Part shown: piece by piece, positions 1-49,174 of the stretch
Layout of the letters: each line of letters begins with the position of its first letter
How positions within the stretch are numbered: position 1 is the first letter of the stretch
DNA from: a virus
Lineage: Duplodnaviria > Caudoviricetes
Length of the DNA stretch: 49,174 nt
Virus record (IMG/VR): IMGVR_UViG_3300016665_000612
Span: 1-49,174 of that record
Strand: one strand, 5' to 3'
Made by a program: the position numbers and the translations under genes
Notes under the pieces: model-generated
The model's input: the letters and a program-made list of their open reading frames with translations, nothing else
Told to the model about the DNA's origin: nothing
Database searches by the model: none

Positions 1-135
1 AATTGTAGCAATCTTTGCTGCTTTTAGTTTGGGTATATTTCTTTCGTCAATCCAATGACGACGACACCGGGCTGGTGTGCATAGTCTGCAAAACTATGAA
101 ACTTGGTTCAAATCCAAGCGCCGTCTCTATTCTTA

Positions 136-453
136 ATGAAAAAAAGCGTTCATGATTTAAACCCTGGGCAGCTTGGAACATATGTCTGTGATCCTAAGTT
201 CTCAGCAAATATCAATGTCCTTTCACTAAAAAAAACAGAAAGTGACTGCTACATTGAAAATGAAGGCAGCAGCGAAGAAAGACAGTGGTATTTGAGTGAA
301 AACATACCTCACGGCAGTACAGTTCTTGTTGTTTCAAGAATAAAACTGACACGTTTCAATTTTTCATTTGACGGATATAAAGTTTTGTTCGGAACCAAAG
401 TCTGTGTTGCATGGACTCAAAATATTCTCAACCCTTTTTACAATTCTGAATAA
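136..453 (+). CDS. hypothetical protein
   Basis: ORF 103..453; first ATG at 136; tightly packed with the following genes. Confidence 0.6.
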   Translation: MKKSVHDLNPGQLGTYVCDPKFSANINVLSLKKTESDCYIENEGSSEERQWYLSENIPHGSTVLVVSRIKLTRFNFSFDGYKVLFGTKVCVAWTQNILNPFYNSE

Positions 454-454
454 C

Positions 455-844
455 GTGATCAAACACTATACTCTTGCCGATCTCATCAGAATGGCCCCTG
501 GGACTCTGTTGACTGGCCTGATTCGAGACGAAGGCAGTTGGCGTCTGGCCCCAGAATGGAGCCTGCCAGAAGGGTTGGTAGGTGCCAAGAACGTGAGGAC
601 TTCTCCTTTTCTGGAACATCGAGTGAGATGGCGCCAGCATCTAAGAAAGCATTCAAAACTGATTGGCGATACCAGGATCTATCGTCCTGAAAGCAATCAG
701 ATTGTCAGCAGCGAAAACAGGCGTATTATCACGACTTTTAAAGTTGGTAGCCCAATAGGCATCTATCTTGGTCACATTGTAAGAATTAATGGTGTATCAT
801 TTGTCAACGTTTTAACCACTCATGGTTATGACGTTTGGATCTAA
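455..844 (+). CDS. hypothetical protein
   Basis: ORF 368..844; GTG at 455 directly after the previous stop; start uncertain. Confidence 0.6.
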   Translation: MIKHYTLADLIRMAPGTLLTGLIRDEGSWRLAPEWSLPEGLVGAKNVRTSPFLEHRVRWRQHLRKHSKLIGDTRIYRPESNQIVSSENRRIITTFKVGSPIGIYLGHIVRINGVSFVNVLTTHGYDVWI

Positions 845-845
845 T

Positions 846-1208
846 ATGTCAAAAAACTTCAAACCTTTTGTGGGCCGCTGTTTTGAGTTAAAAGCAATAA
901 CCAGTCTTGCAAAATACCCACCTGTAGCACTCGTTTTAGATGAAAAAGAAAAAGACGTTCTTATTCTAGACAAAAGCGGAATTGGAACATGGATTAAGAA
1001 AAGCTTCTTGCGAAATGAACCAATGCCAAGTCCTTTTTTCGCAACCGAAGTTACTTTGACCAAAGCAATGTCATTGATTGAGGAACTAAGAACTATCGTT
1101 CAACAGCAAGATGTTGATGAACGATTGAATAAAAGATGCTCTATGGTCATAGGAGAACTGCGATCATTAGATGAAGCAGTAAAAAAACAAAGTCTTTTCA
1201 CGTCCTAA
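846..1208 (+). CDS. hypothetical protein
   Basis: ORF 822..1208; ATG at 846 abuts the previous stop. Confidence 0.6.
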   Translation: MSKNFKPFVGRCFELKAITSLAKYPPVALVLDEKEKDVLILDKSGIGTWIKKSFLRNEPMPSPFFATEVTLTKAMSLIEELRTIVQQQDVDERLNKRCSMVIGELRSLDEAVKKQSLFTS

Positions 1209-1255
1209 AACTACTTGACAAAAAACAGCACATGATGTATTTCTAACAAAGTGCC

Positions 1256-1510
1256 ATGAAAAAAATCATAATTCACACACCACATGACAATGTTGCTCTG
1301 GTTGAAAACGCATTGCGTCAAGTGGGATTTTTCGACTTTGATTCAAGTTGCCAACTTGATGATGAATATACGGGTTATCACCTTGGCAACCCAAATGAGT
1401 GTGTTGTTGTGGAAACCACGGAAACACTTCACATTGAAGCTCTTAAAGTGCTTCAAGCGTTCGGCAAAGTAGAGATTGTGAATTTGGGCATTGACACCAC
1501 CCTCAACTAA
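1256..1510 (+). CDS. hypothetical protein
   Basis: 84 aa ORF downstream of TTGACA (1215)-17 nt-TATTTC. Confidence 0.6.
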   Translation: MKKIIIHTPHDNVALVENALRQVGFFDFDSSCQLDDEYTGYHLGNPNECVVVETTETLHIEALKVLQAFGKVEIVNLGIDTTLN

Positions 1511-1519
1511 TGGTAAAAC
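1491..1519 (+). promoter_or_regulatory. sigma70-type promoter, leaderless transcript
   Basis: TTGACA-17 nt-TAAAAC with extended TG; ATG 6 nt after the -10. Confidence 0.7.
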
Positions 1520-1525
1520 ATTCAC

Positions 1526-2758
1526 ATGTTGATTCAAGAATACCTCCTCCGAAACTCCTTCTCCACACTTCGTTCCGAGCATGGTATTAAGTCCAGTGCG
1601 CGTGCGGGTGATCGATTTTTCTCACTCAACTACGATCAGATTGAAAGCCAGCCGGGGGAAATGGTCAACCAGTGCCGCGGTGTGATCTTGAGCGTGCTTT
1701 TTGCGCTTACCGAGGAACAAATCTCTGGCGTTCTTCCTGTTGGTTTTACGACCATCCAGGCACAACCGTTTGATCGGTTCTTCAACTATGGGGATACAAA
1801 TGCGGCGTTGGTAGATTTCGAGCATCCCGACACTGTTTTCTATGAGAAACTTGATGGCACTCTCTGCATCGTGTATTTCAACACTGTGCTTTCTCAGTGG
1901 TGTGTTGCTACTCGTAGTGTGCCTACTGCCAACATCCCCATGAATGGTTGGGACGACCTTACTTTTCGTGGTCTGTTTGAGCTTGCACTACGGGATACGC
2001 TGATCCGTGGCGATCTTGTGGAGCCAACCATGCGCCCAGATTGCGCATTTGACTTCTGGACGGAGAACAAGCTCAACCCGCTCTACACTTACATGTTTGA
2101 GCTAACCACGCCAAGGAATCGGATCGTGGTAAACTATGAGGAGTCTACCGTGTGGCTGCTTGGCATTCGCAACACTCAGACAGGGGTTGAGATTCCTGTT
2201 GAAAATACAGTTGCACAAAGCCTGGGAGTGCCTGTGTGTCCTTCTTACAAACTCAACAACCTCTCGGAACTGTTGACGTTTGTTGGCTCCAAGCCGCCTT
2301 TTGAGCAAGAAGGGATTGTGGTCCGTAATGGACCCAATCGTGTCAAGCTCAAGAGCCTTGCATATACCGCATACAACCGTGTGCGGGATAGCGTGGCGAA
2401 CTCGCCACGGGCGCTTGTGGAGTTGGTGTTGCTGGAGAAGCTGGATGACGTTATGCCTGTGTTGGAACCGCATGTGCAGGCGCAGGCAACAAAGATCCAA
2501 GACGGAATCCGAAAGGTTTTCCATCACAACGATTCGGCCTATGTGGAGATTTTCGAATCTATTGCAGGGCAAGAGAACCAGCGCAAGGCATTCGCACTTG
2601 CAGTCCAAGCTCGAAAGGGCTGGATGGGTTACTTGATGGATCGGTTCCTTGGGCGATGCTCAAGCGTTTCGAACTATATCGAGCAGCGCAAGACGGCTGA
2701 TGGAAAGTACCCTGATGGACTGCTTGAGACTTTGCTGGAAATGGCACTCAAGCAATAA
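1526..2758 (+). CDS. T4 Rnl1-like RNA ligase
   Basis: Nucleotidyltransferase motif I FYEKLDGT, PFDRFFNYG, TYMFEL, EGIVV, VKLKS. Confidence 0.85.
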   Translation: MLIQEYLLRNSFSTLRSEHGIKSSARAGDRFFSLNYDQIESQPGEMVNQCRGVILSVLFALTEEQISGVLPVGFTTIQAQPFDRFFNYGDTNAALVDFEHPDTVFYEKLDGTLCIVYFNTVLSQWCVATRSVPTANIPMNGWDDLTFRGLFELALRDTLIRGDLVEPTMRPDCAFDFWTENKLNPLYTYMFELTTPRNRIVVNYEESTVWLLGIRNTQTGVEIPVENTVAQSLGVPVCPSYKLNNLSELLTFVGSKPPFEQEGIVVRNGPNRVKLKSLAYTAYNRVRDSVANSPRALVELVLLEKLDDVMPVLEPHVQAQATKIQDGIRKVFHHNDSAYVEIFESIAGQENQRKAFALAVQARKGWMGYLMDRFLGRCSSVSNYIEQRKTADGKYPDGLLETLLEMALKQ

Positions 2759-2802
2759 TACAAAAAACGAGATTTCATATAATCCTAATTAAAAGGCATT
2801 AT

Positions 2803-3087
2803 ATGAAATCTCGTTTTAAGCTTTTATTTCCCACAAAAACACCAATCCTGAAAAAAATAACAAAAACACTTCTCGGCACCATCAACTTGGCATTAGATGG
2901 AATTGAAACAATCCAGCGTTTGGATAAGTTTATTCAATCCGACTTGGGTTTGAAAACTATGTCATCTAAAAACGAGCTAGATGATATCGAGCAGTTTCTT
3001 AATCCAGCATTGATAAACATAACAGTTCGAAAGTCTATAGAAGAAACAAACTACAAATACCCAGAAAGTTTAAAAAATGAAATGTGA
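2803..3087 (+). CDS. hypothetical protein
   Basis: 94 aa ORF; TAATTA motif upstream. Confidence 0.55.
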   Translation: MKSRFKLLFPTKTPILKKITKTLLGTINLALDGIETIQRLDKFIQSDLGLKTMSSKNELDDIEQFLNPALINITVRKSIEETNYKYPESLKNEM

Positions 3088-3246
3088 TGGTACAGGTTGT
3101 TTGAAAGAACCAATCTACGGGTGTGATTGCAGAAGGTGTCAGCGCGAAGATGTGAATGAGCGATATCATGCGTGCAAAGAACATCTATACGATGTCAAAG
3201 CAAAGCATGAACGTGTCAGGGGCAGAGAGTTCGATGCTTACTTGCT

Positions 3247-3618
3247 CTAACTCGATACGCGACTTTTAAGATCTGAGATGTACTTTTCCAAGATTTCGTG
3301 AGAAAGTACCAGGTCATCTCCACAAAGATCACTTGTCGTTGAAGATGGCAGTTTTGCGATCCAGCCAGAAAGATCTTTTGCGATCCAGCGAACCTCTTTG
3401 TCAATCTTTGCTTGATGAACCAAGTAAAGAGCGGGGATTAACACAAAAAGCATTTCTTTATTAAAGCCATTTAAAGCTTTGTTGTTAAGGTACATAAGCT
3501 CTTGAGCTTCTTCATACCTTGCGCACAAAGCCTGTTTCTCCTCCAAAGAAGATATGCCCTGAAGAAATCCGATTGAATCCCATTTGGTTATTAAAGTTGA
3601 ATGTTGTTCTGTTTGCAT
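3247..3618 (-). CDS. hypothetical protein; N-terminus resembles the start of gp23-type major capsid proteins
   Basis: LITKWDSIGFLQGI resembles the KWxxxGLLEGL segment of large-myophage capsid proteins (recalled, not searched). Confidence 0.5.
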   Translation of the reverse strand: MQTEQHSTLITKWDSIGFLQGISSLEEKQALCARYEEAQELMYLNNKALNGFNKEMLFVLIPALYLVHQAKIDKEVRWIAKDLSGWIAKLPSSTTSDLCGDDLVLSHEILEKYISDLKSRVSS

Positions 3619-3638
3619 TTAAACAGTATAGCAAAAAC

Positions 3639-4415
3639 TCAAACTTTTTTGTAGAGGTCTTCCATGATTCTGACGATTTGAGTTTTTAGAGCTTTGAGAA
3701 TGCCAATTCTTGCTTGGATAGCGTGGTTTCTTTCCTGAATGGCATAGTCGTGAGTAGGATTCTGTTTCATCAAATCCTCACCTTCTTCGACCAATTTATC
3801 AATAGCCTCAGCCGATTCAGACATGAACTTGTCTATCTTGGTTGCGTAAATTCCTGTACCTTGCTGCTCGGCGGCCTCTGTCAAAGCCATTTTGGTGGCT
3901 TTGACAACTGCTTCTGCGAGTTGTGCTTTTGTGATCTTGACAACCTTGGGAGCTTCATGGAGTTCATGTTTTTTTTGATCTTTTTTCTCTTTGTCTCTTT
4001 GCATGGCTTTTGGATCTTTCCTTTTCCATTCAGTTGCCAACTCGCTTGCAGTTTCGTCTGTCTTGGCACCAAGTTTTTGTGCAACAAGTTTTTGAACCAT
4101 TTCTCGAAGCTGTTCTTTGTCAATTCTAATTGTGCCACTGTTAACTGCTTGGTTCTGCGATCTGCCTAGAACAGTTGTGGCTTCTCTTTCAATCTCCCCA
4201 TTTGGTTTCACGATTCCTGCGATCTCCTCATTCTTGTTGTCGTAAATTCGATAAGGAACTTTGGTGTGTTTTGCTTTTTCAGTAGCAATCCTTACAGCAT
4301 CTTCCAAATCGTTTGATGAAAATATCTGTCCGGGTTTTTCTGAATGATGTTTGATCGTGTAGCGATCGGCACCTTCACTTATTGTGTTGGTGGTTTTTTC
4401 TTCAATCTTTGCCAT
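3639..4415 (-). CDS. putative virion/head internal protein
   Basis: Two copies of an IxKxQLxExV motif (IRIDKEQLREMV, VKITKAQLAEAV); charged and helical. Confidence 0.55.
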   Translation of the reverse strand: MAKIEEKTTNTISEGADRYTIKHHSEKPGQIFSSNDLEDAVRIATEKAKHTKVPYRIYDNKNEEIAGIVKPNGEIEREATTVLGRSQNQAVNSGTIRIDKEQLREMVQKLVAQKLGAKTDETASELATEWKRKDPKAMQRDKEKKDQKKHELHEAPKVVKITKAQLAEAVVKATKMALTEAAEQQGTGIYATKIDKFMSESAEAIDKLVEEGEDLMKQNPTHDYAIQERNHAIQARIGILKALKTQIVRIMEDLYKKV

Positions 4416-4424
4416 GTTTGCAAC

Positions 4425-4742
4425 TTACCTTGTTCCACCCTTGCCATCATCAGCACGAGGGAATGAAACCAATTGTTTGGCTGCATCCATGATAGAAGTT
4501 TTTATGCCATCTTTCATTGCTGTGACAATTTGAAAGTATTTTTGTTGAACATCTGGCTGCATGTGATCTGGATTCATCAACCCCAAAGAATCCACAAGGT
4601 TTTTTTCAAACTCCATCGAGGTTGCATTTGCTAGATGTTCAATGTTACGCATAGCCGTAAAGTGATTGGACTCTAGCAGAGCTTTTGCAACTGCTGTTTT
4701 TACTGCTTCTGCAAGTTGTTGTTTGTGAATCTTGATTGTCAT
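4425..4742 (-). CDS. putative virion/head internal protein
   Basis: N-terminal IKIHKQQLAEAVKTAVAKALLE; TATTTA upstream. Confidence 0.55.
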   Translation of the reverse strand: MTIKIHKQQLAEAVKTAVAKALLESNHFTAMRNIEHLANATSMEFEKNLVDSLGLMNPDHMQPDVQQKYFQIVTAMKDGIKTSIMDAAKQLVSFPRADDGKGGTR

Positions 4743-4768
4743 GATTACCTGTTTCCTAAATAGCGTTC

Positions 4769-5470
4769 TTATCTTGGTAGTTCTGTTTTAATGAATAGAT
4801 ACAGCCTTTGTGCCACGGACTGAAGAATGGAATCTTGAGTGTCATAAAGAGCTTTGATCAACCCAAGAGCGTGCTCTGGATTTGAAAAGACCGTTTGTAT
4901 CTGCCCTTTGAGCGATTTAAGAATCATGTTTGGGTCATTTGTTTGATTCAACAAGTCTTGAGCCCCAGAAACCATGGAAGCAATCGGATCTCCTGTTGGT
5001 TGCTCAGTTGGCTCGGGTTGCTCAGGTTTGGCTGATTCTTCACCGCCACTTCCATCTTCACCACCACCAAAGCCCCCACCGCCGCCTCCACCACCGCCGC
5101 CAAACCCACCAAAGCCTCCACCACCGCCCGCAGCACCGCCTAGATCCTCTGCGCCCTCTGGCGGCGCATTGGGATCATCCAATGAGACATCCCCAGGCTC
5201 GGCCCCTGGAGTGCCGCCAGGGGCTCCCATTGAAGCGTCACCACCGACAGGCTGGTTTGGATCGGAAGGTGGCTGTTCTGGCGCCGCTGCTGCATCAGGA
5301 GCCGGAGCAGGTTCTTGGGTTGGTGGTGGTGTATCGGCTTCTGCGAATACCTTTTGAAAAGACTTTCTAAAATCTTTTCTTCGTTTGTTCGACTTGGAAA
5401 GAGCAGCATCAAGTTCTTCTGCAAGAACTTGATCAATGATTTTTTTTACATTGCTTTCTGTTAACTTCAT
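4769..5470 (-). CDS. putative virion protein with Pro/Gly-rich low-complexity core
   Basis: MKLTESNVKKIIDQVLAEE N-terminus; poly-Gly and Pro/Ala/Glu linker; TAATTA upstream. Confidence 0.65.
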   Translation of the reverse strand: MKLTESNVKKIIDQVLAEELDAALSKSNKRRKDFRKSFQKVFAEADTPPPTQEPAPAPDAAAAPEQPPSDPNQPVGGDASMGAPGGTPGAEPGDVSLDDPNAPPEGAEDLGGAAGGGGGFGGFGGGGGGGGGGFGGGEDGSGGEESAKPEQPEPTEQPTGDPIASMVSGAQDLLNQTNDPNMILKSLKGQIQTVFSNPEHALGLIKALYDTQDSILQSVAQRLYLFIKTELPR

Positions 5471-5493
5471 GATGGTAATTATCAGAGTAAACG

Positions 5494-5682
5494 ATGACGC
5501 ATATTATTGTTAGTTTTTGTCCTAATTGTGGCGCTCCTATTTGGATTGAAGAAAAATCAAAACAGCAGCAATTCCCACCACCAAGTATTTTTACTTGTGC
5601 GTGCAAACCAGAAAAGCATTTTAAACTTGAAGCAAGCGAAAATCCTGGTGGGGTACGACCAAAGGTACTACTGAAGGATTAA
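5494..5682 (+). CDS. small zinc-ribbon protein
   Basis: CPNCG ... CAC. Confidence 0.5.
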   Translation: MTHIIVSFCPNCGAPIWIEEKSKQQQFPPPSIFTCACKPEKHFKLEASENPGGVRPKVLLKD

Positions 5683-6344
5683 ATCAGTTTATGGTTCTTC
5701 AAGAACTGAAGAACTACTTGGTAGTCAGATTCAGACATGAACGACTCATCTTTCATGTCTTGATCAATTGAATCGGGAAAAGGCCATGCAAAGTAGTAAG
5801 CACCAGTAGTCATTTCTTTCTTGAAGCGATCTCTTAACTGTTGCATCTGGTTTTCTGAGAAGTTGTGTAGTCTTCTACCCAGAAGGATAGAAACGCGATA
5901 ACCACGACGTTCAAACTTATAGCGCCATGGAGCAGGCAAAGGCGCTAAAAGCAACAGGAACAACAAGAACAAGAACAACAATGGATTGATAATTGCGAAC
6001 ACGCTCAAAAGACTGAGGGCTGCAAGACACTGAGGAAAGAGATAGCCCAGGATGAACTTTGCTTTGTTTCTCACATAGTCAATGATATGAAACGTTTCAT
6101 GAATGGTAATGTCCAAGAGCGCCATCTCATTTGCAGCCTCAAGACCATCAGGAATATAGATGGTTTTTCCTATGGTTGTGATGTAGTGAGAGAATGAAGG
6201 GTTGAATGGTTTAAGGATGAAAGCAATTGCTTTCATCAGAAATGATTCTGACTTTTTAACAACTTTGGCATCAGGAGCATATTTCTTGGTTACTTCCTCA
6301 AAAAAAGCTCCGGCCAATCCTGGTAGTTGAATGCTGGTTGACAT
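5679..6344 (-). CDS. membrane protein with HExxH zinc-peptidase motif
   Basis: TIGKTIY...IHETFH, hydrophobic hairpin, downstream FERRGY. Confidence 0.6.
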   Translation of the reverse strand: MSTSIQLPGLAGAFFEEVTKKYAPDAKVVKKSESFLMKAIAFILKPFNPSFSHYITTIGKTIYIPDGLEAANEMALLDITIHETFHIIDYVRNKAKFILGYLFPQCLAALSLLSVFAIINPLLFLFLLFLLLLAPLPAPWRYKFERRGYRVSILLGRRLHNFSENQMQQLRDRFKKEMTTGAYYFAWPFPDSIDQDMKDESFMSESDYQVVLQFLKNHKLI

Positions 6345-6368
6345 AGCTTAACCTCACGGTTAAGTACA

Positions 6369-6692
6369 TCATCGCACACTCATTTCTTTTTGATAGGTTA
6401 GGCCATCAGTTATTGTCTCCACCCATTTCTCAGAAACCCATCGTCTATACATTTTTCGATTATGAGGATCGGTTATTAAACAATAATAACACATTTCGTC
6501 GTTAAACTGTTTTTTTGCGAGAAGCAGCAACGTGTATTTTTTTCTAGCACGATCCAATTGAGGGTTGTGAAAATGAGAGAATGCGTCGTCATGCACAGTG
6601 TCAAAAAGCAACACGGTTTCTTCGTGTGGTACTTTTGAGTAATATTTTGCGTAATGATTTCGTTTATATTGAAGCAAAGAGCCAATTTCCAT
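6369..6692 (-). CDS. hypothetical protein
   Basis: 107 aa ORF co-oriented with its neighbour. Confidence 0.55.
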   Translation of the reverse strand: MEIGSLLQYKRNHYAKYYSKVPHEETVLLFDTVHDDAFSHFHNPQLDRARKKYTLLLLAKKQFNDEMCYYCLITDPHNRKMYRRWVSEKWVETITDGLTYQKEMSVR

Positions 6693-6811
6693 ATTCTGTC
6701 ACTCTAGCATTTGTGCTTTTTCAAGAAAACCTGGCTCAATTCCGTGTTAAGTGGAACATAACCAGGGAGGGGGGATTGACAGGGGAGAGAAAGAGATGTA
6801 TGTTCTCTCAC

Positions 6812-7006
6812 ATGACGAACTCAACGGCACTTGGCGATCTTGGGATGGTTTATGAAGGGGAGCTCTCTGATTCTCTCTCTGACTTTGAAATCGAGGCTAT
6901 GCTTCATGAGCTCAACCAAGACCCCGGATATGCTGCATACATAGAGGATCGAAAGGCCGCATCACTTGAGTACCAAATGATGTTTATGGACCTCCTCCCT
7001 TTTTGA
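6812..7006 (+). CDS. small acidic hypothetical protein (leaderless)
   Basis: TTGACA (6776)-17 nt-TATGTT, then ATG at 6812. Confidence 0.55.
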   Translation: MTNSTALGDLGMVYEGELSDSLSDFEIEAMLHELNQDPGYAAYIEDRKAASLEYQMMFMDLLPF

Positions 7007-7297
7007 TCATTTTCAATATACCAGAACTTCAAAAAACGACATAGTTAAACTCGTGAAGCTGAAAAGCTTCAACTTTCGTAAGAAGTTTATCATTTTAATC
7101 TTCTTCGTTAGTATGGGAATCGCGAGTCCCCAAAAATGATTCTCGCCCTGTTGATCAAGGGTAGCACGGAAAAGTGAACCCAAGCTTCCCGGCGCTTCAA
7201 ACTTGCGGTTCGGTGTCATTTCGAGCTTTGCATGTGTAGTGTCTGAATCATCGGTTTTTCTCTCGAAATGCTTCAGTGGGTCCGTCAAACCTTCTTT

Positions 7298-7374
7298 GTC
7301 CATGTGGTCGAATGGAATTAGGCACCTCTTTCCTAAAGAGGATTACGCGGGTTCGAGTCCTGCCATGGATGCCA
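7298..7374 (+). tRNA. tRNA-Arg(CCT)
   Basis: Cloverleaf GTCCATG/CATGGAT, anticodon arm CCTCT-TTCCTAA-AGAGG, TTCGAG T-loop, encoded CCA. Confidence 0.9.
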
Positions 7375-7395
7375 GATTATTCCATAATTAAGTTT

Positions 7396-7680
7396 ATGGA
7401 AAACAAACTCCCTCCTCACACACGTCCTATCCCACTACCGGAGTCAGGAAACTTCTCTCTTACTGAAACTGTGAGAGAGAAAGCTCTGATTGCAGTTTCT
7501 TTTGCTGATGAGTTTGAAAGGCTTCTTGAGCTTTATGGAATCACGAGCTATGACATCTATGTCTGCTCGCCAACGTTCACTCTACATCATTCAAATTTGG
7601 CTGATAAAAAAGATGAGCCTATCGGATCTATAGACCCCGAAGCAACACCAACCAAGAGTTTTTTCTTTAACATGGAATGA
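7396..7680 (+). CDS. hypothetical protein
   Basis: ATG at 7396 after the tRNA; TAATTA upstream. Confidence 0.55.
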   Translation: MENKLPPHTRPIPLPESGNFSLTETVREKALIAVSFADEFERLLELYGITSYDIYVCSPTFTLHHSNLADKKDEPIGSIDPEATPTKSFFFNME

Positions 7681-7751
7681 TGTTTTTGGAAAACAAATTA
7701 GTTGATTTGAGACAGGTGATGTGCGAAGCTAGTCACCTGGAGCTAAGATAA

Positions 7752-8756
7752 ATGGGAGTTGAAATTGATGTTGTTCTTGATCTGTCTCGTGGTGATTGTG
7801 GCAAGGGTAAAGTTTCTCACTCACTTGCTGCAACTAATCAATACACACACTCGCTAAGGTTCAACGGCGGCGGGAACGCTGGCCACACCATCTTTCACAA
7901 GGGAAAGAAGTTTGTAACGCATCAGATTCCAGCAGGAGTTTTCTACGGAGTAACTTCTGTTATTGGCAATGGTTGTGTCATCAATGTTGACAAACTGTTT
8001 GAAGAGATAGAATACCTGGAGGCTGGAGGCGTTGAAGCCTCCAAGTATCTTCGGGTTGCTCGTAATGCACACATCATCACAAAAGAGCATCTCAGGCTTG
8101 ATGGGCTGGATAATGCTATCGGAACAACCAGAACAGGAAACGGCCCTTGTTACTCCGACAAGTATGCAAGGGAGGGAATCATTGCAGAGAAGGTGGTAAC
8201 CCTTAAGCCTTTCATCATTGATATGCAAGAAGAGTTCTATGGTGATACATCAAAAGACATCACCATCCTTGCAGAAGGCGCTCAGGGATTCTATCTTGAT
8301 GTTGATTGGGGTAAGTACCCTTATGTGACTTCTAGCCATTGCGGCATTGGAAGTGTGCTGCTCAATGGTTTCAATCACAAGCAGCTTAGGAAGGTCTATG
8401 GAGTTGCCAAGGTTTATGAAACCTATGTGGGTGCTGACAAGTTTGAGCCAAGTGATCCTATTTTCTCCAAAATCAGGGAACTAGGTCAGGAGTTCGGTGC
8501 AACCACTGGTCGCCCACGTCAATGCAACTGGCTCAATGTAGATGAGCTAATGAATGCTGCATTGATGAATGGGGTTGATGAAATCCTTTTGAACAAGCTT
8601 GACATTCTTGATGAGCTTAACACATGGAAACTGCGTTGGAACGATGGAGAGGTCTATTCGTTCTCAAACTCTGATGAGTTTCAAGAGTTTCTGCGTTCCC
8701 ATTTCCGAGATATCTGTCCAGTGAAATTCTCCAGAAATCCTTACAACCTCACCTGA
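7752..8756 (+). CDS. purA: adenylosuccinate synthetase (short form)
   Basis: GDCGKGK P-loop, RFNGGGNAGHT, IGTTRTGNGP, EGAQG, YPYVTSS, EFGATTGRPR, NKLD. Confidence 0.95.
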   Translation: MGVEIDVVLDLSRGDCGKGKVSHSLAATNQYTHSLRFNGGGNAGHTIFHKGKKFVTHQIPAGVFYGVTSVIGNGCVINVDKLFEEIEYLEAGGVEASKYLRVARNAHIITKEHLRLDGLDNAIGTTRTGNGPCYSDKYAREGIIAEKVVTLKPFIIDMQEEFYGDTSKDITILAEGAQGFYLDVDWGKYPYVTSSHCGIGSVLLNGFNHKQLRKVYGVAKVYETYVGADKFEPSDPIFSKIRELGQEFGATTGRPRQCNWLNVDELMNAALMNGVDEILLNKLDILDELNTWKLRWNDGEVYSFSNSDEFQEFLRSHFRDICPVKFSRNPYNLT

Positions 8757-8802
8757 TTTTTTTTCTCTTGACTGCACATGGGGGTCGTGGTACAACACTC
8801 TC

Positions 8803-9414
8803 ATGTGCATCATCGTTGTAAAGCCTGAATCCGTCGATCTTTCCATTGACACCATTGTGAACATGTGGATTCACAACCCGCATGGTGCAGGTTTCATGTA
8901 TGAGGACGACGGCAATCTCAAGATTGTCAAGGGCTTGATGAATATCAAGGATTTTTATGATGCTTATAGTTCCGTGCGAGATCGCAAGCTCGTGATCCAT
9001 TTTCGCATCCGAACTCACGGTGAAATCTCTCAAGAGCTCACACACCCGTTTCGCATTGACAGAAAGACGGGCATGGTTCACAATGGCATTCTGCCCATCA
9101 ACCCTCCCAAGGGAGAGAGTGACACCTCCTTTTTTGCTCGTCGCCTTCGGGAATCGAACCAGAACATCATGGGAGTGCTAGAGAGCCGCAAGGTGCGCCA
9201 GCGCATGATCAGTCGTATCGGCCGAAGCAAGATCGCCTTTATGAACAATGCTGGCAAGGTTCAAATTCTGAATGGGCACATGGGGCACATGGAGGCTGAC
9301 GGCTGTTGGTACTCAAACAACAGCTATAAGTCGCATGATGACTACAAGAAGCTGATTGCCCTTGACTATGATCCGAAAAACTGGTATGGCTCTTCCGAAA
9401 TGATCGTGATGTGA
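8803..9414 (+). CDS. class II glutamine amidotransferase (copy 1)
   Basis: N-terminal Cys (MCII), NPHGAG, HFRIRTHG, HPF, HNG, SDT; own leaderless sigma70 promoter. Confidence 0.9.
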   Translation: MCIIVVKPESVDLSIDTIVNMWIHNPHGAGFMYEDDGNLKIVKGLMNIKDFYDAYSSVRDRKLVIHFRIRTHGEISQELTHPFRIDRKTGMVHNGILPINPPKGESDTSFFARRLRESNQNIMGVLESRKVRQRMISRIGRSKIAFMNNAGKVQILNGHMGHMEADGCWYSNNSYKSHDDYKKLIALDYDPKNWYGSSEMIVM

Positions 9415-9493
9415 TTTTTTTTCTTGCCCCAAGTTGGCACTTGGGGTATAGTCTAAACATCAACTGACACCAACCAAGAAAACAGAAAAACAA

Positions 9494-10111
9494 ATGTGTA
9501 TCATCGTTGTCAAGCCTGCTCCGGTTCAATTTTCCATCAACACCCTGATGAATATGTGGGTAAACAATCCCCACGGGGCAGGTTTCATGTGCTCTGATGG
9601 TAACGAACTCACTGTTGTCAAGGGGCTGATGAACTTTGAGCACTTTCTTGGTGAGTATTACAAGCACGCCGCAAAGAAGATGGTGATGCACTTTCGTTGG
9701 CGCACTCATGGTCCCGTGCGCAAGACACTTACGCACCCGTTCAAGATCGCGGAGAATGTCGCTTTTGTCCACAACGGCATGATTCCTTGGGTCAAAGTCA
9801 AGGAAAATGAGAGCGATACTTCTGTCTATGCTGAGACGCTGGAACGGCGTTACACTGATGTTTTTGCTGCTCTGGAGCGTCCCCAAACCCGCAAGTTCAT
9901 TGTCGGAGAAATCGGCTTCAGTAAGCTGGCCTTTATGAACTCCGTGGGAACTGTCAAGATCCTAAACGGACAAATGGGGCACATGGGGGATAATGGCTGT
10001 TGGTATTCGAACCACAGCTATAAAAACTTCTTGTCGTATGACAAGAAGTATGGTAATGTGGACTACAATCGGAATCTTTGGATTCCGAGTGCAGACGTTC
10101 TGACTCTCTGA
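9494..10111 (+). CDS. class II glutamine amidotransferase (copy 2)
   Basis: MCII, NPHGAG, HFRWRTHG, HPF, HNG, SDT. Confidence 0.9.
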   Translation: MCIIVVKPAPVQFSINTLMNMWVNNPHGAGFMCSDGNELTVVKGLMNFEHFLGEYYKHAAKKMVMHFRWRTHGPVRKTLTHPFKIAENVAFVHNGMIPWVKVKENESDTSVYAETLERRYTDVFAALERPQTRKFIVGEIGFSKLAFMNSVGTVKILNGQMGHMGDNGCWYSNHSYKNFLSYDKKYGNVDYNRNLWIPSADVLTL

Positions 10112-10182
10112 TCTGCCTCGAAAATAGTTGTTGACTCCAATAGCGAAATAGTTTAGTATGGTTTCACTGAGTGGGTGAAACC

Positions 10183-10245
10183 ACAACCCTCAAGAAATAA
10201 GAAAGATAAGCAACAAATGTGTATCATCGCTCTCAAGCCCGAGAA
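10183..10245 (+). repeat. 63-bp direct repeat (copy 1; copy 2 at 11089..11151)
   Basis: Identical leader plus first ~10 codons of GATase copies 3 and 4. Confidence 0.85.
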
Positions 10246-10987
10246 CATTTCGATTTCCGACCAAACCATCAAGAACATGTGGGAGAACAATGATGATGGT
10301 GCAGGTTTCATGTACGCAGACCGTGGCAAGGTGCGAATCGTCAAAGGGCTGATGACTCTTGACTCGTTCATGGATGCTTACCGCCGTGTGGGCGATCACC
10401 GCAAGATTGTTATGCACTTCCGTATCCGAACTCATGGTGAGATCTCCCAGGAGCTTACGCACCCGTTTTGGATTCGTCAGGGCATCCTTGGCATGGTTCA
10501 CAACGGAGTGATCTCTTCGGTGGGTCACACTGGAAAGGCAAACGAAAGCGACACTTCGCTCTATGCGCGGAATCTTTCTAAGCGTTTTGTCAATCCGGTC
10601 AAGTCTCTCGAAAGCTCTGAGGTGCTTGAAAAGATCAAGTCTGAAATCGGCTATAGCAAGTTGGTTTTCTTGACAAATGACAATCGGCACATCATTGTCA
10701 ACGAAAAGCTCGGTGATTGGCATGATGGTTGCTGGTTCTCGAATGGCAGTCACAAAACCAACTATACTCGTTGGTCTTACAAGAATGCTTGGATGGCTGA
10801 GGATTATAGTGGTTACGAAGGGTATAAGCCCTACACCGCCAGCACAGGAACTTACAACCGTACAGCGGCCTTTACCCCCACGGCTGCTTCTGAGTCTCCT
10901 TTGGTCGTTGTGCCTGCTAGTGATGATGCTGAATGGGAAGCGTTGATCAATCGTTACGAGGCTCGTTACGGCTCGGTGCGAACCTGA
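10217..10987 (+). CDS. class II glutamine amidotransferase (copy 3)
   Basis: ATG 10217 gives MCII; NDDGAG, HFRIRTHG, HNG, SDT; C-terminal extension. Confidence 0.9.
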   Translation: MCIIALKPENISISDQTIKNMWENNDDGAGFMYADRGKVRIVKGLMTLDSFMDAYRRVGDHRKIVMHFRIRTHGEISQELTHPFWIRQGILGMVHNGVISSVGHTGKANESDTSLYARNLSKRFVNPVKSLESSEVLEKIKSEIGYSKLVFLTNDNRHIIVNEKLGDWHDGCWFSNGSHKTNYTRWSYKNAWMAEDYSGYEGYKPYTASTGTYNRTAAFTPTAASESPLVVVPASDDAEWEALINRYEARYGSVRT

Positions 10988-11122
10988 TAGTTTCAACTTC
11001 TGAACCCACTACGATTTTTCTTGTACCCAACAAGAAATGTGATATAGTGGGTTCAGAAGTAAGGAACAACCCCGAAACTCTCACCACTACAACCCTCAAG
11101 AAATAAGAAAGATAAGCAACAA

Positions 11123-11974
11123 ATGTGTATCATCGCTCTCAAGCCCGAGAAGGTTCAGTTTTCGCGTGCGCAGCTCAAGATTATGTGGGATAACAACCCT
11201 GACGGGGCTGGCTTCATGTACGCCGAGGACGGCGTTGTCAAGATTGTGAAGGGTCTTATGACGCTCGATGCGCTTGAGAATGCCATCAACGAGGTTGGTC
11301 CGCTGCGAAAGCTCGTGATTCACTTCCGCATTCGAACGCACGGGGCGATCTCCAAGGAGCTCACGCATCCGTTCTGGATCACTGAGAACTCGCTTGGGAT
11401 GGTTCACAACGGCGTGATTCGCAACCTTGTGAACCAGACTTCTGAGGCTGAGAGCGATACCGCCGTGTTCGCTCGTTCCTTCGCTGATGCATACGTTTCG
11501 CCCCTTCAGGCGATTCGCAACCCGTTTCACCGGGATATGCTGGAGGCTTACATCGGATTCAGCAAGATGGTTTTCCTTGACAGCAAGGGGCGCCACTACA
11601 TCCTGAATGAGTCGCTTGGCACTTGGGAGAACAATGTTTGGTACTCAAATGATCGGTTCAAGCCCGACCTCCCCCGCGTTTCAGGGAATACGCGAGTAAT
11701 CTACCCTGTTACTCAAGCCGCGAGTTATTCCAGGGAGCAGCGCCAGCTTGAACTTGAGCAAGCGTTCGATGGGCTTGAGTACAAGTCCCGCACCGACCGC
11801 TCTAGCGGCTCCCGTCGTGGCAACCGTTCTAGTGGGGTTGTGCATGTAAGCCGCGGCTCTGAGAACACCCGGCGTCGCCAGAAGGCGCTTCTGGGTTGCC
11901 CCACGACTCGACTCTCTGAGTCGTATTGGGATTCCCAGGACTTTCCCGGTGCGGAATACCCCGTCGAAGATTGA
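11123..11974 (+). CDS. class II glutamine amidotransferase (copy 4)
   Basis: MCII, NPDGAG, HFRIRTHG, HNG, SDT; Arg/Ser-rich C-terminal tail. Confidence 0.9.
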   Translation: MCIIALKPEKVQFSRAQLKIMWDNNPDGAGFMYAEDGVVKIVKGLMTLDALENAINEVGPLRKLVIHFRIRTHGAISKELTHPFWITENSLGMVHNGVIRNLVNQTSEAESDTAVFARSFADAYVSPLQAIRNPFHRDMLEAYIGFSKMVFLDSKGRHYILNESLGTWENNVWYSNDRFKPDLPRVSGNTRVIYPVTQAASYSREQRQLELEQAFDGLEYKSRTDRSSGSRRGNRSSGVVHVSRGSENTRRRQKALLGCPTTRLSESYWDSQDFPGAEYPVED

Positions 11975-11992
11975 TCGCACTCACACAGTGAA

Positions 11993-12032
11993 ACAAAAGG
12001 CCAGAGAGAAAATTTTCTCTCTGGCCTTTTGT
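11993..12032. terminator. perfect palindrome, probable bidirectional intrinsic terminator
   Basis: ACAAAAGGCCAGAGAGAAAA/TTTTCTCTCTGGCCTTTTGT after the GATase array. Confidence 0.75.
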
Positions 12033-12080
12033 CATTTGTCATTACAATACATGTAATGTTTTTAAACAGAACATTCAGGA

Positions 12081-12275
12081 ATGAATGATCTACTCAACAA
12101 AGCTTTTCCGGTAATTAGAAGAGTTTATCCTTCTACAATTAGATCGGACATTGTAAATGTCCAACCAATGAAAGCACCATCATCTTTGCTGTTTTACAAA
12201 GATTTCGAGTATAGAATTACTGATCCAATTTTCACGCAAGCCGGTTTAGAAACAGTGTTTGAGGAGATAGATTGA
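12081..12275 (+). CDS. 64 aa protein homologous to the Gol-peptide region of gp23-type major capsid protein
   Basis: AFPVIRRVYPSTIRSDIVNVQPMKAPSSLLFY versus the gp23 pattern RRxxPxxIxxDIxxVQPMxxPxxLIF. Confidence 0.65.
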   Translation: MNDLLNKAFPVIRRVYPSTIRSDIVNVQPMKAPSSLLFYKDFEYRITDPIFTQAGLETVFEEID

Positions 12276-12279
12276 AACA

Positions 12280-13143
12280 ATGAATATAACAATCATTGCA
12301 GCAATGGCAAAAAATAGAGTTATTGGCGTTAATAACAGCCTTCCAGCATGGAATATCCCTGGTGACTTGAAGCGATTCAAGGAGTTAACAATGGGGAAGG
12401 TGATGATCATGGGTCGGAAGACTTTTGACAGCATTGGTCGATGTTTGCCGGGACGTTGGACCGTGGTTGTAACCGCAAGCAGAATGCCTGAGATTCACAA
12501 CAGCCAGACCAAGCCTTTATTTGTCAACAGTCTCACAGAGGCTTTCAAACAGGCTGAGTTGTTGAATCCGGGTGGAGAGATCATTGTTGCTGGCGGCGGA
12601 GAGATCTACACTCAAGCTTTGCAGTTTGCAAATAAACTGGAACTGTCCATCTTCATGGAAGATATGGCAGGGGACACATTTTTTCCCGTTTTACCTGAAG
12701 GCGTTTGGGAAATTGCCAAAAAAGAAAGTTTTGACAACCACGTTTTTCTAACGATGTTTAGAAAGAAAGCAGATCTGATAAAAGAAGATTCTTCTGATTC
12801 CGATAAAAGCTATAAAGAACTAGGAGCGAAAATTGGAGCTCTTGTTGATGAGAAGAACAAGGCTTATGGATCATCTTTTGATGATGCTGGTGACTTTCTT
12901 CGGATTTTGTACCCTCAAGGCATTAGTGTTTCTCAATATGGGGATGCTTTGGCCCTTGTCAGAATCTTTGACAAGATGAAACGAATAGCAACAGATAAAG
13001 ATGCTTTTGGGGAAAGCCCATATGCAGATATTGCTGGTTACGGTTTATTGGGATTGAAAAAAAGCAGAAAAACAAAAGACAACAAAGAAGCAGCCAAAAG
13101 CCTAAAAAAAGCTCTTAGTTATATGGAAAAAAAGTATTCTTGA
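12280..13143 (+). CDS. dihydrofolate reductase fused to a DUF1599/Nmad1-like domain
   Basis: IAAMAKNRVIG...LPAW...DLKRFKELT, IMGRKTFDSIG, GGGEIY, GDTFFP; C-terminal KNKAYG...RIFDKMKRI...DIAGYGLL. Confidence 0.85.
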   Translation: MNITIIAAMAKNRVIGVNNSLPAWNIPGDLKRFKELTMGKVMIMGRKTFDSIGRCLPGRWTVVVTASRMPEIHNSQTKPLFVNSLTEAFKQAELLNPGGEIIVAGGGEIYTQALQFANKLELSIFMEDMAGDTFFPVLPEGVWEIAKKESFDNHVFLTMFRKKADLIKEDSSDSDKSYKELGAKIGALVDEKNKAYGSSFDDAGDFLRILYPQGISVSQYGDALALVRIFDKMKRIATDKDAFGESPYADIAGYGLLGLKKSRKTKDNKEAAKSLKKALSYMEKKYS

Positions 13144-13146
13144 TAC

Positions 13147-13998
13147 ATGTCAACTCACTATCAAACTCTAGGCGTAGAACCAACAGCTTCTCTTGAGGAT
13201 ATCAAGAAAGCTTTTCGTTCATTGGCTTTAAAATTACACCCTGATCAGAACCAAGACAATCCGACTGCGGAGGAAGATTTCAAAAGGGTTAATGAAGCAT
13301 ATCAGGTATTGTCAGATGTAAATAAACGCAAAGAATATGACAGGCGGTTAAATAACCCTGATGAAAACGTGTTTGAGATTGATGAAGACAGTTTTCCTTT
13401 TGGTGGAGGTTTTTCTTGGGCGGCAACCAATGGATTTGGAAACAATGCAAGGATTGTTCTAAGTTTGGAAGACTTGCTCAATGGCTGCACGAAAAAAGTG
13501 AACATCAACTTGCTGCGTCAAAAAATTGTTAACAACAAGTTCTCATTTGAGCAAATCAAACAAGAAATAGAGATAAAACTGCCACCTGGGTTACAGAACC
13601 AAGGGATCATCTTTGTAGAAACAAAGATTGAGGACAAACTTGAAAAAGTCATAGTTCATATCGACATCCTAACAGACGGCTGCAAGGTAATGCCAAACGG
13701 CGATGTGGTCAAAAACCTCTCCGTGTCTTACCCTGTTTCTATCTTGGGAGGGCTTGTGGAAGTTGAAAATCTTTTTGGCAAGAAAGAAATGCTTCGAGTC
13801 CCTGAAAACACAAAACCCGGCATGTTACTATCAGTTGCCGGTCAAGGACTTCCTAGATCGCCTCACGATCTAACGAGAGGCTCTTTGCTATATGCAGTAG
13901 CAATAGACATTCCAAACAACCTCGATGAAGAAGCCAAAGAAATCCTTCGCCAGTTCCAGAATAAACTTGAACAACTAGAAAAACAGAAAGCAACATAA
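13147..13998 (+). CDS. DnaJ-family (CbpA-like, no Zn finger) co-chaperone
   Basis: J-domain with HPD, FKRVNEAYQVLSD; G/F stretch; DnaJ C-terminal domain. Confidence 0.9.
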   Translation: MSTHYQTLGVEPTASLEDIKKAFRSLALKLHPDQNQDNPTAEEDFKRVNEAYQVLSDVNKRKEYDRRLNNPDENVFEIDEDSFPFGGGFSWAATNGFGNNARIVLSLEDLLNGCTKKVNINLLRQKIVNNKFSFEQIKQEIEIKLPPGLQNQGIIFVETKIEDKLEKVIVHIDILTDGCKVMPNGDVVKNLSVSYPVSILGGLVEVENLFGKKEMLRVPENTKPGMLLSVAGQGLPRSPHDLTRGSLLYAVAIDIPNNLDEEAKEILRQFQNKLEQLEKQKAT

Positions 13999-14002
13999 AG
14001 TC

Positions 14003-14371
14003 ATGGAAAAAAAGCAATATAAGTTCTCGGATCAAGTTATTGGGCAAATTAGAGAGTTGCTACAGCTATCTTTGTTGTCACAAACAAACTTTGTTGATCA
14101 CATGCGTGCTGTAAGAGTTGAAATCTCCGAAGAGACAGGCAACTTGATTCTTGCCAAAGACTATGTTGAAGGTTGGAATCAGATGGCTGAGGAGATGTTC
14201 CAGAAAGCTTATGAGAAAGTTGAGCAAATGGCCTCGACGATTGCCACAGATACCCCTACAGACGACTCTGCTGAAGAGATTGACTCGGAGGAGGTTGTGA
14301 TCAGCCGCGACCCAGAAACGGGCAAACTAACGGTATCACGTCAAGGCGTCCCGGTTGGTTCTCAAGGCTGA
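14003..14371 (+). CDS. hypothetical protein
   Basis: 122 aa ORF within the operon. Confidence 0.7.
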   Translation: MEKKQYKFSDQVIGQIRELLQLSLLSQTNFVDHMRAVRVEISEETGNLILAKDYVEGWNQMAEEMFQKAYEKVEQMASTIATDTPTDDSAEEIDSEEVVISRDPETGKLTVSRQGVPVGSQG

Positions 14372-14376
14372 ACCAG

Positions 14377-14592
14377 ATGAGCGTTAAAAGTCTTATCCAA
14401 ACCGTGGAAGCGAATACTATCAAACGTGGTGGTAGTTTTACGTTCAGCATGTCTTATTCGCCAGAAGCAATAGAAGAAATTAAAGAGATGGGCGAGTTGT
14501 TTACTCGTCGGTATCAATACACTGTTGCACCGATTCCCGGCACAGAGCAGAAAACCATCATTATTAGCTTAAAAAACTTGAACAGAAGATGA
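14377..14592 (+). CDS. hypothetical protein
   Basis: 71 aa ORF; ATGA overlap with the next gene. Confidence 0.6.
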   Translation: MSVKSLIQTVEANTIKRGGSFTFSMSYSPEAIEEIKEMGELFTRRYQYTVAPIPGTEQKTIIISLKNLNRR

Positions 14593-15230
14593 AAAAAGAA
14601 GAACTTCTTAAAACTCTTGGGATACCGGATGCGTTTGAAAACTTCATGCCGGTTTCCGGCACCAGACTTTGGGGATGGAATGGCGACCGAGCCATTTTTC
14701 CTTCATTGATTCAAAAGCTCAAACCTTCATTGATTATTGAGGTTGGCAGTTGGATGGGTTTGAGTGCTGTGAACATGGCAACAAGCTGCAAAATGTTTGG
14801 TTTAAACGACACATCAATCATTTGCATTGACACTTGGTTGGGTTCCAAAGAGCATTGGAGAGATCCAAACCTTATCTCTCACTTGGAACTCCAGAATGGA
14901 TTTCCTTCTTTTCACAAAAGATTCTTAACCAATGTTCATCAAGCATCTGTTTCGGATAGAGTTGTTCCGCTTCCAATGCCTAGCCAGATAGGAGCTTCTT
15001 TCCTTAAAGACTTTAATCTGAAAGCAGAGTTGATCTACATAGATGGAAGCCATGATCAAAAAGATGTCTATGATGATCTCATGGCTTATTGGGACTTGCT
15101 TGCTCCTGATGGGGTGATATTTGGTGATGATTGGCCTTGGGATTCGGTGGCAAATGCCGTCAAAGCTTTCTGTGCTGAAAAAGGCTGTGTTTACACGGTG
15201 CATGACATCAACTGGATCATCTACAAGTAA
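14589..15230 (+). CDS. class I SAM-dependent methyltransferase (Methyltransf_24-like)
   Basis: IIEVGSWMGLS, CIDTW, LIYIDGSH, GVIFGDD. Confidence 0.85.
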   Translation: MKKEELLKTLGIPDAFENFMPVSGTRLWGWNGDRAIFPSLIQKLKPSLIIEVGSWMGLSAVNMATSCKMFGLNDTSIICIDTWLGSKEHWRDPNLISHLELQNGFPSFHKRFLTNVHQASVSDRVVPLPMPSQIGASFLKDFNLKAELIYIDGSHDQKDVYDDLMAYWDLLAPDGVIFGDDWPWDSVANAVKAFCAEKGCVYTVHDINWIIYK

Positions 15231-15276
15231 TCAAACAACACTTGTTTCCTTGGAGTTCTTGTGATAAGATCGCTCC

Positions 15277-16206
15277 ATGAGTCTAGGTGTATGTTGTCAG
15301 TGGTTAGAGCTGCGCACAAAGCGTGATGGTTCTGTTGTCTACGAAAACTCTATCAATGAACGCTCCCTGCAACTAGGGCGTTTTCAGCAAGGACTGTACT
15401 CTTCTTCTGTTATTCGTGAAGTCTATATCAACAACATCAAAGAAATCATCAGGGTTGTTCCCAAACTGACAAGAAGCAATCTCAAGTTGTTTAGATTGTC
15501 AAGTGGGCTGTTTCCTCTGGCTGACTTCAACCAATCACTTCTGCATGATGACGAACAGATCTCGCTTCTGCTTGCAGAGGCAGGAAACGCCTTTAAAACT
15601 GCTGGTATTCGAGTCACGACTCACCCGGATCAGTTTGTTGTTCTTAGTTCTGACACGCCATCAACAGTTGCCAAGTCTATCAAAGAACTTGAGCATCATG
15701 CTTGGGTATTTGACAAGATGGGAATGTCTTTGTCGCCACTTGCTGCAATCAACATTCATGGTGGTAAGTCAAACAGACTTGATCAATTGATTCAAGTTAT
15801 TTCGAGTTTGCCAACTAATGTGCGGTCTAGGCTTACTCTTGAGAATGACGAAAGCTGTTATAGTTTGATTGACTTACTCAAAGTTTACTCTGTCACTGGT
15901 GTTCCTGTGGTTTGGGATTCACACCATCACACTTTCAATGATGGCAACATGACTCTGGAAGAAGCTTACAACCTCTCCAAAACAACCTGGATTGAATCTG
16001 GTGTTAAACCGCTACAACACCTATCAAACACCACACCAGGGATGGAGAGAGGAAGTTTTATTGAACGCAGAAAACACAGTGACCACATTCACTACATCCC
16101 AGAATGTCAGTTGGGCGGTTTGATGAATGATACTGTGGACATTGACGTGGAAGCCAAGATGAAAAACTTGGCTGTCAGCAAACTTCGTGAAAAATTTGCT
16201 TTTTAG
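15277..16206 (+). CDS. uvsE: UV damage endonuclease
   Basis: FRLSS.LFP, HPDQFVVL, INIHGG, RLTLENDE, WDSHHH, KHSD, DVEAKMK. Confidence 0.9.
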   Translation: MSLGVCCQWLELRTKRDGSVVYENSINERSLQLGRFQQGLYSSSVIREVYINNIKEIIRVVPKLTRSNLKLFRLSSGLFPLADFNQSLLHDDEQISLLLAEAGNAFKTAGIRVTTHPDQFVVLSSDTPSTVAKSIKELEHHAWVFDKMGMSLSPLAAINIHGGKSNRLDQLIQVISSLPTNVRSRLTLENDESCYSLIDLLKVYSVTGVPVVWDSHHHTFNDGNMTLEEAYNLSKTTWIESGVKPLQHLSNTTPGMERGSFIERRKHSDHIHYIPECQLGGLMNDTVDIDVEAKMKNLAVSKLREKFAF

Positions 16207-16215
16207 GCTGGAAAC

Positions 16216-16806
16216 TTACCATTTCTTACAAGACCAATACCTTGCCTTGGTTTTTGGCCCAGGGTTATCACAGTTATGACGAGCCCGAAAACTTCTTCTT
16301 CGTTCTGGGTTTGACTTCTTGATTCTCATGTTTGGATCACCAAAGTTGACTTTCTTGACATTCCCAGTGTTTGGATCTTTAACAAACACCTTGAACTTCT
16401 TTACGTCCCCCCTCATTGGTTTGTTCAAAGCAACCTTTCTGCCTTTGTATTCACCCTCTGTTAAACCATCTGGTTGCTGAGTTGATAGAGTTTCCAATAG
16501 ACATGCCATACAAGCAGGATGTTGTTCGTGTTCATTAATTTCAACAGTGGCCTCATAAAGAGGTTCTGGGTTGAACTTCATATTTTGATGAACCGAGTCA
16601 ATATCTGAAACACAAACAGCAATCTTTTCCTGTGACCACTCTGGAACTCCATGGTGCTTCACAACTAATAGTTGAAGTTCTTTTGCCAGAACTTCAATCT
16701 TCTTCAGATTTGAAAGAACCATTGAAAGCTCTTCTTGATCGCCTGTTTGTTCATCAGAACCAGATTCGAAATATTCTTGTATTTCTTTTAATGTTGGTAA
16801 GGTCAT
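16216..16806 (-). CDS. phage protein (probable virion-associated)
   Basis: C-terminal EYKGRKVALNKPMRGDVKKFKVFV...SFRARHNC...ARYWSCKKW block recalled from large-phage proteins; ATG 16806 with TATTTA upstream. Confidence 0.65.
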   Translation of the reverse strand: MTLPTLKEIQEYFESGSDEQTGDQEELSMVLSNLKKIEVLAKELQLLVVKHHGVPEWSQEKIAVCVSDIDSVHQNMKFNPEPLYEATVEINEHEQHPACMACLLETLSTQQPDGLTEGEYKGRKVALNKPMRGDVKKFKVFVKDPNTGNVKKVNFGDPNMRIKKSNPERRRSFRARHNCDNPGPKTKARYWSCKKW

Positions 16807-16829
16807 AAAACGTAAATATACTGTTTGGA

Positions 16830-17432
16830 TTAGAATCCAAGATCCAACAAGACAAGCTCTCTTGTTGATGGTCGAATCCCCCAATTCTCATCATGAAAGT
16901 CGTCTGCGTCAACATCGCATGTTCGCAATTCATCCACGAGCTTTTTAAGCCATGGACTATCATGGTACAGACGAGTAAACACTCCTGAGCTATAATCCGG
17001 CAAATGAGTGTTGGCAAAAAAGTTTCTCAAGTCCAACCAATCAGTGAATTGATGTCCTAGAAGTGCATTGAGTCTATCAAACAACTCTTTGCCTTCAATG
17101 GGCTCCAGTCGTTCTTCTAACAACCAATAAAAGTGTTTGTGGTCATAGTCGTAAATGATTGGAGCATGAGATGGCCCAAGACATGTTGCATGTTTAAGCT
17201 CATTTTCGTTTTGCTCGGATAAATAAGGGGATTTAGCTACCTTTAAAATCAACTTGTCATCAACAGCATAGACGTTTCTACCACTACCATTTGCTATCAA
17301 AGTGAACTTGTCATAGATGTAACTGCGAACATCGTCAATGTTATCGAGTTCTTTCAGTTCTTGTATCTTCCAGTTGGACTTGGTTGCCTCTTCTTGAAGA
17401 AGAAAACTAAAAAACTGAGATAGGGATTTCAT
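16830..17432 (-). CDS. protein-kinase-like fold protein
   Basis: GSGRNVY Gly-loop, ILKVAK, QNENE, DFHDENWG, LLDLGF. Confidence 0.65.
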   Translation of the reverse strand: MKSLSQFFSFLLQEEATKSNWKIQELKELDNIDDVRSYIYDKFTLIANGSGRNVYAVDDKLILKVAKSPYLSEQNENELKHATCLGPSHAPIIYDYDHKHFYWLLEERLEPIEGKELFDRLNALLGHQFTDWLDLRNFFANTHLPDYSSGVFTRLYHDSPWLKKLVDELRTCDVDADDFHDENWGIRPSTRELVLLDLGF

Positions 17433-17453
17433 GCGTTTAAATATATTTGAGGC

Positions 17454-17837
17454 TCAAGCTACTTTTTGAAACTCAAATGTTTTTCTCACATTTCTAGCAA
17501 ACCACTTTCCAGCACTCTCTGCTGGGTCTTCACAAACCCTTTGCAACTCATCAGCAATCTGTTGAGGAACAAAAAAATAGTCATAGATCTGCCCACCCCT
17601 GAAATAAACGCGCAAGGTTTGATCCCTTGGCTCATACTCGAATGAGTGAACCATGGAACTGTTCTGGCACGCTATAACCGTTCTGGGAGCTCGTGTTGTT
17701 GTGGGTGGGGTTTGATCCGTTGTGGAAACTTCCGGCCTCTCCTGGGCCTCTGGCGGCGTTCTGGGAGGTATGTTTCCCGTTGTGTTTGGGATGGCTGGTG
17801 GCATCGCAGGTTCTCGTTCAAAGTTTGGCATTACCAT
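17454..17837 (-). CDS. KTSC-domain protein with Pro/Thr-rich N-terminus
   Basis: SSMVHSFEY...TLRVYF..G..YDYF.VP...SAGKWF...VR. Confidence 0.75.
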   Translation of the reverse strand: MVMPNFEREPAMPPAIPNTTGNIPPRTPPEAQERPEVSTTDQTPPTTTRAPRTVIACQNSSMVHSFEYEPRDQTLRVYFRGGQIYDYFFVPQQIADELQRVCEDPAESAGKWFARNVRKTFEFQKVA

Positions 17838-17883
17838 GATTTTTCTCTTGACTCCTTGAGATTTTAAGTGTAACATGTTTGTC

Positions 17884-18279
17884 ATGACAGAAAAACTGCC
17901 TTACACTATCAGAATTGTGCGTGGAGACTCTAGTGGTGATGGCCATGGCCGAACCAGTACCAGTTTTTATCTTTCATCCTTGACGGCACAAGAAGTTCGT
18001 GCTGCTTATCGGAAGGGTGTAAGCATCCTTGGATTCGATCTGATTGAAGAGGAAAGAAACAGCGGCGGGCGACGTTTCCAACTCAAACTTGAGCATCGAG
18101 AAACCATGAAGGCACATGGTTTTGCCAATGAAAATTGGGATGAAAGCAGCATTGACTATGAGACATATGGTGAAATTTACTTTTGGATCGTCAAACTTGG
18201 CAATCCAAACTTTGAAGTCAAGTGGACTCCTGAGCCAGATGACGCAGTAGAGATCGGAGGATATTGCTATGAGCTCTGA
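17884..18279 (+). CDS. hypothetical protein (paralog of the next gene)
   Basis: GDSSGDGHGRT...AY.KG..I.GF.L...IGGY; leaderless after TTGACT-17 nt-TAACAT. Confidence 0.7.
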   Translation: MTEKLPYTIRIVRGDSSGDGHGRTSTSFYLSSLTAQEVRAAYRKGVSILGFDLIEEERNSGGRRFQLKLEHRETMKAHGFANENWDESSIDYETYGEIYFWIVKLGNPNFEVKWTPEPDDAVEIGGYCYEL

Positions 18280-18676
18280 AATGCATCAGATCAACTTGAT
18301 CCTTGGCGACTGGTCAGATGATGGCCATGGAAAAACCTGCACAAAAACCGTGAGATGCAATCTCACTCTCGAAGAGCTTCAAAAAGCTTATGAGAAAGGT
18401 TCTGAAATCGTTGGGTTCAGTTTGTGCGATGAAGTTGCCACCGAATATCAAAACTCAGATTTTGACGCGGAATATGCAGCCATGCTCGAAAAACACGGTT
18501 GCAATCTACTCTCGAAATGCGAAAGCTTTAAAGGGGTTTACCACTTGGACAGAGACTTGTTTGTAAGAATTTTCATGTTTGTTTGCGGGGTGGGAGCAGA
18601 TTCAAAGCTGGAGTGGGAGTTTGTTACCACACGCAAGCTCGATTTTCACATTGGCGGTTACGGCCTGTTCTATTGA
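18269..18676 (+). CDS. hypothetical protein (paralog of the previous gene)
   Basis: GDWSDDGHGKT...AYEKG..IVGF.L...IGGYGLF. Confidence 0.7.
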   Translation: MSSEMHQINLILGDWSDDGHGKTCTKTVRCNLTLEELQKAYEKGSEIVGFSLCDEVATEYQNSDFDAEYAAMLEKHGCNLLSKCESFKGVYHLDRDLFVRIFMFVCGVGADSKLEWEFVTTRKLDFHIGGYGLFY

Positions 18677-18958
18677 GCAACATTTTGATTTGTGGTTAAA
18701 AACCACCCCTTTGTTTCCAGGCATTTTCACTTACAACCTCGGGCTTGTTATTCGTGTGTTTTGCGCGATAACAAGCCCGTTTTCACATGGAGATATCTCC
18801 AAGAACCTCAAACTGATTTTTTCTCAGTTTTCTTCTTGACCCAAACAGAGAGTTGATGTAGAGTGGTTTCTGTCAGTGAGACGAAGTGAGAGAAAAACTT
18901 CGGAGAAAAAAGTCCTTGACTCACAAAGGCACCTATGATAAAACAAAGAAGTAATCTG

Positions 18959-19187
18959 AAGCAGTAAACGGAGGATAGGAAGCAAAGTTGGGCACCTGAA
19001 AGCTTAAAGCTGAAAAAATCTAATAAATGTAGTGTAAAGTGTGTACAGTTTGGTCTGTGTTCGAAGTGCTAACAAAGAAATTATGCTAAACTAATAAATT
19101 AGTGAGTTCGGAAATGGAACCGATAATAATATAAAATTATCTGGTGCGTTGTCGAACCACGGTCCTGAGTAAGACTAAAAACTGCTC
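18959..19187 (+). ncRNA. structured ncRNA, copy 1 of a motif repeated at 39193..39387
   Basis: Terminal pairing AGCAGT/ACTGCT; AATGGAAyCG, CTGrTGCGTTG and GGTCCTGAGyAAGACT shared with copy 2. Confidence 0.55.
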
Positions 19188-19193
19188 ATTCTC

Positions 19194-19297
19194 GATTGTG
19201 CTCATGTATGCTCCTAGCATGAGACACTTGGAAACACTGACGTTGTGTTATTCATCACACAATCCAGTAGACACAGGTTCGACTCCTGTGACAATCA
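19194..19297 (+). ncRNA. tRNA-like RNA (acceptor + T-arm, non-canonical interior)
   Basis: GATTGT/ACAATC-A; ACAGG-TTCGACT-CCTGT; two internal hairpins. Confidence 0.45.
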
Positions 19298-19301
19298 CTA
19301 T

Positions 19302-19424
19302 CCCGTTGTGGTCGAAGGTAAGACGCTCTGCGGAATCACGTTGAAGTACAAGGCGTGAGGAAGATCAAAAGTAGCTACTTTGATAAAATGAGAGAACTAG
19401 GTTCAATTCCTGGCAACGGGGCCA
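19302..19424 (+). ncRNA. tRNA-like RNA with a 61-nt structured anticodon-loop insert
   Basis: CCCGTTG/CAACGGG-G-CCA, D-arm, CTCT/AGAG stem, T-arm CTAGG-TTCAATT-CCTGG. Confidence 0.65.
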
Positions 19425-19528
19425 AGCGTATCTGGTTTAGGACTAAGTAAAAAGAAGAGCCTCTGCTCAGACGGAGGGCGTGTGGCCACACGCGAAACAG
19501 AGTTCTGACTCCTTCTTACCAGATACTC

Positions 19529-19617
19529 ACCTCGTCAGTTTTGCAGAAAAACAGCTTTAGAGCCTTGAGTTTCAACTCGGCTCGGAGAAGTCCTGGGTGC
19601 AACTCCCAGCCGAGGTT
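19529..19617 (+). ncRNA. tRNA-like RNA, degenerate
   Basis: ACCTCG/CGAGGT; T-arm CTGGG-TGCAACT-CCCAG; extended central hairpin. Confidence 0.4.
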
Positions 19618-19625
19618 TCTTTTTT

Positions 19626-19916
19626 ATGAAATCAGTAATTGAAGCAATAGAAGTGTTCTATAAAATCCTTGATGGAGGTCCGGTCCTTTGTGGCCGTTGT
19701 ATCGCCGCTTGGAGGCCATCATGCTCTTTTTGTCCTGCTTGTGGGAATTACTTGACAGGCGAACAGAACACTGTGAGAGCCAGAGAAGTCTATAAGCTGC
19801 AAAGGAAAGATGATGCTCCACCAGTCGGTTCATCTTTTTGGCTGGACTATCTCCAAAAAAATGATATAGATGTTGAAGTGAAGCCAGAGAACAATTCCAC
19901 GTTAAGTGGAACATAA
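19626..19916 (+). CDS. zinc-ribbon protein
   Basis: CGRC...CPACG. Confidence 0.6.
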   Translation: MKSVIEAIEVFYKILDGGPVLCGRCIAAWRPSCSFCPACGNYLTGEQNTVRAREVYKLQRKDDAPPVGSSFWLDYLQKNDIDVEVKPENNSTLSGT

Positions 19917-19932
19917 CCAGGGAGGAGGGGGG

Positions 19933-20163
19933 ATGAAGGCAAAGTACAATCTGTTCTTTACAGAAGAGACTGATGTAGGGTTTATTAACCCTGACACCAT
20001 GCGCAAGGAATGGTATCAGTGTTATTACCCCAAGGGTTCTACATTACCAGTTGCAGACATTGCTTCTGGCAATGAAAGAAACATCTTCGCAATCTGCACA
20101 GATGGTGTTATTGTTGTTGCTCAGGCAAACACAGTTCGGATTACGCATCTAAATCAAAAGTGA
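19933..20163 (+). CDS. hypothetical protein
   Basis: GGAGG RBS then ATG at 19933. Confidence 0.6.
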   Translation: MKAKYNLFFTEETDVGFINPDTMRKEWYQCYYPKGSTLPVADIASGNERNIFAICTDGVIVVAQANTVRITHLNQK

Positions 20164-20164
20164 T

Positions 20165-20530
20165 ATGAACATGGAAACAGATTTCTCATTGGAACCCGTT
20201 GAGTTTTTTCTTCGCAAAGATTTAAATCCTTTGCAGAAAAAATCATTTGAATTGAGCTCGGAAGAACTCAAAGGCTCTTTGCTCAATCTCAAATCTGGAG
20301 TCAACGTCTATAAGTTCAATGGATACAAAAATGGAGAGATCTCTTCTGATAACAGAGAAACCTATTTCTATCCAGGGTATTATCTGATTGTCGATTTCAT
20401 TCCTGTTACTATAAAAACATGGCCCTCAAAAAGCAAAAAAGATTTTGCTTACATCCTGTTGTTTGGTAACGGTCTTTATCTGCTAGATCAGACCCAGGCC
20501 CTAAAAGCCGTTCAAAATCCGTCAAAATGA
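20165..20530 (+). CDS. hypothetical protein (paralog of the next gene)
   Basis: P..YL....PVT...FAY.lL....Y..D shared with 20527..20880. Confidence 0.6.
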   Translation: MNMETDFSLEPVEFFLRKDLNPLQKKSFELSSEELKGSLLNLKSGVNVYKFNGYKNGEISSDNRETYFYPGYYLIVDFIPVTIKTWPSKSKKDFAYILLFGNGLYLLDQTQALKAVQNPSK

Positions 20531-20880
20531 CTTTCATCTTACCGCCACCCCACACAGTTCCACCAAGATTTCTATTTCTCACCAGAACACCAACCACCGA
20601 GGAGTGGAAAAAGGTAATATCCGACACAAACTACTCCAAAGGAGTTTTGGTTGAGTTTAAATCACCAATCTATGGTTTTAAGCTTAAAAATAAAATAACA
20701 GATTATTTACCAACAGAAGACATTGGCACTCTTCTTGTGCCAAATCACTATTTGGCTGCTAGCCTCTTACCAGTAACGACTGTAGACATGGTAACAGGAA
20801 AAACCACTTCCACTTTTGCATACACCATTTTGGCAAATAGCCAAGTCTATGTGGTTGATCTGCCTCAAGTTTATACTTGA
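20527..20880 (+). CDS. hypothetical protein (paralog of the previous gene)
   Basis: ATGA overlap; shared C-terminal motif. Confidence 0.6.
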   Translation: MTFILPPPHTVPPRFLFLTRTPTTEEWKKVISDTNYSKGVLVEFKSPIYGFKLKNKITDYLPTEDIGTLLVPNHYLAASLLPVTTVDMVTGKTTSTFAYTILANSQVYVVDLPQVYT

Positions 20881-20927
20881 TTGAAATACGGTTGATTTTT
20901 TGCGGATATGGTATATACTCTCACTCT

Positions 20928-22007
20928 ATGAGTGATTGGCTAGTACATCTAATTCAAGTTGGCCCAATGGGGAAGCATCCAAATGCTGACTCTCTTTCCA
21001 TTACCCAGGTTTACGGGCAGAACATTGTTTGCCGCACAGATTCCTTTAAGGAAGGGGATCTTGCGGTTTTCATCCCACCTGATTCTGTCATGCCAGCAGA
21101 CAAAGATCATGTGATCTATAAAGACAATCCTGGTTTGAAGTTGGGACAGTGCATTGATGCTGTTCGGCTTCGTGGTATTTTTTCCAATGGTTTCATGGTT
21201 CCTGCTTCTGTGTTTTTTACAGAAGCAGAACTGAAAGACATTCCAATTGGGACACACGTTGCTGAACGAATTGGCATTACCAAGTATCAGGATAATGGCG
21301 ACCTTCTTTCCACTCGTGGAGATAATGAGCGCGATCCTGGTTACATGCCAACATACACGGACATTGAAGGTTGGCCCAAGAATCGCTTCTACATTCAAGA
21401 AGGTGAACAAGTAGTTCTGACTGAGAAGATTCATGGAGCCAATGCTCGATTCTGTTATCGTGATGATCGCCTGTGGGTTGGTTCCAGAACAGGAATCAAG
21501 GCGCAAGGTATTCGTGCTGATGGCACAGAAACAAACATGTGGTGGAGTGTTGCAAAAAACATAAACCTTGCAGACAAGTTTAAACAGCTTCAACTTCAAC
21601 CAACAGTTGATGGCGTTCCAACTTGGGATCTGGCTCTTTACGGTGAGGTATACGGTCAGGTTCAGGATCTCAAGTATGGTGTTTCCAGTGGTGCTCAATT
21701 CCGTCTGTTTGATGTTTACAGCCCCTCTCTGGGCCGTTATGTCGATTGGGATGTGGTTGTGAGGGTTGCAGCCATCATGGGTTTGGACATCGTTCCTGAG
21801 CTCTACAGAGGCCCCTGGAAGGCAGAACTTGAGGGGATGAGGAACGGACCTTCCATGCTCTATCCAGGTCACACAAGAGAGGGTTTTGTGATCAAGCCTG
21901 TGATCGAACAAGAAGTGCTGTACAACCCCGAGAAACGTTCTTCTTTTTACGGTCGAACAATTTTCAAAATGATCGGGGAAGACTACAAACTTCGCAAACG
22001 TAAATGA
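20928..22007 (+). CDS. RNA ligase, DRB0094/Rnl5 family
   Basis: N-terminal OB-like HPNADSL...LRGIFS.G; TEKIHGAN, YGEVYG, FRLFDV, REGFVIK, IFKMI. Confidence 0.85.
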   Translation: MSDWLVHLIQVGPMGKHPNADSLSITQVYGQNIVCRTDSFKEGDLAVFIPPDSVMPADKDHVIYKDNPGLKLGQCIDAVRLRGIFSNGFMVPASVFFTEAELKDIPIGTHVAERIGITKYQDNGDLLSTRGDNERDPGYMPTYTDIEGWPKNRFYIQEGEQVVLTEKIHGANARFCYRDDRLWVGSRTGIKAQGIRADGTETNMWWSVAKNINLADKFKQLQLQPTVDGVPTWDLALYGEVYGQVQDLKYGVSSGAQFRLFDVYSPSLGRYVDWDVVVRVAAIMGLDIVPELYRGPWKAELEGMRNGPSMLYPGHTREGFVIKPVIEQEVLYNPEKRSSFYGRTIFKMIGEDYKLRKRK

Positions 22008-22034
22008 CAGGATCACCACTATCTAAGTAAGTGA

Positions 22035-22742
22035 GTGAAGATGTTTGATTGTGAAGGACTGAAGAAATCTCAAAATAGAGTTGGAGTTTACTGCATATTC
22101 AACACCAATAATGGTAGGCGATATGTTGGCAGCTCCAACAATCTTTGGCGTCGATTCACAGAACATCGTAGACATCTGAAAAAAGGCATTCACAGCAATC
22201 GTTTTTTGCAGAACGACCATGCTAAATCTGGCCCTGATGTCTTTATCTTCTTTATTATCCAAGAATGTTCAAAAGAAACTCGAATTGCCCAGGAGCAAAA
22301 GTGGTTAAATTCTGTATGGGATAATAAACAACTCTGTTACAACTTGGACTCTACTGCTGGAGCTCGTACTGGATGGATGCCATCAGAGGAGACTAAAGAG
22401 CGAATGAGTGCTGCGAAAAAAGGCAAACCTACTGGTCCATGTTCGGATACTCGCAGAGAAGCTATTCGGGAAGCAAAGCTTGGAAAATCGCATTTATTTA
22501 GTGTTGGTGGCAAACAGAAAATGGTGGAATCCAAGCAAAAGACCTATGATGTTCAATTGCTAGCGCCATCTGGTGTAGTGTATGGGCCGATTGTAAATCT
22601 TCATGCTTTCTGCCGAGAGCAAAGACTTGATAGGGCTAGTGTTCTTAGAGTAATCAAAGGGGTCCAAGGTCATGTAAATGGGTGGAGACTCATCTCTGAC
22701 AAATATGTTGGCGAGGATTACAAAACCAGAAAGAAAAAGTAA
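22035..22742 (+). CDS. GIY-YIG homing endonuclease (Seg-like, NUMOD3-type tail)
   Basis: GVYCIFN...YVGSS...RRF.EH; SEETKERMS repeat-like segment; HTH-like C-terminus. Confidence 0.9.
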   Translation: MKMFDCEGLKKSQNRVGVYCIFNTNNGRRYVGSSNNLWRRFTEHRRHLKKGIHSNRFLQNDHAKSGPDVFIFFIIQECSKETRIAQEQKWLNSVWDNKQLCYNLDSTAGARTGWMPSEETKERMSAAKKGKPTGPCSDTRREAIREAKLGKSHLFSVGGKQKMVESKQKTYDVQLLAPSGVVYGPIVNLHAFCREQRLDRASVLRVIKGVQGHVNGWRLISDKYVGEDYKTRKKK

Positions 22743-22746
22743 GGGA

Positions 22747-22974
22747 ATGTTGGGACAGATTCTTTGGAGACAAGTTGCCTACAAAAAACATCCCAAACTT
22801 CAACAAGGCGCTGTTGTGTTTGTCATTAAACTCACCGAAACCTTCAGTGATGTTCTTTACAATCACAGAATCTACAAAATTCCCACCCACTCATTCAAGG
22901 TTGTTGAAACAGAAAATGACCTTGAACCCCTAGAAACACTCAGAAAACAATTTCACAATAAAAGGCAAGAGTAG
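22747..22974 (+). CDS. hypothetical protein
   Basis: ATG at 22747 after AAGGGA. Confidence 0.5.
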   Translation: MLGQILWRQVAYKKHPKLQQGAVVFVIKLTETFSDVLYNHRIYKIPTHSFKVVETENDLEPLETLRKQFHNKRQE

Positions 22975-22999
22975 ATTCGGTTGAAGCATAACTAAGAGT

Positions 23000-23203
23000 A
23001 TGACAAACCTACTACTCAAACTAAAAGCCCTTTTTGAAACCATCAAAGCCTTTGTCTTGTCTTTGGTTGAAAAACTCAAGGCATTGGTTGCCAAAGCAAA
23101 ACTTTCTCTTGCTCCATTGAAAGAGTGGGTTCAAGATAACAAGTTTGTTGCTGGTTGCTTGGTTCTTGCTCTTGTTGCTGTTGTCTTGGTTCTGCTAGGA
23201 TGA
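23000..23203 (+). CDS. small membrane protein
   Basis: Amphipathic helix plus C-terminal TM segment. Confidence 0.6.
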   Translation: MTNLLLKLKALFETIKAFVLSLVEKLKALVAKAKLSLAPLKEWVQDNKFVAGCLVLALVAVVLVLLG

Positions 23204-23373
23204 CTCAGCAATGGATGAGTTCATGAAGACAATATCTTTTTTGTCTTTAACGCTCACTTTTCTTTTGCTCATAGCCCTTTCTCTTCTCGGTATTGCCGAA
23301 CTTCTAATATGGCTTTTTTCATAGGCTCACAAACCAGTAACATGTAACCCACCACATGTTACACTAGAAGTCT

Positions 23374-23643
23374 ATGACGGAAAAAGACCTCAATGCATTT
23401 GCGGTATTAACTGCTGGAGTTGCAGCAATACCATTGCATACCCAATCACTGATTGAACTAGCTCGTCCTTATGCTCATTCAGAGCCCTTCAAAAAAGCTC
23501 TGAAAGACTTAGAAGCAGCATTCAATGCTTCAAGCGACCTAGAAGACATGTTGAAGTTTTTAAAAGAAGACAACAGAGAACTTTATAGAGCTCTTCTTTG
23601 GAACATGGAAAGATTCAACAAGAAAGAATGCGACCATGTTTAA
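23374..23643 (+). CDS. hypothetical protein
   Basis: 89 aa ORF overlapping the next start. Confidence 0.6.
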   Translation: MTEKDLNAFAVLTAGVAAIPLHTQSLIELARPYAHSEPFKKALKDLEAAFNASSDLEDMLKFLKEDNRELYRALLWNMERFNKKECDHV

Positions 23644-24496
23644 ATTGTGTTGGTGTACCGACATTCACTTGGATCATTTAACAGATTTTACCAGGACAGA
23701 TAAAGGTTTTTATACAGGAGATCGACATATCTCCAAGAGAAAAGTTGAGAGTTTTTGTCAAGCCGTGAATGCAATGAACAGTGATGCTCTGGTGATAACA
23801 GGAGATATCACTGAGGCACCCTTGCTAAAGACTCATCTTGAATGGCTTGAGGAGTTCATCCCAGCTATTCCAATCTACTTTGTTCTTGGAAATCACGATT
23901 ACTGTAAAGGGTCTATTTCTTCTGTTAGAAAATGGCTTGAAACCTGGCATGGAAAGTCAGGTCGTGTTCATTGGCTAAACAAAGCAGGAGTGGTTCGTTT
24001 GACAGAAAAAACCGCTTTAATTGGTCATGACGGATGGCATGATGGAGGTTACGGAAATTGGTTTGAAGGGCATGTTGGGATGCCGGAGTATCGTCAAGTC
24101 GATGAGTTTCTAGGGCTATCTCCCACAGGAATCCATGGTTTTCTGCAAGAACTTTCTTTACAGAACGCCGATCATATTTTAAAGCATGGAACAATTGGCG
24201 CACAGCAGTATGAAAACCTGCTCATTGCAACTCATGTCCCGGTTTTTATGGAAAATGCAAGAAATCCTCAAGGAAAACTTAGCGACAATTTCTGGCTACC
24301 CTGCTTCAGTTCCAAACATGCCGGTGATGCTTTGTTGAAGTTGGCAAAGCAGTTCCCCAACACCAACTTCACATGTCTATCTGGGCACACACACACGGAA
24401 TGGGAACAAAAGTACAGAAAAAACCTTGTAGAGTTAACAGGATATTCAAAGTATGGTACTCCTGAACTATCAATTCGACTTCTTGACATCATCTGA
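23636..24496 (+). CDS. calcineurin-like metallophosphoesterase
   Basis: TDIH, TGDI, LGNHD, THVP, SGHTH. Confidence 0.9.
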   Translation: MFKLCWCTDIHLDHLTDFTRTDKGFYTGDRHISKRKVESFCQAVNAMNSDALVITGDITEAPLLKTHLEWLEEFIPAIPIYFVLGNHDYCKGSISSVRKWLETWHGKSGRVHWLNKAGVVRLTEKTALIGHDGWHDGGYGNWFEGHVGMPEYRQVDEFLGLSPTGIHGFLQELSLQNADHILKHGTIGAQQYENLLIATHVPVFMENARNPQGKLSDNFWLPCFSSKHAGDALLKLAKQFPNTNFTCLSGHTHTEWEQKYRKNLVELTGYSKYGTPELSIRLLDII

Positions 24497-24513
24497 GACA
24501 CAAAGAAAACATT

Positions 24514-24714
24514 ATGAACGAAACATCTATCATCGAAGCACTCTCCTCTTTCAAAGAGAAATACAACCTTCCAGACATCACAGCAGTTGATGCGGACGTT
24601 GATAACTCGACCATTCATGTGCATACCGCAAATGCCAAAATCTGGGTTGACCTTCCTGAGTTTCATGAAGGCTACTATGTGAAAATGAATGTTCATCGTC
24701 GCAACAGGAAATGA
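24514..24714 (+). CDS. hypothetical protein
   Basis: 66 aa ORF within the operon. Confidence 0.55.
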   Translation: MNETSIIEALSSFKEKYNLPDITAVDADVDNSTIHVHTANAKIWVDLPEFHEGYYVKMNVHRRNRK

Positions 24715-24717
24715 TTC

Positions 24718-24954
24718 ATGAAAAAAAATAGCAACCTGAGACTGATCAGGTTTAAACAAAAAGCAGGCGAAGAAGAAACAGTGCATTTTGGTCTGTTTAG
24801 AGTTTTTTACAAAAACTCAGGAGCAGTTGATTTTTATCACCCTGCTCCTCTGCATACAGAAAAATTCTACGACCTTAATGAGCTTCAAGAAGAGATACTA
24901 GAATGCCTTAAAGCATTTAAACGCCCAATCCTTAAATCGGAAGACTTCAAATAA
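24718..24954 (+). CDS. hypothetical protein
   Basis: 78 aa ORF; TAATG coupling. Confidence 0.6.
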   Translation: MKKNSNLRLIRFKQKAGEEETVHFGLFRVFYKNSGAVDFYHPAPLHTEKFYDLNELQEEILECLKAFKRPILKSEDFK

Positions 24955-25163
24955 TGAACTTCAAACTATTGAAGTTGATAAAGAAAAACTTAGAAAAAAA
25001 AGATAGTGACGATTGTGAACGACAGCCTTATTGGCTATCGTTAGCTCTTGCTATCTTACCGGCAGTTCTGCCTGTGTTAATTGATAAAATTGGTGAATTC
25101 CTCATGCGATTCTTCTTTAGAGAAGAGGAAGAGGAAGAGGAGGAGGAGAAAGAAGAAGAATGA
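24954..25163 (+). CDS. small membrane protein with poly-Glu tail
   Basis: Hydrophobic segment then an E-rich C-terminus. Confidence 0.6.
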   Translation: MNFKLLKLIKKNLEKKDSDDCERQPYWLSLALAILPAVLPVLIDKIGEFLMRFFFREEEEEEEEEKEEE

Positions 25164-25807
25164 AAACGACAAACTATTTTGATCCCCAAAGAAAAGGTGG
25201 CTCCATTCAAACTCAGTCAGGAGTCATCTTCTACCCCCTTGATCCTCTTCTTGAGGATATAGTTTTGGAGGATGTTGCGCACGCACTTTCTAACAAGTGC
25301 CGCTTCACTGGTCACACCAGGAGTTTCTACAGCAGCGGAGAACACGCTGTTCGGGTTGCTTTGGACATTGCCAATGTTGGCGGTGATTACCTTGACCAAC
25401 TTGGTGGTTTGCACCATGACGACACTGATTCTTATTTGCCTGATGTGCCTACTCCGTTGAAAGTTTTGCCAGAGTTTGCATGGTTTAGAGATCTAGAACA
25501 CTACATGCAAGATCTATGCTTTCTAAAGTTCAACTGCATAGACATAAACCATTCATTGATCAAAAGGTCTGACATCAGAATGCTTTTAACAGAAAAAAGA
25601 GATCTGATGCCAGAAAAGAATAGCAACTGGAATCACTCTTACACAGAAGAAGCCGTCCCACACCCTTACAAGATAAAACCGCTTAAACCAAAAGAAGCAG
25701 AAGCGTTTTATCTTGAGTTGCATCATGCTCTGACATGTGCTATAAACGGAGACGACGAGCACTACAAAGCATTCAAAAATGTCTTTATACAAAACCACTC
25801 AACCTGA
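25160..25807 (+). CDS. HD-superfamily hydrolase (YfdR-like 5'-deoxynucleotidase)
   Basis: EDVAHALS..CRF.GH...FYS..EH, LHHD...YLPDVPTPLK, TEKRDL. Confidence 0.8.
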   Translation: MKTTNYFDPQRKGGSIQTQSGVIFYPLDPLLEDIVLEDVAHALSNKCRFTGHTRSFYSSGEHAVRVALDIANVGGDYLDQLGGLHHDDTDSYLPDVPTPLKVLPEFAWFRDLEHYMQDLCFLKFNCIDINHSLIKRSDIRMLLTEKRDLMPEKNSNWNHSYTEEAVPHPYKIKPLKPKEAEAFYLELHHALTCAINGDDEHYKAFKNVFIQNHST

Positions 25808-26084
25808 CATTCTTGCGATTAGATTATCTGAAAAAAGAGTCAACGAAAAATATCGTCCAAAGTGGAAAATACTGCATCAACCTGCGACAAAAATTGCAAT
25901 CAAAGCAAGTTTGCCGTTAAACACAGTGGGTTTGTATATTGGTGAAACCAAAGGCCACCTGATTGGCTCAAAAATTTTACATGATTTTGTTTTGTTGCTT
26001 GTGGGACCAACTCTGTGGTATGTTCCTACACAGTACACAAAGCTAATAACAGAAGAAGAAATCAAAAATGCCATCCAACCTTGA
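25779..26084 (+). CDS. hypothetical protein
   Basis: 101 aa ORF overlapping both neighbours. Confidence 0.55.
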   Translation: MSLYKTTQPDILAIRLSEKRVNEKYRPKWKILHQPATKIAIKASLPLNTVGLYIGETKGHLIGSKILHDFVLLLVGPTLWYVPTQYTKLITEEEIKNAIQP

Positions 26085-26625
26085 CCATCTTGTCATCATT
26101 GATCTTGAAGCCACTTGTGATAATCCTCGCCCTGCATGGCAGAGTGAGATCATCGAAATCGGTGTTTGTCTTTTGGATCTAAGGAACCTTGTTTTAAGTG
26201 AGAATCGAGGTATCCTTGTCAAGCCCCAAAACACACCGATCACAAGGTTTTGCACAGATCTGACAACGATCACACCAGAAATGGTGGCCGCAGACGGAAT
26301 CTCTTTACAATCTGCACTAGAAGTGCTAAAAAGAGATTACAAGATCGACCAAAGAGTTTGGGCTTCTTGGGGTGACTATGACAGAAACCAGATTTTCCGC
26401 GAATGCAATGCGAAAGGAATCAGGTTTCCTGGTGATCGAAGCCCTCATTTGAACCTCAAGCAACTTATTGCCATTGAGTATGGGTGGAAGCATGGAGAAG
26501 GCATGGATTCCGTTTTGGATCGCCTGAGAATCAACCTCGAAGGCACTCATCATCGTGGCGTAGATGATGCCCGCAACATTGCCAGGATCTATGCTGCGCA
26601 TCTAAGAAAAGTGCGCAGCAGTTGA
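26068..26625 (+). CDS. DEDDh 3'-5' exonuclease (ERI1/KapD-like)
   Basis: IIDLEATC, EIIEIG, WGDYD, HHRGVDDA. Confidence 0.9.
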   Translation: MPSNLDHLVIIDLEATCDNPRPAWQSEIIEIGVCLLDLRNLVLSENRGILVKPQNTPITRFCTDLTTITPEMVAADGISLQSALEVLKRDYKIDQRVWASWGDYDRNQIFRECNAKGIRFPGDRSPHLNLKQLIAIEYGWKHGEGMDSVLDRLRINLEGTHHRGVDDARNIARIYAAHLRKVRSS

Positions 26626-26801
26626 CAAAGCCTCCGAAGAGTGTTAGAGTAATTTCAGTCAGAAAAAACTCGTCATCTGAAGAAAAACGGTAACTGGCTA
26701 ATACTTAAAAAAACACTTGGCACCAACACTATTGTGTTGACAACAAGAAGAAACTGTAGTAAAGTAAAGAAATCGAGTGGACACTCGTTAAACGCTCAAC
26801 T

Positions 26802-26874
26802 GCTCCCGTAGCATAACTGGAAATGCGCCTCTCTTGTAAAGAGGATTATGGAGGTTCAAAGCCTCTCGGTAGCT
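26802..26874 (+). tRNA. tRNA-Thr(TGT)
   Basis: CCTCT-CTTGTAA-AGAGG; cloverleaf. Confidence 0.8.
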
Positions 26875-26900
26875 CTCCTTCGGTTCTTAAAAGAACCAAC

Positions 26901-26943
26901 GGTCTTTGACAACTTAATTTTCGCCCTCATGAAGAGTGAGGGC
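26901..26943 (+). promoter_or_regulatory. boxA + boxB-like antitermination site (copy 1)
   Basis: GGTCTTTGACAACT followed by GCCCTCAT-GAAGA-GTGAGGGC; repeated at 45795. Confidence 0.6.
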
Positions 26944-26947
26944 ACAT

Positions 26948-27021
26948 GCATTCATGGTGTAGTGTAGCACGTCCTGCGGATATGCAGGAAGGTCTATGGT
27001 CGAAACGTAGTGGATGCACCA
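26948..27021 (+). tRNA. atypical tRNA (Ile GAT-like, non-canonical anticodon and T loops)
   Basis: GCATTCA/TGGATGC-A-CCA; TCCTGC-GGATAT-GCAGGA. Confidence 0.45.
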
Positions 27022-27213
27022 AGCTCGATAAGCTCAATTAACAACTGATGCCTAATCCCTGCCGTCATAACGTGGGGAACGACAAAAGTTTGTTTGGCTT
27101 AAAGAGTTTCCTGATGGTTGCTGGTTACTATCCCGGCTTCTCAACTTGTAATAAATGCGATAGTATGTGTGGTTCAGGTTGAATACCAAGCAAAGTACAA
27201 AAAGCTTTGCAAT

Positions 27214-27288
27214 GCGTTTCTAGTGTATTGGAAACACGCCGCTAAAGATATTGCGGAGATCCTTGCTCGGAACAAGGGAAACGCACCA
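27214..27288 (+). tRNA. atypical tRNA (anticodon uncertain)
   Basis: GCGTTTC/GAAACGC-A-CCA; D-arm; CCGC-TAAAGATATT-GCGG; T-loop CTCGGAA. Confidence 0.45.
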
Positions 27289-27437
27289 TGGAAGATCAAT
27301 GTGGAAACATTGGCGTTCAAAACTCACGAATTGAATTACTGGTAGGGTGGCGAATTGACGCTAGGCAGGTTTGAGTTCAATTAACTTCCTGAAAGCAGTT
27401 GACAACCATCGAGAGATGATGTATAACTAAAACATAA

Positions 27438-27524
27438 CAGAGAGTAGGCTAGGTTGGTTTCCGCAAGGATAGAGTCACTCGGTTTGGAGCCGAGACGACG
27501 TGGGTTCAAATCCCACCTCTCTGA
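27438..27524 (+). tRNA. tRNA-Pro(TGG) with a hairpin inserted in the D-loop
   Basis: CTCGG-TTTGGAG-CCGAG; extra TCC-GCAA-GGA in the D-loop. Confidence 0.75.
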
Positions 27525-27529
27525 TTCAT

Positions 27530-27612
27530 GGAGCAGATGTTCTCTGGGAAGAACAGTAGTCTGTAAAACTACGGGCCTTTGGGCCGTGTGGGTTCGACTC
27601 CCACCTGCTCCA
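27530..27612 (+). tRNA. tRNA-Tyr(GTA)
   Basis: GTAGT-CTGTAAA-ACTAC; long variable arm. Confidence 0.85.
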
Positions 27613-27620
27613 CCGGGTTG

Positions 27621-27806
27621 ATTTACCAGTAAAGTGTGATTGATAATATGGTTAGAACTCGATCAGAGTTAGTCAACACATACCCAAATTGCCATACAGC
27701 CATGGTTTCTAGGGCTTTTGAGGGCTGCAAGCGAGTGAGCTCGTCTAGTCTCGCTAATCTCACCAGAAGATGAATCTACTTAAGGGCATAAGTAGATCTG
27801 GTAAAT
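27621..27806 (+). ncRNA. putative structured ncRNA (~186 nt)
   Basis: Closing helix ATTTACCAG/CTGGTAAAT between two tRNAs; internal hairpins. Confidence 0.4.
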
Positions 27807-27884
27807 GGCTTCGTCGTCTAACTGGAATAGGACGCTAGACTTTCAATCTGGACAATGCGGGTTCGAATCCCGTCGAAGTCACCA
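27807..27884 (+). tRNA. tRNA-Glu(TTC)
   Basis: CTAGA-CTTTCAA-TCTGG; CCA end. Confidence 0.9.
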
Positions 27885-27940
27885 TGCCTAGAAGCTTTCT
27901 ATGCAGCTTCTTTGCGATATCTTAACAAGGCATAGAGAAT

Positions 27941-28013
27941 GGGGCCGTAGCTCAATTGGGAGAGCAAGTGCTTTGCAAGCACAAGGTTGGGGGTTCGATT
28001 CCCTTCGGTTCCA
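27941..28013 (+). tRNA. tRNA-Ala(TGC)
   Basis: Canonical cloverleaf, G3-U70. Confidence 0.9.
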
Positions 28014-28130
28014 CTAACAGAACTCAGCAAAGAGTTGTTCGTTAACATCCAAAAGAACTACAGGTGACGATCTGTGGGTGATATGGCAGGGGTTAACAAT
28101 AAGAACGAAACGACCGATATGTCCTGTTTA

Positions 28131-28202
28131 GGGGGTAGCTAGTGGGCTAGACTGTTGCCTTGCAAGCATCAGGTGAGGATTCGACTTCCTCTATCTCCAC
28201 CA
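28131..28202 (+). tRNA. tRNA-Ala(TGC), atypical
   Basis: GGGGGTA/TATCTCC-A-CCA with G3-U70; CTTGCAA loop; shortened D-arm. Confidence 0.6.
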
Positions 28203-28273
28203 CAAACAACTGTCAAGGTTTGAGGATTATTCCAGCAATTTGAATGCTGCTAATCGTGTTACTTGACAAAGCT

Positions 28274-28344
28274 AGGGTCATGGTGTAATGTAACATGCAA
28301 GTCTCCAAAACTTGAAGATGTAGGTTCAAGTCCTTCTGATCCTG
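28274..28344 (+). tRNA. tRNA-Trp(CCA)
   Basis: CAAGT-CTCCAAA-ACTTG. Confidence 0.8.
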
Positions 28345-28350
28345 TTTCAT

Positions 28351-28436
28351 GCGAGCGTGGTGTAATGGCAGCCACGAGGGACTCAAAATCCCTTTTCCGA
28401 AAGGAAGTGTCGGTTCAAGTCCGACCGCTCGTACCA
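28351..28436 (+). tRNA. tRNA-Leu(CAA), long variable arm
   Basis: AGGGA-CTCAAAA-TCCCT; CCA end. Confidence 0.9.
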
Positions 28437-28506
28437 CAAAAAATGTTGAGGTTTTGGGGGGTGTTCCGCTAAAAGTCTAGAACATCGTGTTTCCCTCATC
28501 AATATT

Positions 28507-28584
28507 GCAGCGGTAGCCCAAGAGTAGAGGCAATTCCCAAAAATGGGGAATCAAGTGTTGGTTCGTATCCAACTCGCTGCACCA
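28507..28584 (+). tRNA. atypical tRNA with a non-canonical anticodon arm
   Basis: GCAGCGG/TCGCTGC-A-CCA; ATTCCC-AAAAATG-GGGAAT. Confidence 0.5.
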
Positions 28585-28660
28585 TACCTTTCGTCTAGCT
28601 ACAAGGACAGAGGGGAAGAGCCCTCAAACGTTAGTGGAAATCTCACAAGGTATAATCTAA

Positions 28661-28735
28661 GCGGGATTAGTGTTTAACGGCCAAGCATCACTGTGCTCCA
28701 CACAGAAGGTAGGGGTTCGATTCCCCTATTCCGCT
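28661..28735 (+). tRNA. tRNA-Gly(TCC)-like, atypical anticodon loop
   Basis: GCGGGAT/ATTCCGC-T acceptor; CTGT-GCTCCAC-ACAG. Confidence 0.55.
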
Positions 28736-28781
28736 CAATTTTCCTCTTGACTCGAAAACCAAATCAAGGCTAAATGAGAAC

Positions 28782-29129
28782 ATGCCAAAGAAACAGATTG
28801 ATCAGGAAGATCCCAACAGTCCGTTCGTCTATGTGAAACTTTACATCTCACTTGGAGATGCTGATGACAGAATTGAAGGTGTGCTTGTAGCACCCCGAAA
28901 TGAATGGGAAGCAGATTTCAAGAAGTTTCAAGACAGTTTGAAAGGTGCTCGATCCACAAAGGAGATTGAACATTACGATGGCTACGGTTTCGTAGTGAAG
29001 CCATCTGATTGGACAGTAAAGTCAGCAACCACTGAAGAAGCAGAAGTTCTTCAGAAGTTCATTGGGAGAGATTTCAGTTTCAAGTGGCCATCAGAGTTCA
29101 TTGACATTGAAGATGTTTATTATGGCTGA
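28782..29129 (+). CDS. hypothetical protein
   Basis: 115 aa ORF after a TTGACT promoter. Confidence 0.65.
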   Translation: MPKKQIDQEDPNSPFVYVKLYISLGDADDRIEGVLVAPRNEWEADFKKFQDSLKGARSTKEIEHYDGYGFVVKPSDWTVKSATTEEAEVLQKFIGRDFSFKWPSEFIDIEDVYYG

Positions 29130-29297
29130 ACATAAACGTTGACACTAGATACATTCCGGCGCTTGTAAACGCCAATGGTGAAGATCAGCTAGTCAATTTG
29201 GTGGCCTAAGCAGAACACCAGTTGGAAATGCCAAAATTGCTTACCACGGGAAAGCAGCTTCTTTTCCACAAAATTGACAATAGTTCATAATTTCCTT

Positions 29298-29371
29298 GCG
29301 GGTTTAGTTTAAAGGTAAAACATCACGCTTCCAACGTGGTCTTGTCGGTTCAATTCCGTCAATCCGCTCCA
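29298..29371 (+). tRNA. tRNA-Gly(TCC)
   Basis: TCACG-CTTCCAA-CGTGG; CCA end. Confidence 0.9.
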
Positions 29372-29501
29372 AGCATAGTTTCGATTCTATAATTTCGCTA
29401 GTCGGATGTTGTGGGTTCGAGTCCCATTGCCTGCTCTAAACTGATTAATCAATCAGGTTTAAAACTGTAAAAAAAGTTTGTAGTGTAAAACTACAAACAA
29501 C

Positions 29502-30098
29502 ATGACAAAACCAGCATACACACATATCATTTCAATTCTTGACACAAGCGGCTCTATGATTGATATCATCAATGAACTTGCGGATTCATTTGAATCTTTT
29601 TGTCTGCGCCAGAAAGAAGTCCTTGGTGATGTAACATGTTCCGTGTACACATTCAGCAGTCTTGTTAAGAAAACGGAATCGTTTGTTGATATTGTCAACA
29701 ACGTTATCAAGCTTCCTCGGGCAGCGGGTGGTGGAACTGCTCTTTTTGATGCGATTGGGTATGCCTTGAACACTGAAGGTGCCGCTCTGAGCGCCATGCC
29801 TGAAGAGCAACGCCCTTCAAAAGTTATTGTCACCATTCTTACTGATGGCGAAGAGAATTCTTCGAAAGAGTTTCGTGGTGAGCGAGGCAGACTAAAAATT
29901 AAAGAGATGCTAGAACACCAGCAATCGAAATATAGCTGGGAAGTGATGTTTCTAGGAGCAAACATTGATGCTCAAGCAACAGGTGCTTCAATTGGGGTTG
30001 TGAACTCTATTGCGTATGCTGCTGATGCTACTGGTACTCGTGAAGCTTACAGAAGCGTAACTGCCAATGTTCTTCGTAGCAGGATGACAAATCCTTGA
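29502..30098 (+). CDS. von Willebrand factor A (vWA) domain protein
   Basis: MIDAS motif ILDTSGSM, TALFDAIG, ILTDGEENSS, FLGAN. Confidence 0.85.
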   Translation: MTKPAYTHIISILDTSGSMIDIINELADSFESFCLRQKEVLGDVTCSVYTFSSLVKKTESFVDIVNNVIKLPRAAGGGTALFDAIGYALNTEGAALSAMPEEQRPSKVIVTILTDGEENSSKEFRGERGRLKIKEMLEHQQSKYSWEVMFLGANIDAQATGASIGVVNSIAYAADATGTREAYRSVTANVLRSRMTNP

Positions 30099-30295
30099 AA
30101 AACAAAAAGGAACAACTTCTAGTTTATTTAGAACCCGATTCTATGAGTGGGGAGTGTGCAACCACTCCAACAAAGAGCCAGCTTGAAGCTGGCCTTAACC
30201 TGTATGTTGCAACATACGGTTCTTTCACAATCCAAGCAGTACGACCTGCCACTCCGAAAGAAATCAAAGTTGCAATCAAAAACCTGAAGATGTAG
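30095..30295 (+). CDS. hypothetical protein
   Basis: TTG start overlapping the vWA stop. Confidence 0.5.
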   Translation: MKNKKEQLLVYLEPDSMSGECATTPTKSQLEAGLNLYVATYGSFTIQAVRPATPKEIKVAIKNLKM

Positions 30296-30305
30296 TCTTG
30301 GTCTT

Positions 30306-30584
30306 ATGGCTCGTGTAAAATCAAGATCTCTAAACCAAGACACATCTTTTTGGATGATTCGACGAAAAACTGATGGGTCTTTTTCTAATGGAAAAAACCA
30401 TTTCCCCAGCTTCGGCAAAACGGGTAAGATGTTTAAAAGCCATTCCCTGCTTTTAAGGCATATTGCAATAGCAAAGAAGTTCCAAGAAAAACACAAGCTC
30501 CAACCATATCTTGAGGATTGTGAAGTGGTTGAGTTTTCATTCACAGAAGTTTGTTCGTTGCCTGCTGCCACTTACGGCAAATGA
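30306..30584 (+). CDS. hypothetical protein
   Basis: 92 aa ORF. Confidence 0.6.
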   Translation: MARVKSRSLNQDTSFWMIRRKTDGSFSNGKNHFPSFGKTGKMFKSHSLLLRHIAIAKKFQEKHKLQPYLEDCEVVEFSFTEVCSLPAATYGK

Positions 30585-30717
30585 GTTTTCGATACAAAAA
30601 ACACAAAACTGTCTATAGTTAAAAGAACCATAGGCACCGCTGATTGGTTCCTCCGCTGAATTGGTGGTAAAGTTCAGTCGAATTAAGCATGACACTAACA
30701 TGGTTAAAAAAAGTGAT

Positions 30718-30791
30718 TCTAGGGTAGGCTAAACAGGTAAGCCGCTGTGCTGTTAACACAGAAGATGTAGGTTCGAATCCTTCCCTTGGAG
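30718..30791 (+). tRNA. tRNA-Asn(GTT)
   Basis: CTGTG-CTGTTAA-CACAG. Confidence 0.85.
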
Positions 30792-30816
30792 CTAAGAAAC
30801 TCTAATACTTAGGGTT

Positions 30817-31584
30817 ATGTCTTTACAAACTCTTATTGACTCTCTTGTGCTTGATGCAGCCTTGCTTGAAGGGGTGATGGACAAAGAGACAACAATGATA
30901 TCAAGGTTGGCAGTTCAAAAACTGAAGAGTTTTATTGGCTCATCTAAGTCTACAAAACTGAAGAAAACCTCTTTAGAGTTTGAAACAACTGTTAATGGTT
31001 CTCCTTTGGATGTTCTAATCCAAGTTTTACCAATGAAGTTGTCAAACACTTTAAAAGCAGGTAGTGGCGAGTTTCAAACCTATCGCTACAAAAGTGATCC
31101 TAAGCAGGGTGCCGTGTTGCCGTCGTTACCCAACGACAAACTGGTTCTAAATGTCATTGTTCCACTTGATAGAAGAGTGATTGAAAACAGCCAGTGGGAG
31201 CCTTTTGTGCTGACGTTTAAATCAGTAATCAGGCATGAGTTAGAGCACTCAAGACAGAAAGCCCGCAGCAATAAAACAGCATTGGCGAACCCAACAAGTT
31301 TTTTTGGTGCTGAACTTGATACTGAGCAGATTTTTGTTGACCCCGAAGCTGCTTTGAGATATTATACTTCTCCTCATGAGGTTGAAGCGTATGTGATGCA
31401 AATCTACAGAACAGCCAAGATGAAAAAAATTCCCTTTACAAAAGCTCTCAAAGAGTATATAACAGGATCACTAGGACAAAACATCTTGAGAGGAATGGGA
31501 GTCGCAAAAGGTATCAAAGTCCTGAACACAATCAAGAAAGCTTGGTTAGATTACGCTTCCAAACGCCTTCCTGGCGTTGTTTGA
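30817..31584 (+). CDS. putative zincin-like metallopeptidase (paralog of 37468..38157)
   Basis: VIRHELEH..Q and YY.SPHEVEAYVM. Confidence 0.6.
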   Translation: MSLQTLIDSLVLDAALLEGVMDKETTMISRLAVQKLKSFIGSSKSTKLKKTSLEFETTVNGSPLDVLIQVLPMKLSNTLKAGSGEFQTYRYKSDPKQGAVLPSLPNDKLVLNVIVPLDRRVIENSQWEPFVLTFKSVIRHELEHSRQKARSNKTALANPTSFFGAELDTEQIFVDPEAALRYYTSPHEVEAYVMQIYRTAKMKKIPFTKALKEYITGSLGQNILRGMGVAKGIKVLNTIKKAWLDYASKRLPGVV

Positions 31585-31590
31585 TTCAAT

Positions 31591-31663
31591 GGACCTATGG
31601 CCTAACGGTTAAGGCACCGGGCTTATATCCCGCAAGATCTCAGTTCAAATCTGAGTAGGTCTA
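31591..31663 (+). tRNA. tRNA-Ile(TAT)
   Basis: CGGG-CTTATAT-CCCG; canonical D and T arms. Confidence 0.8.
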
Positions 31664-31667
31664 CTAT

Positions 31668-31745
31668 GTCGCTGTATGCCGCCTGCCTTCTAAGCAGGAG
31701 AAAGCTAACTGGAATAACATGGGGGTTCGAGTCCCTTCAGCGATG
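31668..31745 (+). tRNA. D-arm-less, rearranged tRNA-Arg(TCT)
   Basis: GTCGCTG/CAGCGAT-G; CCTGC-CTTCTAA-GCAGG only 7 nt after the acceptor strand; D-loop-like GCTAACTGGAATA lies 3' of the anticodon arm. Confidence 0.65.
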
Positions 31746-31792
31746 CTAAAAATGTGGTTTCAACTGCTAATTGGAACATGTAGAACATACAT

Positions 31793-32155
31793 ATGACCAA
31801 GAGTAAAATGGCAGAAAACACCGAACACAATCTTTCTCCTCTGATTGGGAAAAAAATAAAGTCAATCTCGCTTCAAGAAGTTGATGTATATAAAACAGGA
31901 GAAAATATAAGACAGTTTTATGTTATTAGTTGTACGGATGGTGAAAAGTTTGTTCTGGCATTAGATGGTTGTAACGTCAAACAATATGCCAAAGCAGATC
32001 TTCTAGAGGTTGACGAGTTTTATGATTTTCTAGAAAGTATTGAGTGCGAATCTCTCGACGATGACGATGAGTATGTTGAAGATTCGGATGATATCGAAGA
32101 TTCGGATGACTATTATTCCGAATCTCTCTTCGACAGCAACGAAGAAGATGATTGA
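31793..32155 (+). CDS. hypothetical protein with acidic C-terminus
   Basis: 120 aa ORF with a D/E-rich tail. Confidence 0.65.
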   Translation: MTKSKMAENTEHNLSPLIGKKIKSISLQEVDVYKTGENIRQFYVISCTDGEKFVLALDGCNVKQYAKADLLEVDEFYDFLESIECESLDDDDEYVEDSDDIEDSDDYYSESLFDSNEEDD

Positions 32156-32190
32156 CAGATGTTAGAGAGAGTGTTATGCTCTTCAAATAT

Positions 32191-32258
32191 GCGGGTATGT
32201 AACGGTTACATGATGCCATGCCACGGCAACAGTGAGGATTCGACTTCCTCTATCCGCT
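32191..32258 (+). tRNA. tRNA-Gly(GCC), atypical
   Basis: GCGGGTA/TATCCGC-T; TGCC-ATGCCAC-GGCA; T-arm identical to the atypical Ala at 28131. Confidence 0.55.
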
Positions 32259-32269
32259 CTGATTGAAAT

Positions 32270-32341
32270 GGGTCCAAAGCTTTAATGGTGAAGCAACTGG
32301 CTCTTAACCAGAAGAACTCGGATCGTTACCGAGTGGACCCA
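32270..32341 (+). tRNA. tRNA-Lys(CTT)
   Basis: CTGG-CTCTTAA-CCAG; variant T-loop ATCGTTA. Confidence 0.8.
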
Positions 32342-32350
32342 CAACGTGAT

Positions 32351-32906
32351 GAATAAGTAGGTCGTCGAAAGTTCATCAAATGAATCCCTGCAATAACGAA
32401 GTTCCTCTGTCAACCATTATTGACATGAATAGGTGTAGGGTGGAGTCAACACATGCTGGATGGGTGCTACGGCCCCGTGCAATCTTGCAATGATTGGCGA
32501 AAGGACACCGAAAGGTCAGCCCGGACTGTGGAAAAACGTAGCACAGTAGCTCCCCTCTAGGAAGCCCACACAGCATAGCGTTCAGGGAGAGGGGGAAGTG
32601 TGGTAGAGTGAACGTACCCACGCCGTCTTTAATCAGACGTTAAAAATCCTCCAGGGCATCTAGGCCGATCTTGGTTGCAAAACCTTACTGGATGTTCTAA
32701 TGTCGAAAAACAGGAGAACTAGACACTGGCTGAGAGTTCTCAGCATTCTCTACAAGAGATCGCTTGAGAGAGATTAACAGAGTGACGAGTGAGGAGAACG
32801 AAGCCTCATAGGATAACAACCAGCAAAGGCATATCAAGCACCTAGCCGCTTAGGGAGGTAAGTTTGACAATCCTTTGGAGACAGTTAAGTAAAAGCTCAC
32901 TTATTC
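32351..32906 (+). ncRNA. large structured ncRNA (~556 nt)
   Basis: GAATAAGT/ACTTATTC closing helix, many internal hairpins, no credible ORF. Confidence 0.6.
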
Positions 32907-32917
32907 TTTACAAGAAG

Positions 32918-32943
32918 CTTGACACATCGGAGAGACGGTGATA
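32918..32943 (+). repeat. 26-bp duplicated promoter (copy at 35051..35076)
   Basis: CTTGACACATCGGAGAGACGGTGATA identical in both places. Confidence 0.85.
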
Positions 32944-32947
32944 AGTT

Positions 32948-33045
32948 GGGCATAACTCCTGTGACGGAATCGCCTCGCAGAAAGGAAGATCAGGAGTGGT
33001 AACTAGCGGCGATTAAAGTGGATTCGACTTCCACTGTGTCCACCA
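32948..33045 (+). ncRNA. tRNA-like minihelix with an internal pseudoknot
   Basis: GGGCATA/TGTGTCC-A-CCA, T-arm GTGGA-TTCGACT-TCCAC, crossing helices ACTCCTG/CAGGAGT and AATCGCC/GGCGATT. Confidence 0.55.
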
Positions 33046-33046
33046 T

Positions 33047-33119
33047 CAGAATATGGCGTAACCTGGCAGCGTCCCCCATTTGGAGTGGGGAGGTATAAGT
33101 TCAAATCTTATTATTCTGA
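33047..33119 (+). tRNA. tRNA-Pro(TGG)
   Basis: CCCCA-TTTGGAG-TGGGG. Confidence 0.85.
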
Positions 33120-33316
33120 CCGATGCCAACCTTAGTTGGCAAGGACTCTTCGGAGTCAGTGTCTAGGTTCCAAGCAACAAATCTAGTGAGGCACTTACAG
33201 TAACCCCACACTTCGTTTGTTGTGTTTAACCTAGAAAAATAATGCATAGATGCAACTAAATGCATTGCACCAACAGTTGCGATCTTTCGGTGGATGAAAA
33301 CTGCAAAACCGTATTT

Positions 33317-33419
33317 CGGTTTGGTGGTGTTAATTGGAAAGAAAACCCGGGAAACGCTTTCCATAGGCAACATGAAGGTATGAAAACCTTAGATTTGGGT
33401 TCGAGCCCCAGCCAACCGA
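33317..33419 (+). tRNA. atypical tRNA (Phe GAA-like) with a large D-loop hairpin insertion
   Basis: T-arm TTGGG-TTCGAGC-CCCAG; TGGAAAG...CTTTCCA hairpin in the D-loop; AAGGT-ATGAAA-ACCTT. Confidence 0.45.
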
Positions 33420-33542
33420 CCTTACAGTGAAAGACTTAGCACTGTCTAATCCCAGGAGTCACTCTTTGATTGGAATGCCGGTTGTTTCAAGAAAAGGGTA
33501 GAGTGCTAGGCTCGTAACACTCTATAATCCAACGAGCCGTGA

Positions 33543-33615
33543 GCCCCTTTAGCCATCTGGTGATGACGCTTGCCTTACAAGCAAGTTCAGGTGAGTTCGA
33601 TCCTCACAGGGGGTA
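33543..33615 (+). tRNA. tRNA-Val(TAC)
   Basis: CTTGC-CTTACAA-GCAAG. Confidence 0.85.
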
Positions 33616-33653
33616 CTGTAATAAAACAAGCTTAATTACCAAGTTAATATTAT

Positions 33654-34136
33654 ATGCAAGAACCAAAACCGCCCGTAATGCCAGTTGAGTTAGTTGTCCA
33701 ACCTGAAACAAAAGTTGTTGTTCTGGCACAAAAAATATTTTGCCTGGATGAACACATTAAGGACATAAAAGAATTCAACTACCAATATCGCAGATATAAT
33801 TTGATAGATGGTTGTACGTTTCATAACTTCGATTATGAAAACAACTTCTTTTCTCTTCAAGAGATTTTGAAGGCTTCTCAAGGTTTATCACCTGAGTTAA
33901 TTCGAATCTCTGGGGAAAGAGATAGAGAAGTTAGTTTTGTGATTGCTTCAATCGTTTATGAATCTCCATACTCCGAAGAAGAACTTACGGAGTTGAAAAA
34001 GAAAAACCTTGCTGCAAGAGCAAAATACGAAAAAGAATATGCTGCTTATCAAGCAGAACTGAAAAAGTTTGAAGCTGCAATGCTAAAAAAGCATATCAAA
34101 GAATTGCAAGAACGTCTTGAAAAGATGAAGAAATGA
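33654..34136 (+). CDS. hypothetical protein with C-terminal coiled coil
   Basis: 160 aa ORF. Confidence 0.65.
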   Translation: MQEPKPPVMPVELVVQPETKVVVLAQKIFCLDEHIKDIKEFNYQYRRYNLIDGCTFHNFDYENNFFSLQEILKASQGLSPELIRISGERDREVSFVIASIVYESPYSEEELTELKKKNLAARAKYEKEYAAYQAELKKFEAAMLKKHIKELQERLEKMKK

Positions 34137-34372
34137 ACAGTCTTTTAGAAGCAATGGTTTTCAGGATTATTCGAAAACAGTGTTGTCGTCCTGATTACTG
34201 TCACAGTTGCAATCAATACATTGATCCTGAGTGTTGCCACTGTGGAACAGAAAAGAACCATCATTACTACGAAGAGCACATGTTTGTTCCATCGGGTTGT
34301 CTTTGTGGGTATTCTGATCGTCGAGCAAACTGGTATTGTTACGAACACAACACTCGATGCAAAACCAGTTGA
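34133..34372 (+). CDS. Cys/His-rich zinc-binding protein
   Basis: Multiple CxxC pairs; ATGA overlap. Confidence 0.6.
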   Translation: MNSLLEAMVFRIIRKQCCRPDYCHSCNQYIDPECCHCGTEKNHHYYEEHMFVPSGCLCGYSDRRANWYCYEHNTRCKTS

Positions 34373-34406
34373 CAAGCTCAGAGAAACTTGGTAGAGTGTA
34401 AAAGTA

Positions 34407-34551
34407 ATCAGGCGGTGGGCTTAGAAGCAGCCATCCTTAATGAATACAGCAAGTGCCACGCAGGGTGCGAAAAGCAGTAGTATGGTAACAGTACAAGCTG
34501 TGATGTGCCAGTGGGAAACATGAGTTGTTTTGGCGTGATAGCGCACCTGAT
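34407..34551 (+). ncRNA. RNA resembling 23S rRNA helices 43-44 (uL11-binding GTPase-associated centre) with an internal expansion
   Basis: GGCTTAGAAGCAGCCATC.TTAA.GA ... GCGTGATAGCGCAC closed by ATCAGG/CCTGAT; directly after the promoter TTGACA (34369)-TAGAGT. Confidence 0.7.
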
Positions 34552-34558
34552 ATGAATT

Positions 34559-34630
34559 GGCTCTGTGGGCTAACGAAGTCGTCCGGCGTGGAGTCGGAAA
34601 ATGCAAGTTCGACGCTTGCTGGAGCCGCCA
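34559..34630 (+). tRNA. tRNA-Pro(TGG)-like, atypical
   Basis: GGCTCTG/TGGAGCC-G-CCA; TCCGG-CGTGGAG-TCGGA. Confidence 0.5.
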
Positions 34631-34637
34631 TCAACAA

Positions 34638-34913
34638 ATGGAAACACCTAAGACCCATGCAGGGTTGGTTTGGTTGTTGCGTTTGGTGATCACCTATCAA
34701 CTTGGGTTTTTAAATAAACTCCCCAGCCTAGCCCGCAGTCGCGGAGGATGTCTGGTGTAATCGCAAGATTTGAAGTTGAATGGGTAGTGGTGGCAGGGGC
34801 ACTATAAACCCCTCCAAACCAAGTTTAAAACTTACAACTATTTTGGCCACTTGGTTGGGGCAAAAAACAAAATGGTTGGACCATCAGCCAGAGTCGCTGC
34901 TCAGGGTGTTCAT
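34638..34913 (+). ncRNA. putative structured ncRNA (~275 nt)
   Basis: AACACCT/GGGTGTT closing helix; TAGTG/CACTA hairpin whose loop AGGGG can pair with downstream CCCCT. Confidence 0.5.
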
Positions 34914-34938
34914 GCGGTAAGATGGTAGCCGTATACAT

Positions 34939-35011
34939 GGGTCCGAAAGCTTTAGTGGATGAGCCTCGGTCTTTTAAACCGATGAAGAGGGATCGTTACC
35001 CTACGGACCCA
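34939..35011 (+). tRNA. tRNA-Lys(TTT)
   Basis: TCGGT-CTTTTAA-ACCGA; T-loop ATCGTTA. Confidence 0.8.
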
Positions 35012-35089
35012 CTAAGGGGCACAAAGTCAACTCCCCCATAAAACTGCGCACTTGACACATCGGAGAGACGGTGATAGTATAGTTTCAAT

Positions 35090-35161
35090 GGCTCTGAAGC
35101 TCAACGGTCGAGCGGCGGTTTGTTAAACCGATGGAAGTGGGTTCAACTCCCACCGGGGCCT
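35090..35161 (+). tRNA. tRNA-Asn(GTT)
   Basis: CGGT-TTGTTAA-ACCG. Confidence 0.8.
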
Positions 35162-35166
35162 CTAAT

Positions 35167-35254
35167 GAGTCGTGAGAGGCGGTGGTTCCGCACGGGGGCT
35201 CGTACATCCCCCAGCTCTTAGGAGTTTTAGGTTCGAATCCTTTCACACTCACCA
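35167..35254 (+). tRNA. atypical tRNA-Tyr(GTA)-like
   Basis: GGGGG-CTCGTACAT-CCCC (9-nt loop), long variable arm, T-arm, ACCA end. Confidence 0.45.
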
Positions 35255-35281
35255 ATCTCGATAACAAACAACAGGAATAAA

Positions 35282-35572
35282 ATGATCGCAGTTAAGTCGT
35301 TTGGTTTTGGCATCTATGCATACACCCTCTATCCTTTTGTGGAACTTGTCAAACAGTCCATGGGTAAAAACTGGCGAGGAATTGGCCCTCTTTTCTATCT
35401 CCTCTTTGCATGTGCAATGAACATTGCGCTTATGTTAAGCGGTGCCCTGACAGGATACGTTCTTGGAGAGAGCAAAATGGCTTATTGGGCGCTTGTTCCA
35501 GCGGTTGTGATTTCGCTCGCTTCTTCTCTGTTTGACTTCAAGATTGAAGTTGACACACCGGAAGAAGTCTGA
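35282..35572 (+). CDS. small membrane protein
   Basis: 2-3 hydrophobic segments; AGGA RBS. Confidence 0.65.
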   Translation: MIAVKSFGFGIYAYTLYPFVELVKQSMGKNWRGIGPLFYLLFACAMNIALMLSGALTGYVLGESKMAYWALVPAVVISLASSLFDFKIEVDTPEEV

Positions 35573-35612
35573 TAGTGTAAAGAAGTTGGTGAGACAACAA
35601 ACATCAACAAAT

Positions 35613-35685
35613 GGGCTTCTAGCTTAACGGTCAAAGCTCTCGCCTTTTAAGCGACAAGATCAGGGTTCGAATCCCTGGGGGCCTA
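35613..35685 (+). tRNA. tRNA-Lys(TTT)
   Basis: TCGC-CTTTTAA-GCGA; canonical T-arm. Confidence 0.85.
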
Positions 35686-35767
35686 CTAAAGACAGCCGGA
35701 TAGACGGCACATGGGTTCATAGCTCAACTGGCAGAGCATCATATTGATCTATCAACTACATATATAC

Positions 35768-36118
35768 ATGCAAAAATGTATTGAATGTGGCAAAGAATAT
35801 CAGTATGATAGAAAAAAGGGTCATCGTAAAAACTGGTGTAACAGTTGCATGGTCAACAAACGAAGAATGACCATAGACAAAAAGTGTTTGGAATACAAAG
35901 GTGGTAAATGTGAGTTGTGTGGGTATAGCAAATGCAAAAGGTCTTTGCAGTTTCATCACATAAAACCAGAAACAAAAACATTCCAAATATCTGGAAATTG
36001 GGGATTGAGTTGGGAAAAACTCAAAACAGAACTTGACAAATGCATACTAGTGTGTGCTAATTGTCACGGAGAAATACACGAGGGCTTGTGGCAGACTGGC
36101 AATGCAGCGGACTTTTAA
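35768..36118 (+). CDS. HNH endonuclease
   Basis: CELCGY...LQFHH..P..K...ELDKC.LVCANCHGEIH; stop TAA lies in the inner tRNA anticodon loop. Confidence 0.85.
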   Translation: MQKCIECGKEYQYDRKKGHRKNWCNSCMVNKRRMTIDKKCLEYKGGKCELCGYSKCKRSLQFHHIKPETKTFQISGNWGLSWEKLKTELDKCILVCANCHGEIHEGLWQTGNAADF

Positions 36119-36153
36119 TCCGAAAGATGATGGTTCAATTCCCTCCGAGCCCA
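36082..36153 (+). tRNA. tRNA-Lys(TTT), nested replacement copy
   Basis: GGGCTTG/CGAGCCC-A; CGGA-CTTTTAA-TCCG. Confidence 0.8.
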
Positions 36154-36280
36154 TTTTAAGCGGAAGCGTGGGGGATCGTTGCCCTCTGGACCTACCATTC
36201 AATCTTATATCAACAGAGGTGAGATAGTTGTGTACACACAACATGTAGGAAGTTGGATCGACTTTCTATAAACCTCCTAC

Positions 36281-36355
36281 GGTGCTGTAGCCCAACTGGT
36301 AGCAGGCAATGGTCTAAGAAGCCATTCAGTGCGAGTTCGAATCTCGCCAGCACCA
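36281..36355 (+). tRNA. tRNA-Leu(AAG), short variable loop
   Basis: ATGGT-CTAAGAA-GCCAT; A34; 5-nt variable loop. Confidence 0.8.
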
Positions 36356-36394
36356 CTTTTATGCCAGCGTGGCGAAATGGTAGACGCCGGAGAC

Positions 36395-36871
36395 TTACTT
36401 TTTCTTCTTGTTTCTACCACAATAAGTTGATGTTTGAGAATGACAATTAGGGCATAACAAACGCAGGTTACTTAAACTATTGTCGGTATTTTGACCATTG
36501 ATATGATCAAGATGCAATACAATTGGACCCCCTTGCCATGAAGAAAGTCCGCAAATAAAACAAGTATATGCAAAAATGCCTTCATCTATTAAACGTTTTT
36601 TAAGTCTATTAGATGATGTATAGCTTGCATCACCAGATAATATATCCGAAAGTTTAATATTACGATTCCAGTTATGTTTTTTGCCTTTAAGATGTCCTTG
36701 TCCCGTCCAATGTGTTGTGCTTATGGATAAGTTTTCTATGGCTTTTTTAATTGTTTTGTAATTTCCTCCTGCTGGTTTTAAACCAAGAACATTCAAAACG
36801 CCAGCAAGTGAATAACAACAAGAAACAGCAGAAATTAATTGTTTTGTTGTCCAGGTTTGTTTTTTAGGCAT
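36395..36871 (-). CDS. HNH endonuclease
   Basis: CFICG...LHLDHINGQNTDNSLSNLRLLCPNCHSQT; N-terminal HTH-like region. Confidence 0.9.
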   Translation of the reverse strand: MPKKQTWTTKQLISAVSCCYSLAGVLNVLGLKPAGGNYKTIKKAIENLSISTTHWTGQGHLKGKKHNWNRNIKLSDILSGDASYTSSNRLKKRLIDEGIFAYTCFICGLSSWQGGPIVLHLDHINGQNTDNSLSNLRLLCPNCHSQTSTYCGRNKKKK

Positions 36872-37000
36872 ACTTTATAGCAGAGTGTCATTTTTGACAT
36901 TACAAGTAAGTATGCCGTAAACGGTCACATAGCCCAATCGGCAGTAGGCAGGGAACTTAAAATTCCTAAAGTATGGGTTCGAATCCCATTGTGACTACAA
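36398..37000. mobile_element. HNH + replacement tRNA-Leu(TAA) cassette
   Basis: ~603-bp insert inside the anticodon, carrying an antisense HNH and an intact tRNA-Leu(TAA). Confidence 0.8.
36923..36997 (+). tRNA. tRNA-Leu(TAA), nested replacement copy, short variable loop
   Basis: GGTCACA/TGTGACT-A; GGGAA-CTTAAAA-TTCCT. Confidence 0.85.
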
Positions 37001-37087
37001 AAATCTCTTGACCCTTAGTGGTCGTATGGGTTCGACTCCCTTCGCTGGTACTGCTATAACAAAAAACCTTAACACAAATTAAGGAAA

Positions 37088-37417
37088 ATGATCTACGGTC
37101 TAAAAAACACATACGGTGAATCTTGGACGTTTTGTGACCCATCTAAAAGGTTTGCACCTTCCTATGGGCCTGTAAAGGAAAAGGCAATCTTTTCTATTTG
37201 CCTTGAGGAATACTTGCAGGAAGGCGATGGAAATTGCCCCTTCCCAGGCCCAGAGCACCCTTGGGAGTTTTACAAGGCAGAGACACAACAGGATCTCGAA
37301 GAGGGACGTGGTGAGCTAATCGCCAGCCTTCACAACGGTACGCCAGAAGCTCTCTGGGAGCTTTATCATTGGTGCCGCGGCGGCTGCGTAAAAGTGGGCG
37401 TTAGTCTGAGTTACTGA
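37088..37417 (+). CDS. hypothetical protein
   Basis: AAGGA RBS; 109 aa. Confidence 0.65.
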   Translation: MIYGLKNTYGESWTFCDPSKRFAPSYGPVKEKAIFSICLEEYLQEGDGNCPFPGPEHPWEFYKAETQQDLEEGRGELIASLHNGTPEALWELYHWCRGGCVKVGVSLSY

Positions 37418-37467
37418 AGAATGCGATTTTTCTTGCTGTTTTCTCAAACTCTTGATAAGATCAATCC

Positions 37468-38157
37468 ATGTCAAAGAATCATCGCAGTTTTACCACCGCA
37501 CTATCGCGTATCATTGTCAATCATATCAAGTATCACAGTTCTTCATTGATTCCCGAGATCCGTTTTGAGCAGGATGAATTGCTTGTGATCGCTACTGTTG
37601 TTGAGCGAACAACCGTAGCTCATGACGTTGGTGGAGTGAACAGTGCGACTTACAACTCGTTGTCGAAAACAATCCGAATTGAGTTGTCGGTTCCTCTAAA
37701 CATTAACTCTACTTGGTGGATGCCTTTCATTGCCAAGCTGAAAAAAGTAATTCGCCACGAATATGAGCACTATGTTCAACATAAACGCTCTGGTGACTTG
37801 TCCAGCGACGCACTAAAGCCACTATTGATTGTTAATGACAATTACAATGGCAAACCAACCAATAAGCCTTGGCTGAAGATCAGCGATGCTCTTAGATACT
37901 TGCTCAATCCTATTGAAGTTGAAGCTCACGTTATGGGAATCGCAGCAGTAGCAAAGTATCGCAAAATCAAGTTCAATGTTGTATTGAAGGAAGTTTTGAA
38001 AGACATTGAAGAGGAGCTATCTTATGACTTCAAAGATAGCCATATTCGATTCCTACTTCGTCGCGTTTACGAAACCTGGGGGTTCTATGCTCTCGCCCGG
38101 TTTCCTTCGTTGCGTGTCAAACGTCAACGGCGACTGATTGGATTCAATCGTCACTGA
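37468..38157 (+). CDS. putative zincin-like metallopeptidase (paralog of 30817..31584)
   Basis: VIRHEYEH..Q and YL.NPIEVEAHVM. Confidence 0.6.
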   Translation: MSKNHRSFTTALSRIIVNHIKYHSSSLIPEIRFEQDELLVIATVVERTTVAHDVGGVNSATYNSLSKTIRIELSVPLNINSTWWMPFIAKLKKVIRHEYEHYVQHKRSGDLSSDALKPLLIVNDNYNGKPTNKPWLKISDALRYLLNPIEVEAHVMGIAAVAKYRKIKFNVVLKEVLKDIEEELSYDFKDSHIRFLLRRVYETWGFYALARFPSLRVKRQRRLIGFNRH

Positions 38158-38226
38158 GAGCATAAACAGATTGCGTCAAGAAATCATTACCCTCTTGACG
38201 CAACCTCTGAATCTTGTTATATTAAT

Positions 38227-38302
38227 TGCGGGGTGGAGAAGGAGTAACTCGCTTGGCTCATAACCAAGAGATCGGTGTGTGCAAATCCACCCCCCGCTAC
38301 CA
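38227..38302 (+). tRNA. tRNA-Met(CAT), initiator-like
   Basis: 1:72 mismatch, GCGGGG acceptor, CTTGG-CTCATAA-CCAAG, CCA end. Confidence 0.7.
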
Positions 38303-38315
38303 AGTTTTTGTCAAA

Positions 38316-38397
38316 CCCTTTATGGACGTAATTGGAAACGTCATCCCCGTTTTTTCGAATGGGGAGAATTTGGGTTCGAATCCCTTTAGAGGGGTTG
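38316..38397 (+). tRNA. atypical tRNA with an extended anticodon arm
   Basis: D-arm GACG/CGTC, TCCCC-GTTTTTTCGAAT-GGGGA, T-loop TTCGAAT. Confidence 0.4.
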
Positions 38398-38480
38398 ATG
38401 AAAACTTGCATGGCTGGCCCAACTTGCTGCGCAGCAAGGTAAGCTAAGGCCCTTGCATACGGCGAGATAGTATGCTAAAT

Positions 38481-38567
38481 GGAAGATCGGTGCAGTTGGA
38501 GAGGCACACTGGCCTGGAAAGTCAGCCTCGGGAAACCGAGGAGAGAGTTCGAATCTCTCATCTTCCG
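38481..38567 (+). tRNA. tRNA-Ser(GGA)
   Basis: CTGGC-CTGGAAA-GTCAG; long variable arm; G73. Confidence 0.85.
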
Positions 38568-38572
38568 CAAAC

Positions 38573-38965
38573 ATGAACAAAAACAATTTTCAATACATGA
38601 AATTCCCTATTGCAAAACACAAAAGGGTTTCTGCGATTTCTGTTCAAAGATACAACCACGAAAACATTCGTTTTCGTTTCAATGGAAAGCCATGGATTTT
38701 TGACCCGATCATGGGTCGGGGATATCCTGTCAAGAAAAGGTATGGATTCGTTTTTGATTCTTTTGTTGCTACTACATGCACCATTACAAACCTGTTTTGG
38801 GGCATCAATTATGGGATAACTGGATATTTTCATAGAGGAACCTATCAGCCCAAAAAAGATAAGATTCTTGTGGATCATCGCTTTGTTGGGAAACTTATCA
38901 AGCGACTTCGTAAACGAGGGCTGTGTGTAAAGGTTCTCGATTCTGACACTTACGTTGTGACGTGA
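38573..38965 (+). CDS. hypothetical basic protein
   Basis: 130 aa ORF. Confidence 0.55.
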   Translation: MNKNNFQYMKFPIAKHKRVSAISVQRYNHENIRFRFNGKPWIFDPIMGRGYPVKKRYGFVFDSFVATTCTITNLFWGINYGITGYFHRGTYQPKKDKILVDHRFVGKLIKRLRKRGLCVKVLDSDTYVVT

Positions 38966-39008
38966 AAACGCTTTACAAACTCGATCTACTCTGCTAGAGT
39001 GGATTCAT

Positions 39009-39094
39009 GGGTAAGTAACTCAACGGTAGAGTAAGAGCCGCACCCCAAAACAGGGTTAGAGTTCTTGATGCTGGTTCAATTCCAGCCTTACCCA
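39009..39094 (+). tRNA. tRNA-like RNA with a 22-nt structured anticodon loop
   Basis: Perfect acceptor, D and T arms; AGAGC-[CGC ACCC CAAAACA GGGT TAGA]-GTTCT. Confidence 0.6.
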
Positions 39095-39192
39095 CCCGCG
39101 CTCTCTAATCAAGGGATAGTTGGAGAAGGTAACTCCAATGATGAACCAAGGTGATTCTTGGAAAAGAAACCCAAGGATGAGTGATGTCCCAG

Positions 39193-39387
39193 TAAGCAAC
39201 GGCTGTAAATCATTGTTGAGGGAAAATTAAGTTGCTGTTGATCTTAACAATGTAAGTTGCAAACATTAGATATTTGTTTAATGGAATCGGAGACTAATAT
39301 ATATTAAATTTGCCTTGGTTCTGAAAAGAACACCTCCTGATGCGTTGAGCAAGTTCTATGGTCCTGAGCAAGACTAGAAACTGCTTA
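39193..39387 (+). ncRNA. structured ncRNA, copy 2 of the motif at 18959..19187
   Basis: AATGGAATCG...CTGATGCGTTG...GGTCCTGAGCAAGACTAGAAACTGCT. Confidence 0.55.
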
Positions 39388-39404
39388 TTTTGCTAAATTT
39401 TCTG

Positions 39405-39690
39405 CATGGTTGCTGGTAATCCAAAACCAGAGATATGGTGTTTGTAGGTCGCAAGGAAGACCAGCCCTAGATATGGGGTGCCATTTGGCCACGGCTAGCT
39501 TGGAGCATTACCAAGAAACACCACCAACAACACTGGCTGTTAACAGCCTAGTATCGCACGGGGAAGCGTCCAACAAGTTACTTGTTGGGCAACTTGATAG
39601 TCAGTCGTTAAGAGGGCTATCAGGGCATCTTGGGGAGAGTTACCCCAAGGGGTAACAAGTTTCAAGTTAAAACCAACACACGCCGTGGAA
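39405..39690 (+). ncRNA. putative structured ncRNA
   Basis: Series of hairpins (GGCTGT/ACAGCC, CCAACAAG/CTTGTTGG, TGATAGTC/GGCTATCA, CTTGGGG/CCCCAAG); no credible ORF. Confidence 0.4.
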
Positions 39691-39772
39691 CTCTTGTTAG
39701 TGTTGTGAAAAAAGTGCTATGAAACTATACGTTATTATCAGAAATAACATATACAAGGCAACCTGAGCAAAC

Positions 39773-40054
39773 ATGACAAAAACTTCTATAACCATTTCAT
39801 CCCAGCACTGTGAACGTGCATGTGTTATGGCAATCAAAAGACACACTTCTCTTCTTGAGAAAGCATGGGATGCGGCAATTGAACAAGAAATGACAAAAAA
39901 GCCATGGCTTTGGTTTTTTGATAAACCTTCAAAAACAAAAGAAGAAGCCAAAAAGGTTATTTTGGAAAATAACCCTTACTTTGGTTTTTTTATACAAGGT
40001 CAATGGCACACATCCATGAGATTTTGGAAATGTGTTCCCATTCAGATGAAATAA
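39773..40054 (+). CDS. hypothetical protein (possible frameshift near the 3' end)
   Basis: 93 aa ORF; an alternative frame continues to 40098. Confidence 0.5.
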   Translation: MTKTSITISSQHCERACVMAIKRHTSLLEKAWDAAIEQEMTKKPWLWFFDKPSKTKEEAKKVILENNPYFGFFIQGQWHTSMRFWKCVPIQMK

Positions 40055-40117
40055 CCATTTCCAAAAAAGATTTCAAACTGATCAAAAACTTCCTATAATA
40101 ACGCTGTTTATCTTCAA

Positions 40118-40189
40118 GGCCCTATCATCTAGTGGTTAGGATAAGAGGCTTTCAATCTCTTTACCAGGGTTCGAGTCCCTGTAGGGTCG
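40118..40189 (+). tRNA. tRNA-Glu(TTC)
   Basis: AGAGG-CTTTCAA-TCTCT. Confidence 0.9.
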
Positions 40190-40234
40190 CAAAATTATAT
40201 TGACTGCAAACTAACAGTCAGGTATATTACATCC

Positions 40235-41053
40235 ATGTCGCTAGAAGTAATCCGAGCAGAAATCGACTACATCCGTTCCATTGCCATCAACCCGGAGAAA
40301 CCAGATCTTTTTGATTTTTTTGGTTTGAAGTTGAAAATGCTTGAGGAGCGTCAAGCACTGTTCAGTGGTGTTTCTGGAAAGAATAACTTTCAAACCAGTG
40401 CAACCAAGCAATATCTTCTTGCTTGCGTGTTTCGTCATCCCGGTCTATCACGGCAAGAGTTGAAGGAGTTAGCAGGTATTCCTGGTTCTCCGCGTCGTAG
40501 TGAAACCGATGTGTTTCGGGACTACCTCCATGCACTTCGTGGCGACATCTACATTGATGAGCACGGAAAGTGTTGGCCCCGAAACGGTTTGGAACTGCCT
40601 GTTGCTCGCATTGGGACGGTGGTTCTGGACGGCCGGGTTACGGAGACGATGAAGAAGGCGTTGGTGTTTCTCCGAGACAATCCTGGGGCCACTGAGGCTG
40701 TTTTGCACAAGGCGTTGCGCATCAAAGATGCTGCTGCCCGCAGACGACTTCGTGTTTCTCTGCGAGACAAAGTTGATATTGGCCAAAACGGCCAGATGTT
40801 TGTAAAGGGGTATATTCCGCCAAGCATTTCTGTTACAATGCCTGCGAAAACGTTTGTCAGCATTGAAGATCAGACGCTTGCTGCGATCATGGATCATATG
40901 GAGTTCAAAGTTCTTTATGATTGGTCGGAGCTTGTTGGTGTCTATCGAGAGCTTGGATTCTCTTCCAAGGATGGCTACGAACACCTTTCTCGCATGGTTT
41001 CAAAGGGTTTGATTGGAACAAAACAACGAAAGTTTTACCGAGTTCATTCATGA
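40235..41053 (+). CDS. hypothetical protein, possible repeated winged-HTH domains
   Basis: HPGLSRQELKE and NPGATEAVLHKAL helical repeats; leaderless promoter. Confidence 0.6.
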   Translation: MSLEVIRAEIDYIRSIAINPEKPDLFDFFGLKLKMLEERQALFSGVSGKNNFQTSATKQYLLACVFRHPGLSRQELKELAGIPGSPRRSETDVFRDYLHALRGDIYIDEHGKCWPRNGLELPVARIGTVVLDGRVTETMKKALVFLRDNPGATEAVLHKALRIKDAAARRRLRVSLRDKVDIGQNGQMFVKGYIPPSISVTMPAKTFVSIEDQTLAAIMDHMEFKVLYDWSELVGVYRELGFSSKDGYEHLSRMVSKGLIGTKQRKFYRVHS

Positions 41054-41541
41054 ATATTTTTGCTCTTGACATAGATCCCGAACAAGCTGCAAAGTGGCAT
41101 TGCGATGCTCATGTGATCGTAATGCCCAAAGAAGCTGCACAGATGCTTTCCACGATTCATAGAATCGCTGGGCATCATGGCAGTTTTTACCAAGCAACTC
41201 ACCGCAACCATCCTTGCACCCTGTGGGCAAGGTCTAGCAGGGAAAACTATCTTTGGCTTTGGCGACTTGGATACTTTCTTTGTCAAGAATATACTTTGCG
41301 TTATGGCAAAGAACACAGATCACAGGCTGTACTTTCTCAGGTAAGGAACATCCCGGATATTGTTCCAAGTGGCAGACTGACAAAGTTTCCACTTGTCATG
41401 CCTGATGCCTACAAAGATTCAAATCCCATTCATGCTTACCGGAAGTTCTACCGGGGCGAAAAACGCAATGGCCGTCTAGGCACTTGGAAGCTCAACAAGC
41501 CCTATTGGTGGGATACGACACTCACTCAGTTCTGGCTTTGA
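41050..41541 (+). CDS. pyrimidine-dimer DNA glycosylase family (DenV-like) protein
   Basis: MNIFALD.DP..AA..HCD.HV..M..E.AQML, TH.NHPC..W, EY..RYGK.H, AYR.FY. Confidence 0.8.
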   Translation: MNIFALDIDPEQAAKWHCDAHVIVMPKEAAQMLSTIHRIAGHHGSFYQATHRNHPCTLWARSSRENYLWLWRLGYFLCQEYTLRYGKEHRSQAVLSQVRNIPDIVPSGRLTKFPLVMPDAYKDSNPIHAYRKFYRGEKRNGRLGTWKLNKPYWWDTTLTQFWL

Positions 41542-42008
41542 CCACGAGGCTTGTACTCAACCTGATAAGGGTTCCAGATGACAATTTCAGTCAGCGTTCC
41601 ATTGAAATACTGAAAAATTGCATCATGGCCTTTAGCTAGGGCAAGCTTTTTAAGCTGGGTGCCAACATAGCCGTACTTCTCTTCTTCTTTTTCAACAATC
41701 CTTATGGCTTTTTCCTCTTGAACCCCAAGAGCGACTAAAGCTTTTATTACTGGATGTTGTTTGTCGCCACTTTCAATCTTCAAAGGATTGCGCACACGAA
41801 GTCTTGTTTGAACAAGAATGCCACCTGATTCTTTGGCATATCTTTCTGCAACATTTTTAATTGGTGTGAAGTAGGCTCCCGCACCCAATGCTCCACGACC
41901 ATTCACTTTGATAGGCTTAATTCCGTCCCAAGAACCACCATGGTAAACTGGAGAGATGTTGAAGTCCTGATCGCTTTCCAGTAAAAGGCTGTAAAGACTA
42001 AATTTCAT
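41526..42008 (-). CDS. ADP-ribosyltransferase-like (ART-PolyVal-type) protein
   Basis: VYHG...G.GAYFT....AERYA...NPL...GHDAI...EIVIWNP.QV; TACTTA upstream. Confidence 0.6.
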   Translation of the reverse strand: MKFSLYSLLLESDQDFNISPVYHGGSWDGIKPIKVNGRGALGAGAYFTPIKNVAERYAKESGGILVQTRLRVRNPLKIESGDKQHPVIKALVALGVQEEKAIRIVEKEEEKYGYVGTQLKKLALAKGHDAIFQYFNGTLTEIVIWNPYQVEYKPRGQSQN

Positions 42009-42118
42009 GTAAGTAAGTATAATTTTCAATAGTTCTTTGTAAACTTTTTGTCCGAAATGTATTTACTTCTACAAACCCCCATGCTAGTATTAGCAAAGCA
42101 ACCAAACAGGAGAATTTT

Positions 42119-42601
42119 CTGAAAACACGAAAGAATGAGCAAATCAGAGCCTATCAAGTAAGTCTAATTTCCGCAGAAGGAAAGCTGCTTGGAAATTTTT
42201 CACGCAGAGATGCGTTGGAAATGGCTCGGGATGAAGGACTAGATCTGGTTGAGGTAAACCCCAATTCCAACCCGCCAGTTTGCAAGCTAGCCGACTATGG
42301 TAGAATGATGTATAATCTGAACAAGAACAAGAAGCCTGTTCAGAAGTCGGAACTGAAAACAATTCAATTGCGCCCTGGAATCGGGGAAAATGATCTTGAT
42401 GTCAAAATCAGGAAAATTGAAGAGTTTTTGACGGACAAACACAAAGTGTGTTTGACGATGAAGTTTCGTGGTCGAGAGATTGCTCACCAAGATTTGGGTC
42501 TGAAAGTTCTTGAGCAAGTTGTCGCTGCTCTTGGAAACAAGTACAAAAATGTGAGCAAACCAAGTCTGAGCAACAAAGTCATCACCATGATGATCGAGTG
42601 A
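42119..42601 (+). CDS. infC: translation initiation factor IF-3
   Basis: NEQIRA..V.LI..EG..LG, GLDLVEV...PPVCKLADYG, K.IQLRP.I...D...K, MKFRGRE; AGGAG RBS then CTG start. Confidence 0.9.
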   Translation: MKTRKNEQIRAYQVSLISAEGKLLGNFSRRDALEMARDEGLDLVEVNPNSNPPVCKLADYGRMMYNLNKNKKPVQKSELKTIQLRPGIGENDLDVKIRKIEEFLTDKHKVCLTMKFRGREIAHQDLGLKVLEQVVAALGNKYKNVSKPSLSNKVITMMIE

Positions 42602-42645
42602 AATACGCTGTGGACATTGGTTCTAATTGCTGATATAACAGAACC

Positions 42646-42897
42646 ATGAGCACACAGAATTCTTGGGAGTTCGACACTGATCCTAACGAAGTCATCCCTG
42701 TTGGTTTCATCTACGATGAAAATGTCAGGGTTGTTGGCTTCTGTAGTCCGAGGGGTCCAGGCATTCGCAAGATGGCAGTAAAGATTGCATACCCCAACTG
42801 TGTTGGGGATTATAGCACTACAATCAGTTATATGACTGTGCTGCGAAAGTACATCCTCTCACTATCTCACATGGAGTTCGTGAACAAGTTTGGTTGA
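42646..42897 (+). CDS. hypothetical protein (leaderless)
   Basis: TGGACA-17 nt-TATAAC then ATG; flanked by 34-bp repeats. Confidence 0.6.
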   Translation: MSTQNSWEFDTDPNEVIPVGFIYDENVRVVGFCSPRGPGIRKMAVKIAYPNCVGDYSTTISYMTVLRKYILSLSHMEFVNKFG

Positions 42898-42982
42898 AAA
42901 CTTTAGCAACTCAGTCATCACCATGATGACTGAGTGAAGTTTTCACTTCCCAAAACCAACGAGATATGCTATCTTCTTTCAC

Positions 42983-43147
42983 ATGGAAGATGAAGCATCT
43001 CGTTGGTGGCTGGTTAATGTTTATGATGCGAAAAGCAGAACCTATACCGAACTAAACAGGTTTGGTATCTTGGATGACATCATTGAAGATTTAGAGTCTG
43101 AAGGGCTTTGGCAGTTCGTTTCAGCAGAAGAAGAGGAGAATCAATAG
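42983..43147 (+). CDS. small acidic hypothetical protein (54 aa, below the ORF-track cutoff)
   Basis: MEDEASRWWLVNVYD...; stop 1 nt before the next ATG. Confidence 0.5.
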   Translation: MEDEASRWWLVNVYDAKSRTYTELNRFGILDDIIEDLESEGLWQFVSAEEEENQ

Positions 43148-43148
43148 C

Positions 43149-43460
43149 ATGTCTGCTAAGAAACAGTTAGTTAGATCTGCTTTTCGTGGTGTTGTCTTCA
43201 TGAGAGACAAGAATAGATGCCGAGTTTGTGGGCACCTAGAAAGCCCACTAGACGCTCATCACATCACAGACAGGAACTTGATGCCTGGAGGTGGTTATGT
43301 GGCAGAAAACGGTATCTCTCTGTGTCCTGAATGCCATCAGAAAGCCGAAGTGTTCCATCAAACAGGAATTGCCATGCCCGGTTGGCATCCCGACGACTTG
43401 TATCAGTTGATTGGATCAAGTTACGAGAAAGCATTCAAGGCATCACAGAAACTAAGTTGA
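43149..43460 (+). CDS. HNH endonuclease (free-standing)
   Basis: RD...CRVCG...LDAHHI...NGISLCPECH. Confidence 0.85.
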   Translation: MSAKKQLVRSAFRGVVFMRDKNRCRVCGHLESPLDAHHITDRNLMPGGGYVAENGISLCPECHQKAEVFHQTGIAMPGWHPDDLYQLIGSSYEKAFKASQKLS

Positions 43461-43491
43461 CAACCAAAACAACTTGCGGTAAGGTAAAACA

Positions 43492-43662
43492 ATGAACCTC
43501 TCGACAAAACAGTACGATTACAAAGCTGGCCGTTGGAACAGTGGTTACTTTGCTGCACCCAAGGCTCCTCTCTGGTTCAACATTCTTTTTTCGTTCCTCT
43601 GTTTGAGTTTTGTGTTTGGCATTGGATATGGTGCTTTTGCTCTTATGAAAATGTTTCGGTGA
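43492..43662 (+). CDS. small membrane protein (56 aa)
   Basis: ATG after a TTGACA promoter; hydrophobic C-terminal half. Confidence 0.45.
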   Translation: MNLSTKQYDYKAGRWNSGYFAAPKAPLWFNILFSFLCLSFVFGIGYGAFALMKMFR

Positions 43663-43787
43663 AGAAACTGGTTGACAACGAAAGAAGAAAGCAGTAAGAT
43701 AGTTACAGATCAACGGTCCCATACACTAACGGTTTAGGTGACTACCCTCTCAAGGTGAAATGAAGGTTAGAGTGCATACTTAATTGC

Positions 43788-44207
43788 ATGAGATGCAACA
43801 AGTGTGATCAAGAGAAGTCTGAAACAGATTTTGCAGCTTCGAAAAAATACGGAAAACAACCTTGGTGTCGTCAATGCCAGAAGAAAAGTCACAAAGCATA
43901 CTACCAAAAGAACAAACAGCACTTCATCGAGTATAAAGAATCAGTCAAACGACAAAGGCAAAAACAGCTACTAACTTACATGCAGGAGCAAGGTTGTAAG
44001 GACTGTGGCATCAAAGACCCACTTGTTTTGGAATTTGATCACATTGATCCAGAAACAAAAATAGAAAGTGTTTGCAAACTGTTGCAAAAAGGCCGAAAAA
44101 TGGAAACGATTTTGGCAGAAGTGGCAAAATGTGAAGTGAGATGCTGTAACTGTCATCGTAGAAGAACCATCCAGCAATTTGGATGGTATCGTGCTCGCAT
44201 AGATTAA
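43788..44207 (+). CDS. HNH endonuclease
   Basis: N-terminal CxxC..CxxC; CKDCG...LEFDHIDP..K...EVAKCEVRCCNCH; last codons overlap the inner tRNA. Confidence 0.85.
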   Translation: MRCNKCDQEKSETDFAASKKYGKQPWCRQCQKKSHKAYYQKNKQHFIEYKESVKRQRQKQLLTYMQEQGCKDCGIKDPLVLEFDHIDPETKIESVCKLLQKGRKMETILAEVAKCEVRCCNCHRRRTIQQFGWYRARID

Positions 44208-44269
44208 CTGGCTAAATCACCTGATTCTCAATCAGGTAAGTCCGGGTTCGAGTCCCGGTGCGAGTGCCA
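44193..44269 (+). tRNA. tRNA-Glu(CTC), nested replacement copy
   Basis: GCTCGCA/TGCGAGT-G-CCA; CCTGA-TTCTCAA-TCAGG. Confidence 0.9.
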
Positions 44270-44343
44270 ACACTGGCGGGTTCAAATCCCCCTGGGATCA
44301 TATTATCGAGTTTTAGTGACTAACATAAAGCTCAAAAACTCAC

Positions 44344-44417
44344 GTCCTCGTCGTCTAATTGGATAAGGCACCGTCCTTCTAAGTCGGTTATTGCAGGTTC
44401 GAGTCCTGCCGGGGATG
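44344..44417 (+). tRNA. tRNA-Arg(TCT)
   Basis: CCGTC-CTTCTAA-GTCGG; canonical D and T arms. Confidence 0.85.
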
Positions 44418-44554
44418 CTATGATTGTCTGCATGTGATATCTTTGGGGTCACTGAGTTGGAAAGGCTTGGCAATCATTCCAAGGTCGCTGGAGGTAATAG
44501 CCAGTCACTCTACCCAAGAGGGGTGTAGCTCAGTCAGAGCGTGGAAACTTTCCC

Positions 44555-44577
44555 TTAACTTAACTTAACTTAACTTA
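44555..44577 (+). repeat. (TTAAC)x4 microsatellite
   Basis: TTAACTTAACTTAACTTAACTTA. Confidence 0.7.
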
Positions 44578-44644
44578 TCTTACCTTGTTTTGTGTTAGTT
44601 TAATATATCAGGTAACAGTCACAGGCGCCTGTGACATAGTTACC

Positions 44645-45151
44645 ATCCCCTTAACTCACCAGATTAGAGTGCCACGCTTCGAACGTGGAAAAAAAGTTCG
44701 AAACATCATAATTAGATGTGTGAATTTAACAAAAACGTGTTCTCGTTGCCATAACGAATTTGAACTAAGCAAGTTCGCTATTAATCGGACTCGTTCTGAC
44801 GGACTAAATTCTAATTGTAAGTTGTGTCAAAAAGAATACCATAAAAAGCATTACCAAAATAACAAGAATTATTATGTTCAAAAAGCTCGTTATCACACTT
44901 CAAAACTTGAACAGTGGGTGAGAGAATTTAAACAAAAACCTTGTGCAGATTGCGGAAAAGAATATCCGTATTATGTGATGCAATTTGATCATCTTTCAGA
45001 TAAAGAATTTGTGCTTGCTAAAGCAAGGCTCTTTAGCAAAAAGAAAATATTAGAAGAAATTCACAAATGTGAAGTGGTTTGCGCAAATTGTCATGCGGAA
45101 CGAACACATAAAAGACGCCAGATACAATAGGTTCGATTCCTATAGGGGATA
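44645..45151 (+). pseudogene. split tRNA-Arg(TCG): 5' part 44645..~44690, 3' part ~45127..45151
   Basis: ATCCCCT/AGGGGAT-A; CCACG-CTTCGAA-CGTGG; T-arm ATAGG-TTCGATT-CCTAT after the HNH. Confidence 0.8.
44720..45130 (+). CDS. HNH endonuclease inserted in the tRNA-Arg(TCG) variable loop
   Basis: CSRC...CKLC; CADCG...MQFDHL...EIHKCEVVCANCHAERT; GTG start inferred; stop TAG lies in the T-stem. Confidence 0.85.
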   Translation: MNLTKTCSRCHNEFELSKFAINRTRSDGLNSNCKLCQKEYHKKHYQNNKNYYVQKARYHTSKLEQWVREFKQKPCADCGKEYPYYVMQFDHLSDKEFVLAKARLFSKKKILEEIHKCEVVCANCHAERTHKRRQIQ

Positions 45152-45153
45152 CT

Positions 45154-45561
45154 ATGGCTGTAATCTGCTTACAAGAAACTGATAGATTTGATTATTCACT
45201 TTCCAAATCTCACCAAAACAGTTTGATAATCCAGTATATTCTTGGAGTGATTTGGGACTATAGTTGGAGAATCAACTTTTCGCCTTCAGAAAGTCAAGAT
45301 AGAAAAATTGCTTCTTGGATACTAGGCTCAGACCAAAAATGGCTAGAAACTGCTCTTGAACTCCTCATGAAAGGAGTTGATATAAATAGCATTATTCTCA
45401 ACTCGCCTTCTATTCAGAAATATGGGGGTTTTTTCACACCTCTAGCTACACACTGTGAAAATCGACTGTTTGTTGTAAAAAACAGGTTTCTAGAGTTCAT
45501 TACTTTGAAGTTTGACTATCAAACAGATACAGCAAGTTTCGTGATTAATAAAGCGTATTAA
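45154..45561 (+). CDS. hypothetical protein
   Basis: 135 aa ORF. Confidence 0.55.
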   Translation: MAVICLQETDRFDYSLSKSHQNSLIIQYILGVIWDYSWRINFSPSESQDRKIASWILGSDQKWLETALELLMKGVDINSIILNSPSIQKYGGFFTPLATHCENRLFVVKNRFLEFITLKFDYQTDTASFVINKAY

Positions 45562-45701
45562 AGTTAAAAACGGTGGCACGCAATCACCTTGAGGTCACTT
45601 AAAACTGATCTCGATAGTTTACTGGCGAAAAAAACGTTAACAATTTTACGAAAGAAGTTGACATCTAAACCAAGTTGAGATACTATGTATCTCATACCTC
45701 T

Positions 45702-45775
45702 TCAGGATTCGTCCAATGGTAGGACAGTGGCCTTTGACTCCACGAACGGGGGTTCGAATCCCTCATCCTGATCCA
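45702..45775 (+). tRNA. tRNA-Gln(TTG)
   Basis: GTGG-C-CTTTGAC-T-CCAC; CCA end. Confidence 0.85.
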
Positions 45776-45794
45776 ACGCTCTTTCAAGAGCATT

Positions 45795-45837
45795 GATCTT
45801 TGACAACTAGGTTTTCATGCCTTATGAAGAGTAAGGC
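45795..45837 (+). promoter_or_regulatory. boxA + boxB-like antitermination site (copy 2)
   Basis: GATCTTTGACAACT then GCCTTAT-GAAGA-GTAAGGC. Confidence 0.6.
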
Positions 45838-45843
45838 AACCAT

Positions 45844-45919
45844 TCACCCATGGTCTAATGGCTAAGACACCACTCTCTGAAAGTGGCGAATCCAGGTTCG
45901 AATCCTGGTGGGTGACCCA
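45844..45919 (+). tRNA. tRNA-Gln(CTG)
   Basis: CCACT-CTCTGAA-AGTGG; CCA end. Confidence 0.9.
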
Positions 45920-45924
45920 ATATC

Positions 45925-46140
45925 ATGAGTATTTGTTCTGAGCACATGGCGCACAAAGACGAAAAATGTCTTTTTTGCAACTCCACTCCGGCTGATCTCT
46001 TTGGAGAAGAAGTTTGGGAAGTCGCAAAGAAAAAAGCTTTGGAAGCTGGGATCAGAAAATGTGTTAGGTGTGGGTTCGAATTCTACAGGACAACATGCTA
46101 CTGTCCAAGGTGTAGCAAAAATTATTCAGGAATCGACTAA
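45925..46140 (+). CDS. small zinc-finger protein
   Basis: CLFC, CVRCG, CPRC; last codons overlap the next tRNA. Confidence 0.55.
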   Translation: MSICSEHMAHKDEKCLFCNSTPADLFGEEVWEVAKKKALEAGIRKCVRCGFEFYRTTCYCPRCSKNYSGID

Positions 46141-46208
46141 TTGGTAGGTCAGCAGTCTTTGAAATTGCGAGCGAAAGCTCTGTGAAGGTTCGAGTCCTTC
46201 TTCCTGAA
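46126..46208 (+). tRNA. tRNA-Gln(TTG) with a long variable arm
   Basis: GCAGT-CTTTGAA-ATTGC; V-arm GAGC-GAAA-GCTC. Confidence 0.75.
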
Positions 46209-46210
46209 CT

Positions 46211-46580
46211 GGTTTTGTTTCTATGAGGTTTCATAGCCTCAGACGCGAAAGCGTTAAGGTCTTACTGAAATAAGACCTGAAAAAACCTTATGGTGGGTTA
46301 CATGTGTTGGCAATATATCTATCGGTACGAAAACCCACAGGGTGTTCTTCTGCGGTAGAAGAAATCAAGTTATTCGAAAGATGAGCTTGATGGTAGGAAA
46401 ATAGAATAATTGAGGGCGGTAAGTTTTAAAAACGCAGACCATTGAATGTAGAGTGTCAAAACTCCAGAGTAGATTAACCGAACTCTCTGAATCTTCTCGG
46501 CTTCTTCTCCGAGAAGAAACTTGCTTAAACCAGTACGGTTAAATTCCGTAAAAAAGGGTCCAACACTACGAAACAAAACC
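46211..46580 (+). ncRNA. large structured ncRNA (~370 nt)
   Basis: 11-bp closing helix GGTTTTGTTTC/GAAACAAAACC; many internal hairpins. Confidence 0.55.
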
Positions 46581-46660
46581 TCTTACTTCCAGACTTTACC
46601 GAACCCGATGTTCGGATTTTAGCCTGGGCAAAAGCCCAACTGCTATAAGCAGTTGGCAAC

Positions 46661-46733
46661 AGTGCTATAACTCAATGGTTAGAGTACCCGCTTGATAAGC
46701 GGGCGGTTGATGGTTCAAGTCCGTCTAGCACTA
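46661..46733 (+). tRNA. tRNA-Ile(GAT)
   Basis: CCCGC-TTGATAA-GCGGG. Confidence 0.9.
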
Positions 46734-46743
46734 CTAAGTTTAC

Positions 46744-46816
46744 AGGCTCATGGCAGAACGGTGTATGCAACGGCTTGATAAGCCGTTAAAAAGAGGTTCA
46801 ACTCCTCTTGGGCCTA
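46744..46816 (+). tRNA. tRNA-Ile(GAT)
   Basis: ACGGC-TTGATAA-GCCGT. Confidence 0.85.
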
Positions 46817-46834
46817 CTGTAGAATGATTTTTAT

Positions 46835-46908
46835 TGCGGCTGGGGGGTTTAGTATCCTCCGGGGCTCATAACCCTGGCAACCTGTGCAAATCAGCGAGCC
46901 CGCACCCA
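46835..46908 (+). tRNA. degenerate initiator-like tRNA-Met(CAT)
   Basis: GGGG-CTCATAA-CCCT arm; weak T-arm and acceptor. Confidence 0.4.
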
Positions 46909-46957
46909 ATTCGATTAAGCCTTGACAAAACTACTTGGATGAGATAAAACATAGTTC

Positions 46958-47146
46958 ATGCAAAAATATGAAATCATGGTAAAGAGCTTCTCTGATGATG
47001 TAGATCTTTCTGAGGACAGAAAGTTCTTGCTGGAACAAGGTCAGGAAGGGTGGAGGCTAGTTAGCACAGTTAAAACCACCAGACATATCATTTACTACAT
47101 GGAACGACCAATTCCATCAAGTCGTGCTAGTTCGATCAATCATTAA
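46958..47146 (+). CDS. DUF4177-like small protein (leaderless)
   Basis: KYE...L...GQEGWRLVS...YYMERP pattern. Confidence 0.6.
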   Translation: MQKYEIMVKSFSDDVDLSEDRKFLLEQGQEGWRLVSTVKTTRHIIYYMERPIPSSRASSINH

Positions 47147-47202
47147 CACAATCCCTACTGTTGGAGTGAACAACAACACTTGTTAACAACAGTAGAAACA
47201 AC

Positions 47203-47277
47203 GCTCTTGTAGCCCAACTGGTAGCAGGCAACCGTCTCAAAAGCGGTAAAGTGTGGGTTCGAATCCCACCAGGAGCA
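47203..47277 (+). tRNA. tRNA-Leu(CAA), short variable loop
   Basis: ACCGT-CTCAAAA-GCGGT; 5-nt variable loop. Confidence 0.8.
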
Positions 47278-47297
47278 CAAACACTGTTTTTAATCAT

Positions 47298-47380
47298 CCA
47301 GATGTGGGGGAATGGCAGACCCGCTACGCTTAGAACGTAGTTCCATCTATGGAGTGCAGGTTCAATTCCTGTCATCTGGA
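47298..47380 (+). tRNA. tRNA-Leu(TAG), long variable arm
   Basis: CTACG-CTTAGAA-CGTAG. Confidence 0.85.
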
Positions 47381-47481
47381 CTCGGTGGTGAGAACGAAAA
47401 CGCAAGATCCTAGTCAGATTATTTGCTGAGTAGTTTATACAGCCCACATTGTTCTTAAGAAAGACTATCTTAAGAAACAAT

Positions 47482-47556
47482 GCCTTTGTAGTCCAACTGG
47501 TAGCAGACATACGTCTCAGAAACGTAACAGTGAGGGTTCAAATCCCTCCAAAGGCA
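47482..47556 (+). tRNA. tRNA-Leu(CAG), short variable loop
   Basis: TACGT-CTCAGAA-ACGTA. Confidence 0.8.
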
Positions 47557-47562
47557 CTAACT

Positions 47563-47654
47563 TTTCTTGTGGCGGAACAGGCATACGCACCTAGACTAAC
47601 AATCCGGGTAAAAGCTTTGAAAAAAGTTTAAGGGTTCAAATCCCTTCTTGAAAA
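47563..47654 (+). pseudogene. degenerate Leu-type tRNA body (loop CTAACAA)
   Basis: GCGGAACAGGCATACGC D-arm and T-arm intact; acceptor poorly paired. Confidence 0.4.
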
Positions 47655-47690
47655 AGTTATCTTCATCTCAAAGGAAAAAAAGAAAAAAAC

Positions 47691-47837
47691 ATGAAAACAT
47701 ACACAATTGTTCTTGCTTTGCTTGCTGCTTTGATCTCAGGATGTCCTCGTTCTTCTTCGGTTGATGCTGGAACTGACATTGGTTCTGACATTCCAGTTGG
47801 ACCCGTTACATCTTCTGATGCTTCCACAGATCAGTGA
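47691..47837 (+). CDS. small lipoprotein (48 aa)
   Basis: MKTYTIVLALLAALISG-C lipobox followed by a Ser/Asp/Thr tail. Confidence 0.55.
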   Translation: MKTYTIVLALLAALISGCPRSSSVDAGTDIGSDIPVGPVTSSDASTDQ

Positions 47838-47899
47838 TCTAATCTGTTTCTTGATTAGAGTTTCAATAAAAACAATCTAATTACTCTCACGGAGTAACC

Positions 47900-48376
47900 A
47901 TGAAAGTAACTAAGAATCAGCTTCAAGCTCTAATCAGAGAATCAGTTCAAGAAGAAATAGGGAATCTTAATGAGGAAGAACTTCAAGAACTTCTTGGAGG
48001 CTTGAGGGGTTTGGCGGGTGGTGCAAGTAATCTTGCAAAGAAAGCAGGCGGCGCTGTTGCTGGCGCTGCAAGGGGCGTAGGAGCGGCGGCTTCTAGTGCT
48101 GCCAAGAGAGCCGGTGGGGCTGTTGCAGGCGCCGCTGGAGCGGCTGCTGGAGCCGTTAAAACGGCATACCAGACTGGCGAGAAGCAAGCAGCGATCTCTT
48201 CAGTGAAGAAGGGAATTCAAGGAGTTGTTGCAACGATTGATCAGGCACTTCAAAAAGTTGGAAATGATCCAAACGCTCAACATAACCTTGAAAATGTAAA
48301 AGCTGCTATAACATCTGCTCAAGCTGCTTTGGCTGAGTCAAAGAATCTAAAAACGCTTCGCAGAAAAACGAAGTGA
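47900..48376 (+). CDS. putative virion/head internal protein, Ala/Gly-rich
   Basis: MKVTKNQLQALIRESVQEE N-terminus; repeated AK.AGGAVAGAA; GGAG RBS; TAATTA upstream. Confidence 0.7.
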   Translation: MKVTKNQLQALIRESVQEEIGNLNEEELQELLGGLRGLAGGASNLAKKAGGAVAGAARGVGAAASSAAKRAGGAVAGAAGAAAGAVKTAYQTGEKQAAISSVKKGIQGVVATIDQALQKVGNDPNAQHNLENVKAAITSAQAALAESKNLKTLRRKTK

Positions 48377-48433
48377 AAAGTTGTTGACAAACAACAAAAG
48401 TTGTGTTACTATCTTCTCATAACACAACGAAAT

Positions 48434-48510
48434 GTCCCCATATACTCTCCCGCTACGAACGGGTTGAAAAGTTAATTGGATACATGGAGGTTCGAATCCT
48501 CTTGGGGATG
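48434..48510 (+). tRNA. D-arm-less, rearranged tRNA-Arg(ACG)
   Basis: GTCCCCA/TGGGGAT-G; CCCG-CTACGAA-CGGG; D-loop-like AGTTAATTGGATA lies 3' of the anticodon arm. Confidence 0.65.
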
Positions 48511-48519
48511 CTTTAAAAA

Positions 48520-48592
48520 CAGGATATGGCGTAATCTGGTAGCGTTCCCCATTTGGAGTGGGGAAGTTTGGGTTCAAATCCCAATATCCTGA
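48520..48592 (+). tRNA. tRNA-Pro(TGG)
   Basis: CCCCA-TTTGGAG-TGGGG. Confidence 0.85.
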
Positions 48593-48604
48593 CTATGTTT
48601 CTAT

Positions 48605-48687
48605 GTTGGCTGATGTGCAATGGCAGCACACTTGTTTGTGGCACAAGTTCCTAACGGAAAAAGCGGGTTCGATTCCCGTCAGTCAAC
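48605..48687 (+). tRNA. tRNA-His(GTG) with a long variable arm
   Basis: G-1:C73; CTTGT-TTGTGGC-ACAAG; V-arm TTCC-TAAC-GGAA. Confidence 0.7.
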
Positions 48688-48691
48688 CAAA

Positions 48692-48772
48692 GGAAGGTAC
48701 GGCAATGGTGCTGAACAGTCTTGAAAACTGTGACCCCGAAAGGGGTAGTGAGTTCGATTCTCTCACCTTCCG
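48692..48772 (+). tRNA. tRNA-Ser(TGA)
   Basis: ACAGT-CTTGAAA-ACTGT; long V-arm. Confidence 0.85.
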
Positions 48773-48774
48773 CT

Positions 48775-49002
48775 ATGATAACAAGCAGTTCTAAACATTA
48801 CAAAAGAACACACATGGGGATGTTACCCGGAGATATTCCAAAGGCTGATAAAATCAAGATGTTGGAAGAAGGTGTTCTTGACTTGGGTTACTGTCCGTGG
48901 TATAATCCTTCCAAGAAGTTTAGAGAAGTGTTTGAAAGAAAAGCCCTGAAGAGATTCAGAGCGAATGAAAAAAATGTGATTGCAGATTCAATGGGTTCGT
49001 GA
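48775..49002 (+). CDS. hypothetical protein
   Basis: ATG at 48775; stop falls inside the next tRNA. Confidence 0.5.
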   Translation: MITSSSKHYKRTHMGMLPGDIPKADKIKMLEEGVLDLGYCPWYNPSKKFREVFERKALKRFRANEKNVIADSMGS

Positions 49003-49063
49003 TGTAATGGCAGCATATGTGGTTGTGTCCCACAGTGAAAGAGTTCAAGTCTCTTCGATCCCT
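48993..49063 (+). tRNA. tRNA-His(GTG)
   Basis: TGTGG-TTGTGTC-CCACA. Confidence 0.7.
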
Positions 49064-49098
49064 CTACAAAAAACCTCTTGTGTTTCAAGAAGAAAAAA

Positions 49099-49168
49099 CC
49101 CGGTAAACTCAGGGTAGTGGCAGGGCTTCATAAGCCCTCGCAAGAAAGTTCAAATCTTTCTACCGGGA
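49099..49168 (+). tRNA. tRNA-Met/Ile2(CAT), weak D-arm
   Basis: CCCGGTA/TACCGGG-A; AGGGC-TTCATAA-GCCCT. Confidence 0.65.
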
Positions 49169-49174
49169 CTATTC

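Follow-up and report, generated by a model that had tools for sequence, protein, structure and literature searches.

Several described RNAs bear on the element reported here. The GTPase-associated centre of bacterial 23S rRNA, formed by the top of H42 and by H43 and H44 (E. coli positions 1051-1108), is the site of uL11 and of thiostrepton. Copies of an rRNA protein-binding site in RNA outside the ribosome are known from the leaders of ribosomal-protein mRNAs, notably that of rplJ (L10), and the kink-turn has been named as the uL10 site (both in the available passages of PMC10931766). These leaders act in cis on their own operon, the L10 leader making use of the kink-turn, and in the literature searched they were the only rRNA mimics described. 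Phages also carry GOLLD and ROOL, structured RNAs located near tRNA islands, with function unassigned in the available passages of PMC12286853.

The element described here shares the secondary structure and the core bases of the GTPase-associated centre. It is located in the window, by which we mean the whole stretch of 49,174 nucleotides that was analysed, a linear virus record estimated to be about 12 per cent complete. In the window 41 tRNA genes were called by ARAGORN, and Rfam gave 39 tRNA matches. Other genes include those for IF3 (42215-42601, + strand), a T4-type RNA ligase (1526-2758, +), a second RNA ligase (20877-22007, +), an HNH nuclease and an ART-PolyVal domain protein (41526-42029, - strand). 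The element, a predicted 145-nt mimic of the uL11-binding domain belonging to a short-H43 subtype (34407-34551, +), lies within the tRNA cluster in the non-coding gap 3' of a 79-codon ORF ending at 34372, and is flanked by a phage ORF on one side and by tRNA-like genes on the other.

As a reference for E. coli numbering, the Salmonella 23S record L126 was aligned by position. Positions 34407-34445 correspond to E. coli 23S 1050-1090, and 34533-34551 to 1091-1109; the two rRNA-like halves map to 1055-1090 and 1091-1104. An earlier, sequence-only reading of this DNA had described a likeness to H43 with its junction and to H44; all the letters named were found in place, and correspond to 23S when set against L126. 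The motif GGCTTAGAAGCAGCCA at 34418-34433 is the sole match in the window at up to two mismatches (chance mean 0.02), and GCGTGATAGCGCAC is located at 34533-34546. The parts of the element, all on the + strand, are arranged as follows. The 5' arm of helix P1 (ATCAGG, 34407-34412) is paired at six of six positions with the 3' arm (CCTGAT, 34546-34551); this closing helix had been recognized before, and it can be added that it occupies the place of the top of H42 (1050-1055), without the kink-turn Kt-42. H43 (34413-34436) consists of C1056, G1058, G1059, U1060, G1061, 1062-1077, U1078, C1079 and C1080, pair 1057-1081 being absent on both strands, and is followed by the junction loop 1082-1086 (UUAAU) and the lower 5' strand of H44 (G1087, A1088, A1089, U1090) at 34437-34445. 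Directly 3' of U1090 begins an 83-nt inserted domain closed by ACAGC/GTTGT (34446-34528), which contains a recurrent, unclassified module, a wobble-rich helix with an internal loop (GGUGC-GAAAA-GC ... GU-GAU-GUGCC, 34464-34509). A UUUG linker (34529-34532), kept across the family and absent from rRNA, leads to upper H44 and its 3' strand (1091-1104, 34533-34546), here with G1095 and G1101. The insertion of about 85 nt noted earlier is thus present as 83 nt plus TTTG, but it had been placed between H43 and H44; because these nucleotides fall between U1090 and G1091, it is H44 itself that is split.

The bases of the tertiary core (U1060, A1088, G1071, C1072, G1091-C1100, C1092-G1099 and G1093/A1098) are all present in the window copy, and in the family they are fixed or nearly so. 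A1067 is present too, but position 1095 is G, where every listed rRNA match has A. Over the window no rRNA or other non-tRNA family reached the Rfam gathering score, and at 34300-35100 the matches besides tRNA were weak (E >= 2.5). That no other rRNA sequence flanks the element agrees with the lack of any match of the Rfam rRNA models in the flanks. A true 23S rRNA gene or fragment was rejected because there was neither flanking rRNA nor an LSU match at gathering score. The single-strand fold of 161 nt was no better than those of its own shuffles (z -0.31); folding energy of a single strand is therefore uninformative here, and structural support for the element comes from covariation in relatives.

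A predicted sigma70-like promoter (TTGACA-17-TAGAGT with an extended TG; 34369-34397, +) precedes the element and is present in related contigs too, before other DNA. It matches the consensus at 10 of 12 positions, and the start predicted from it lies a few bases 5' of 34407. In the earlier statement the element begins at the predicted start site of a consensus promoter; since the promoter scan gave eight sites compared to a shuffle mean of 4.8, 34369-34397 is to be regarded as a consensus match only. Across the family an own promoter was found in 11 of 113 cases (shuffle mean 4.1, maximum 10), and would thus be the property of a minority at best. On the 3' side ARAGORN called two degenerate tRNA-like genes, 34559-34630 (Pro-TGG, +) and 34939-35012 (Lys-TTT, +), both of which score under the Rfam gathering threshold (23.6 bits for the latter). 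The first of these starts 8 bases past the element and could set its 3' end. About 300 non-coding bases (34636-34938, +) are kept at about 90 per cent in the related contigs X3 and X4, and are possibly a second RNA. In a two-row fold 8 of their 25 differences fell in pairs kept by both rows, one pair being compensatory, which is weak because both rows were used in folding; a 24-mer search of viral contigs with this region gave no match.

A contig from another study (X2) spans 34217-34494 with one difference, running from the upstream ORF through the promoter and the 5' half into the insert. Run X1 contains the whole stretch, and may be the window's own source. The complete element was found in the records of the cultured phages XacN1, pf16, Aeromonas 4_4572 and UNO-G1W1, and both halves match in GAP32, CBB, BF, XbC2, Astolliot and several Erwinia phages; in none of five phage records inspected is the element annotated as RNA. 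With X2 extending over the 5' junction and both halves present in cultured phages, the element does not turn out to be a chimeric rRNA read, the eventuality that the sequence-only reading had named against itself. A full element is also located on plasmid 1 of Aromatoleum aromaticum EbN1 (207 kb, F-type; L832:1490-1770, +), followed by about 650 further unannotated bases and then an HU gene. The plasmid search matched 637 records, and those among the 30 listed look like rRNA operons. Phage collections do contain genuine 23S contamination (L127 and others). Contig X4 matches 34113-34411 and 34591-35057, with 186 other bases in place of 34412-34590, and contig X3 also diverges at 34411, its loose end bearing no likeness to the start of the mimic RNA family. 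Judged by this replacement and this divergence, the element looks like an exchangeable cassette downstream of a conserved promoter.

To collect relatives, an H43 word and an H44-side word were searched, each yielding at least 119 viral loci (about 260 and about 280 estimated, respectively), the latter with 57 genome contigs in addition. Pairing of the halves gave 244 elements, 170 of them distinct. Two of the 170 were dropped (one mis-parsed, one without a located junction), and clustering of the other 168 by insert resulted in 121 clusters. Of the 57 genome-contig loci, 27 were excluded because a 5' half was lacking within 700 nt; for the remaining 30 a prophage and a misbinned-phage origin are alike possible. 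The common plan is a variable helix P1, H43, the junction, GAGU, a helix-closed insert, UUUG, upper H44 and P1, the core amounting to about 60 nt and the insert to 37-365 nt (median 137).

Over the 121 clusters, pairing of P1 was 0.831 versus 0.449 when shuffled (maximum 0.491; 2000 shuffles), that of the insert-closing helix 0.785 versus 0.478 (maximum 0.532; 2000 shuffles), and the first insert pair was formed in all 121. Junction pairs were counted where the junction is of full length, in 111 clusters, with the 10 short ones excluded. In these 111 cores, pair 1057-1081 was AU in 101 and CG in 7; pair 1058-1080 was GC in 42, UA in 35, AU in 24 and CG in 6; and pair 1082-1086 was UA in 59, CG in 34 and AU in 12. 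Pair 1090-1101 was UA in 108, A1101 taking the place of U1101 of rRNA. The UUUG linker was present in 101 of the cores, and in 69 of 85 copies located via the other half. When RNAalifold alone was applied to 14 elements, that of the window among them, H44, the two H43 stems and P1 were all recovered. In the same 14 elements 94.0 per cent of the cells of the named structure were paired, compared to 72.7 per cent when shuffled and at most 46.5 per cent when slid; these elements were chosen for sharing the window's insert module and are related, so the shuffle figure is no probability. The homologs outside rRNA that the sequence-only reading had asked for are thus numerous, and their rRNA-like helices covary in the 121 clusters and in the 14-element alignment. 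Of its proposal of a functional mimic, the part that gains support from both is that of a conserved structural mimic of the H43/H44 domain. The family has the secondary structure of the H42 top, H43 and H44, from which the window copy lacks one H43 pair. From this modelling, the element very probably adopts the mimic fold of the uL11-binding domain. Two loci (L058 and L269) each contain two diverged copies. Viral mimics free of an insert and closed by a helix of their own were also seen (L072:1450-1535, -; L014:1480-1555, +). A Shine-Dalgarno-like GAGGTG and an ORF follow closely on the L072 copy, which may therefore be a leader acting in cis.

Because search words bias conservation, and in the counts over 121 clusters the positions within the search patterns are affected, each half was scored in copies found through the other. 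G1059-U1060, which is outside the search word, was found in 97 of 105 contexts; the 8 exceptions look like chance matches. In 100 copies located without the use of loop letters, U1066, G1071 and C1072 were invariant; A1067 was found in 85, G1068 in 80, A1069 in 91 and A1070 in 82, and loop 1067-1070 differed from AGAA in 46. In the other half A1095 was found in 80 and A1096 in 65 of 85 copies (placed automatically, a few possibly wrongly). In an rRNA control with the same positions left free, all matches listed had AGAA, AA at 1095-1096 and U1082/A1086; this control matched 85/151, 38/151 and 4/151 genomes in three phyla and rests mainly on two of them. Comparison of the copies with the rRNA control suggests that the fold is under selection and that the factor-facing bases are looser than in the ribosome, without being free. 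A simple pattern test detected the uL10 kink-turn (Kt-42) in a single one of the 121 clusters; the window copy lacks it. The sole cluster with a Kt-42-like pattern (L030:1399-1534, -) combines the shortest insert of all (37 nt) with a hairpin after A1077, an addition seen in 11 of 121 clusters. A uL10-binding mimic of the L10-leader type was rejected on account of this rarity of Kt-42 and of the lack of a conserved ribosomal-protein gene 3' of the element; in the window a tRNA-like gene comes next.

One base is missing from the junction of the window copy. A scan aimed at such short junctions returned 53 distinct contexts, the window among them, and in 49 of these the 3' half could be located. 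In 46 of the 49, P1 pairs better if the 5' strand is also taken to be one base short (mean 5.5 versus 2.6 of 6), so the window copy is regarded as a member of a subtype without pair 1057-1081, and not as a decayed copy. Within the subtype A1089 occurs in 4 of 49 elements and G1101 in 3, all among those 4 and including the window. This co-occurrence, small as the numbers are, hints at the 1089-1090-1101 triple. G1095 was found in 3 of the 49. A second recurrent insert module, CACCCCG-loop-GGUAAGG, lies near the 3' end of the insert in L006, L010, L036, L060, L070, L232 and L832, and is unclassified.

In 60 loci chosen from those with the element, tRNA genes were present within about 1.5 kb in 36. 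In 95 loci examined no neighbour ORF family was shared by more than 3, for which reason a conserved partner gene was rejected. Three control scans found the element in 1 of 64 loci with at least 10 tRNAs; it is thus a minority feature of tRNA-rich phages. Amber-suppressor (CTA) tRNAs were noticed near the element in L028, in L062 and in 10 of 71 long element loci. The CTA and TAG tests were confined to loci of at least 9 kb within the first 80 of each scan. CTA tRNAs were present in 8/43 element loci versus 2/56 control loci with at least 5 tRNAs (p 0.019), and in 6/30 versus 2/43 with at least 10 (p 0.058), counts in which redundancy is left uncorrected (L415 and L425 are apparent duplicates, and L386 appears related to L428). 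In the reverse test, the element was found in 0/55 amber-tRNA loci versus 1/43 Gln and 0/66 Met loci. Of 1295 stops near elements 247 were TAG, versus 191 of 1166 in controls; TAG avoidance was not seen, and a crude coding-density test flagged TAG recoding in 4/71 element loci versus 2/71 controls.

Van Dyke, Xu and Murgola (2002) reportedly saw L11 titrated in E. coli by a plasmid-expressed L11-binding fragment of 23S rRNA, and expression of such a fragment is said to have impaired UAG termination. The natural element might work in the same way. Probably a free-standing RNA, it would be transcribed together with the tRNAs of the cluster and cut to size by tRNA processing, and would fold into H43/H44 with the insert projecting from the 1090/1091 backbone; the free RNA would then bind host uL11. 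More ribosomes would become poor in uL11, functions that depend on uL11, such as RelA activation on stalled ribosomes and UAG termination, would be damped, and phage translation would be helped; RelA activation needs L11, and the other links of this last step are likewise general background. Among the proposed targets uL11 seems to fit best, because the fold and U1060-A1088 are kept, the GTPase-facing loop is relaxed compared to rRNA, and the kink-turn is gone in 120 of 121 clusters. Binding of uL11 by the element RNA is likely, as judged from sequence. That an off-ribosome RNA titrating host uL11 would be the selected function is a tentative reading, to which we give a little less than an even chance. 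The kept shape with relaxed loop bases matches it, and the wide spread outside rRNA, the covarying helices, the fixed tertiary core, the lost kink-turn and the lack of a conserved neighbour gene speak for it as well. Against titration stands the near-universal presence of a structured insert and of the UUUG linker, which it does not explain. Two variants alter the uL11-bound helix, namely the hairpin after A1077 and the loss of 1057-1081 in the window's subtype, and A1067 and A1095 would seem to be kept more than backbone binding needs. Most uL11 of an infected cell is already on ribosomes, which also counts against titration, and the prediction concerning UAG received little support from the amber-tRNA loci and the TAG counts (see above). 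The most far-reaching version, in which a phage and plasmid RNA family would strip uL11 from the host, reprogram ribosomes in trans, silence the stringent response and loosen amber termination, with a swappable insert adding functions, is doubtful.

An alternative to uL11 titration is that the element could be a decoy for another reader of the H43/H44 surface. That reader might be a thiopeptide antibiotic, a factor of ribosome surveillance, or a nuclease or modifying enzyme that host defence directs at this site of the rRNA. Since a decoy would be expected to change along with its target, the altered loop 1067-1070 in 46 of 100 copies, a loop kept in every listed rRNA match, counts against this reading, which we consider rather unlikely. 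For toxins that act on 23S, the review PMC7180214 names, in its available passages, the sarcin-ricin loop and loop 70, and H43/H44 is not among these targets. What a decoy would account for is that A1067 (85/100) and A1095 (80/85) are kept despite the divergence of P1 and insert into 121 clusters, that the element often lies within tRNA arrays, and that its occurrence is patchy (1/64 tRNA-rich controls, replacement by 186 bases in X4), as that of counter-defence genes may often be.

The insert would be the working part if the uL11-bound core served as a scaffold that stabilises or positions the RNA. Almost all copies have their insert at exactly 1090/1091, with the first pair formed in every cluster, and some inserts have covarying modules in common: that of the window was found, with compensatory changes, in 26 of 170 elements and 9 of 121 clusters versus a shuffle maximum of 4. 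However, the inserts, 37-365 nt long, form 90 groups without BLAST link between them, their commonest 7-mer occurs in 19 of 121 clusters, no Rfam family, introns included, was matched in the inserts of 20 loci, and the viral loci L014 and L072 have no insert. A scaffold thus appears unlikely.

It is very improbable that the element is a precursor from which the insert is excised intron-like, by cuts 3' of U1090 and 3' of the G that ends UUUG, to yield a continuous rRNA-like module, possibly a spare part for damaged ribosomes. Removal of insert and UUUG restores the rRNA junction as in L127, two RNA ligases are encoded in the window, and the insert ends fit the group I splice-site rule (U before, G last); inserts of 37-60 nt are, however, too small for a group I core. 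The pairing of A1101 with U1090 in 108 of 111 cores fits the unspliced junction, and a part working inside the ribosome would hardly be expected to have relaxed loops and no kink-turn. A group I intron in rRNA-like exons was rejected, the insert having no Rfam intron match and inserts being as short as 37 nt. Lastly, that the element is a piece of rRNA once captured and now decaying, or a chimera made in assembly, has next to no probability. One could cite for this reading the 23S contamination of phage collections and the differences of the window copy from rRNA at several positions, but it is already refuted by covariation with compensatory changes and by complete cultured phage records, X2 and the sharing of the window's two deletions by its subtype (46/49) pointing the same way.

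Rfam has no family for the element: only tRNAs reached the gathering score in 20 loci, and in 20 further loci only sub-threshold LSU rRNA matches were obtained over it. The LSU models matched the 5' half of several homologs with scores below gathering, the best being L119 (33 bits, E 4.9e-7). No description was found in the open-access literature searched, which included passages of PMC8058203, PMC7318152, PMC2175356, PMC5737381 and PMC13288928. The available parts of PMC10690425 report no rRNA overlap among its viral candidates, and the element motif is absent from 3 of its 6 supplement files; with coverage of these three, part of the RNA family may be among the unnamed candidates of that study. 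The uL11-binding centre is copied by a conserved RNA family that occurs in phages and on at least one plasmid, and that is apparently undescribed.

Unlike the 23S centre, the family is stand-alone and closed on itself, its H44 is split by an insert, it has the UUUG linker, A1101, a relaxed 1067-1070 loop and a covarying 1082-1086 pair, it lacks Kt-42 and, in the window's subtype, pair 1057-1081. From the L10 leader it differs in having no conserved downstream gene and no kink-turn, and in copying the uL11 site. Compared to GOLLD and ROOL it is much shorter, has an rRNA-derived core and shows no Rfam match to either; that it might be the 5' end of one of these was rejected for lack of such a match and because the element closes on itself. 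The family represents a natural mutational scan of a classic RNA fold, showing tolerated insert sites and a base-pair deletion. The cultured phages pf16 (Pseudomonas putida) and UNO-G1W1 (P. fluorescens), which grow on harmless hosts and in which the element is unannotated, make the titration reading testable. If true, it would tell what one class of the unexplained RNAs of phage tRNA arrays does, and whereas the known leaders act in cis, a viral copy of the uL11 site acting in trans would be a new way to control host translation.

Follow-up and report, generated by a model that had tools for sequence, protein, structure and literature searches.

HNH endonuclease genes paired with same-anticodon tRNA genes inside broken tRNA genes of a freshwater phage: a putative intronless homing unit

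In an uncultured freshwater phage, the tRNA-Lys(TTT), tRNA-Leu(TAA) and tRNA-Glu(CTC) genes were each found to be interrupted by an insert (415, 603 and 517 bp, respectively) carrying an HNH endonuclease gene and a tRNA gene. Judging from the sequence comparisons presented here, it is probable (roughly seven chances in ten) that the HNH gene and its neighbouring tRNA gene move as one selfish homing unit, which replaces the gene it has broken and does not splice out of it. The window (the whole analyzed stretch of 49,174 nt) had been described in the initial annotation as holding three such nested layouts; all three were present, with slightly corrected coordinates, and a fourth HNH insert, with no inner tRNA, was found to split tRNA-Arg(TCG) at 44645-45151. 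The features of these loci were as follows:

35713..35738, + strand: 5' part of outer tRNA-Lys(TTT), tRNA positions 1-26; junction set by the unbroken allele of run X2
35768..36118, + strand: HNH endonuclease 1 (HNH1), 116 aa, phrog_2255
36082..36153, + strand: inner complete tRNA-Lys(TTT); ARAGORN 105.5, Rfam 57.1 bits
36154..36197, + strand: 3' part of outer tRNA-Lys, position 33 to CCA
36363..36396, + strand: 5' part of outer tRNA-Leu(TAA), to U34
36395..36871, - strand: HNH endonuclease 2 (HNH2), 158 aa, phrog_10822, antisense
36923..36999, + strand: inner complete tRNA-Leu(TAA), variable loop short (5 nt); ARAGORN 112.9, Rfam 60.4 bits
37000..37050, + strand: 3' part of outer tRNA-Leu with a long variable arm; rejoined score 115.8
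43715..43756, + strand: 5' part of outer tRNA-Glu(CTC), through the anticodon loop and three stem bases
43757..43775, + strand: start of the Glu insert, similar in sequence to a variable loop plus T arm from another tRNA
43788..44207, + strand: HNH endonuclease 3 (HNH3), 139 aa, phrog_2255
44193..44269, + strand: inner complete tRNA-Glu(CTC); ARAGORN 125.8, Rfam 64.3 bits
44274..44300, + strand: 3' part of outer tRNA-Glu
44645..44688, + strand: 5' part of tRNA-Arg(TCG)
44720..45130, + strand: HNH endonuclease 4 (HNH4), ~136 aa, inferred GTG start, phrog_2255
45119..45151, + strand: 3' part of tRNA-Arg(TCG), left edge approximate; best rejoined scores 113-114

The insert replaced resident positions 27-32 at the Lys locus, took the place of five resident bases at the Glu locus, and lay at U34/A35 with zero bases lost at the Leu locus. 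The final 37 bases of the HNH1 ORF were within the inner tRNA-Lys, with the stop codon in the inner anticodon loop, and the HNH2 stop codon borrowed anticodon-loop bases of the outer tRNA-Leu; those of HNH3 and HNH4 fell in the D arm of the inner tRNA-Glu and in the T stem of the outer tRNA-Arg 3' part, respectively. The stop codon was inside the next tRNA in 58 of 205 distinct HNH relatives and within 15 bases of it in 28 more.

The outer halves, which were said to re-pair into proper acceptor stems, did so: each 5' acceptor strand paired at 7/7 positions with its own 3' strand and at 2-6/7 with the others. When spliced in silico, the rejoined outer genes scored like normal tRNAs in ARAGORN, at 115.8 for Leu (TAA, no bases added), 111.0 for Lys (TTT) and 110.7 for Glu (CTC), the last two with 6 and 5 bases restored from the X2 allele; a classifier that made no use of the anticodon arm (62% accuracy in leave-one-locus-out) assigned the halves to Lys, Leu and Glu. 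The description of the inner tRNAs as divergent copies with a matching anticodon was likewise accurate at all three loci, with bodies 52-62% identical to the outer ones (Lys 47/76, Leu about 45/87, Glu 47/80), the longest run common to outer and inner genes being 7-12 bases. The odd T loop of the outer Lys gene was considered as a sign of decay, and this was rejected, the unbroken allele having an identical loop (0 differences).

Matches of the HNH proteins to PHROG families had E-values of 3e-27 to 9e-50 and distinguished two subfamilies, phrog_2255 (Lys, Glu, Arg) and phrog_10822 (Leu); the (D/H)H and CxNCH motifs were retained in all four. A search against PDB sequences gave a weak match to Hpy99I (E 0.32). 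The genes had a GC content of 33-39%, versus 43-48% in three neighbouring genes, and are intact genes of homing-endonuclease families lying outside any intron or intein. HNH1 kin chiefly flanked Asn(GTT), not Lys (44 counts). Of the repeated independent origin proposed earlier, the two HNH families and changing partner tRNAs speak in favour, whereas tree resolution was too poor to count origins.

As the initial annotation had stated, the inserts have neither an intron core nor an integrase: a search for the 'R' and P4 core motifs of group I introns was negative for every insert, the Rfam scan of the window matched only tRNAs, and the inserts contained only HNH and tRNA, with no integrase or duplicated att core. 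When the surroundings of the Lys and Leu inserts were scanned for promoters, the result was at chance level (4 vs 3.6). Exact removal of the insert restored the tRNA for Leu only; the Lys and Glu genes could not be restored by splicing, because 6 and 5 resident bases, respectively, were gone. Mobile group I tRNA introns, as far as the available part of the source describes them (PMC3984707), are similar in having an endonuclease gene at or near the anticodon and differ from the present inserts, which have no ribozyme core and leave the resident gene dead, a second gene supplying the function. A degenerate intron, in which the HNH gene arrived within an intron that later lost its core and captured a rescue tRNA, would fit the 10 of 80 HNH2 relatives that lie in anticodon-loop inserts of group I type in tRNA genes; in one of these loci, L097, a weak match to Rfam RF00028 (E 8e-4, this locus only) was obtained, and the Leu insert occupies the L097 site with the HNH gene antisense in both. 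Such an origin is nonetheless very unlikely, given that the Lys and Glu inserts lie off intron sites and removed resident bases, that no core remnant was found, and that a quick tree (76 of 81 rows, mostly poorly resolved) grouped HNH2 with free-standing Leu(TAA)-adjacent genes and not with intron-borne ones, although with weak support (83, unstarred). An endonuclease of a tRNA-fMet intron is reportedly the subject of a published paper.

Among related loci, tRNA halves flanked the HNH gene in 21 of 243 (reversed-order decoy 1, cross-locus decoy mean <=0.4); 10 of these 21 were in group I-type introns and 8 nested a spare tRNA, the full nested form occurring in only about 9 of the 243 relatives. 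Of the 21 split relatives, 9 were positive in the core-motif test, and 10 were when the motif was relaxed. These counts do not draw on the intron mode of ARAGORN, which wrongly paired many intact tRNAs with one another. Concordance between broken and spare tRNA exceeded chance, as had been claimed: it was found by isotype in 7 of 8 nested relatives (permutation p about 5e-4; background 17.5% of 800 adjacent tRNA pairs), and by exact anticodon between stub and partner in 7 of 18 readable 5' stubs (background 6.1%, p 5e-5), the 9 of 27 stubs without U33 being excluded. The other 11 readable stubs had no exact match; by eye, several stubs break within the anticodon, and those of loci L093 and L087 look truly discordant. 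The full nested form was found in none of 12 cultured-phage loci checked. The cultured phages phiSA12 and Anthony carry HNH-split tRNA genes with no spare inside, nine bases of the phage K tRNA-Trp (positions 34-42) being replaced by 514 in phiSA12, and the phiSA12/phage K pair is a cultured model of this spare-less form. Another spare-less insertion was that of locus L172.

Unbroken alleles were present for two of the loci. Run X2 belongs to another study and contains a relative in which neither the Lys nor the Glu gene is broken: its contigs join 35738 to 36154 and 43756 to 44274, with 6 and 5 other letters, respectively, at the joints. The Lys contig continues for 393 bases with zero differences, and the Glu joint is on a contig of depth 3.8. 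The search for empty alleles suggested in the initial annotation succeeded in this respect for Lys and Glu; for Leu, none was seen among the joints listed or by an outer-Leu pattern search of viral contigs, X2 carrying HNH2 at this locus, and no unbroken Arg allele was seen in the sequencing runs examined. No close genomes were found with HNH3 in viral contigs or with two backbone proteins in metagenome contigs. Assembly chimerism was rejected, since all three inserts are covered by a single unitig (depth 35) of run X1, which may be the source sample, so that it opposes chimerism but is not independent, and since runs from other studies also contain these Lys and Glu cassettes. The evidence from sequencing runs is that of X1, X2, X3 and X6; runs X4, X5 and X7-X13, in which the share was small, were left out of it.

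In contigs of a wastewater phage (X6), the Lys, Glu and Arg cassettes were 96.5-99.4% identical to those of the window, whereas adjacent backbone pieces were 84-86% identical; cassette pieces differed at 8/442, 22/636 and 3/508 bases and same-contig neighbours at 28/173 and 30/218. The same cassette pieces were present in run X3. This contrast between cassette and backbone is as expected of recent lateral transfer, of which the lower GC content of the HNH genes is a further sign. The contrast also bears on a recombination by-product, in which same-kind tRNAs would recombine ectopically via short shared motifs, the adjoining HNH gene being a passenger or cutting elsewhere. Same-anticodon nesting is likewise predicted by this process, same-isotype tRNAs do cluster somewhat (the above 17.5% of neighbours), and the Glu insert opens just past the anticodon loop with its tRNA-like stretch, which is possibly the scar of an earlier host gene (best match among window tRNAs only 14/22). 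Recombination alone is rather unlikely, given that the common runs are short, that spare-less insertions in anticodon loops such as that of phiSA12 point to the nuclease, and that the recent movement between diverged phages involved three cassettes but not the pieces next to them.

Under the homing explanation, the HNH+tRNA unit of one phage would cut the corresponding, still unbroken tRNA gene of another phage infecting the same cell and would be copied in at the cut site. The nuclease would nick or cut in or near the anticodon arm of the target gene, and the unit would originate as a free-standing HNH gene beside a divergent, poorly cut copy of the target, in the manner of ordinary intronless homing. 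In a newly entered phage that lacks homology to its flanks, the unit would be joined into the cut through short-homology repair, producing the nested layout; the dead outer halves could afterwards supply the homology for homing between closely related phages and would decay with time. The spare tRNA would soften the cost and throttle the nuclease, because tRNA maturation would clip the nuclease mRNA. The initial annotation held that the spare cancels the cost of insertion, and an inner tRNA of the same anticodon is indeed present at Lys, Leu and Glu. Compensation is not obligatory: the inserts of phiSA12 and Anthony have no spare, nor does the Arg(TCG) insert, although this partial genome showed no further tRNA-Arg with a TCG or ACG anticodon, and for Lys(TTT) there are two more intact genes within 1.2 kb. 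The spare tRNA appears to be a helpful passenger and not a requirement.

Integrase elements insert in tRNA genes and restore their 3' ends; the present inserts share with them the insertion in a tRNA gene with function restored and differ in having no integrase, no att duplication, a size of 0.4-0.6 kb and replacement of the whole gene. In Allomyces atp6, a free-standing homing endonuclease is said to bring a replacement gene end. The fungal mitochondrial atp6 and cob genes, in the available part of PMC6279837, have partial C-terminal duplications flanked by HEG ORFs; there too, a broken gene is repaired with a foreign version and the displaced native piece is left, but only the gene tail is replaced, giving a hybrid gene, whereas here a whole stand-alone tRNA is supplied and both resident halves are left.

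As read from sequence, the nested layout is probably SegB-like intronless homing, different in form; no description of it was found in the literature searched. According to the part of PMC2330249 at hand, SegB is a homing enzyme that cuts within tRNA genes, and the maturation of tRNA is proposed to cleave its mRNA. Like T4/T6 SegB, so far as the available portions of the sources go (PMC2330249, PMC13096335), the HNH proteins are free-standing nucleases of a phage tRNA cluster, with targets within tRNA genes (predicted here), co-transfer of neighbouring tRNA genes and an ORF end tied to maturation of the next tRNA. In those same accounts, SegB is a GIY-YIG enzyme that recognises a T-arm motif common to its targets, is encoded between tRNA genes and exchanges a ~1.25-kb block, whereas the present proteins belong to HNH families without a GIY-YIG domain, their genes lie inside a tRNA gene with both halves left, and one same-anticodon tRNA is carried. 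Co-localisation of segB with tRNAs shows no isotype preference in the available text of PMC13096335, where SegB also amplifies tRNA-Tyr and so beats the Septu defence. The latter would suit a phage-level adaptation, in which selection favours the swap because the new tRNA evades a tRNA nuclease of the host or is better suited to that host, the HNH gene being a domesticated delivery tool; the Leu swap, from a body with a long variable arm to one with a short arm, points the same way. Spare-less destruction is spread without benefit, and adaptation is extremely improbable as the explanation; it can add to homing, not replace it.

Four insertion events fall within a 9.4-kb part of the window, two of them seen in both the occupied and the unbroken state, and the targets of these small nucleases (116-158 aa) can therefore be predicted within a few bases. 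It is a more tentative proposition, somewhat doubtful as a whole, that HNH-tRNA fusions form a widespread, undescribed mobile class of large phages in which a spare gene replaces splicing, which rivals group I introns for anticodon-loop sites and readily switches target tRNA, and which may be a main engine swapping tRNA bodies (even a long-arm for a short-arm Leu) and supplying variants for host tRNA-cutting defences to select. If the homing explanation is true, a selfish nuclease would have a further route, besides introns and inteins, to reside in a conserved gene, namely to destroy it and bring a whole spare. The duplicates, the stubs and the mosaic gene order of phage tRNA arrays would then have an explanation, and homing would be tied to the way in which phages turn over the tRNAs that counter tRNA-cutting defences of their hosts.

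The window, an entire contig, belongs to a large phage genome and carries 41 tRNA genes (ARAGORN). The three nested tRNA/HNH/tRNA layouts proposed in the initial annotation were all present in it. In each of these, a resident (outer) tRNA gene is split by an insert containing an HNH gene and a complete inner tRNA, or spare; a fourth split gene has no spare:

35713–36197: outer tRNA-Lys(TTT) halves enclosing HNH1 and an inner tRNA-Lys(TTT)
36363–37050: outer tRNA-Leu(TAA) halves enclosing HNH2 (antisense) and an inner tRNA-Leu(TAA)
43715–44300: outer tRNA-Glu(CTC) halves enclosing HNH3 and an inner tRNA-Glu(CTC)
44645–45151: tRNA-Arg(TCG) split by a fourth HNH gene, HNH4, without a spare

No second Arg TCG/ACG tRNA was found within the window. 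The acceptor strands of the outer halves formed 7/7 pairs with their own partners vs. 2–6/7 in crossed combinations. When the halves were spliced in silico, the rejoined outer Leu, Lys, and Glu genes scored 115.8, 111.0, and 110.7 (ARAGORN), respectively; the Leu halves gave a long-arm tRNA-Leu(TAA) with zero bases added (U34 and A35 flank the 603-bp insert), and Lys and Glu were rejoined after adding the bases seen in unbroken alleles. The inner tRNAs scored 105.5 (Lys), 112.9 (Leu), and 125.8 (Glu). Identical columns between outer and inner genes numbered 47/76, about 45/87, and 47/80, the longest stretch in common being 7, 12, and 7 bases, respectively; the variable region of the Leu pair was a 5-base loop in the inner gene and a long arm in the outer one. 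Ectopic recombination between tRNA genes, with the nuclease as a passenger, is considered improbable. The Lys tRNA genes at 34939–35012, 32270–32342, and 36154–36197 share a non-standard T loop starting with A rather than T, which in the outer Lys gene is also present in the unbroken allele.

All four ORFs (HNH1–HNH4) were intact, and each encoded both a (D/H)H and a CxNCH motif; they fell into the two expected subfamilies: HNH1, HNH3, and HNH4 matched phrog_2255, and HNH2 matched phrog_10822. The GC content of these genes was 33–39% vs. 43–48% in three neighbouring genes. The stop codons of HNH1 and HNH3 fall inside their own inner tRNAs, and that of HNH2 lies in the outer Leu anticodon loop. 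No flanking tRNA halves were noticed for a fifth HNH gene (43149–43460; PF01844, above cut-off).

Relatives were studied in 243 IMG/VR loci (the best 80 of 176, 605, and 575, plus 3/3 for HNH4), which were not deduplicated (L120 and L122 are near twins); since they were chosen by similarity to the HNHs of the window, the derived rates are not genome-wide. A split-tRNA detector trained on 914 intact tRNAs found tRNA halves flanking the HNH gene in 21/243 loci at 30 bits and in 19 at 40 bits (decoys: 1 in reversed order, cross-locus mean ≤0.4). Nine of the 21 contained group I core motifs and no inner tRNA (10 with a relaxed motif), and eight contained an ARAGORN inner tRNA and no group I core motif; locus L213 had an inner Val(TAC) detected by Rfam alone, L059 a stub with a whole tRNA gene, and L172 a split tRNA without a spare. 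The core motifs combine general group I features with sequence taken from L097 and L130, and among 18 loci searched Rfam matched a group I intron in L097 alone, below threshold. HNH-encoding group I-type introns were observed in ten loci (L097, L098, L111, L120, L122, L130, L133, L144, L147, and L153), where they occupy anticodon loops of phage long-arm (Leu-like) tRNA genes and carry HNHs of the Leu cassette's family. That the cassettes are degenerate introns is plausible chiefly for Leu and is on the whole quite unlikely. Of 205 distinct HNH relatives, 58 terminate within the following tRNA gene and a further 28 at most 15 bases from it; consequently, HNH plus tRNA is the common unit, of which full nesting is the minority state. 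The partner was Asn(GTT) for HNH1 relatives, Leu(TAA) and Gln(TTG) for those of HNH2, and mixed for those of HNH3; the Lys partner of HNH1 in the window is therefore atypical, which hints at target switching.

Concordance above chance was also seen among the relatives. Using a nearest-neighbour isotype classifier blind to the anticodon arm (62% accurate), the outer isotype equalled the inner one in 7/8 nested relatives (permutation p = 5 × 10−4; p = 3 × 10−5 against 17.5% among 800 adjacent tRNA pairs). Eighteen of the 27 distinct 5′ stubs that had a partner tRNA contained U33, and in seven of the 18 the anticodon was identical to that of the partner (background 6.1%, p = 5 × 10−5; seven matches reached in 0/100,000 permutations). 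Judged by eye, several of the non-matching stubs are interrupted within the anticodon itself; L093 and L087 appear discordant.

Four of the 15 sequencing runs listed as matching (X1, X2, X3, and X6) were compared with the window, each as contigs at a likeness of at least 85%, the comparison resting on the longest pieces and part of the joints among the matches listed. In X1, the best-matching run, from freshwater and possibly the source sample, a single unitig (33000–44562, depth 35) crosses all three inserts. In X2, from a different freshwater study (pieces 96–100% alike among the matches listed), empty alleles were found at two of the sites: contigs join 35738 to 36154 via six other letters (depth 7) and 43756 to 44274 via five (depth 3.8), so the Lys and Glu genes are unbroken there. 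The Lys contig extends 393 identical bases, reaching HNH2, and the Leu site is accordingly occupied. An X3 RNA-library contig also spans the Glu site, weakly, because its short side has just 27 letters. In the wastewater run X6, the cassettes differed at 8/442 (35755–36196), 22/636 (43660–44295), and 3/508 (44647–45154) positions, and neighbouring pieces on those contigs at 28/173 and 30/218; X3 carries the same three cassette pieces, among the pieces listed. The Glu and Arg similarity tracts finish at or slightly past the ends of the outer tRNAs, a pattern that would fit co-conversion by way of the dead halves.

Full nesting was found in 0/12 cultured-phage loci examined. The cultured Kayvirus pair phiSA12 and phage K presents occupied and empty states of tRNA-Trp: in phiSA12 (L245), an HNH2 relative without a spare replaces nine bases (positions 34–42), including the anticodon, and phage K (L256) keeps the gene whole, with flanks identical over 206 and 241 bases. 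In Bacillus phage Anthony (L251, 693–1265), an HNH1 relative splits a tRNA-Asp-like gene with no spare inside, an arrangement that the record leaves without annotation. The suggestion that the spare cancels the cost of insertion is weakened: a spare would help, but is not required, as the Arg insert, phiSA12, and Anthony show. Phage-level selection against host tRNA nucleases seems a very remote explanation.

Several further elements were observed in the window. At 20877–22742, an RNA ligase gene (PF09414) lies ahead of a GIY-YIG gene (PF01541), and a second, diverged copy of the ligase C-terminal tail sits at the end of the latter. This arrangement resembles the replacement of a gene tail through a free-standing homing endonuclease and may follow the same break-and-replace logic in a protein gene. 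Two tRNA-like elements recognized by eye were undetected by ARAGORN and Rfam: one at 31672–31748, oddly wired, in which the T arm is good and an Arg(TCT) anticodon arm precedes a D-like segment, and one at 35168–35254 with unusual arms and a CCA end. By eye, 44440–44575 forms a long tRNA-like hairpin set of selenocysteine-like shape with a TCA-containing loop, followed by the 5′ stub of a tRNA and then by a short tandem repeat of 5 bases; a strain variant occurs here in X1. The tRNA region also encodes translation initiation factor IF3 (42215–42601) and an ART-PolyVal ADP-ribosyltransferase-like gene (41526–42029). Four tandem paralogous ORFs with a common N-terminal motif (8803–11974) resemble class II glutamine amidotransferases; the first had no Pfam match at E 0.001.

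In the open literature searched (mostly titles and abstract openings), no description was found of a split tRNA gene that encloses an HNH gene together with a tRNA of the same anticodon, and the layout is absent from passages of PMC6409571, PMC3984707, PMC6279837, PMC10448857, PMC8346664, PMC1524935, PMC12386605, and PMC12619734. SegB cleaves within tRNA genes and its homing carries neighbouring tRNAs along (PMC2330249), segB co-localises with tRNAs without isotype preference (PMC13096335), and HNH genes are core genes of tRNA clusters (PMC6409571).

The architecture is real, recurrent, and recently mobile, and is probably a form of free-standing homing. Its best reading, with a probability of about 0.72, is intronless homing by HNH–tRNA units: a unit patched into a cut in a phage without flanking homology would give the nested layout, and the dead outer halves could later work as homology arms. 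The window contributes four events side by side, two of them with both allele states, together with a concordance test and a split between introns and spares inside one HNH family.

Follow-up and report, generated by a model that had tools for sequence, protein, structure and literature searches.

In tRNA att-site integrative elements, in fungal mitochondrial endonucleases that carry part of a gene and in engineered cleave-and-rescue drives, the damage caused by the insertion is compensated by the carried sequence, with a hybrid gene being rebuilt from a fragment, or an integrase or Cas9 being used. Intronless homing, gene-splitting insertions and the processing of endonuclease transcripts have been described (PMC2988022), and HNH genes have been reported beside tRNA arrays (PMC6409571, PMC5966550, PMC8421152). 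The GIY-YIG endonuclease SegB of T4 and T6 is located between tRNA genes, recognises a T-loop motif and homes (PMC2330249, PMC13096335), cutting tRNA genes and carrying the flanking tRNAs along (PMC2330249, PMC13096335, PMC2988022). mobE in nrdA of Aeh1 and mobA in gene 60 of T4 are intronless HNH genes in a critical part of a host gene, of which the split protein halves reassemble without a replacement gene being carried (PMC2988022). In Lak megaphages a possible tRNA is nested in a phage tRNA-Thr(TGT) gene, with filled as well as empty alleles; this insert was read as an intron, and the three supplements gave no matches for HNH or homing (PMC6784885).

The locus described here (cassette 1) shares with SegB that an intronless nuclease gene lies in a phage tRNA cluster and is absent from close relatives, but its nuclease is of the HNH type and is located inside a tRNA gene instead of between intact ones, destroying that gene and carrying a full isoacceptor. 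With the HNH-bearing group I introns of Patescibacteria tRNA-Asn it shares the nuclease family, insertion in the anticodon arm and preservation of the host function; there, however, rescue occurs through self-splicing between exact exons, whereas cassette 1 provides a second gene, has lost target bases and has no ribozyme. Like mobE and mobA it is an intronless HNH gene in a critical part of its host gene, yet it brings a replacement, and unlike the att-site, fungal and cleave-and-rescue systems it carries a whole tRNA, identical to the interrupted gene at 49 of 76 positions (64%), while both dead halves remain. A nuclease-plus-replacement-tRNA insert was not found in the literature searched (most subscription papers lay outside the search). 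Al-Shayeb 2020 gave no matches for intron or homing, PMC7162821, PMC8393795 and PMC3706429 contributed nothing further, and no paper on Patescibacteria tRNA introns was found in the literature searched. By the tests run on its sequence, cassette 1 would behave like an intronless homing element and is neither a group I intron, nor a SegB-type intergenic gene, nor an att-site element.

The window, i.e. the whole stretch of DNA analysed, is one contig of 49,174 nt from a large bacterial phage, with 41 tRNA genes called by ARAGORN, all on the plus strand, and with genes matched by PHROG to two RNA ligases, IF-3, DHFR and a GIY-YIG-type homing endonuclease; the region is best represented in a freshwater metagenome run. 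The GIY-YIG gene (22035-22742) directly follows an RNA ligase gene and its last residues echo the ligase C-terminus (GEDYK...RK), and it is possibly another duplication-carrying insert. Elsewhere in the window, four tandem paralogous ORFs starting with MCII (8803-11974) were by eye taken to be amidotransferase-like. Many weak tRNA-like stretches occur between 26800 and 49170, and two tRNA calls are odd, namely a Phe(AAA) by ARAGORN (28507-28584) and an Rfam tRNA of 54 bits (39009-39094) that is called by ARAGORN only with an intron. Three tRNA-Lys genes or parts (34939-35012, 32270-32342 and 36154-36197) have a T-loop starting atypically with ATCG, not TTCR.

All parts of cassette 1 lie on the plus strand. 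The 5' part of the outer, broken tRNA-Lys(TTT) (35713..35738; acceptor 5' strand and D-arm, positions 1-26) is separated from its 3' part (36154..36197; anticodon loop from U33, T-arm, acceptor 3' strand and encoded CCA) by an insert of 415 nt (35739..36153), which consists of an AT-rich leader (35739..35767), an HNH endonuclease ORF of 116 aa (35768..36118) and a complete inner, replacement tRNA-Lys(TTT) (36082..36153), detected by both ARAGORN and Rfam (57.1 bits). The insert, of which the last letter is A, carries only the HNH gene and the tRNA (i.e. no integrase), and target bases were lost rather than duplicated. As the earlier note had described, the HNH ORF enters the inner tRNA and stops in its anticodon loop: the last 12 codons are tRNA-derived, the C-terminus GLWQTGNAADF being encoded by the inner tRNA 5' sequence, and the TAA stop (36116..36118) coincides with inner tRNA nucleotides 35-37, the third anticodon base plus the next two A. 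The inner tRNA has one T-stem mismatch, at 36131, which is private to the window genome (G in the other sequences discussed below, i.e. X3, X8 and L084). Two other intact tRNA-Lys(TTT) genes are present within 800 nt (35613..35686 and 34939..35012, both plus strand), because of which the replacement is redundant here. The nearest upstream sigma-70-like promoter match (35052..35080, plus strand, 10/12, a match to the consensus only) likely drives a polycistronic precursor, as far as the sequence can tell; within cassette 1, including the leader, the consensus scan gave no such match.

That the two outer parts belong together is indicated by their acceptor strands, which form 7/7 pairs, whereas a 7/7 partner is found at 137 of 49167 window positions (0.3%), and by a half-tRNA score of 21.0 for the 5' part, compared to at most 14.7 in 158 control windows. 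Further evidence is the empty allele, found in metagenome run X2; the window probably comes from a different study. It consists of one low-depth contig (7.19) in one run, 453 nt long, in which 35685-35738 is joined through GCCGCC to 36154-36546 with no other differences (flanks of 54 nt on the left and 393 nt on the right); three further X2 contigs show no differences over 34995-35602. The six letters form, together with the outer parts, a full normal tRNA-Lys(TTT) with CCA (ARAGORN 111.0). From the joint and the normal fold it follows that the outer parts are one gene, that the insert measures 415 nt and that 4-6 target bases were lost, which contradicts the alternative of two unrelated genes. 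The range arises because TC at 35739-40 can be assigned to either the outer gene or the insert: about 4 nt of the anticodon stem had been proposed to be absent, which holds if TC is counted as outer gene and becomes 6 otherwise. The stem site that had been reconstructed, TCCGC-CTTTTAA-GCGGA, was right at 5 of the 6 letters, stem position 27 being G and not T. Cassette 1 is, then, an optional insert with an empty allele in a near-identical phage.

The filled allele was also encountered in X3 and X8. In X8, an RNA library available as contigs only, the cassette (one contig) differs at 8 of 442 positions and has one added C after 36153, the flanking tRNAs differ at 4/77 and 8/84 with a changed order, and pair 31-39 of the outer tRNA is broken. 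A cassette closer in sequence than its neighbours, in a phage with a different gene order, would be in line with lateral spread. Directly upstream of the cassette, the sequences of X3 and X8 did not align to the window. X4 and X5 gave nothing on cassette 1, the searched runs (X2, X3, X4, X5 and X8) being 5 of 22 listed. Searched as exact patterns, neither the inner tRNA nor the 3' part of the outer one had a match in viral contigs or GTDB genomes, and cassette 1 was not found in any isolated phage searched. Scans for the empty anticodon arm returned 3 + 3 intact tRNA-Lys genes, the latter three without a blastn match to the window; being from unrelated phages, these were rejected as sister alleles and show just that the arm is a natural one.

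An insert of this kind could also be an intron that is removed from the RNA, either by self-splicing or by cutting and sealing with the phage's two RNA ligases, which would leave the outer tRNA alive. The two ligase genes in the window, the Lak phage tRNA 'introns', one of which has a possible tRNA (PMC6784885), and a score of 108.0 for a join of the outer parts that borrows four inner-tRNA bases are in line with this. However, Rfam gave no group I intron match (RF00028) across the window, the insert has no group I core motif, and ARAGORN in intron mode gives no call for the split outer tRNA-Lys. Plain excision yields scores of 96.4 or 86.6 and a wrong fold, against 111.0 for the real empty allele, with 4-6 bases gone, which bears out the earlier note in that simple splicing does not restore the gene. 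A protein-spliced intron of the archaeal or eukaryal type does not fit either, as removing it would have to leave complete exons. In addition, outer halves decay in relatives (the 3' part in L084, pair 31-39 in X8). Removal at the RNA level is therefore considered highly improbable.

The 116-aa protein, starting at ATG 35768, is assigned to PHROG 2255 (E 3e-27). An upstream TTG (35744) is also in an open frame, and homologs begin at the ATG. The Pfam HNH match (19.6 bits) is under its cut-off of 21.4, and Foldseek returned only weak HNH matches (best E 0.044), with no solved structure matched by sequence. In an alignment of 11 homologs, H63, H64, N98, H100, H104 and four CxxC pairs are invariant, and the structure model (mean pLDDT 88, with residues 112-116 below 50) contains the strand-strand-helix core. 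Judged from these features, the protein is an HNH nuclease with an intact motif, and its cutting is putative.

Three related proteins, P0001, P0002 and P0121 (97, 65 and 72% identical), share the tRNA-derived C-terminal tail of the window protein. The nuclease-tRNA junction is also identical in L084, the locus to which P0002 corresponds, with 69/72 identical positions in the inner tRNA compared to 210/316 in the nuclease core. Nuclease and inner tRNA are inherited together. In L084 the cassette is preceded by a 5' part of another tRNA-Lys type, i.e. that of the second intact window gene (361-385 of L084 versus window 34939-34963, 96%), and its outer 3' part has decayed beyond recognition. In a tree of the family the window protein belongs to an 8-row clade (95/94), in which 4 of the 4 rows with known context are directly upstream of tRNA-Lys(TTT), versus 1/60 others; this tree is a rough one (68 rows of which 11 were hand-picked, few columns, an unsettled bootstrap and kin that share labels).

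Surveyed were the 80 best loci of each collection (viral, metagenome and genome), in which a tRNA is present in 77, 71 and 17 loci, respectively. Most members of the nuclease family are free-standing between intact tRNAs. In 58/240 family loci, the nuclease interrupts a tRNA-Asn and a group I motif is present, so that the family targets tRNA genes; Rfam, run on 16 loci, found a group I intron in 7/7 suspected cases and in 0/9 others. These HNH-bearing introns (58 loci among L120-L243) are mostly from Patescibacteria-labelled genomes.

The nested build was searched for with a half-tRNA detector and an acceptor-pairing test (cross-locus background 586 of 26,222, i.e. 2.2%). It was detected in 3/240 loci of the nuclease family (L098 and L099, which are alike, and L103) and 3/80 loci of the cassette 2 family (L258, L295 and L303), amounting to 5 distinct loci among 320 relatives; L084 was missed because of its decayed 3' part. 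L258 is a Leu-TAA in a Leu-TAA with agreeing anticodons, and L295 is likely a Gln in a Gln with matching anticodons. L303 and L103, judged by eye, are plausible, while L098 is doubtful, its inner anticodon being GAT and its outer gene probably CAT, with no clear match. L043, L118 and L030 were rejected as 5' remnants, their tRNAs being intact or mis-called on inspection.

Some other arrangements were seen among the relatives. In L085-L089, L090/L004, L105 and L164, the nuclease and an intact tRNA are preceded by what is left of a decayed D-arm, 30-60 nt ahead of the nuclease start; these are possibly older cassettes with eroding outer halves. In L062, a tRNA-Asn 5' end is present on both sides of the HNH gene, one copy being degenerate and the other intact, suggestive of rescue by a duplicated 5' part instead of a whole tRNA. 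Base pairing is possible between the D-arm of the broken tRNA and the leaders of L094, L098 and L258 (p<=0.05 for 3/11 cases examined post hoc, versus 4/66 controls), possibly as an operator or translation hairpin; for window cassette 1, antisense pairing of leader and D-arm is not significant (p 0.082). L258 has an additional hairpin across its ribosome binding site.

The window itself contains two sister cassettes. In cassette 2 (36363..37051, plus strand), an outer tRNA-Leu(TAA) is split at 36396/37000 (clean join 115.8) by a minus-strand HNH gene (36395-36871; PHROG 10822) and an inner tRNA-Leu(TAA) on the plus strand (36923-36998); its empty state is an unbroken gene in L084, and X8 has a joint at the same place. 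The TAA stop of this HNH gene (36395-36397) comes from anticodon-loop letters of the outer tRNA-Leu 5' part. In cassette 3 (43715..44300, plus strand), an outer tRNA-Glu(CTC) is split at 43756/44274 (join 110.7), with a plus-strand HNH ORF (43788-44207) entering the inner tRNA-Glu(CTC) (44193-44269, plus strand). The empty allele in X2 has AGGCG where the window has 517 nt, and a search for relatives of this nuclease found none. Inner and outer anticodons agree in 3/3 cassettes of the window. A fourth split tRNA, Arg(TCG) (44645-45152), holds an HNH gene of PHROG 2255 near the variable loop/T-arm, without an inner tRNA (joins up to 114.1), and X8 has this Arg(TCG)-splitting HNH region with 3 differences in 508. 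Nearby, a short tandem repeat of CTTAA units (44553-44586) comes after a tRNA-like 5' start at 44520.

Cassette 1 has broken another tRNA-Lys(TTT) gene in its anticodon stem. Following these results, we consider it probable, with some room for doubt, that it is an intronless homing element which passes from phage to phage during co-infection, with putative cutting of the unbroken gene. Its source would have been a free-standing HNH gene with a tRNA-Lys gene immediately downstream, and this unit would have been taken up where another tRNA-Lys gene was broken, via non-homologous or micro-homology repair; the donor end and the replaced bases do have a short micro-homology. The nuclease would then cut the empty allele, while the filled allele would be immune through the splitting of its recognition site by the insert. 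The carried isoacceptor would make the damage tolerable, doing the same job as the self-splicing intron in relatives of this nuclease. The target needs a caveat, i.e. the intact tRNA-Lys at 35613 has the 13-nt anticodon core of the empty allele, so that the site would have to reach into the D- or T-arm, or self-cutting would have to be tolerated. A single strict site is doubtful as well, because the host genes in the window and L084 differ widely. The redundancy of the replacement, the private T-stem mismatch of the inner tRNA and the low number of nested loci among relatives also count against homing.

It could be argued instead that the cassette is a one-off recombination scar, with a SegB-like HNH-tRNA unit that landed once and was passively inherited or co-converted, its nuclease cutting elsewhere (e.g. 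at a general tRNA motif) and the insert site not being the homing site. SegB does cut at a distance from its own gene, at a T-loop motif that many tRNA genes have (PMC2330249), the majority of the family is free-standing between intact tRNAs, and the redundant tRNA-Lys genes remove the need for rescue. On the other hand, three independent anticodon-matched cassettes occur within a 9-kb stretch, intron-borne relatives are found exactly in tRNA anticodon loops, and in L084 the same unit has entered another type of tRNA-Lys at an identical arm junction, which supports homing. We therefore regard a single passive landing as unlikely, though still worth weighing.

The position of the insert end has suggested yet another origin, namely capture of the cassette from a processed mRNA-tRNA transcript, by which its ending at the inner tRNA 3' end would be explained. 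In cassettes 1, 2 and 3 and in L258, the insert does extend just 0-4 nt beyond the inner tRNA, but spacers of 14-17 nt are found in L103 and L098, the inner tRNA is upstream of the ORF in L295 and L303, and the ORF of cassette 2 is antisense. No CCA has been added, and the short micro-homology between donor end and replaced bases already accounts for cassette 1. Capture from RNA is thus hardly credible, and homing of a DNA unit stays the preferred reading.

Whether the overlap of ORF and inner tRNA has a function of its own is a separate matter. The earlier note had proposed that the overlap locks nuclease and antidote together and that tRNA maturation down-regulates the nuclease. The 5' maturation of tRNA is carried out by RNase P, and the corresponding cut, at 36082, would interrupt codon 105, H104 being the final residue that is invariant. 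With the inner tRNA starting from codon 105 and no internal promoter match, RNase P would leave a stop-less nuclease mRNA, likely a tmRNA substrate if this prediction from sequence holds. A selected lock and built-in off switch could draw on this cut point, on the lack of a promoter match within the cassette, on the identical 12-residue tRNA-derived tail in four proteins that are 65-97% identical, and on RNA processing having been proposed to lower segB and segG transcripts (PMC2988022). The tail, however, is conserved because it is tRNA sequence, and its end is disordered in the model. Moreover, among the 37 loci with a tRNA within 150 nt (from 234 loci with a full core, dereplicated to 80), ORFs enter the downstream tRNA in 17, compared to 17.0 expected from shuffled spacers, i.e. 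there is no excess. Of these 17, 13 are in the early-stop frame, i.e. the one running onto tRNA bases 8-10 (binomial p 3e-4, with cases that are not independent), and 9 of the 13 stop on TAG at these bases. The window ORF is in the same frame but has TGG at bases 8-10 and continues to the anticodon loop, and this TGG instead of the usual TAG is alone sufficient to explain the long read-through. In two members of the clade, L085 and L164, the ORF ends ahead of the tRNA, and in cassette 2 the ORF does not overlap the inner tRNA at all. From the family-typical frame and the TGG, the read-through is likely a by-product, and selection for the overlap seems improbable. What stands of the lock is that nuclease and tRNA travel together (same junction, four proteins 65-97% identical), not that it was selected or acts as a regulator, and the antidote role is weakened by the other intact tRNA-Lys(TTT) genes at 34939 and 35613.

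In a broader sense, phage tRNA clusters may host 'cut-and-replace' gene drives, in which at least two HNH families without an intron carry a whole, divergent isoacceptor, homing swaps the tRNA allele and, in cassettes like cassette 1, maturation strips the stop and limits the enzyme. We put this forward tentatively, as a generalisation that may well turn out not to hold. If it were true, repeated rounds would account for the orphan tRNA halves and the isoacceptor duplicates that jumbo phage clusters contain. Broken outer tRNA genes are overlooked by annotation tools, and for three cassettes of one phage the states before and after insertion are now known. Carrying a spare would be a third way for a homing nuclease to reside inside a needed gene, beside splicing and the reassembly of a split protein. 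It would also offer a way in which tRNAs turn over and isoacceptors become duplicated in the tRNA clusters of large phages, and it bears on the arms race with anticodon nucleases.

Follow-up and report, generated by a model that had tools for sequence, protein, structure and literature searches.

A phage tRNA-Leu(UAA) gene split by an HNH endonuclease gene and a second tRNA-Leu(UAA): a candidate cut-and-replace homing cassette

The split gene, its insert and the uninterrupted allele

A class II tRNA-Leu(UAA) gene of a viral contig is split by an insert of 603 bp, which contains one open reading frame, an intact tRNA-Leu(UAA) gene of 75 bases and, between them, a spacer of 51 bases; all 603 bases are accounted for. 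The window, that is the whole stretch of DNA analysed here, is the entire contig of 49,174 bases, and the following features lie at the locus:

36363..36396, plus strand: 5' half of the resident tRNA-Leu(UAA) gene, positions 1-34 (profile match 14.8 bits)
36395..36871, minus strand: HNH endonuclease gene of the HegA/F-TflIV family, 158 aa, its stop overlapping the 5' half of the target
36397..36999, equally 36398-37000, no strand: insert of 603 bp (joint from 36396 to 37000 in five of eight compared runs)
36872..36922, no strand: spacer of 51 bp between the divergent nuclease and tRNA genes
36923..36997, plus strand: intact tRNA-Leu(UAA) with short variable arm, likely the replacement (ARAGORN, 36923-36998; Rfam, 60.4 bits)
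37000..37050, plus strand: 3' half of the resident gene, from A35 to the discriminator A73, with long variable arm (20.6 bits)

The splitting is confirmed. The 5' half holds the 5' strand of the acceptor stem, the D arm, the 5' strand of the anticodon stem and C32, U33 and U34, and the A at 36397 may also be part of it. The insertion point is the bond between U34 and A35 and no target base is lost; one A, at 36397 or at 37000, fits both junctions and makes the cut ambiguous by a single base. A sequence-only reading of the window had proposed that excision of 36398..37000 restores a complete class II tRNA-Leu, and this is what we found: two joins were compared by script, 36397 with 37001 (the cut of that reading) and 36396 with 37000, and in either register ARAGORN calls a tRNA-Leu(taa) with seven of seven acceptor pairs and five of five anticodon-stem pairs. 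Applied to both strands of the window, a detector of split tRNA genes reported one pair, namely this one, and it reported one strict pair in 983,400 shuffled bases used as control. The insert is trimmed to the stop codon of the nuclease at one end and to 2 bases beyond the discriminator of the inner tRNA at the other. The nuclease gene is on the minus strand, with 36395-97 complementary to its TAA stop codon, as had been read before. Its promoter would be expected in the spacer; a scan gave three promoter-like sites against 2.2 expected, which is chance level, and none of them within 36872..36922.

The inner gene had been described as a structurally different tRNA-Leu(UAA), and it is: its variable loop has 5 nt, against the long arm of the outer gene, and only 49 aligned identities exist between the two. 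In tRNA-Leu, A14, A15, U48 and A73 are leucine identity elements, and all four are read from the sequence of this spare gene. Its anticodon arm differs from that of the target at 4 of 17 positions, since pairs 29-41 and 30-40 are swapped with the stem kept. Among the ARAGORN calls it is the sole intact reader of UUA on the contig, which is probably not a whole genome. When the isolated inner tRNA is folded its acceptor, anticodon and T stems form, whereas the inner cloverleaf is not formed in folding of the whole precursor. Three other tRNA-Leu genes with short variable arm (36281-36356, 47203-47278 and 47482-47557, with anticodons AAG, CAA and CAG) are present alongside long-arm ones, and two structural classes of leucine tRNA are thereby kept by the phage.

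The contig is likely part of a large uncultured phage. ARAGORN finds 41 tRNA genes on it (50 at relaxed threshold), and it also encodes translation initiation factor IF3 (42215-42601), two RNA ligase homologs, DHFR and several HNH genes; an ADP-ribosyltransferase (ART-PolyVal, 41526-42029) lies, like IF3, in the tRNA region. The best-matching run is a freshwater metagenome. A DNA search of named phages returned 57 records with short matches, none covering 80%; one distant locus was found for the contig's IF3 and the best match of the RNA ligase was at 28%. Four tandem paralogs matching phrog_25883 occupy 8803-11974, and two genes at 30817-31584 and about 37468-38157 are apparent mutual paralogs with a HELEH/HEYEH motif and no family match; for the second of them no relative was found. 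Stems resembling T arms also occur outside the standard ARAGORN calls (19273, 19397, 29411, 31721, 33395, 39009-39094 and 48486), and could be either unusual tRNAs or tRNA-like RNAs.

Three more tRNA genes of the contig are split by HNH genes, two of them with a tRNA of the same anticodon inside:

35713-36194: tRNA-Lys(UUU) split by an HNH gene (35768-36118) and an intact tRNA-Lys(UUU)
43715-44300: tRNA-Glu(CUC) interrupted close to the T arm by an HNH gene (43788-44207) and an intact tRNA-Glu(CUC)
44645-45151: tRNA-Arg(UCG) interrupted at its T arm, the insert being an HNH gene with no inner tRNA called

These three nucleases belong to phrog_2255; the favoured neighbour of its relatives is Asn(GUU), with 44 cases counted without dereplication. 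A near-identical strain in run X2 is without the 415-base Lys insert and has 6 more target bases there, and in X4 the Lys insert is present within another gene order. Near 44523 there is one more orphan 5' half of a tRNA.

Eight of the 22 listed sequencing runs were compared with the window; small matching shares were not used as evidence of habitat. Contigs of X4, X5, X7, X8 and X9 pass from 36396 to 37000, skipping 603 bases, with one letter that fits both sides. X7, X8 and X9 are DNA runs, by a guessed class, from three studies, and X4 and X5 are RNA runs from one study; since the uninterrupted gene is found in three DNA-classed runs, the joined form needs no splicing. Compared with these alleles the 5' half has 1-2 differences in 36 bases and the 3' half 4 in 52. 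The X9 contig is syntenic with the window on to 37120 (7 differences and 1 gap), a synteny of the empty allele that holds on the 3' side only and in X9 only, as X5 and X8 diverge from the window outside the gene. As for the occupied allele, one contig of X1, possibly the source run, spans the stretch with 0 differences, and in X2, which comes from another study, the left junction is crossed with 0 differences and much of the nuclease gene is covered; the right junction is seen in X1 only among the compared runs. The insert is real, optional and clean. Its optional presence is that of homing endonucleases, for which a cognate allele without the nuclease gene exists, and the insertion looks recent. 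An exact search of viral contigs with a 26-base piece of the 5' half gave 0 matches.

Comparison with the group I intron of tRNA-Leu(UAA)

The analysis supports the conclusion that the insert is not a group I intron. Rfam reports no Intron_gpI in 35500-37200, even at an E value of 10, an outcome that had been anticipated from the sequence. The absence of core motifs also stands: a profile built on the intron cores of relatives, which in leave-one-out recovers 14 of 14 relatives' introns with 20-123 bits, yields no match of at least 0 bits in the insert. The terminal G of the 3' splice site is present in 14 of 14 intron-borne relatives and absent here, where the insert ends in A in both registers. 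Antisense orientation, by contrast, which had been offered as an argument against an intron, is by itself no such argument, because at locus L017 an antisense homolog of the nuclease lies within a group I intron of the same gene.

The sequence-only reading had placed the insertion in the same loop as the tRNA-Leu(UAA) intron. This is correct and can be made more exact, because the insert can be placed at the very same bond, U34^A35; the group I intron of tRNA-Leu(UAA), type Leu.3Ug, sits after U34 (bioRxiv 10.1101/2020.01.27.920355). The likeness therefore extends to gene and bond, and 14 relatives of the window nuclease reside in such introns. The difference is that the window insert is without ribozyme core and terminal G, that the gene stays broken and that a second gene substitutes for it.

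It is very improbable that the insert is excised from RNA, by a degenerate ribozyme or by protein-catalysed cutting and ligation, so that the outer tRNA is still made. The classical intron site would agree with such an excision, as would the two RNA ligase homologs on the contig, the outer acceptor stem, which is predicted to pair across the insert with a probability of 0.92-0.99, and the joined form found in two RNA runs. Nevertheless, core and terminal G are absent from the insert, no outer anticodon stem is predicted, its enforced formation carrying a penalty of about 10 kcal/mol, and the contigs of the RNA runs match the DNA run X8 in their differences (2 and 4) and in an upstream loose end. 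This resemblance to X8 indicates that they come from the uninterrupted gene of a relative and are not splicing products.

The nuclease family and its tRNA neighbours

The nuclease matches phrog_10822 over its length (E 4e-4 against the Pfam HNH family, just under the cut-off, and 9e-50 against the phrog), and T5 HegA at 45% over 74 aa, with a profile probability of 99.7 over 135 columns; a public record names a homolog hegA, F-TflIV. An alignment of 31 rows has 17 invariant columns, which are kept in the window nuclease by definition and include two Cys pairs; C104, C107, H123, N135, C140, N142, C143 and H144 are invariant in 31 of 31 rows. In the predicted model (pLDDT 85.8, pTM 0.53) the N-terminal part, about 1-58, appears as a helical, HTH-like and DNA-binding-like domain, and the C-terminal part as a zinc-bound, McrA-like HNH domain. 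Fold matches are weak: Foldseek gave no match at E 0.001 or better, and the best Z of a VIA fold comparison was 5.1, which only agrees with an HTH-like plus McrA-like build. An HNH domain with intact metal and catalytic residues is thus joined to a putative DNA-binding domain. At position 36768 one X2 contig (depth 3.6) alters the codon of the invariant G35, which may be an error or early decay.

The gene has 33% GC, compared with 45% in 26 genes of the window, and TTA makes up 7 of its 18 leucine codons, against 40 of 598 in the same 26 genes. We considered the idea that this codon use is linked to the tRNA and rejected it: relatives beside non-Leu tRNAs have an excess of like size (0.13 vs 0.19), so the excess is put down mainly to AT richness.

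According to PMC5714182 and PMC2330249, T5 HegA, or F-TflIV, is a free-standing HNH endonuclease of the T5 tRNA region. The T5 gene, free-standing in a tRNA cluster, is homologous to the window nuclease over 135 columns; it encodes 227 aa and is sense to its tRNAs, while the window gene encodes 158 aa and is antisense. No paired tRNA halves were seen by eye around T5 hegA; the window nuclease, unlike it, lies inside its likely target and carries a tRNA with the same anticodon. F-TflIV reportedly cleaves within a pseudopalindrome of 17 bp and produces 1-nt 3' ends (a 2004 study). An anticodon arm is a pseudopalindrome of 17 bp as well; its centre is base 35, the ambiguous base of the insert junction, and such a cut pattern would fit both the arm and the one-base ambiguity; we take this as a lead and not as a result. 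In a cultured Enterococcus phage (L325, 1100-1900) a hegA homolog was seen by eye between two tRNA-like halves with no inner tRNA.

From each of three collections, in which at least 605, at least 587 and at least 572 loci were confirmed, the best 80 were taken as a sample of the family, and dereplication left 215 loci, that is 214 relatives and the window. Within this best-80 set a tRNA adjoins the nuclease at 163 of 215 loci, with the nuclease in sense in 134 cases and antisense in 29. Leu(TAA) accounts for 45 of 220 nuclease neighbours; among other tRNAs the count is 15 of 726. For all leucine tRNAs together the counts are 127 of 220 and 96 of 726; the loci are kin, so that p values of this bias overstate it. 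In branches further away the partner is a Gln, Phe, Cys, His or Trp tRNA. The closest nucleases accompany long-arm tRNAs and not the short-arm type of the window, which indicates that the pair of nuclease and cargo in the window is not old and that the two have been reshuffled. On actinobacterial chromosomes (L181-L240) many homologs were seen directly upstream of tRNA-Leu(UAG).

Paired tRNA halves span the nuclease in 24 of the 214 best-80 relatives (1 in the reversed control), and lone orphan halves were seen at several more. Fifteen of the 24 are without an inner tRNA, and 14 of these are introns, preceded by U and ending in G, whose exon ends are those of the window insert, namely the classical Leu.3Ug site. 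Rfam Intron_gpI scores L129 at 57.8 bits and L167 at 51.3 bits, above the cut-off, and L017 weakly. At the fifteenth paired locus, L164, the nuclease is free and adjoins a tRNA-Leu(UAA) gene whose group I intron has no ORF, and L116, L165 and L172 have the same arrangement:

L116, 1500-2390; L164, L165 and L172, near 2500-3000: free nuclease next to a tRNA-Leu(UAA) gene with ORF-less intron

At L116 a decayed 5' half may be upstream, and its nuclease groups with those of L031 and L050, which are intron-borne. Other split or intron-bearing genes were seen away from the nuclease: a cassette-like split tRNA gene (L021, 5180-5980), an intron-like one of 371 bases (L030, 6740-7110) and a Leu(UAA) group I intron of 70 bits (L022, 2400-3160).

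A nuclease and one tRNA lie together between paired halves in nine of the best-80 relatives; L102 and L222 were dropped as nested cassettes, being weak, so that seven were kept and the full nested layout is found in only 7 of 214. Cargo and broken gene agree by full anticodon at L012 and L112, and by a partial remnant or by arm class at L049, L097 and L119 and, weakly, at L057 and L079.

The phylogenies were a FastTree tree and trees of 56, 49 and 51 rows. In the 51-row tree, an unrooted one whose rows were hand-picked after a first tree and which came from a quick LG+G4 search and has many weak branches, the 12 intron-borne rows need 7 state changes and a single clade of them is rejected (p-AU 3e-84); without a known root, intron gain is not distinguishable from loss. 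We suggest, tentatively and at less than even chances, that the anticodon of tRNA-Leu is the homing site of a single nuclease family, whose repair partners are interchangeable at one bond: a self-splicing intron (L017, L031, L129, L167), a spare tRNA (the window, L012, L097) or a neighbouring tRNA gene with ORF-less intron (L116, L164, L165, L172), the intron-borne nucleases not being one clade.

A cassette that may break its target and carry a replacement

The insert is probably a free-standing homing-endonuclease cassette which, instead of being a self-splicing intron, breaks its target and carries a replacement tRNA-Leu(UAA); the spare tRNA likely takes the place of splicing as repair of the gene broken by the insertion. 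What points to such a cassette is the uninterrupted allele, the bias towards leucine targets, the use of the same bond by 14 introns, the relatives of the same layout and the homology to HegA, together with the foreign make-up of the gene (33% vs 45% GC) and the two further same-anticodon nests of the contig.

During co-infection the nuclease would cut the DNA of the anticodon stem-loop in the uninterrupted tRNA-Leu gene of a sister phage. The break would then be repaired from the cassette allele, the retained halves and the flanks serving as homology, and insertion would destroy the cut site, so that the donor would be protected in the manner of intron-borne nucleases. The spare would keep UUA decoding, at little cost to the carrier, and its swapped stem pairs may lower its own cutting; expression of the nuclease would be damped by its antisense position among transcribed tRNA genes. 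The cut-and-copy steps follow the homing literature (PMC2988022, PMC2330249).

Several observations weaken the proposal of a homing cassette. The closest relative by BLAST in the best-80 set (L081, 57%) adjoins an intact tRNA-Leu(UAA) whose 17-base anticodon arm is that of the target, and immunity of the spare to the nuclease is for this reason doubtful. At L112 the central 13 bases of the arm are the same in cargo and target. In cultured Felixounavirus-type phages a 38% homolog lies directly upstream of a tRNA-Leu(UAG), which is identical in SP22, where the nuclease is present, and in three of three phages without it. The bias in the arm core is modest: the usual core is found in 12 of 46 nuclease-adjacent and 15 of 28 non-adjacent Leu(TAA) genes (p 0.025, kinship uncorrected). 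Moreover nested relatives are few, the nuclease-cargo pair is not old and the synteny of the empty allele is one-sided. The nested form may be the footprint of a capture, and immunity may not rest on the arm.

If so, a block of nuclease and neighbouring tRNA from another phage would have been pasted once into a break, leaving a footprint and not a homing unit, and the matching anticodon would merely reflect the habit of the family of adjoining tRNA-Leu genes. We consider this unlikely. Most relatives adjoin an intact tRNA with no paired halves, order and orientation vary, near relatives differ in cargo type, the Felixounavirus-type alleles have the same tRNA, and the low-depth X2 contig with the changed G35 codon, which may be an error, would also agree with a single event. 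Such an event would nevertheless have had to fall on the exact bond of 14 intron-borne relatives and to leave ends trimmed as closely as those described above; every invariant residue of the nuclease is intact, and X2, from another study, also has the left junction and the nuclease gene.

Anticodon-nuclease defences are known to cut tRNA-Lys(UUU). It could be argued that the altered stem of the spare was selected against such a host nuclease and that the HNH enzyme spreads the resistant allele, in a mutualistic anti-defence module. The cargo does differ from the target in two stem pairs and in arm class, the nearby Lys(UUU) nest involves the very tRNA cut by these defences, and phage tRNAs neutralise tRNA-cutting defences while SegB amplifies such tRNAs (PMC13096335). 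We regard this as highly unlikely; the phage already has three other short-arm leucine tRNAs, so that the short-arm shape is not special to the cassette.

The cassette reading can also be set beside known mobile elements. Integrative elements enter tRNA genes and restore them, and the window insert likewise lies in a tRNA gene, the function of which would be kept; it carries, however, a whole unrelated tRNA in place of a duplicated end, and no recombinase or att duplication was found in it, its single ORF being the HNH gene and at most one base fitting both junctions. An archaeal case of such an element is described in PMC3293823. SegB of T4/T6, an agent of intronless homing, is free-standing, cuts tRNA genes and moves with neighbouring tRNA genes (PMC2330249, PMC13096335, PMC2988022). 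It resembles the window nuclease in being a free-standing nuclease in a tRNA cluster. SegB, however, is a GIY-YIG enzyme whose recognition motif is in the T-loop of many tRNAs and whose gene is intergenic, at a distance from its main site; the window nuclease is an HNH enzyme biased to one tRNA type, and whereas SegB and SegF lie outside and far from their sites, its gene lies inside its likely target.

The gene-splitting insertions mobE/nrdA of Aeh1 and mobA/gene 60 of T4, collaborative homing (PMC2988022) and HEG-islands (PMC10448857) share with the window a nuclease gene in a conserved part of a host gene or one travelling with useful cargo or with an ORF-less intron. In those systems the parts of the split gene remain functional or nucleases lie on either side of the cargo, while the window cargo substitutes for the gene that the insertion destroyed. 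PMC8421152 and PMC6409571 note HNH genes in the vicinity of tRNA arrays, and no more. In the literature searched, outside which subscription papers mostly lay, no description was found of a tRNA gene that houses a nuclease together with a replacement of the same anticodon.

Homing endonucleases in essential sites normally hide in an intron or an intein, and breaking the gene while carrying a substitute would be a third way. It would explain many orphan tRNA halves, duplicate anticodons and the fast turnover of tRNAs in large phages, and it would link the characterised T5 enzyme family to a defined type of target. If the swapping of repair partners at one bond is true, the spare-tRNA cassette would be a cut-and-replace element and a stepping stone by which the tRNA-Leu(UAA) intron gains or loses mobility; the occurrence of the same family inside, beside and without this intron would permit a direct test of how the intron moves.
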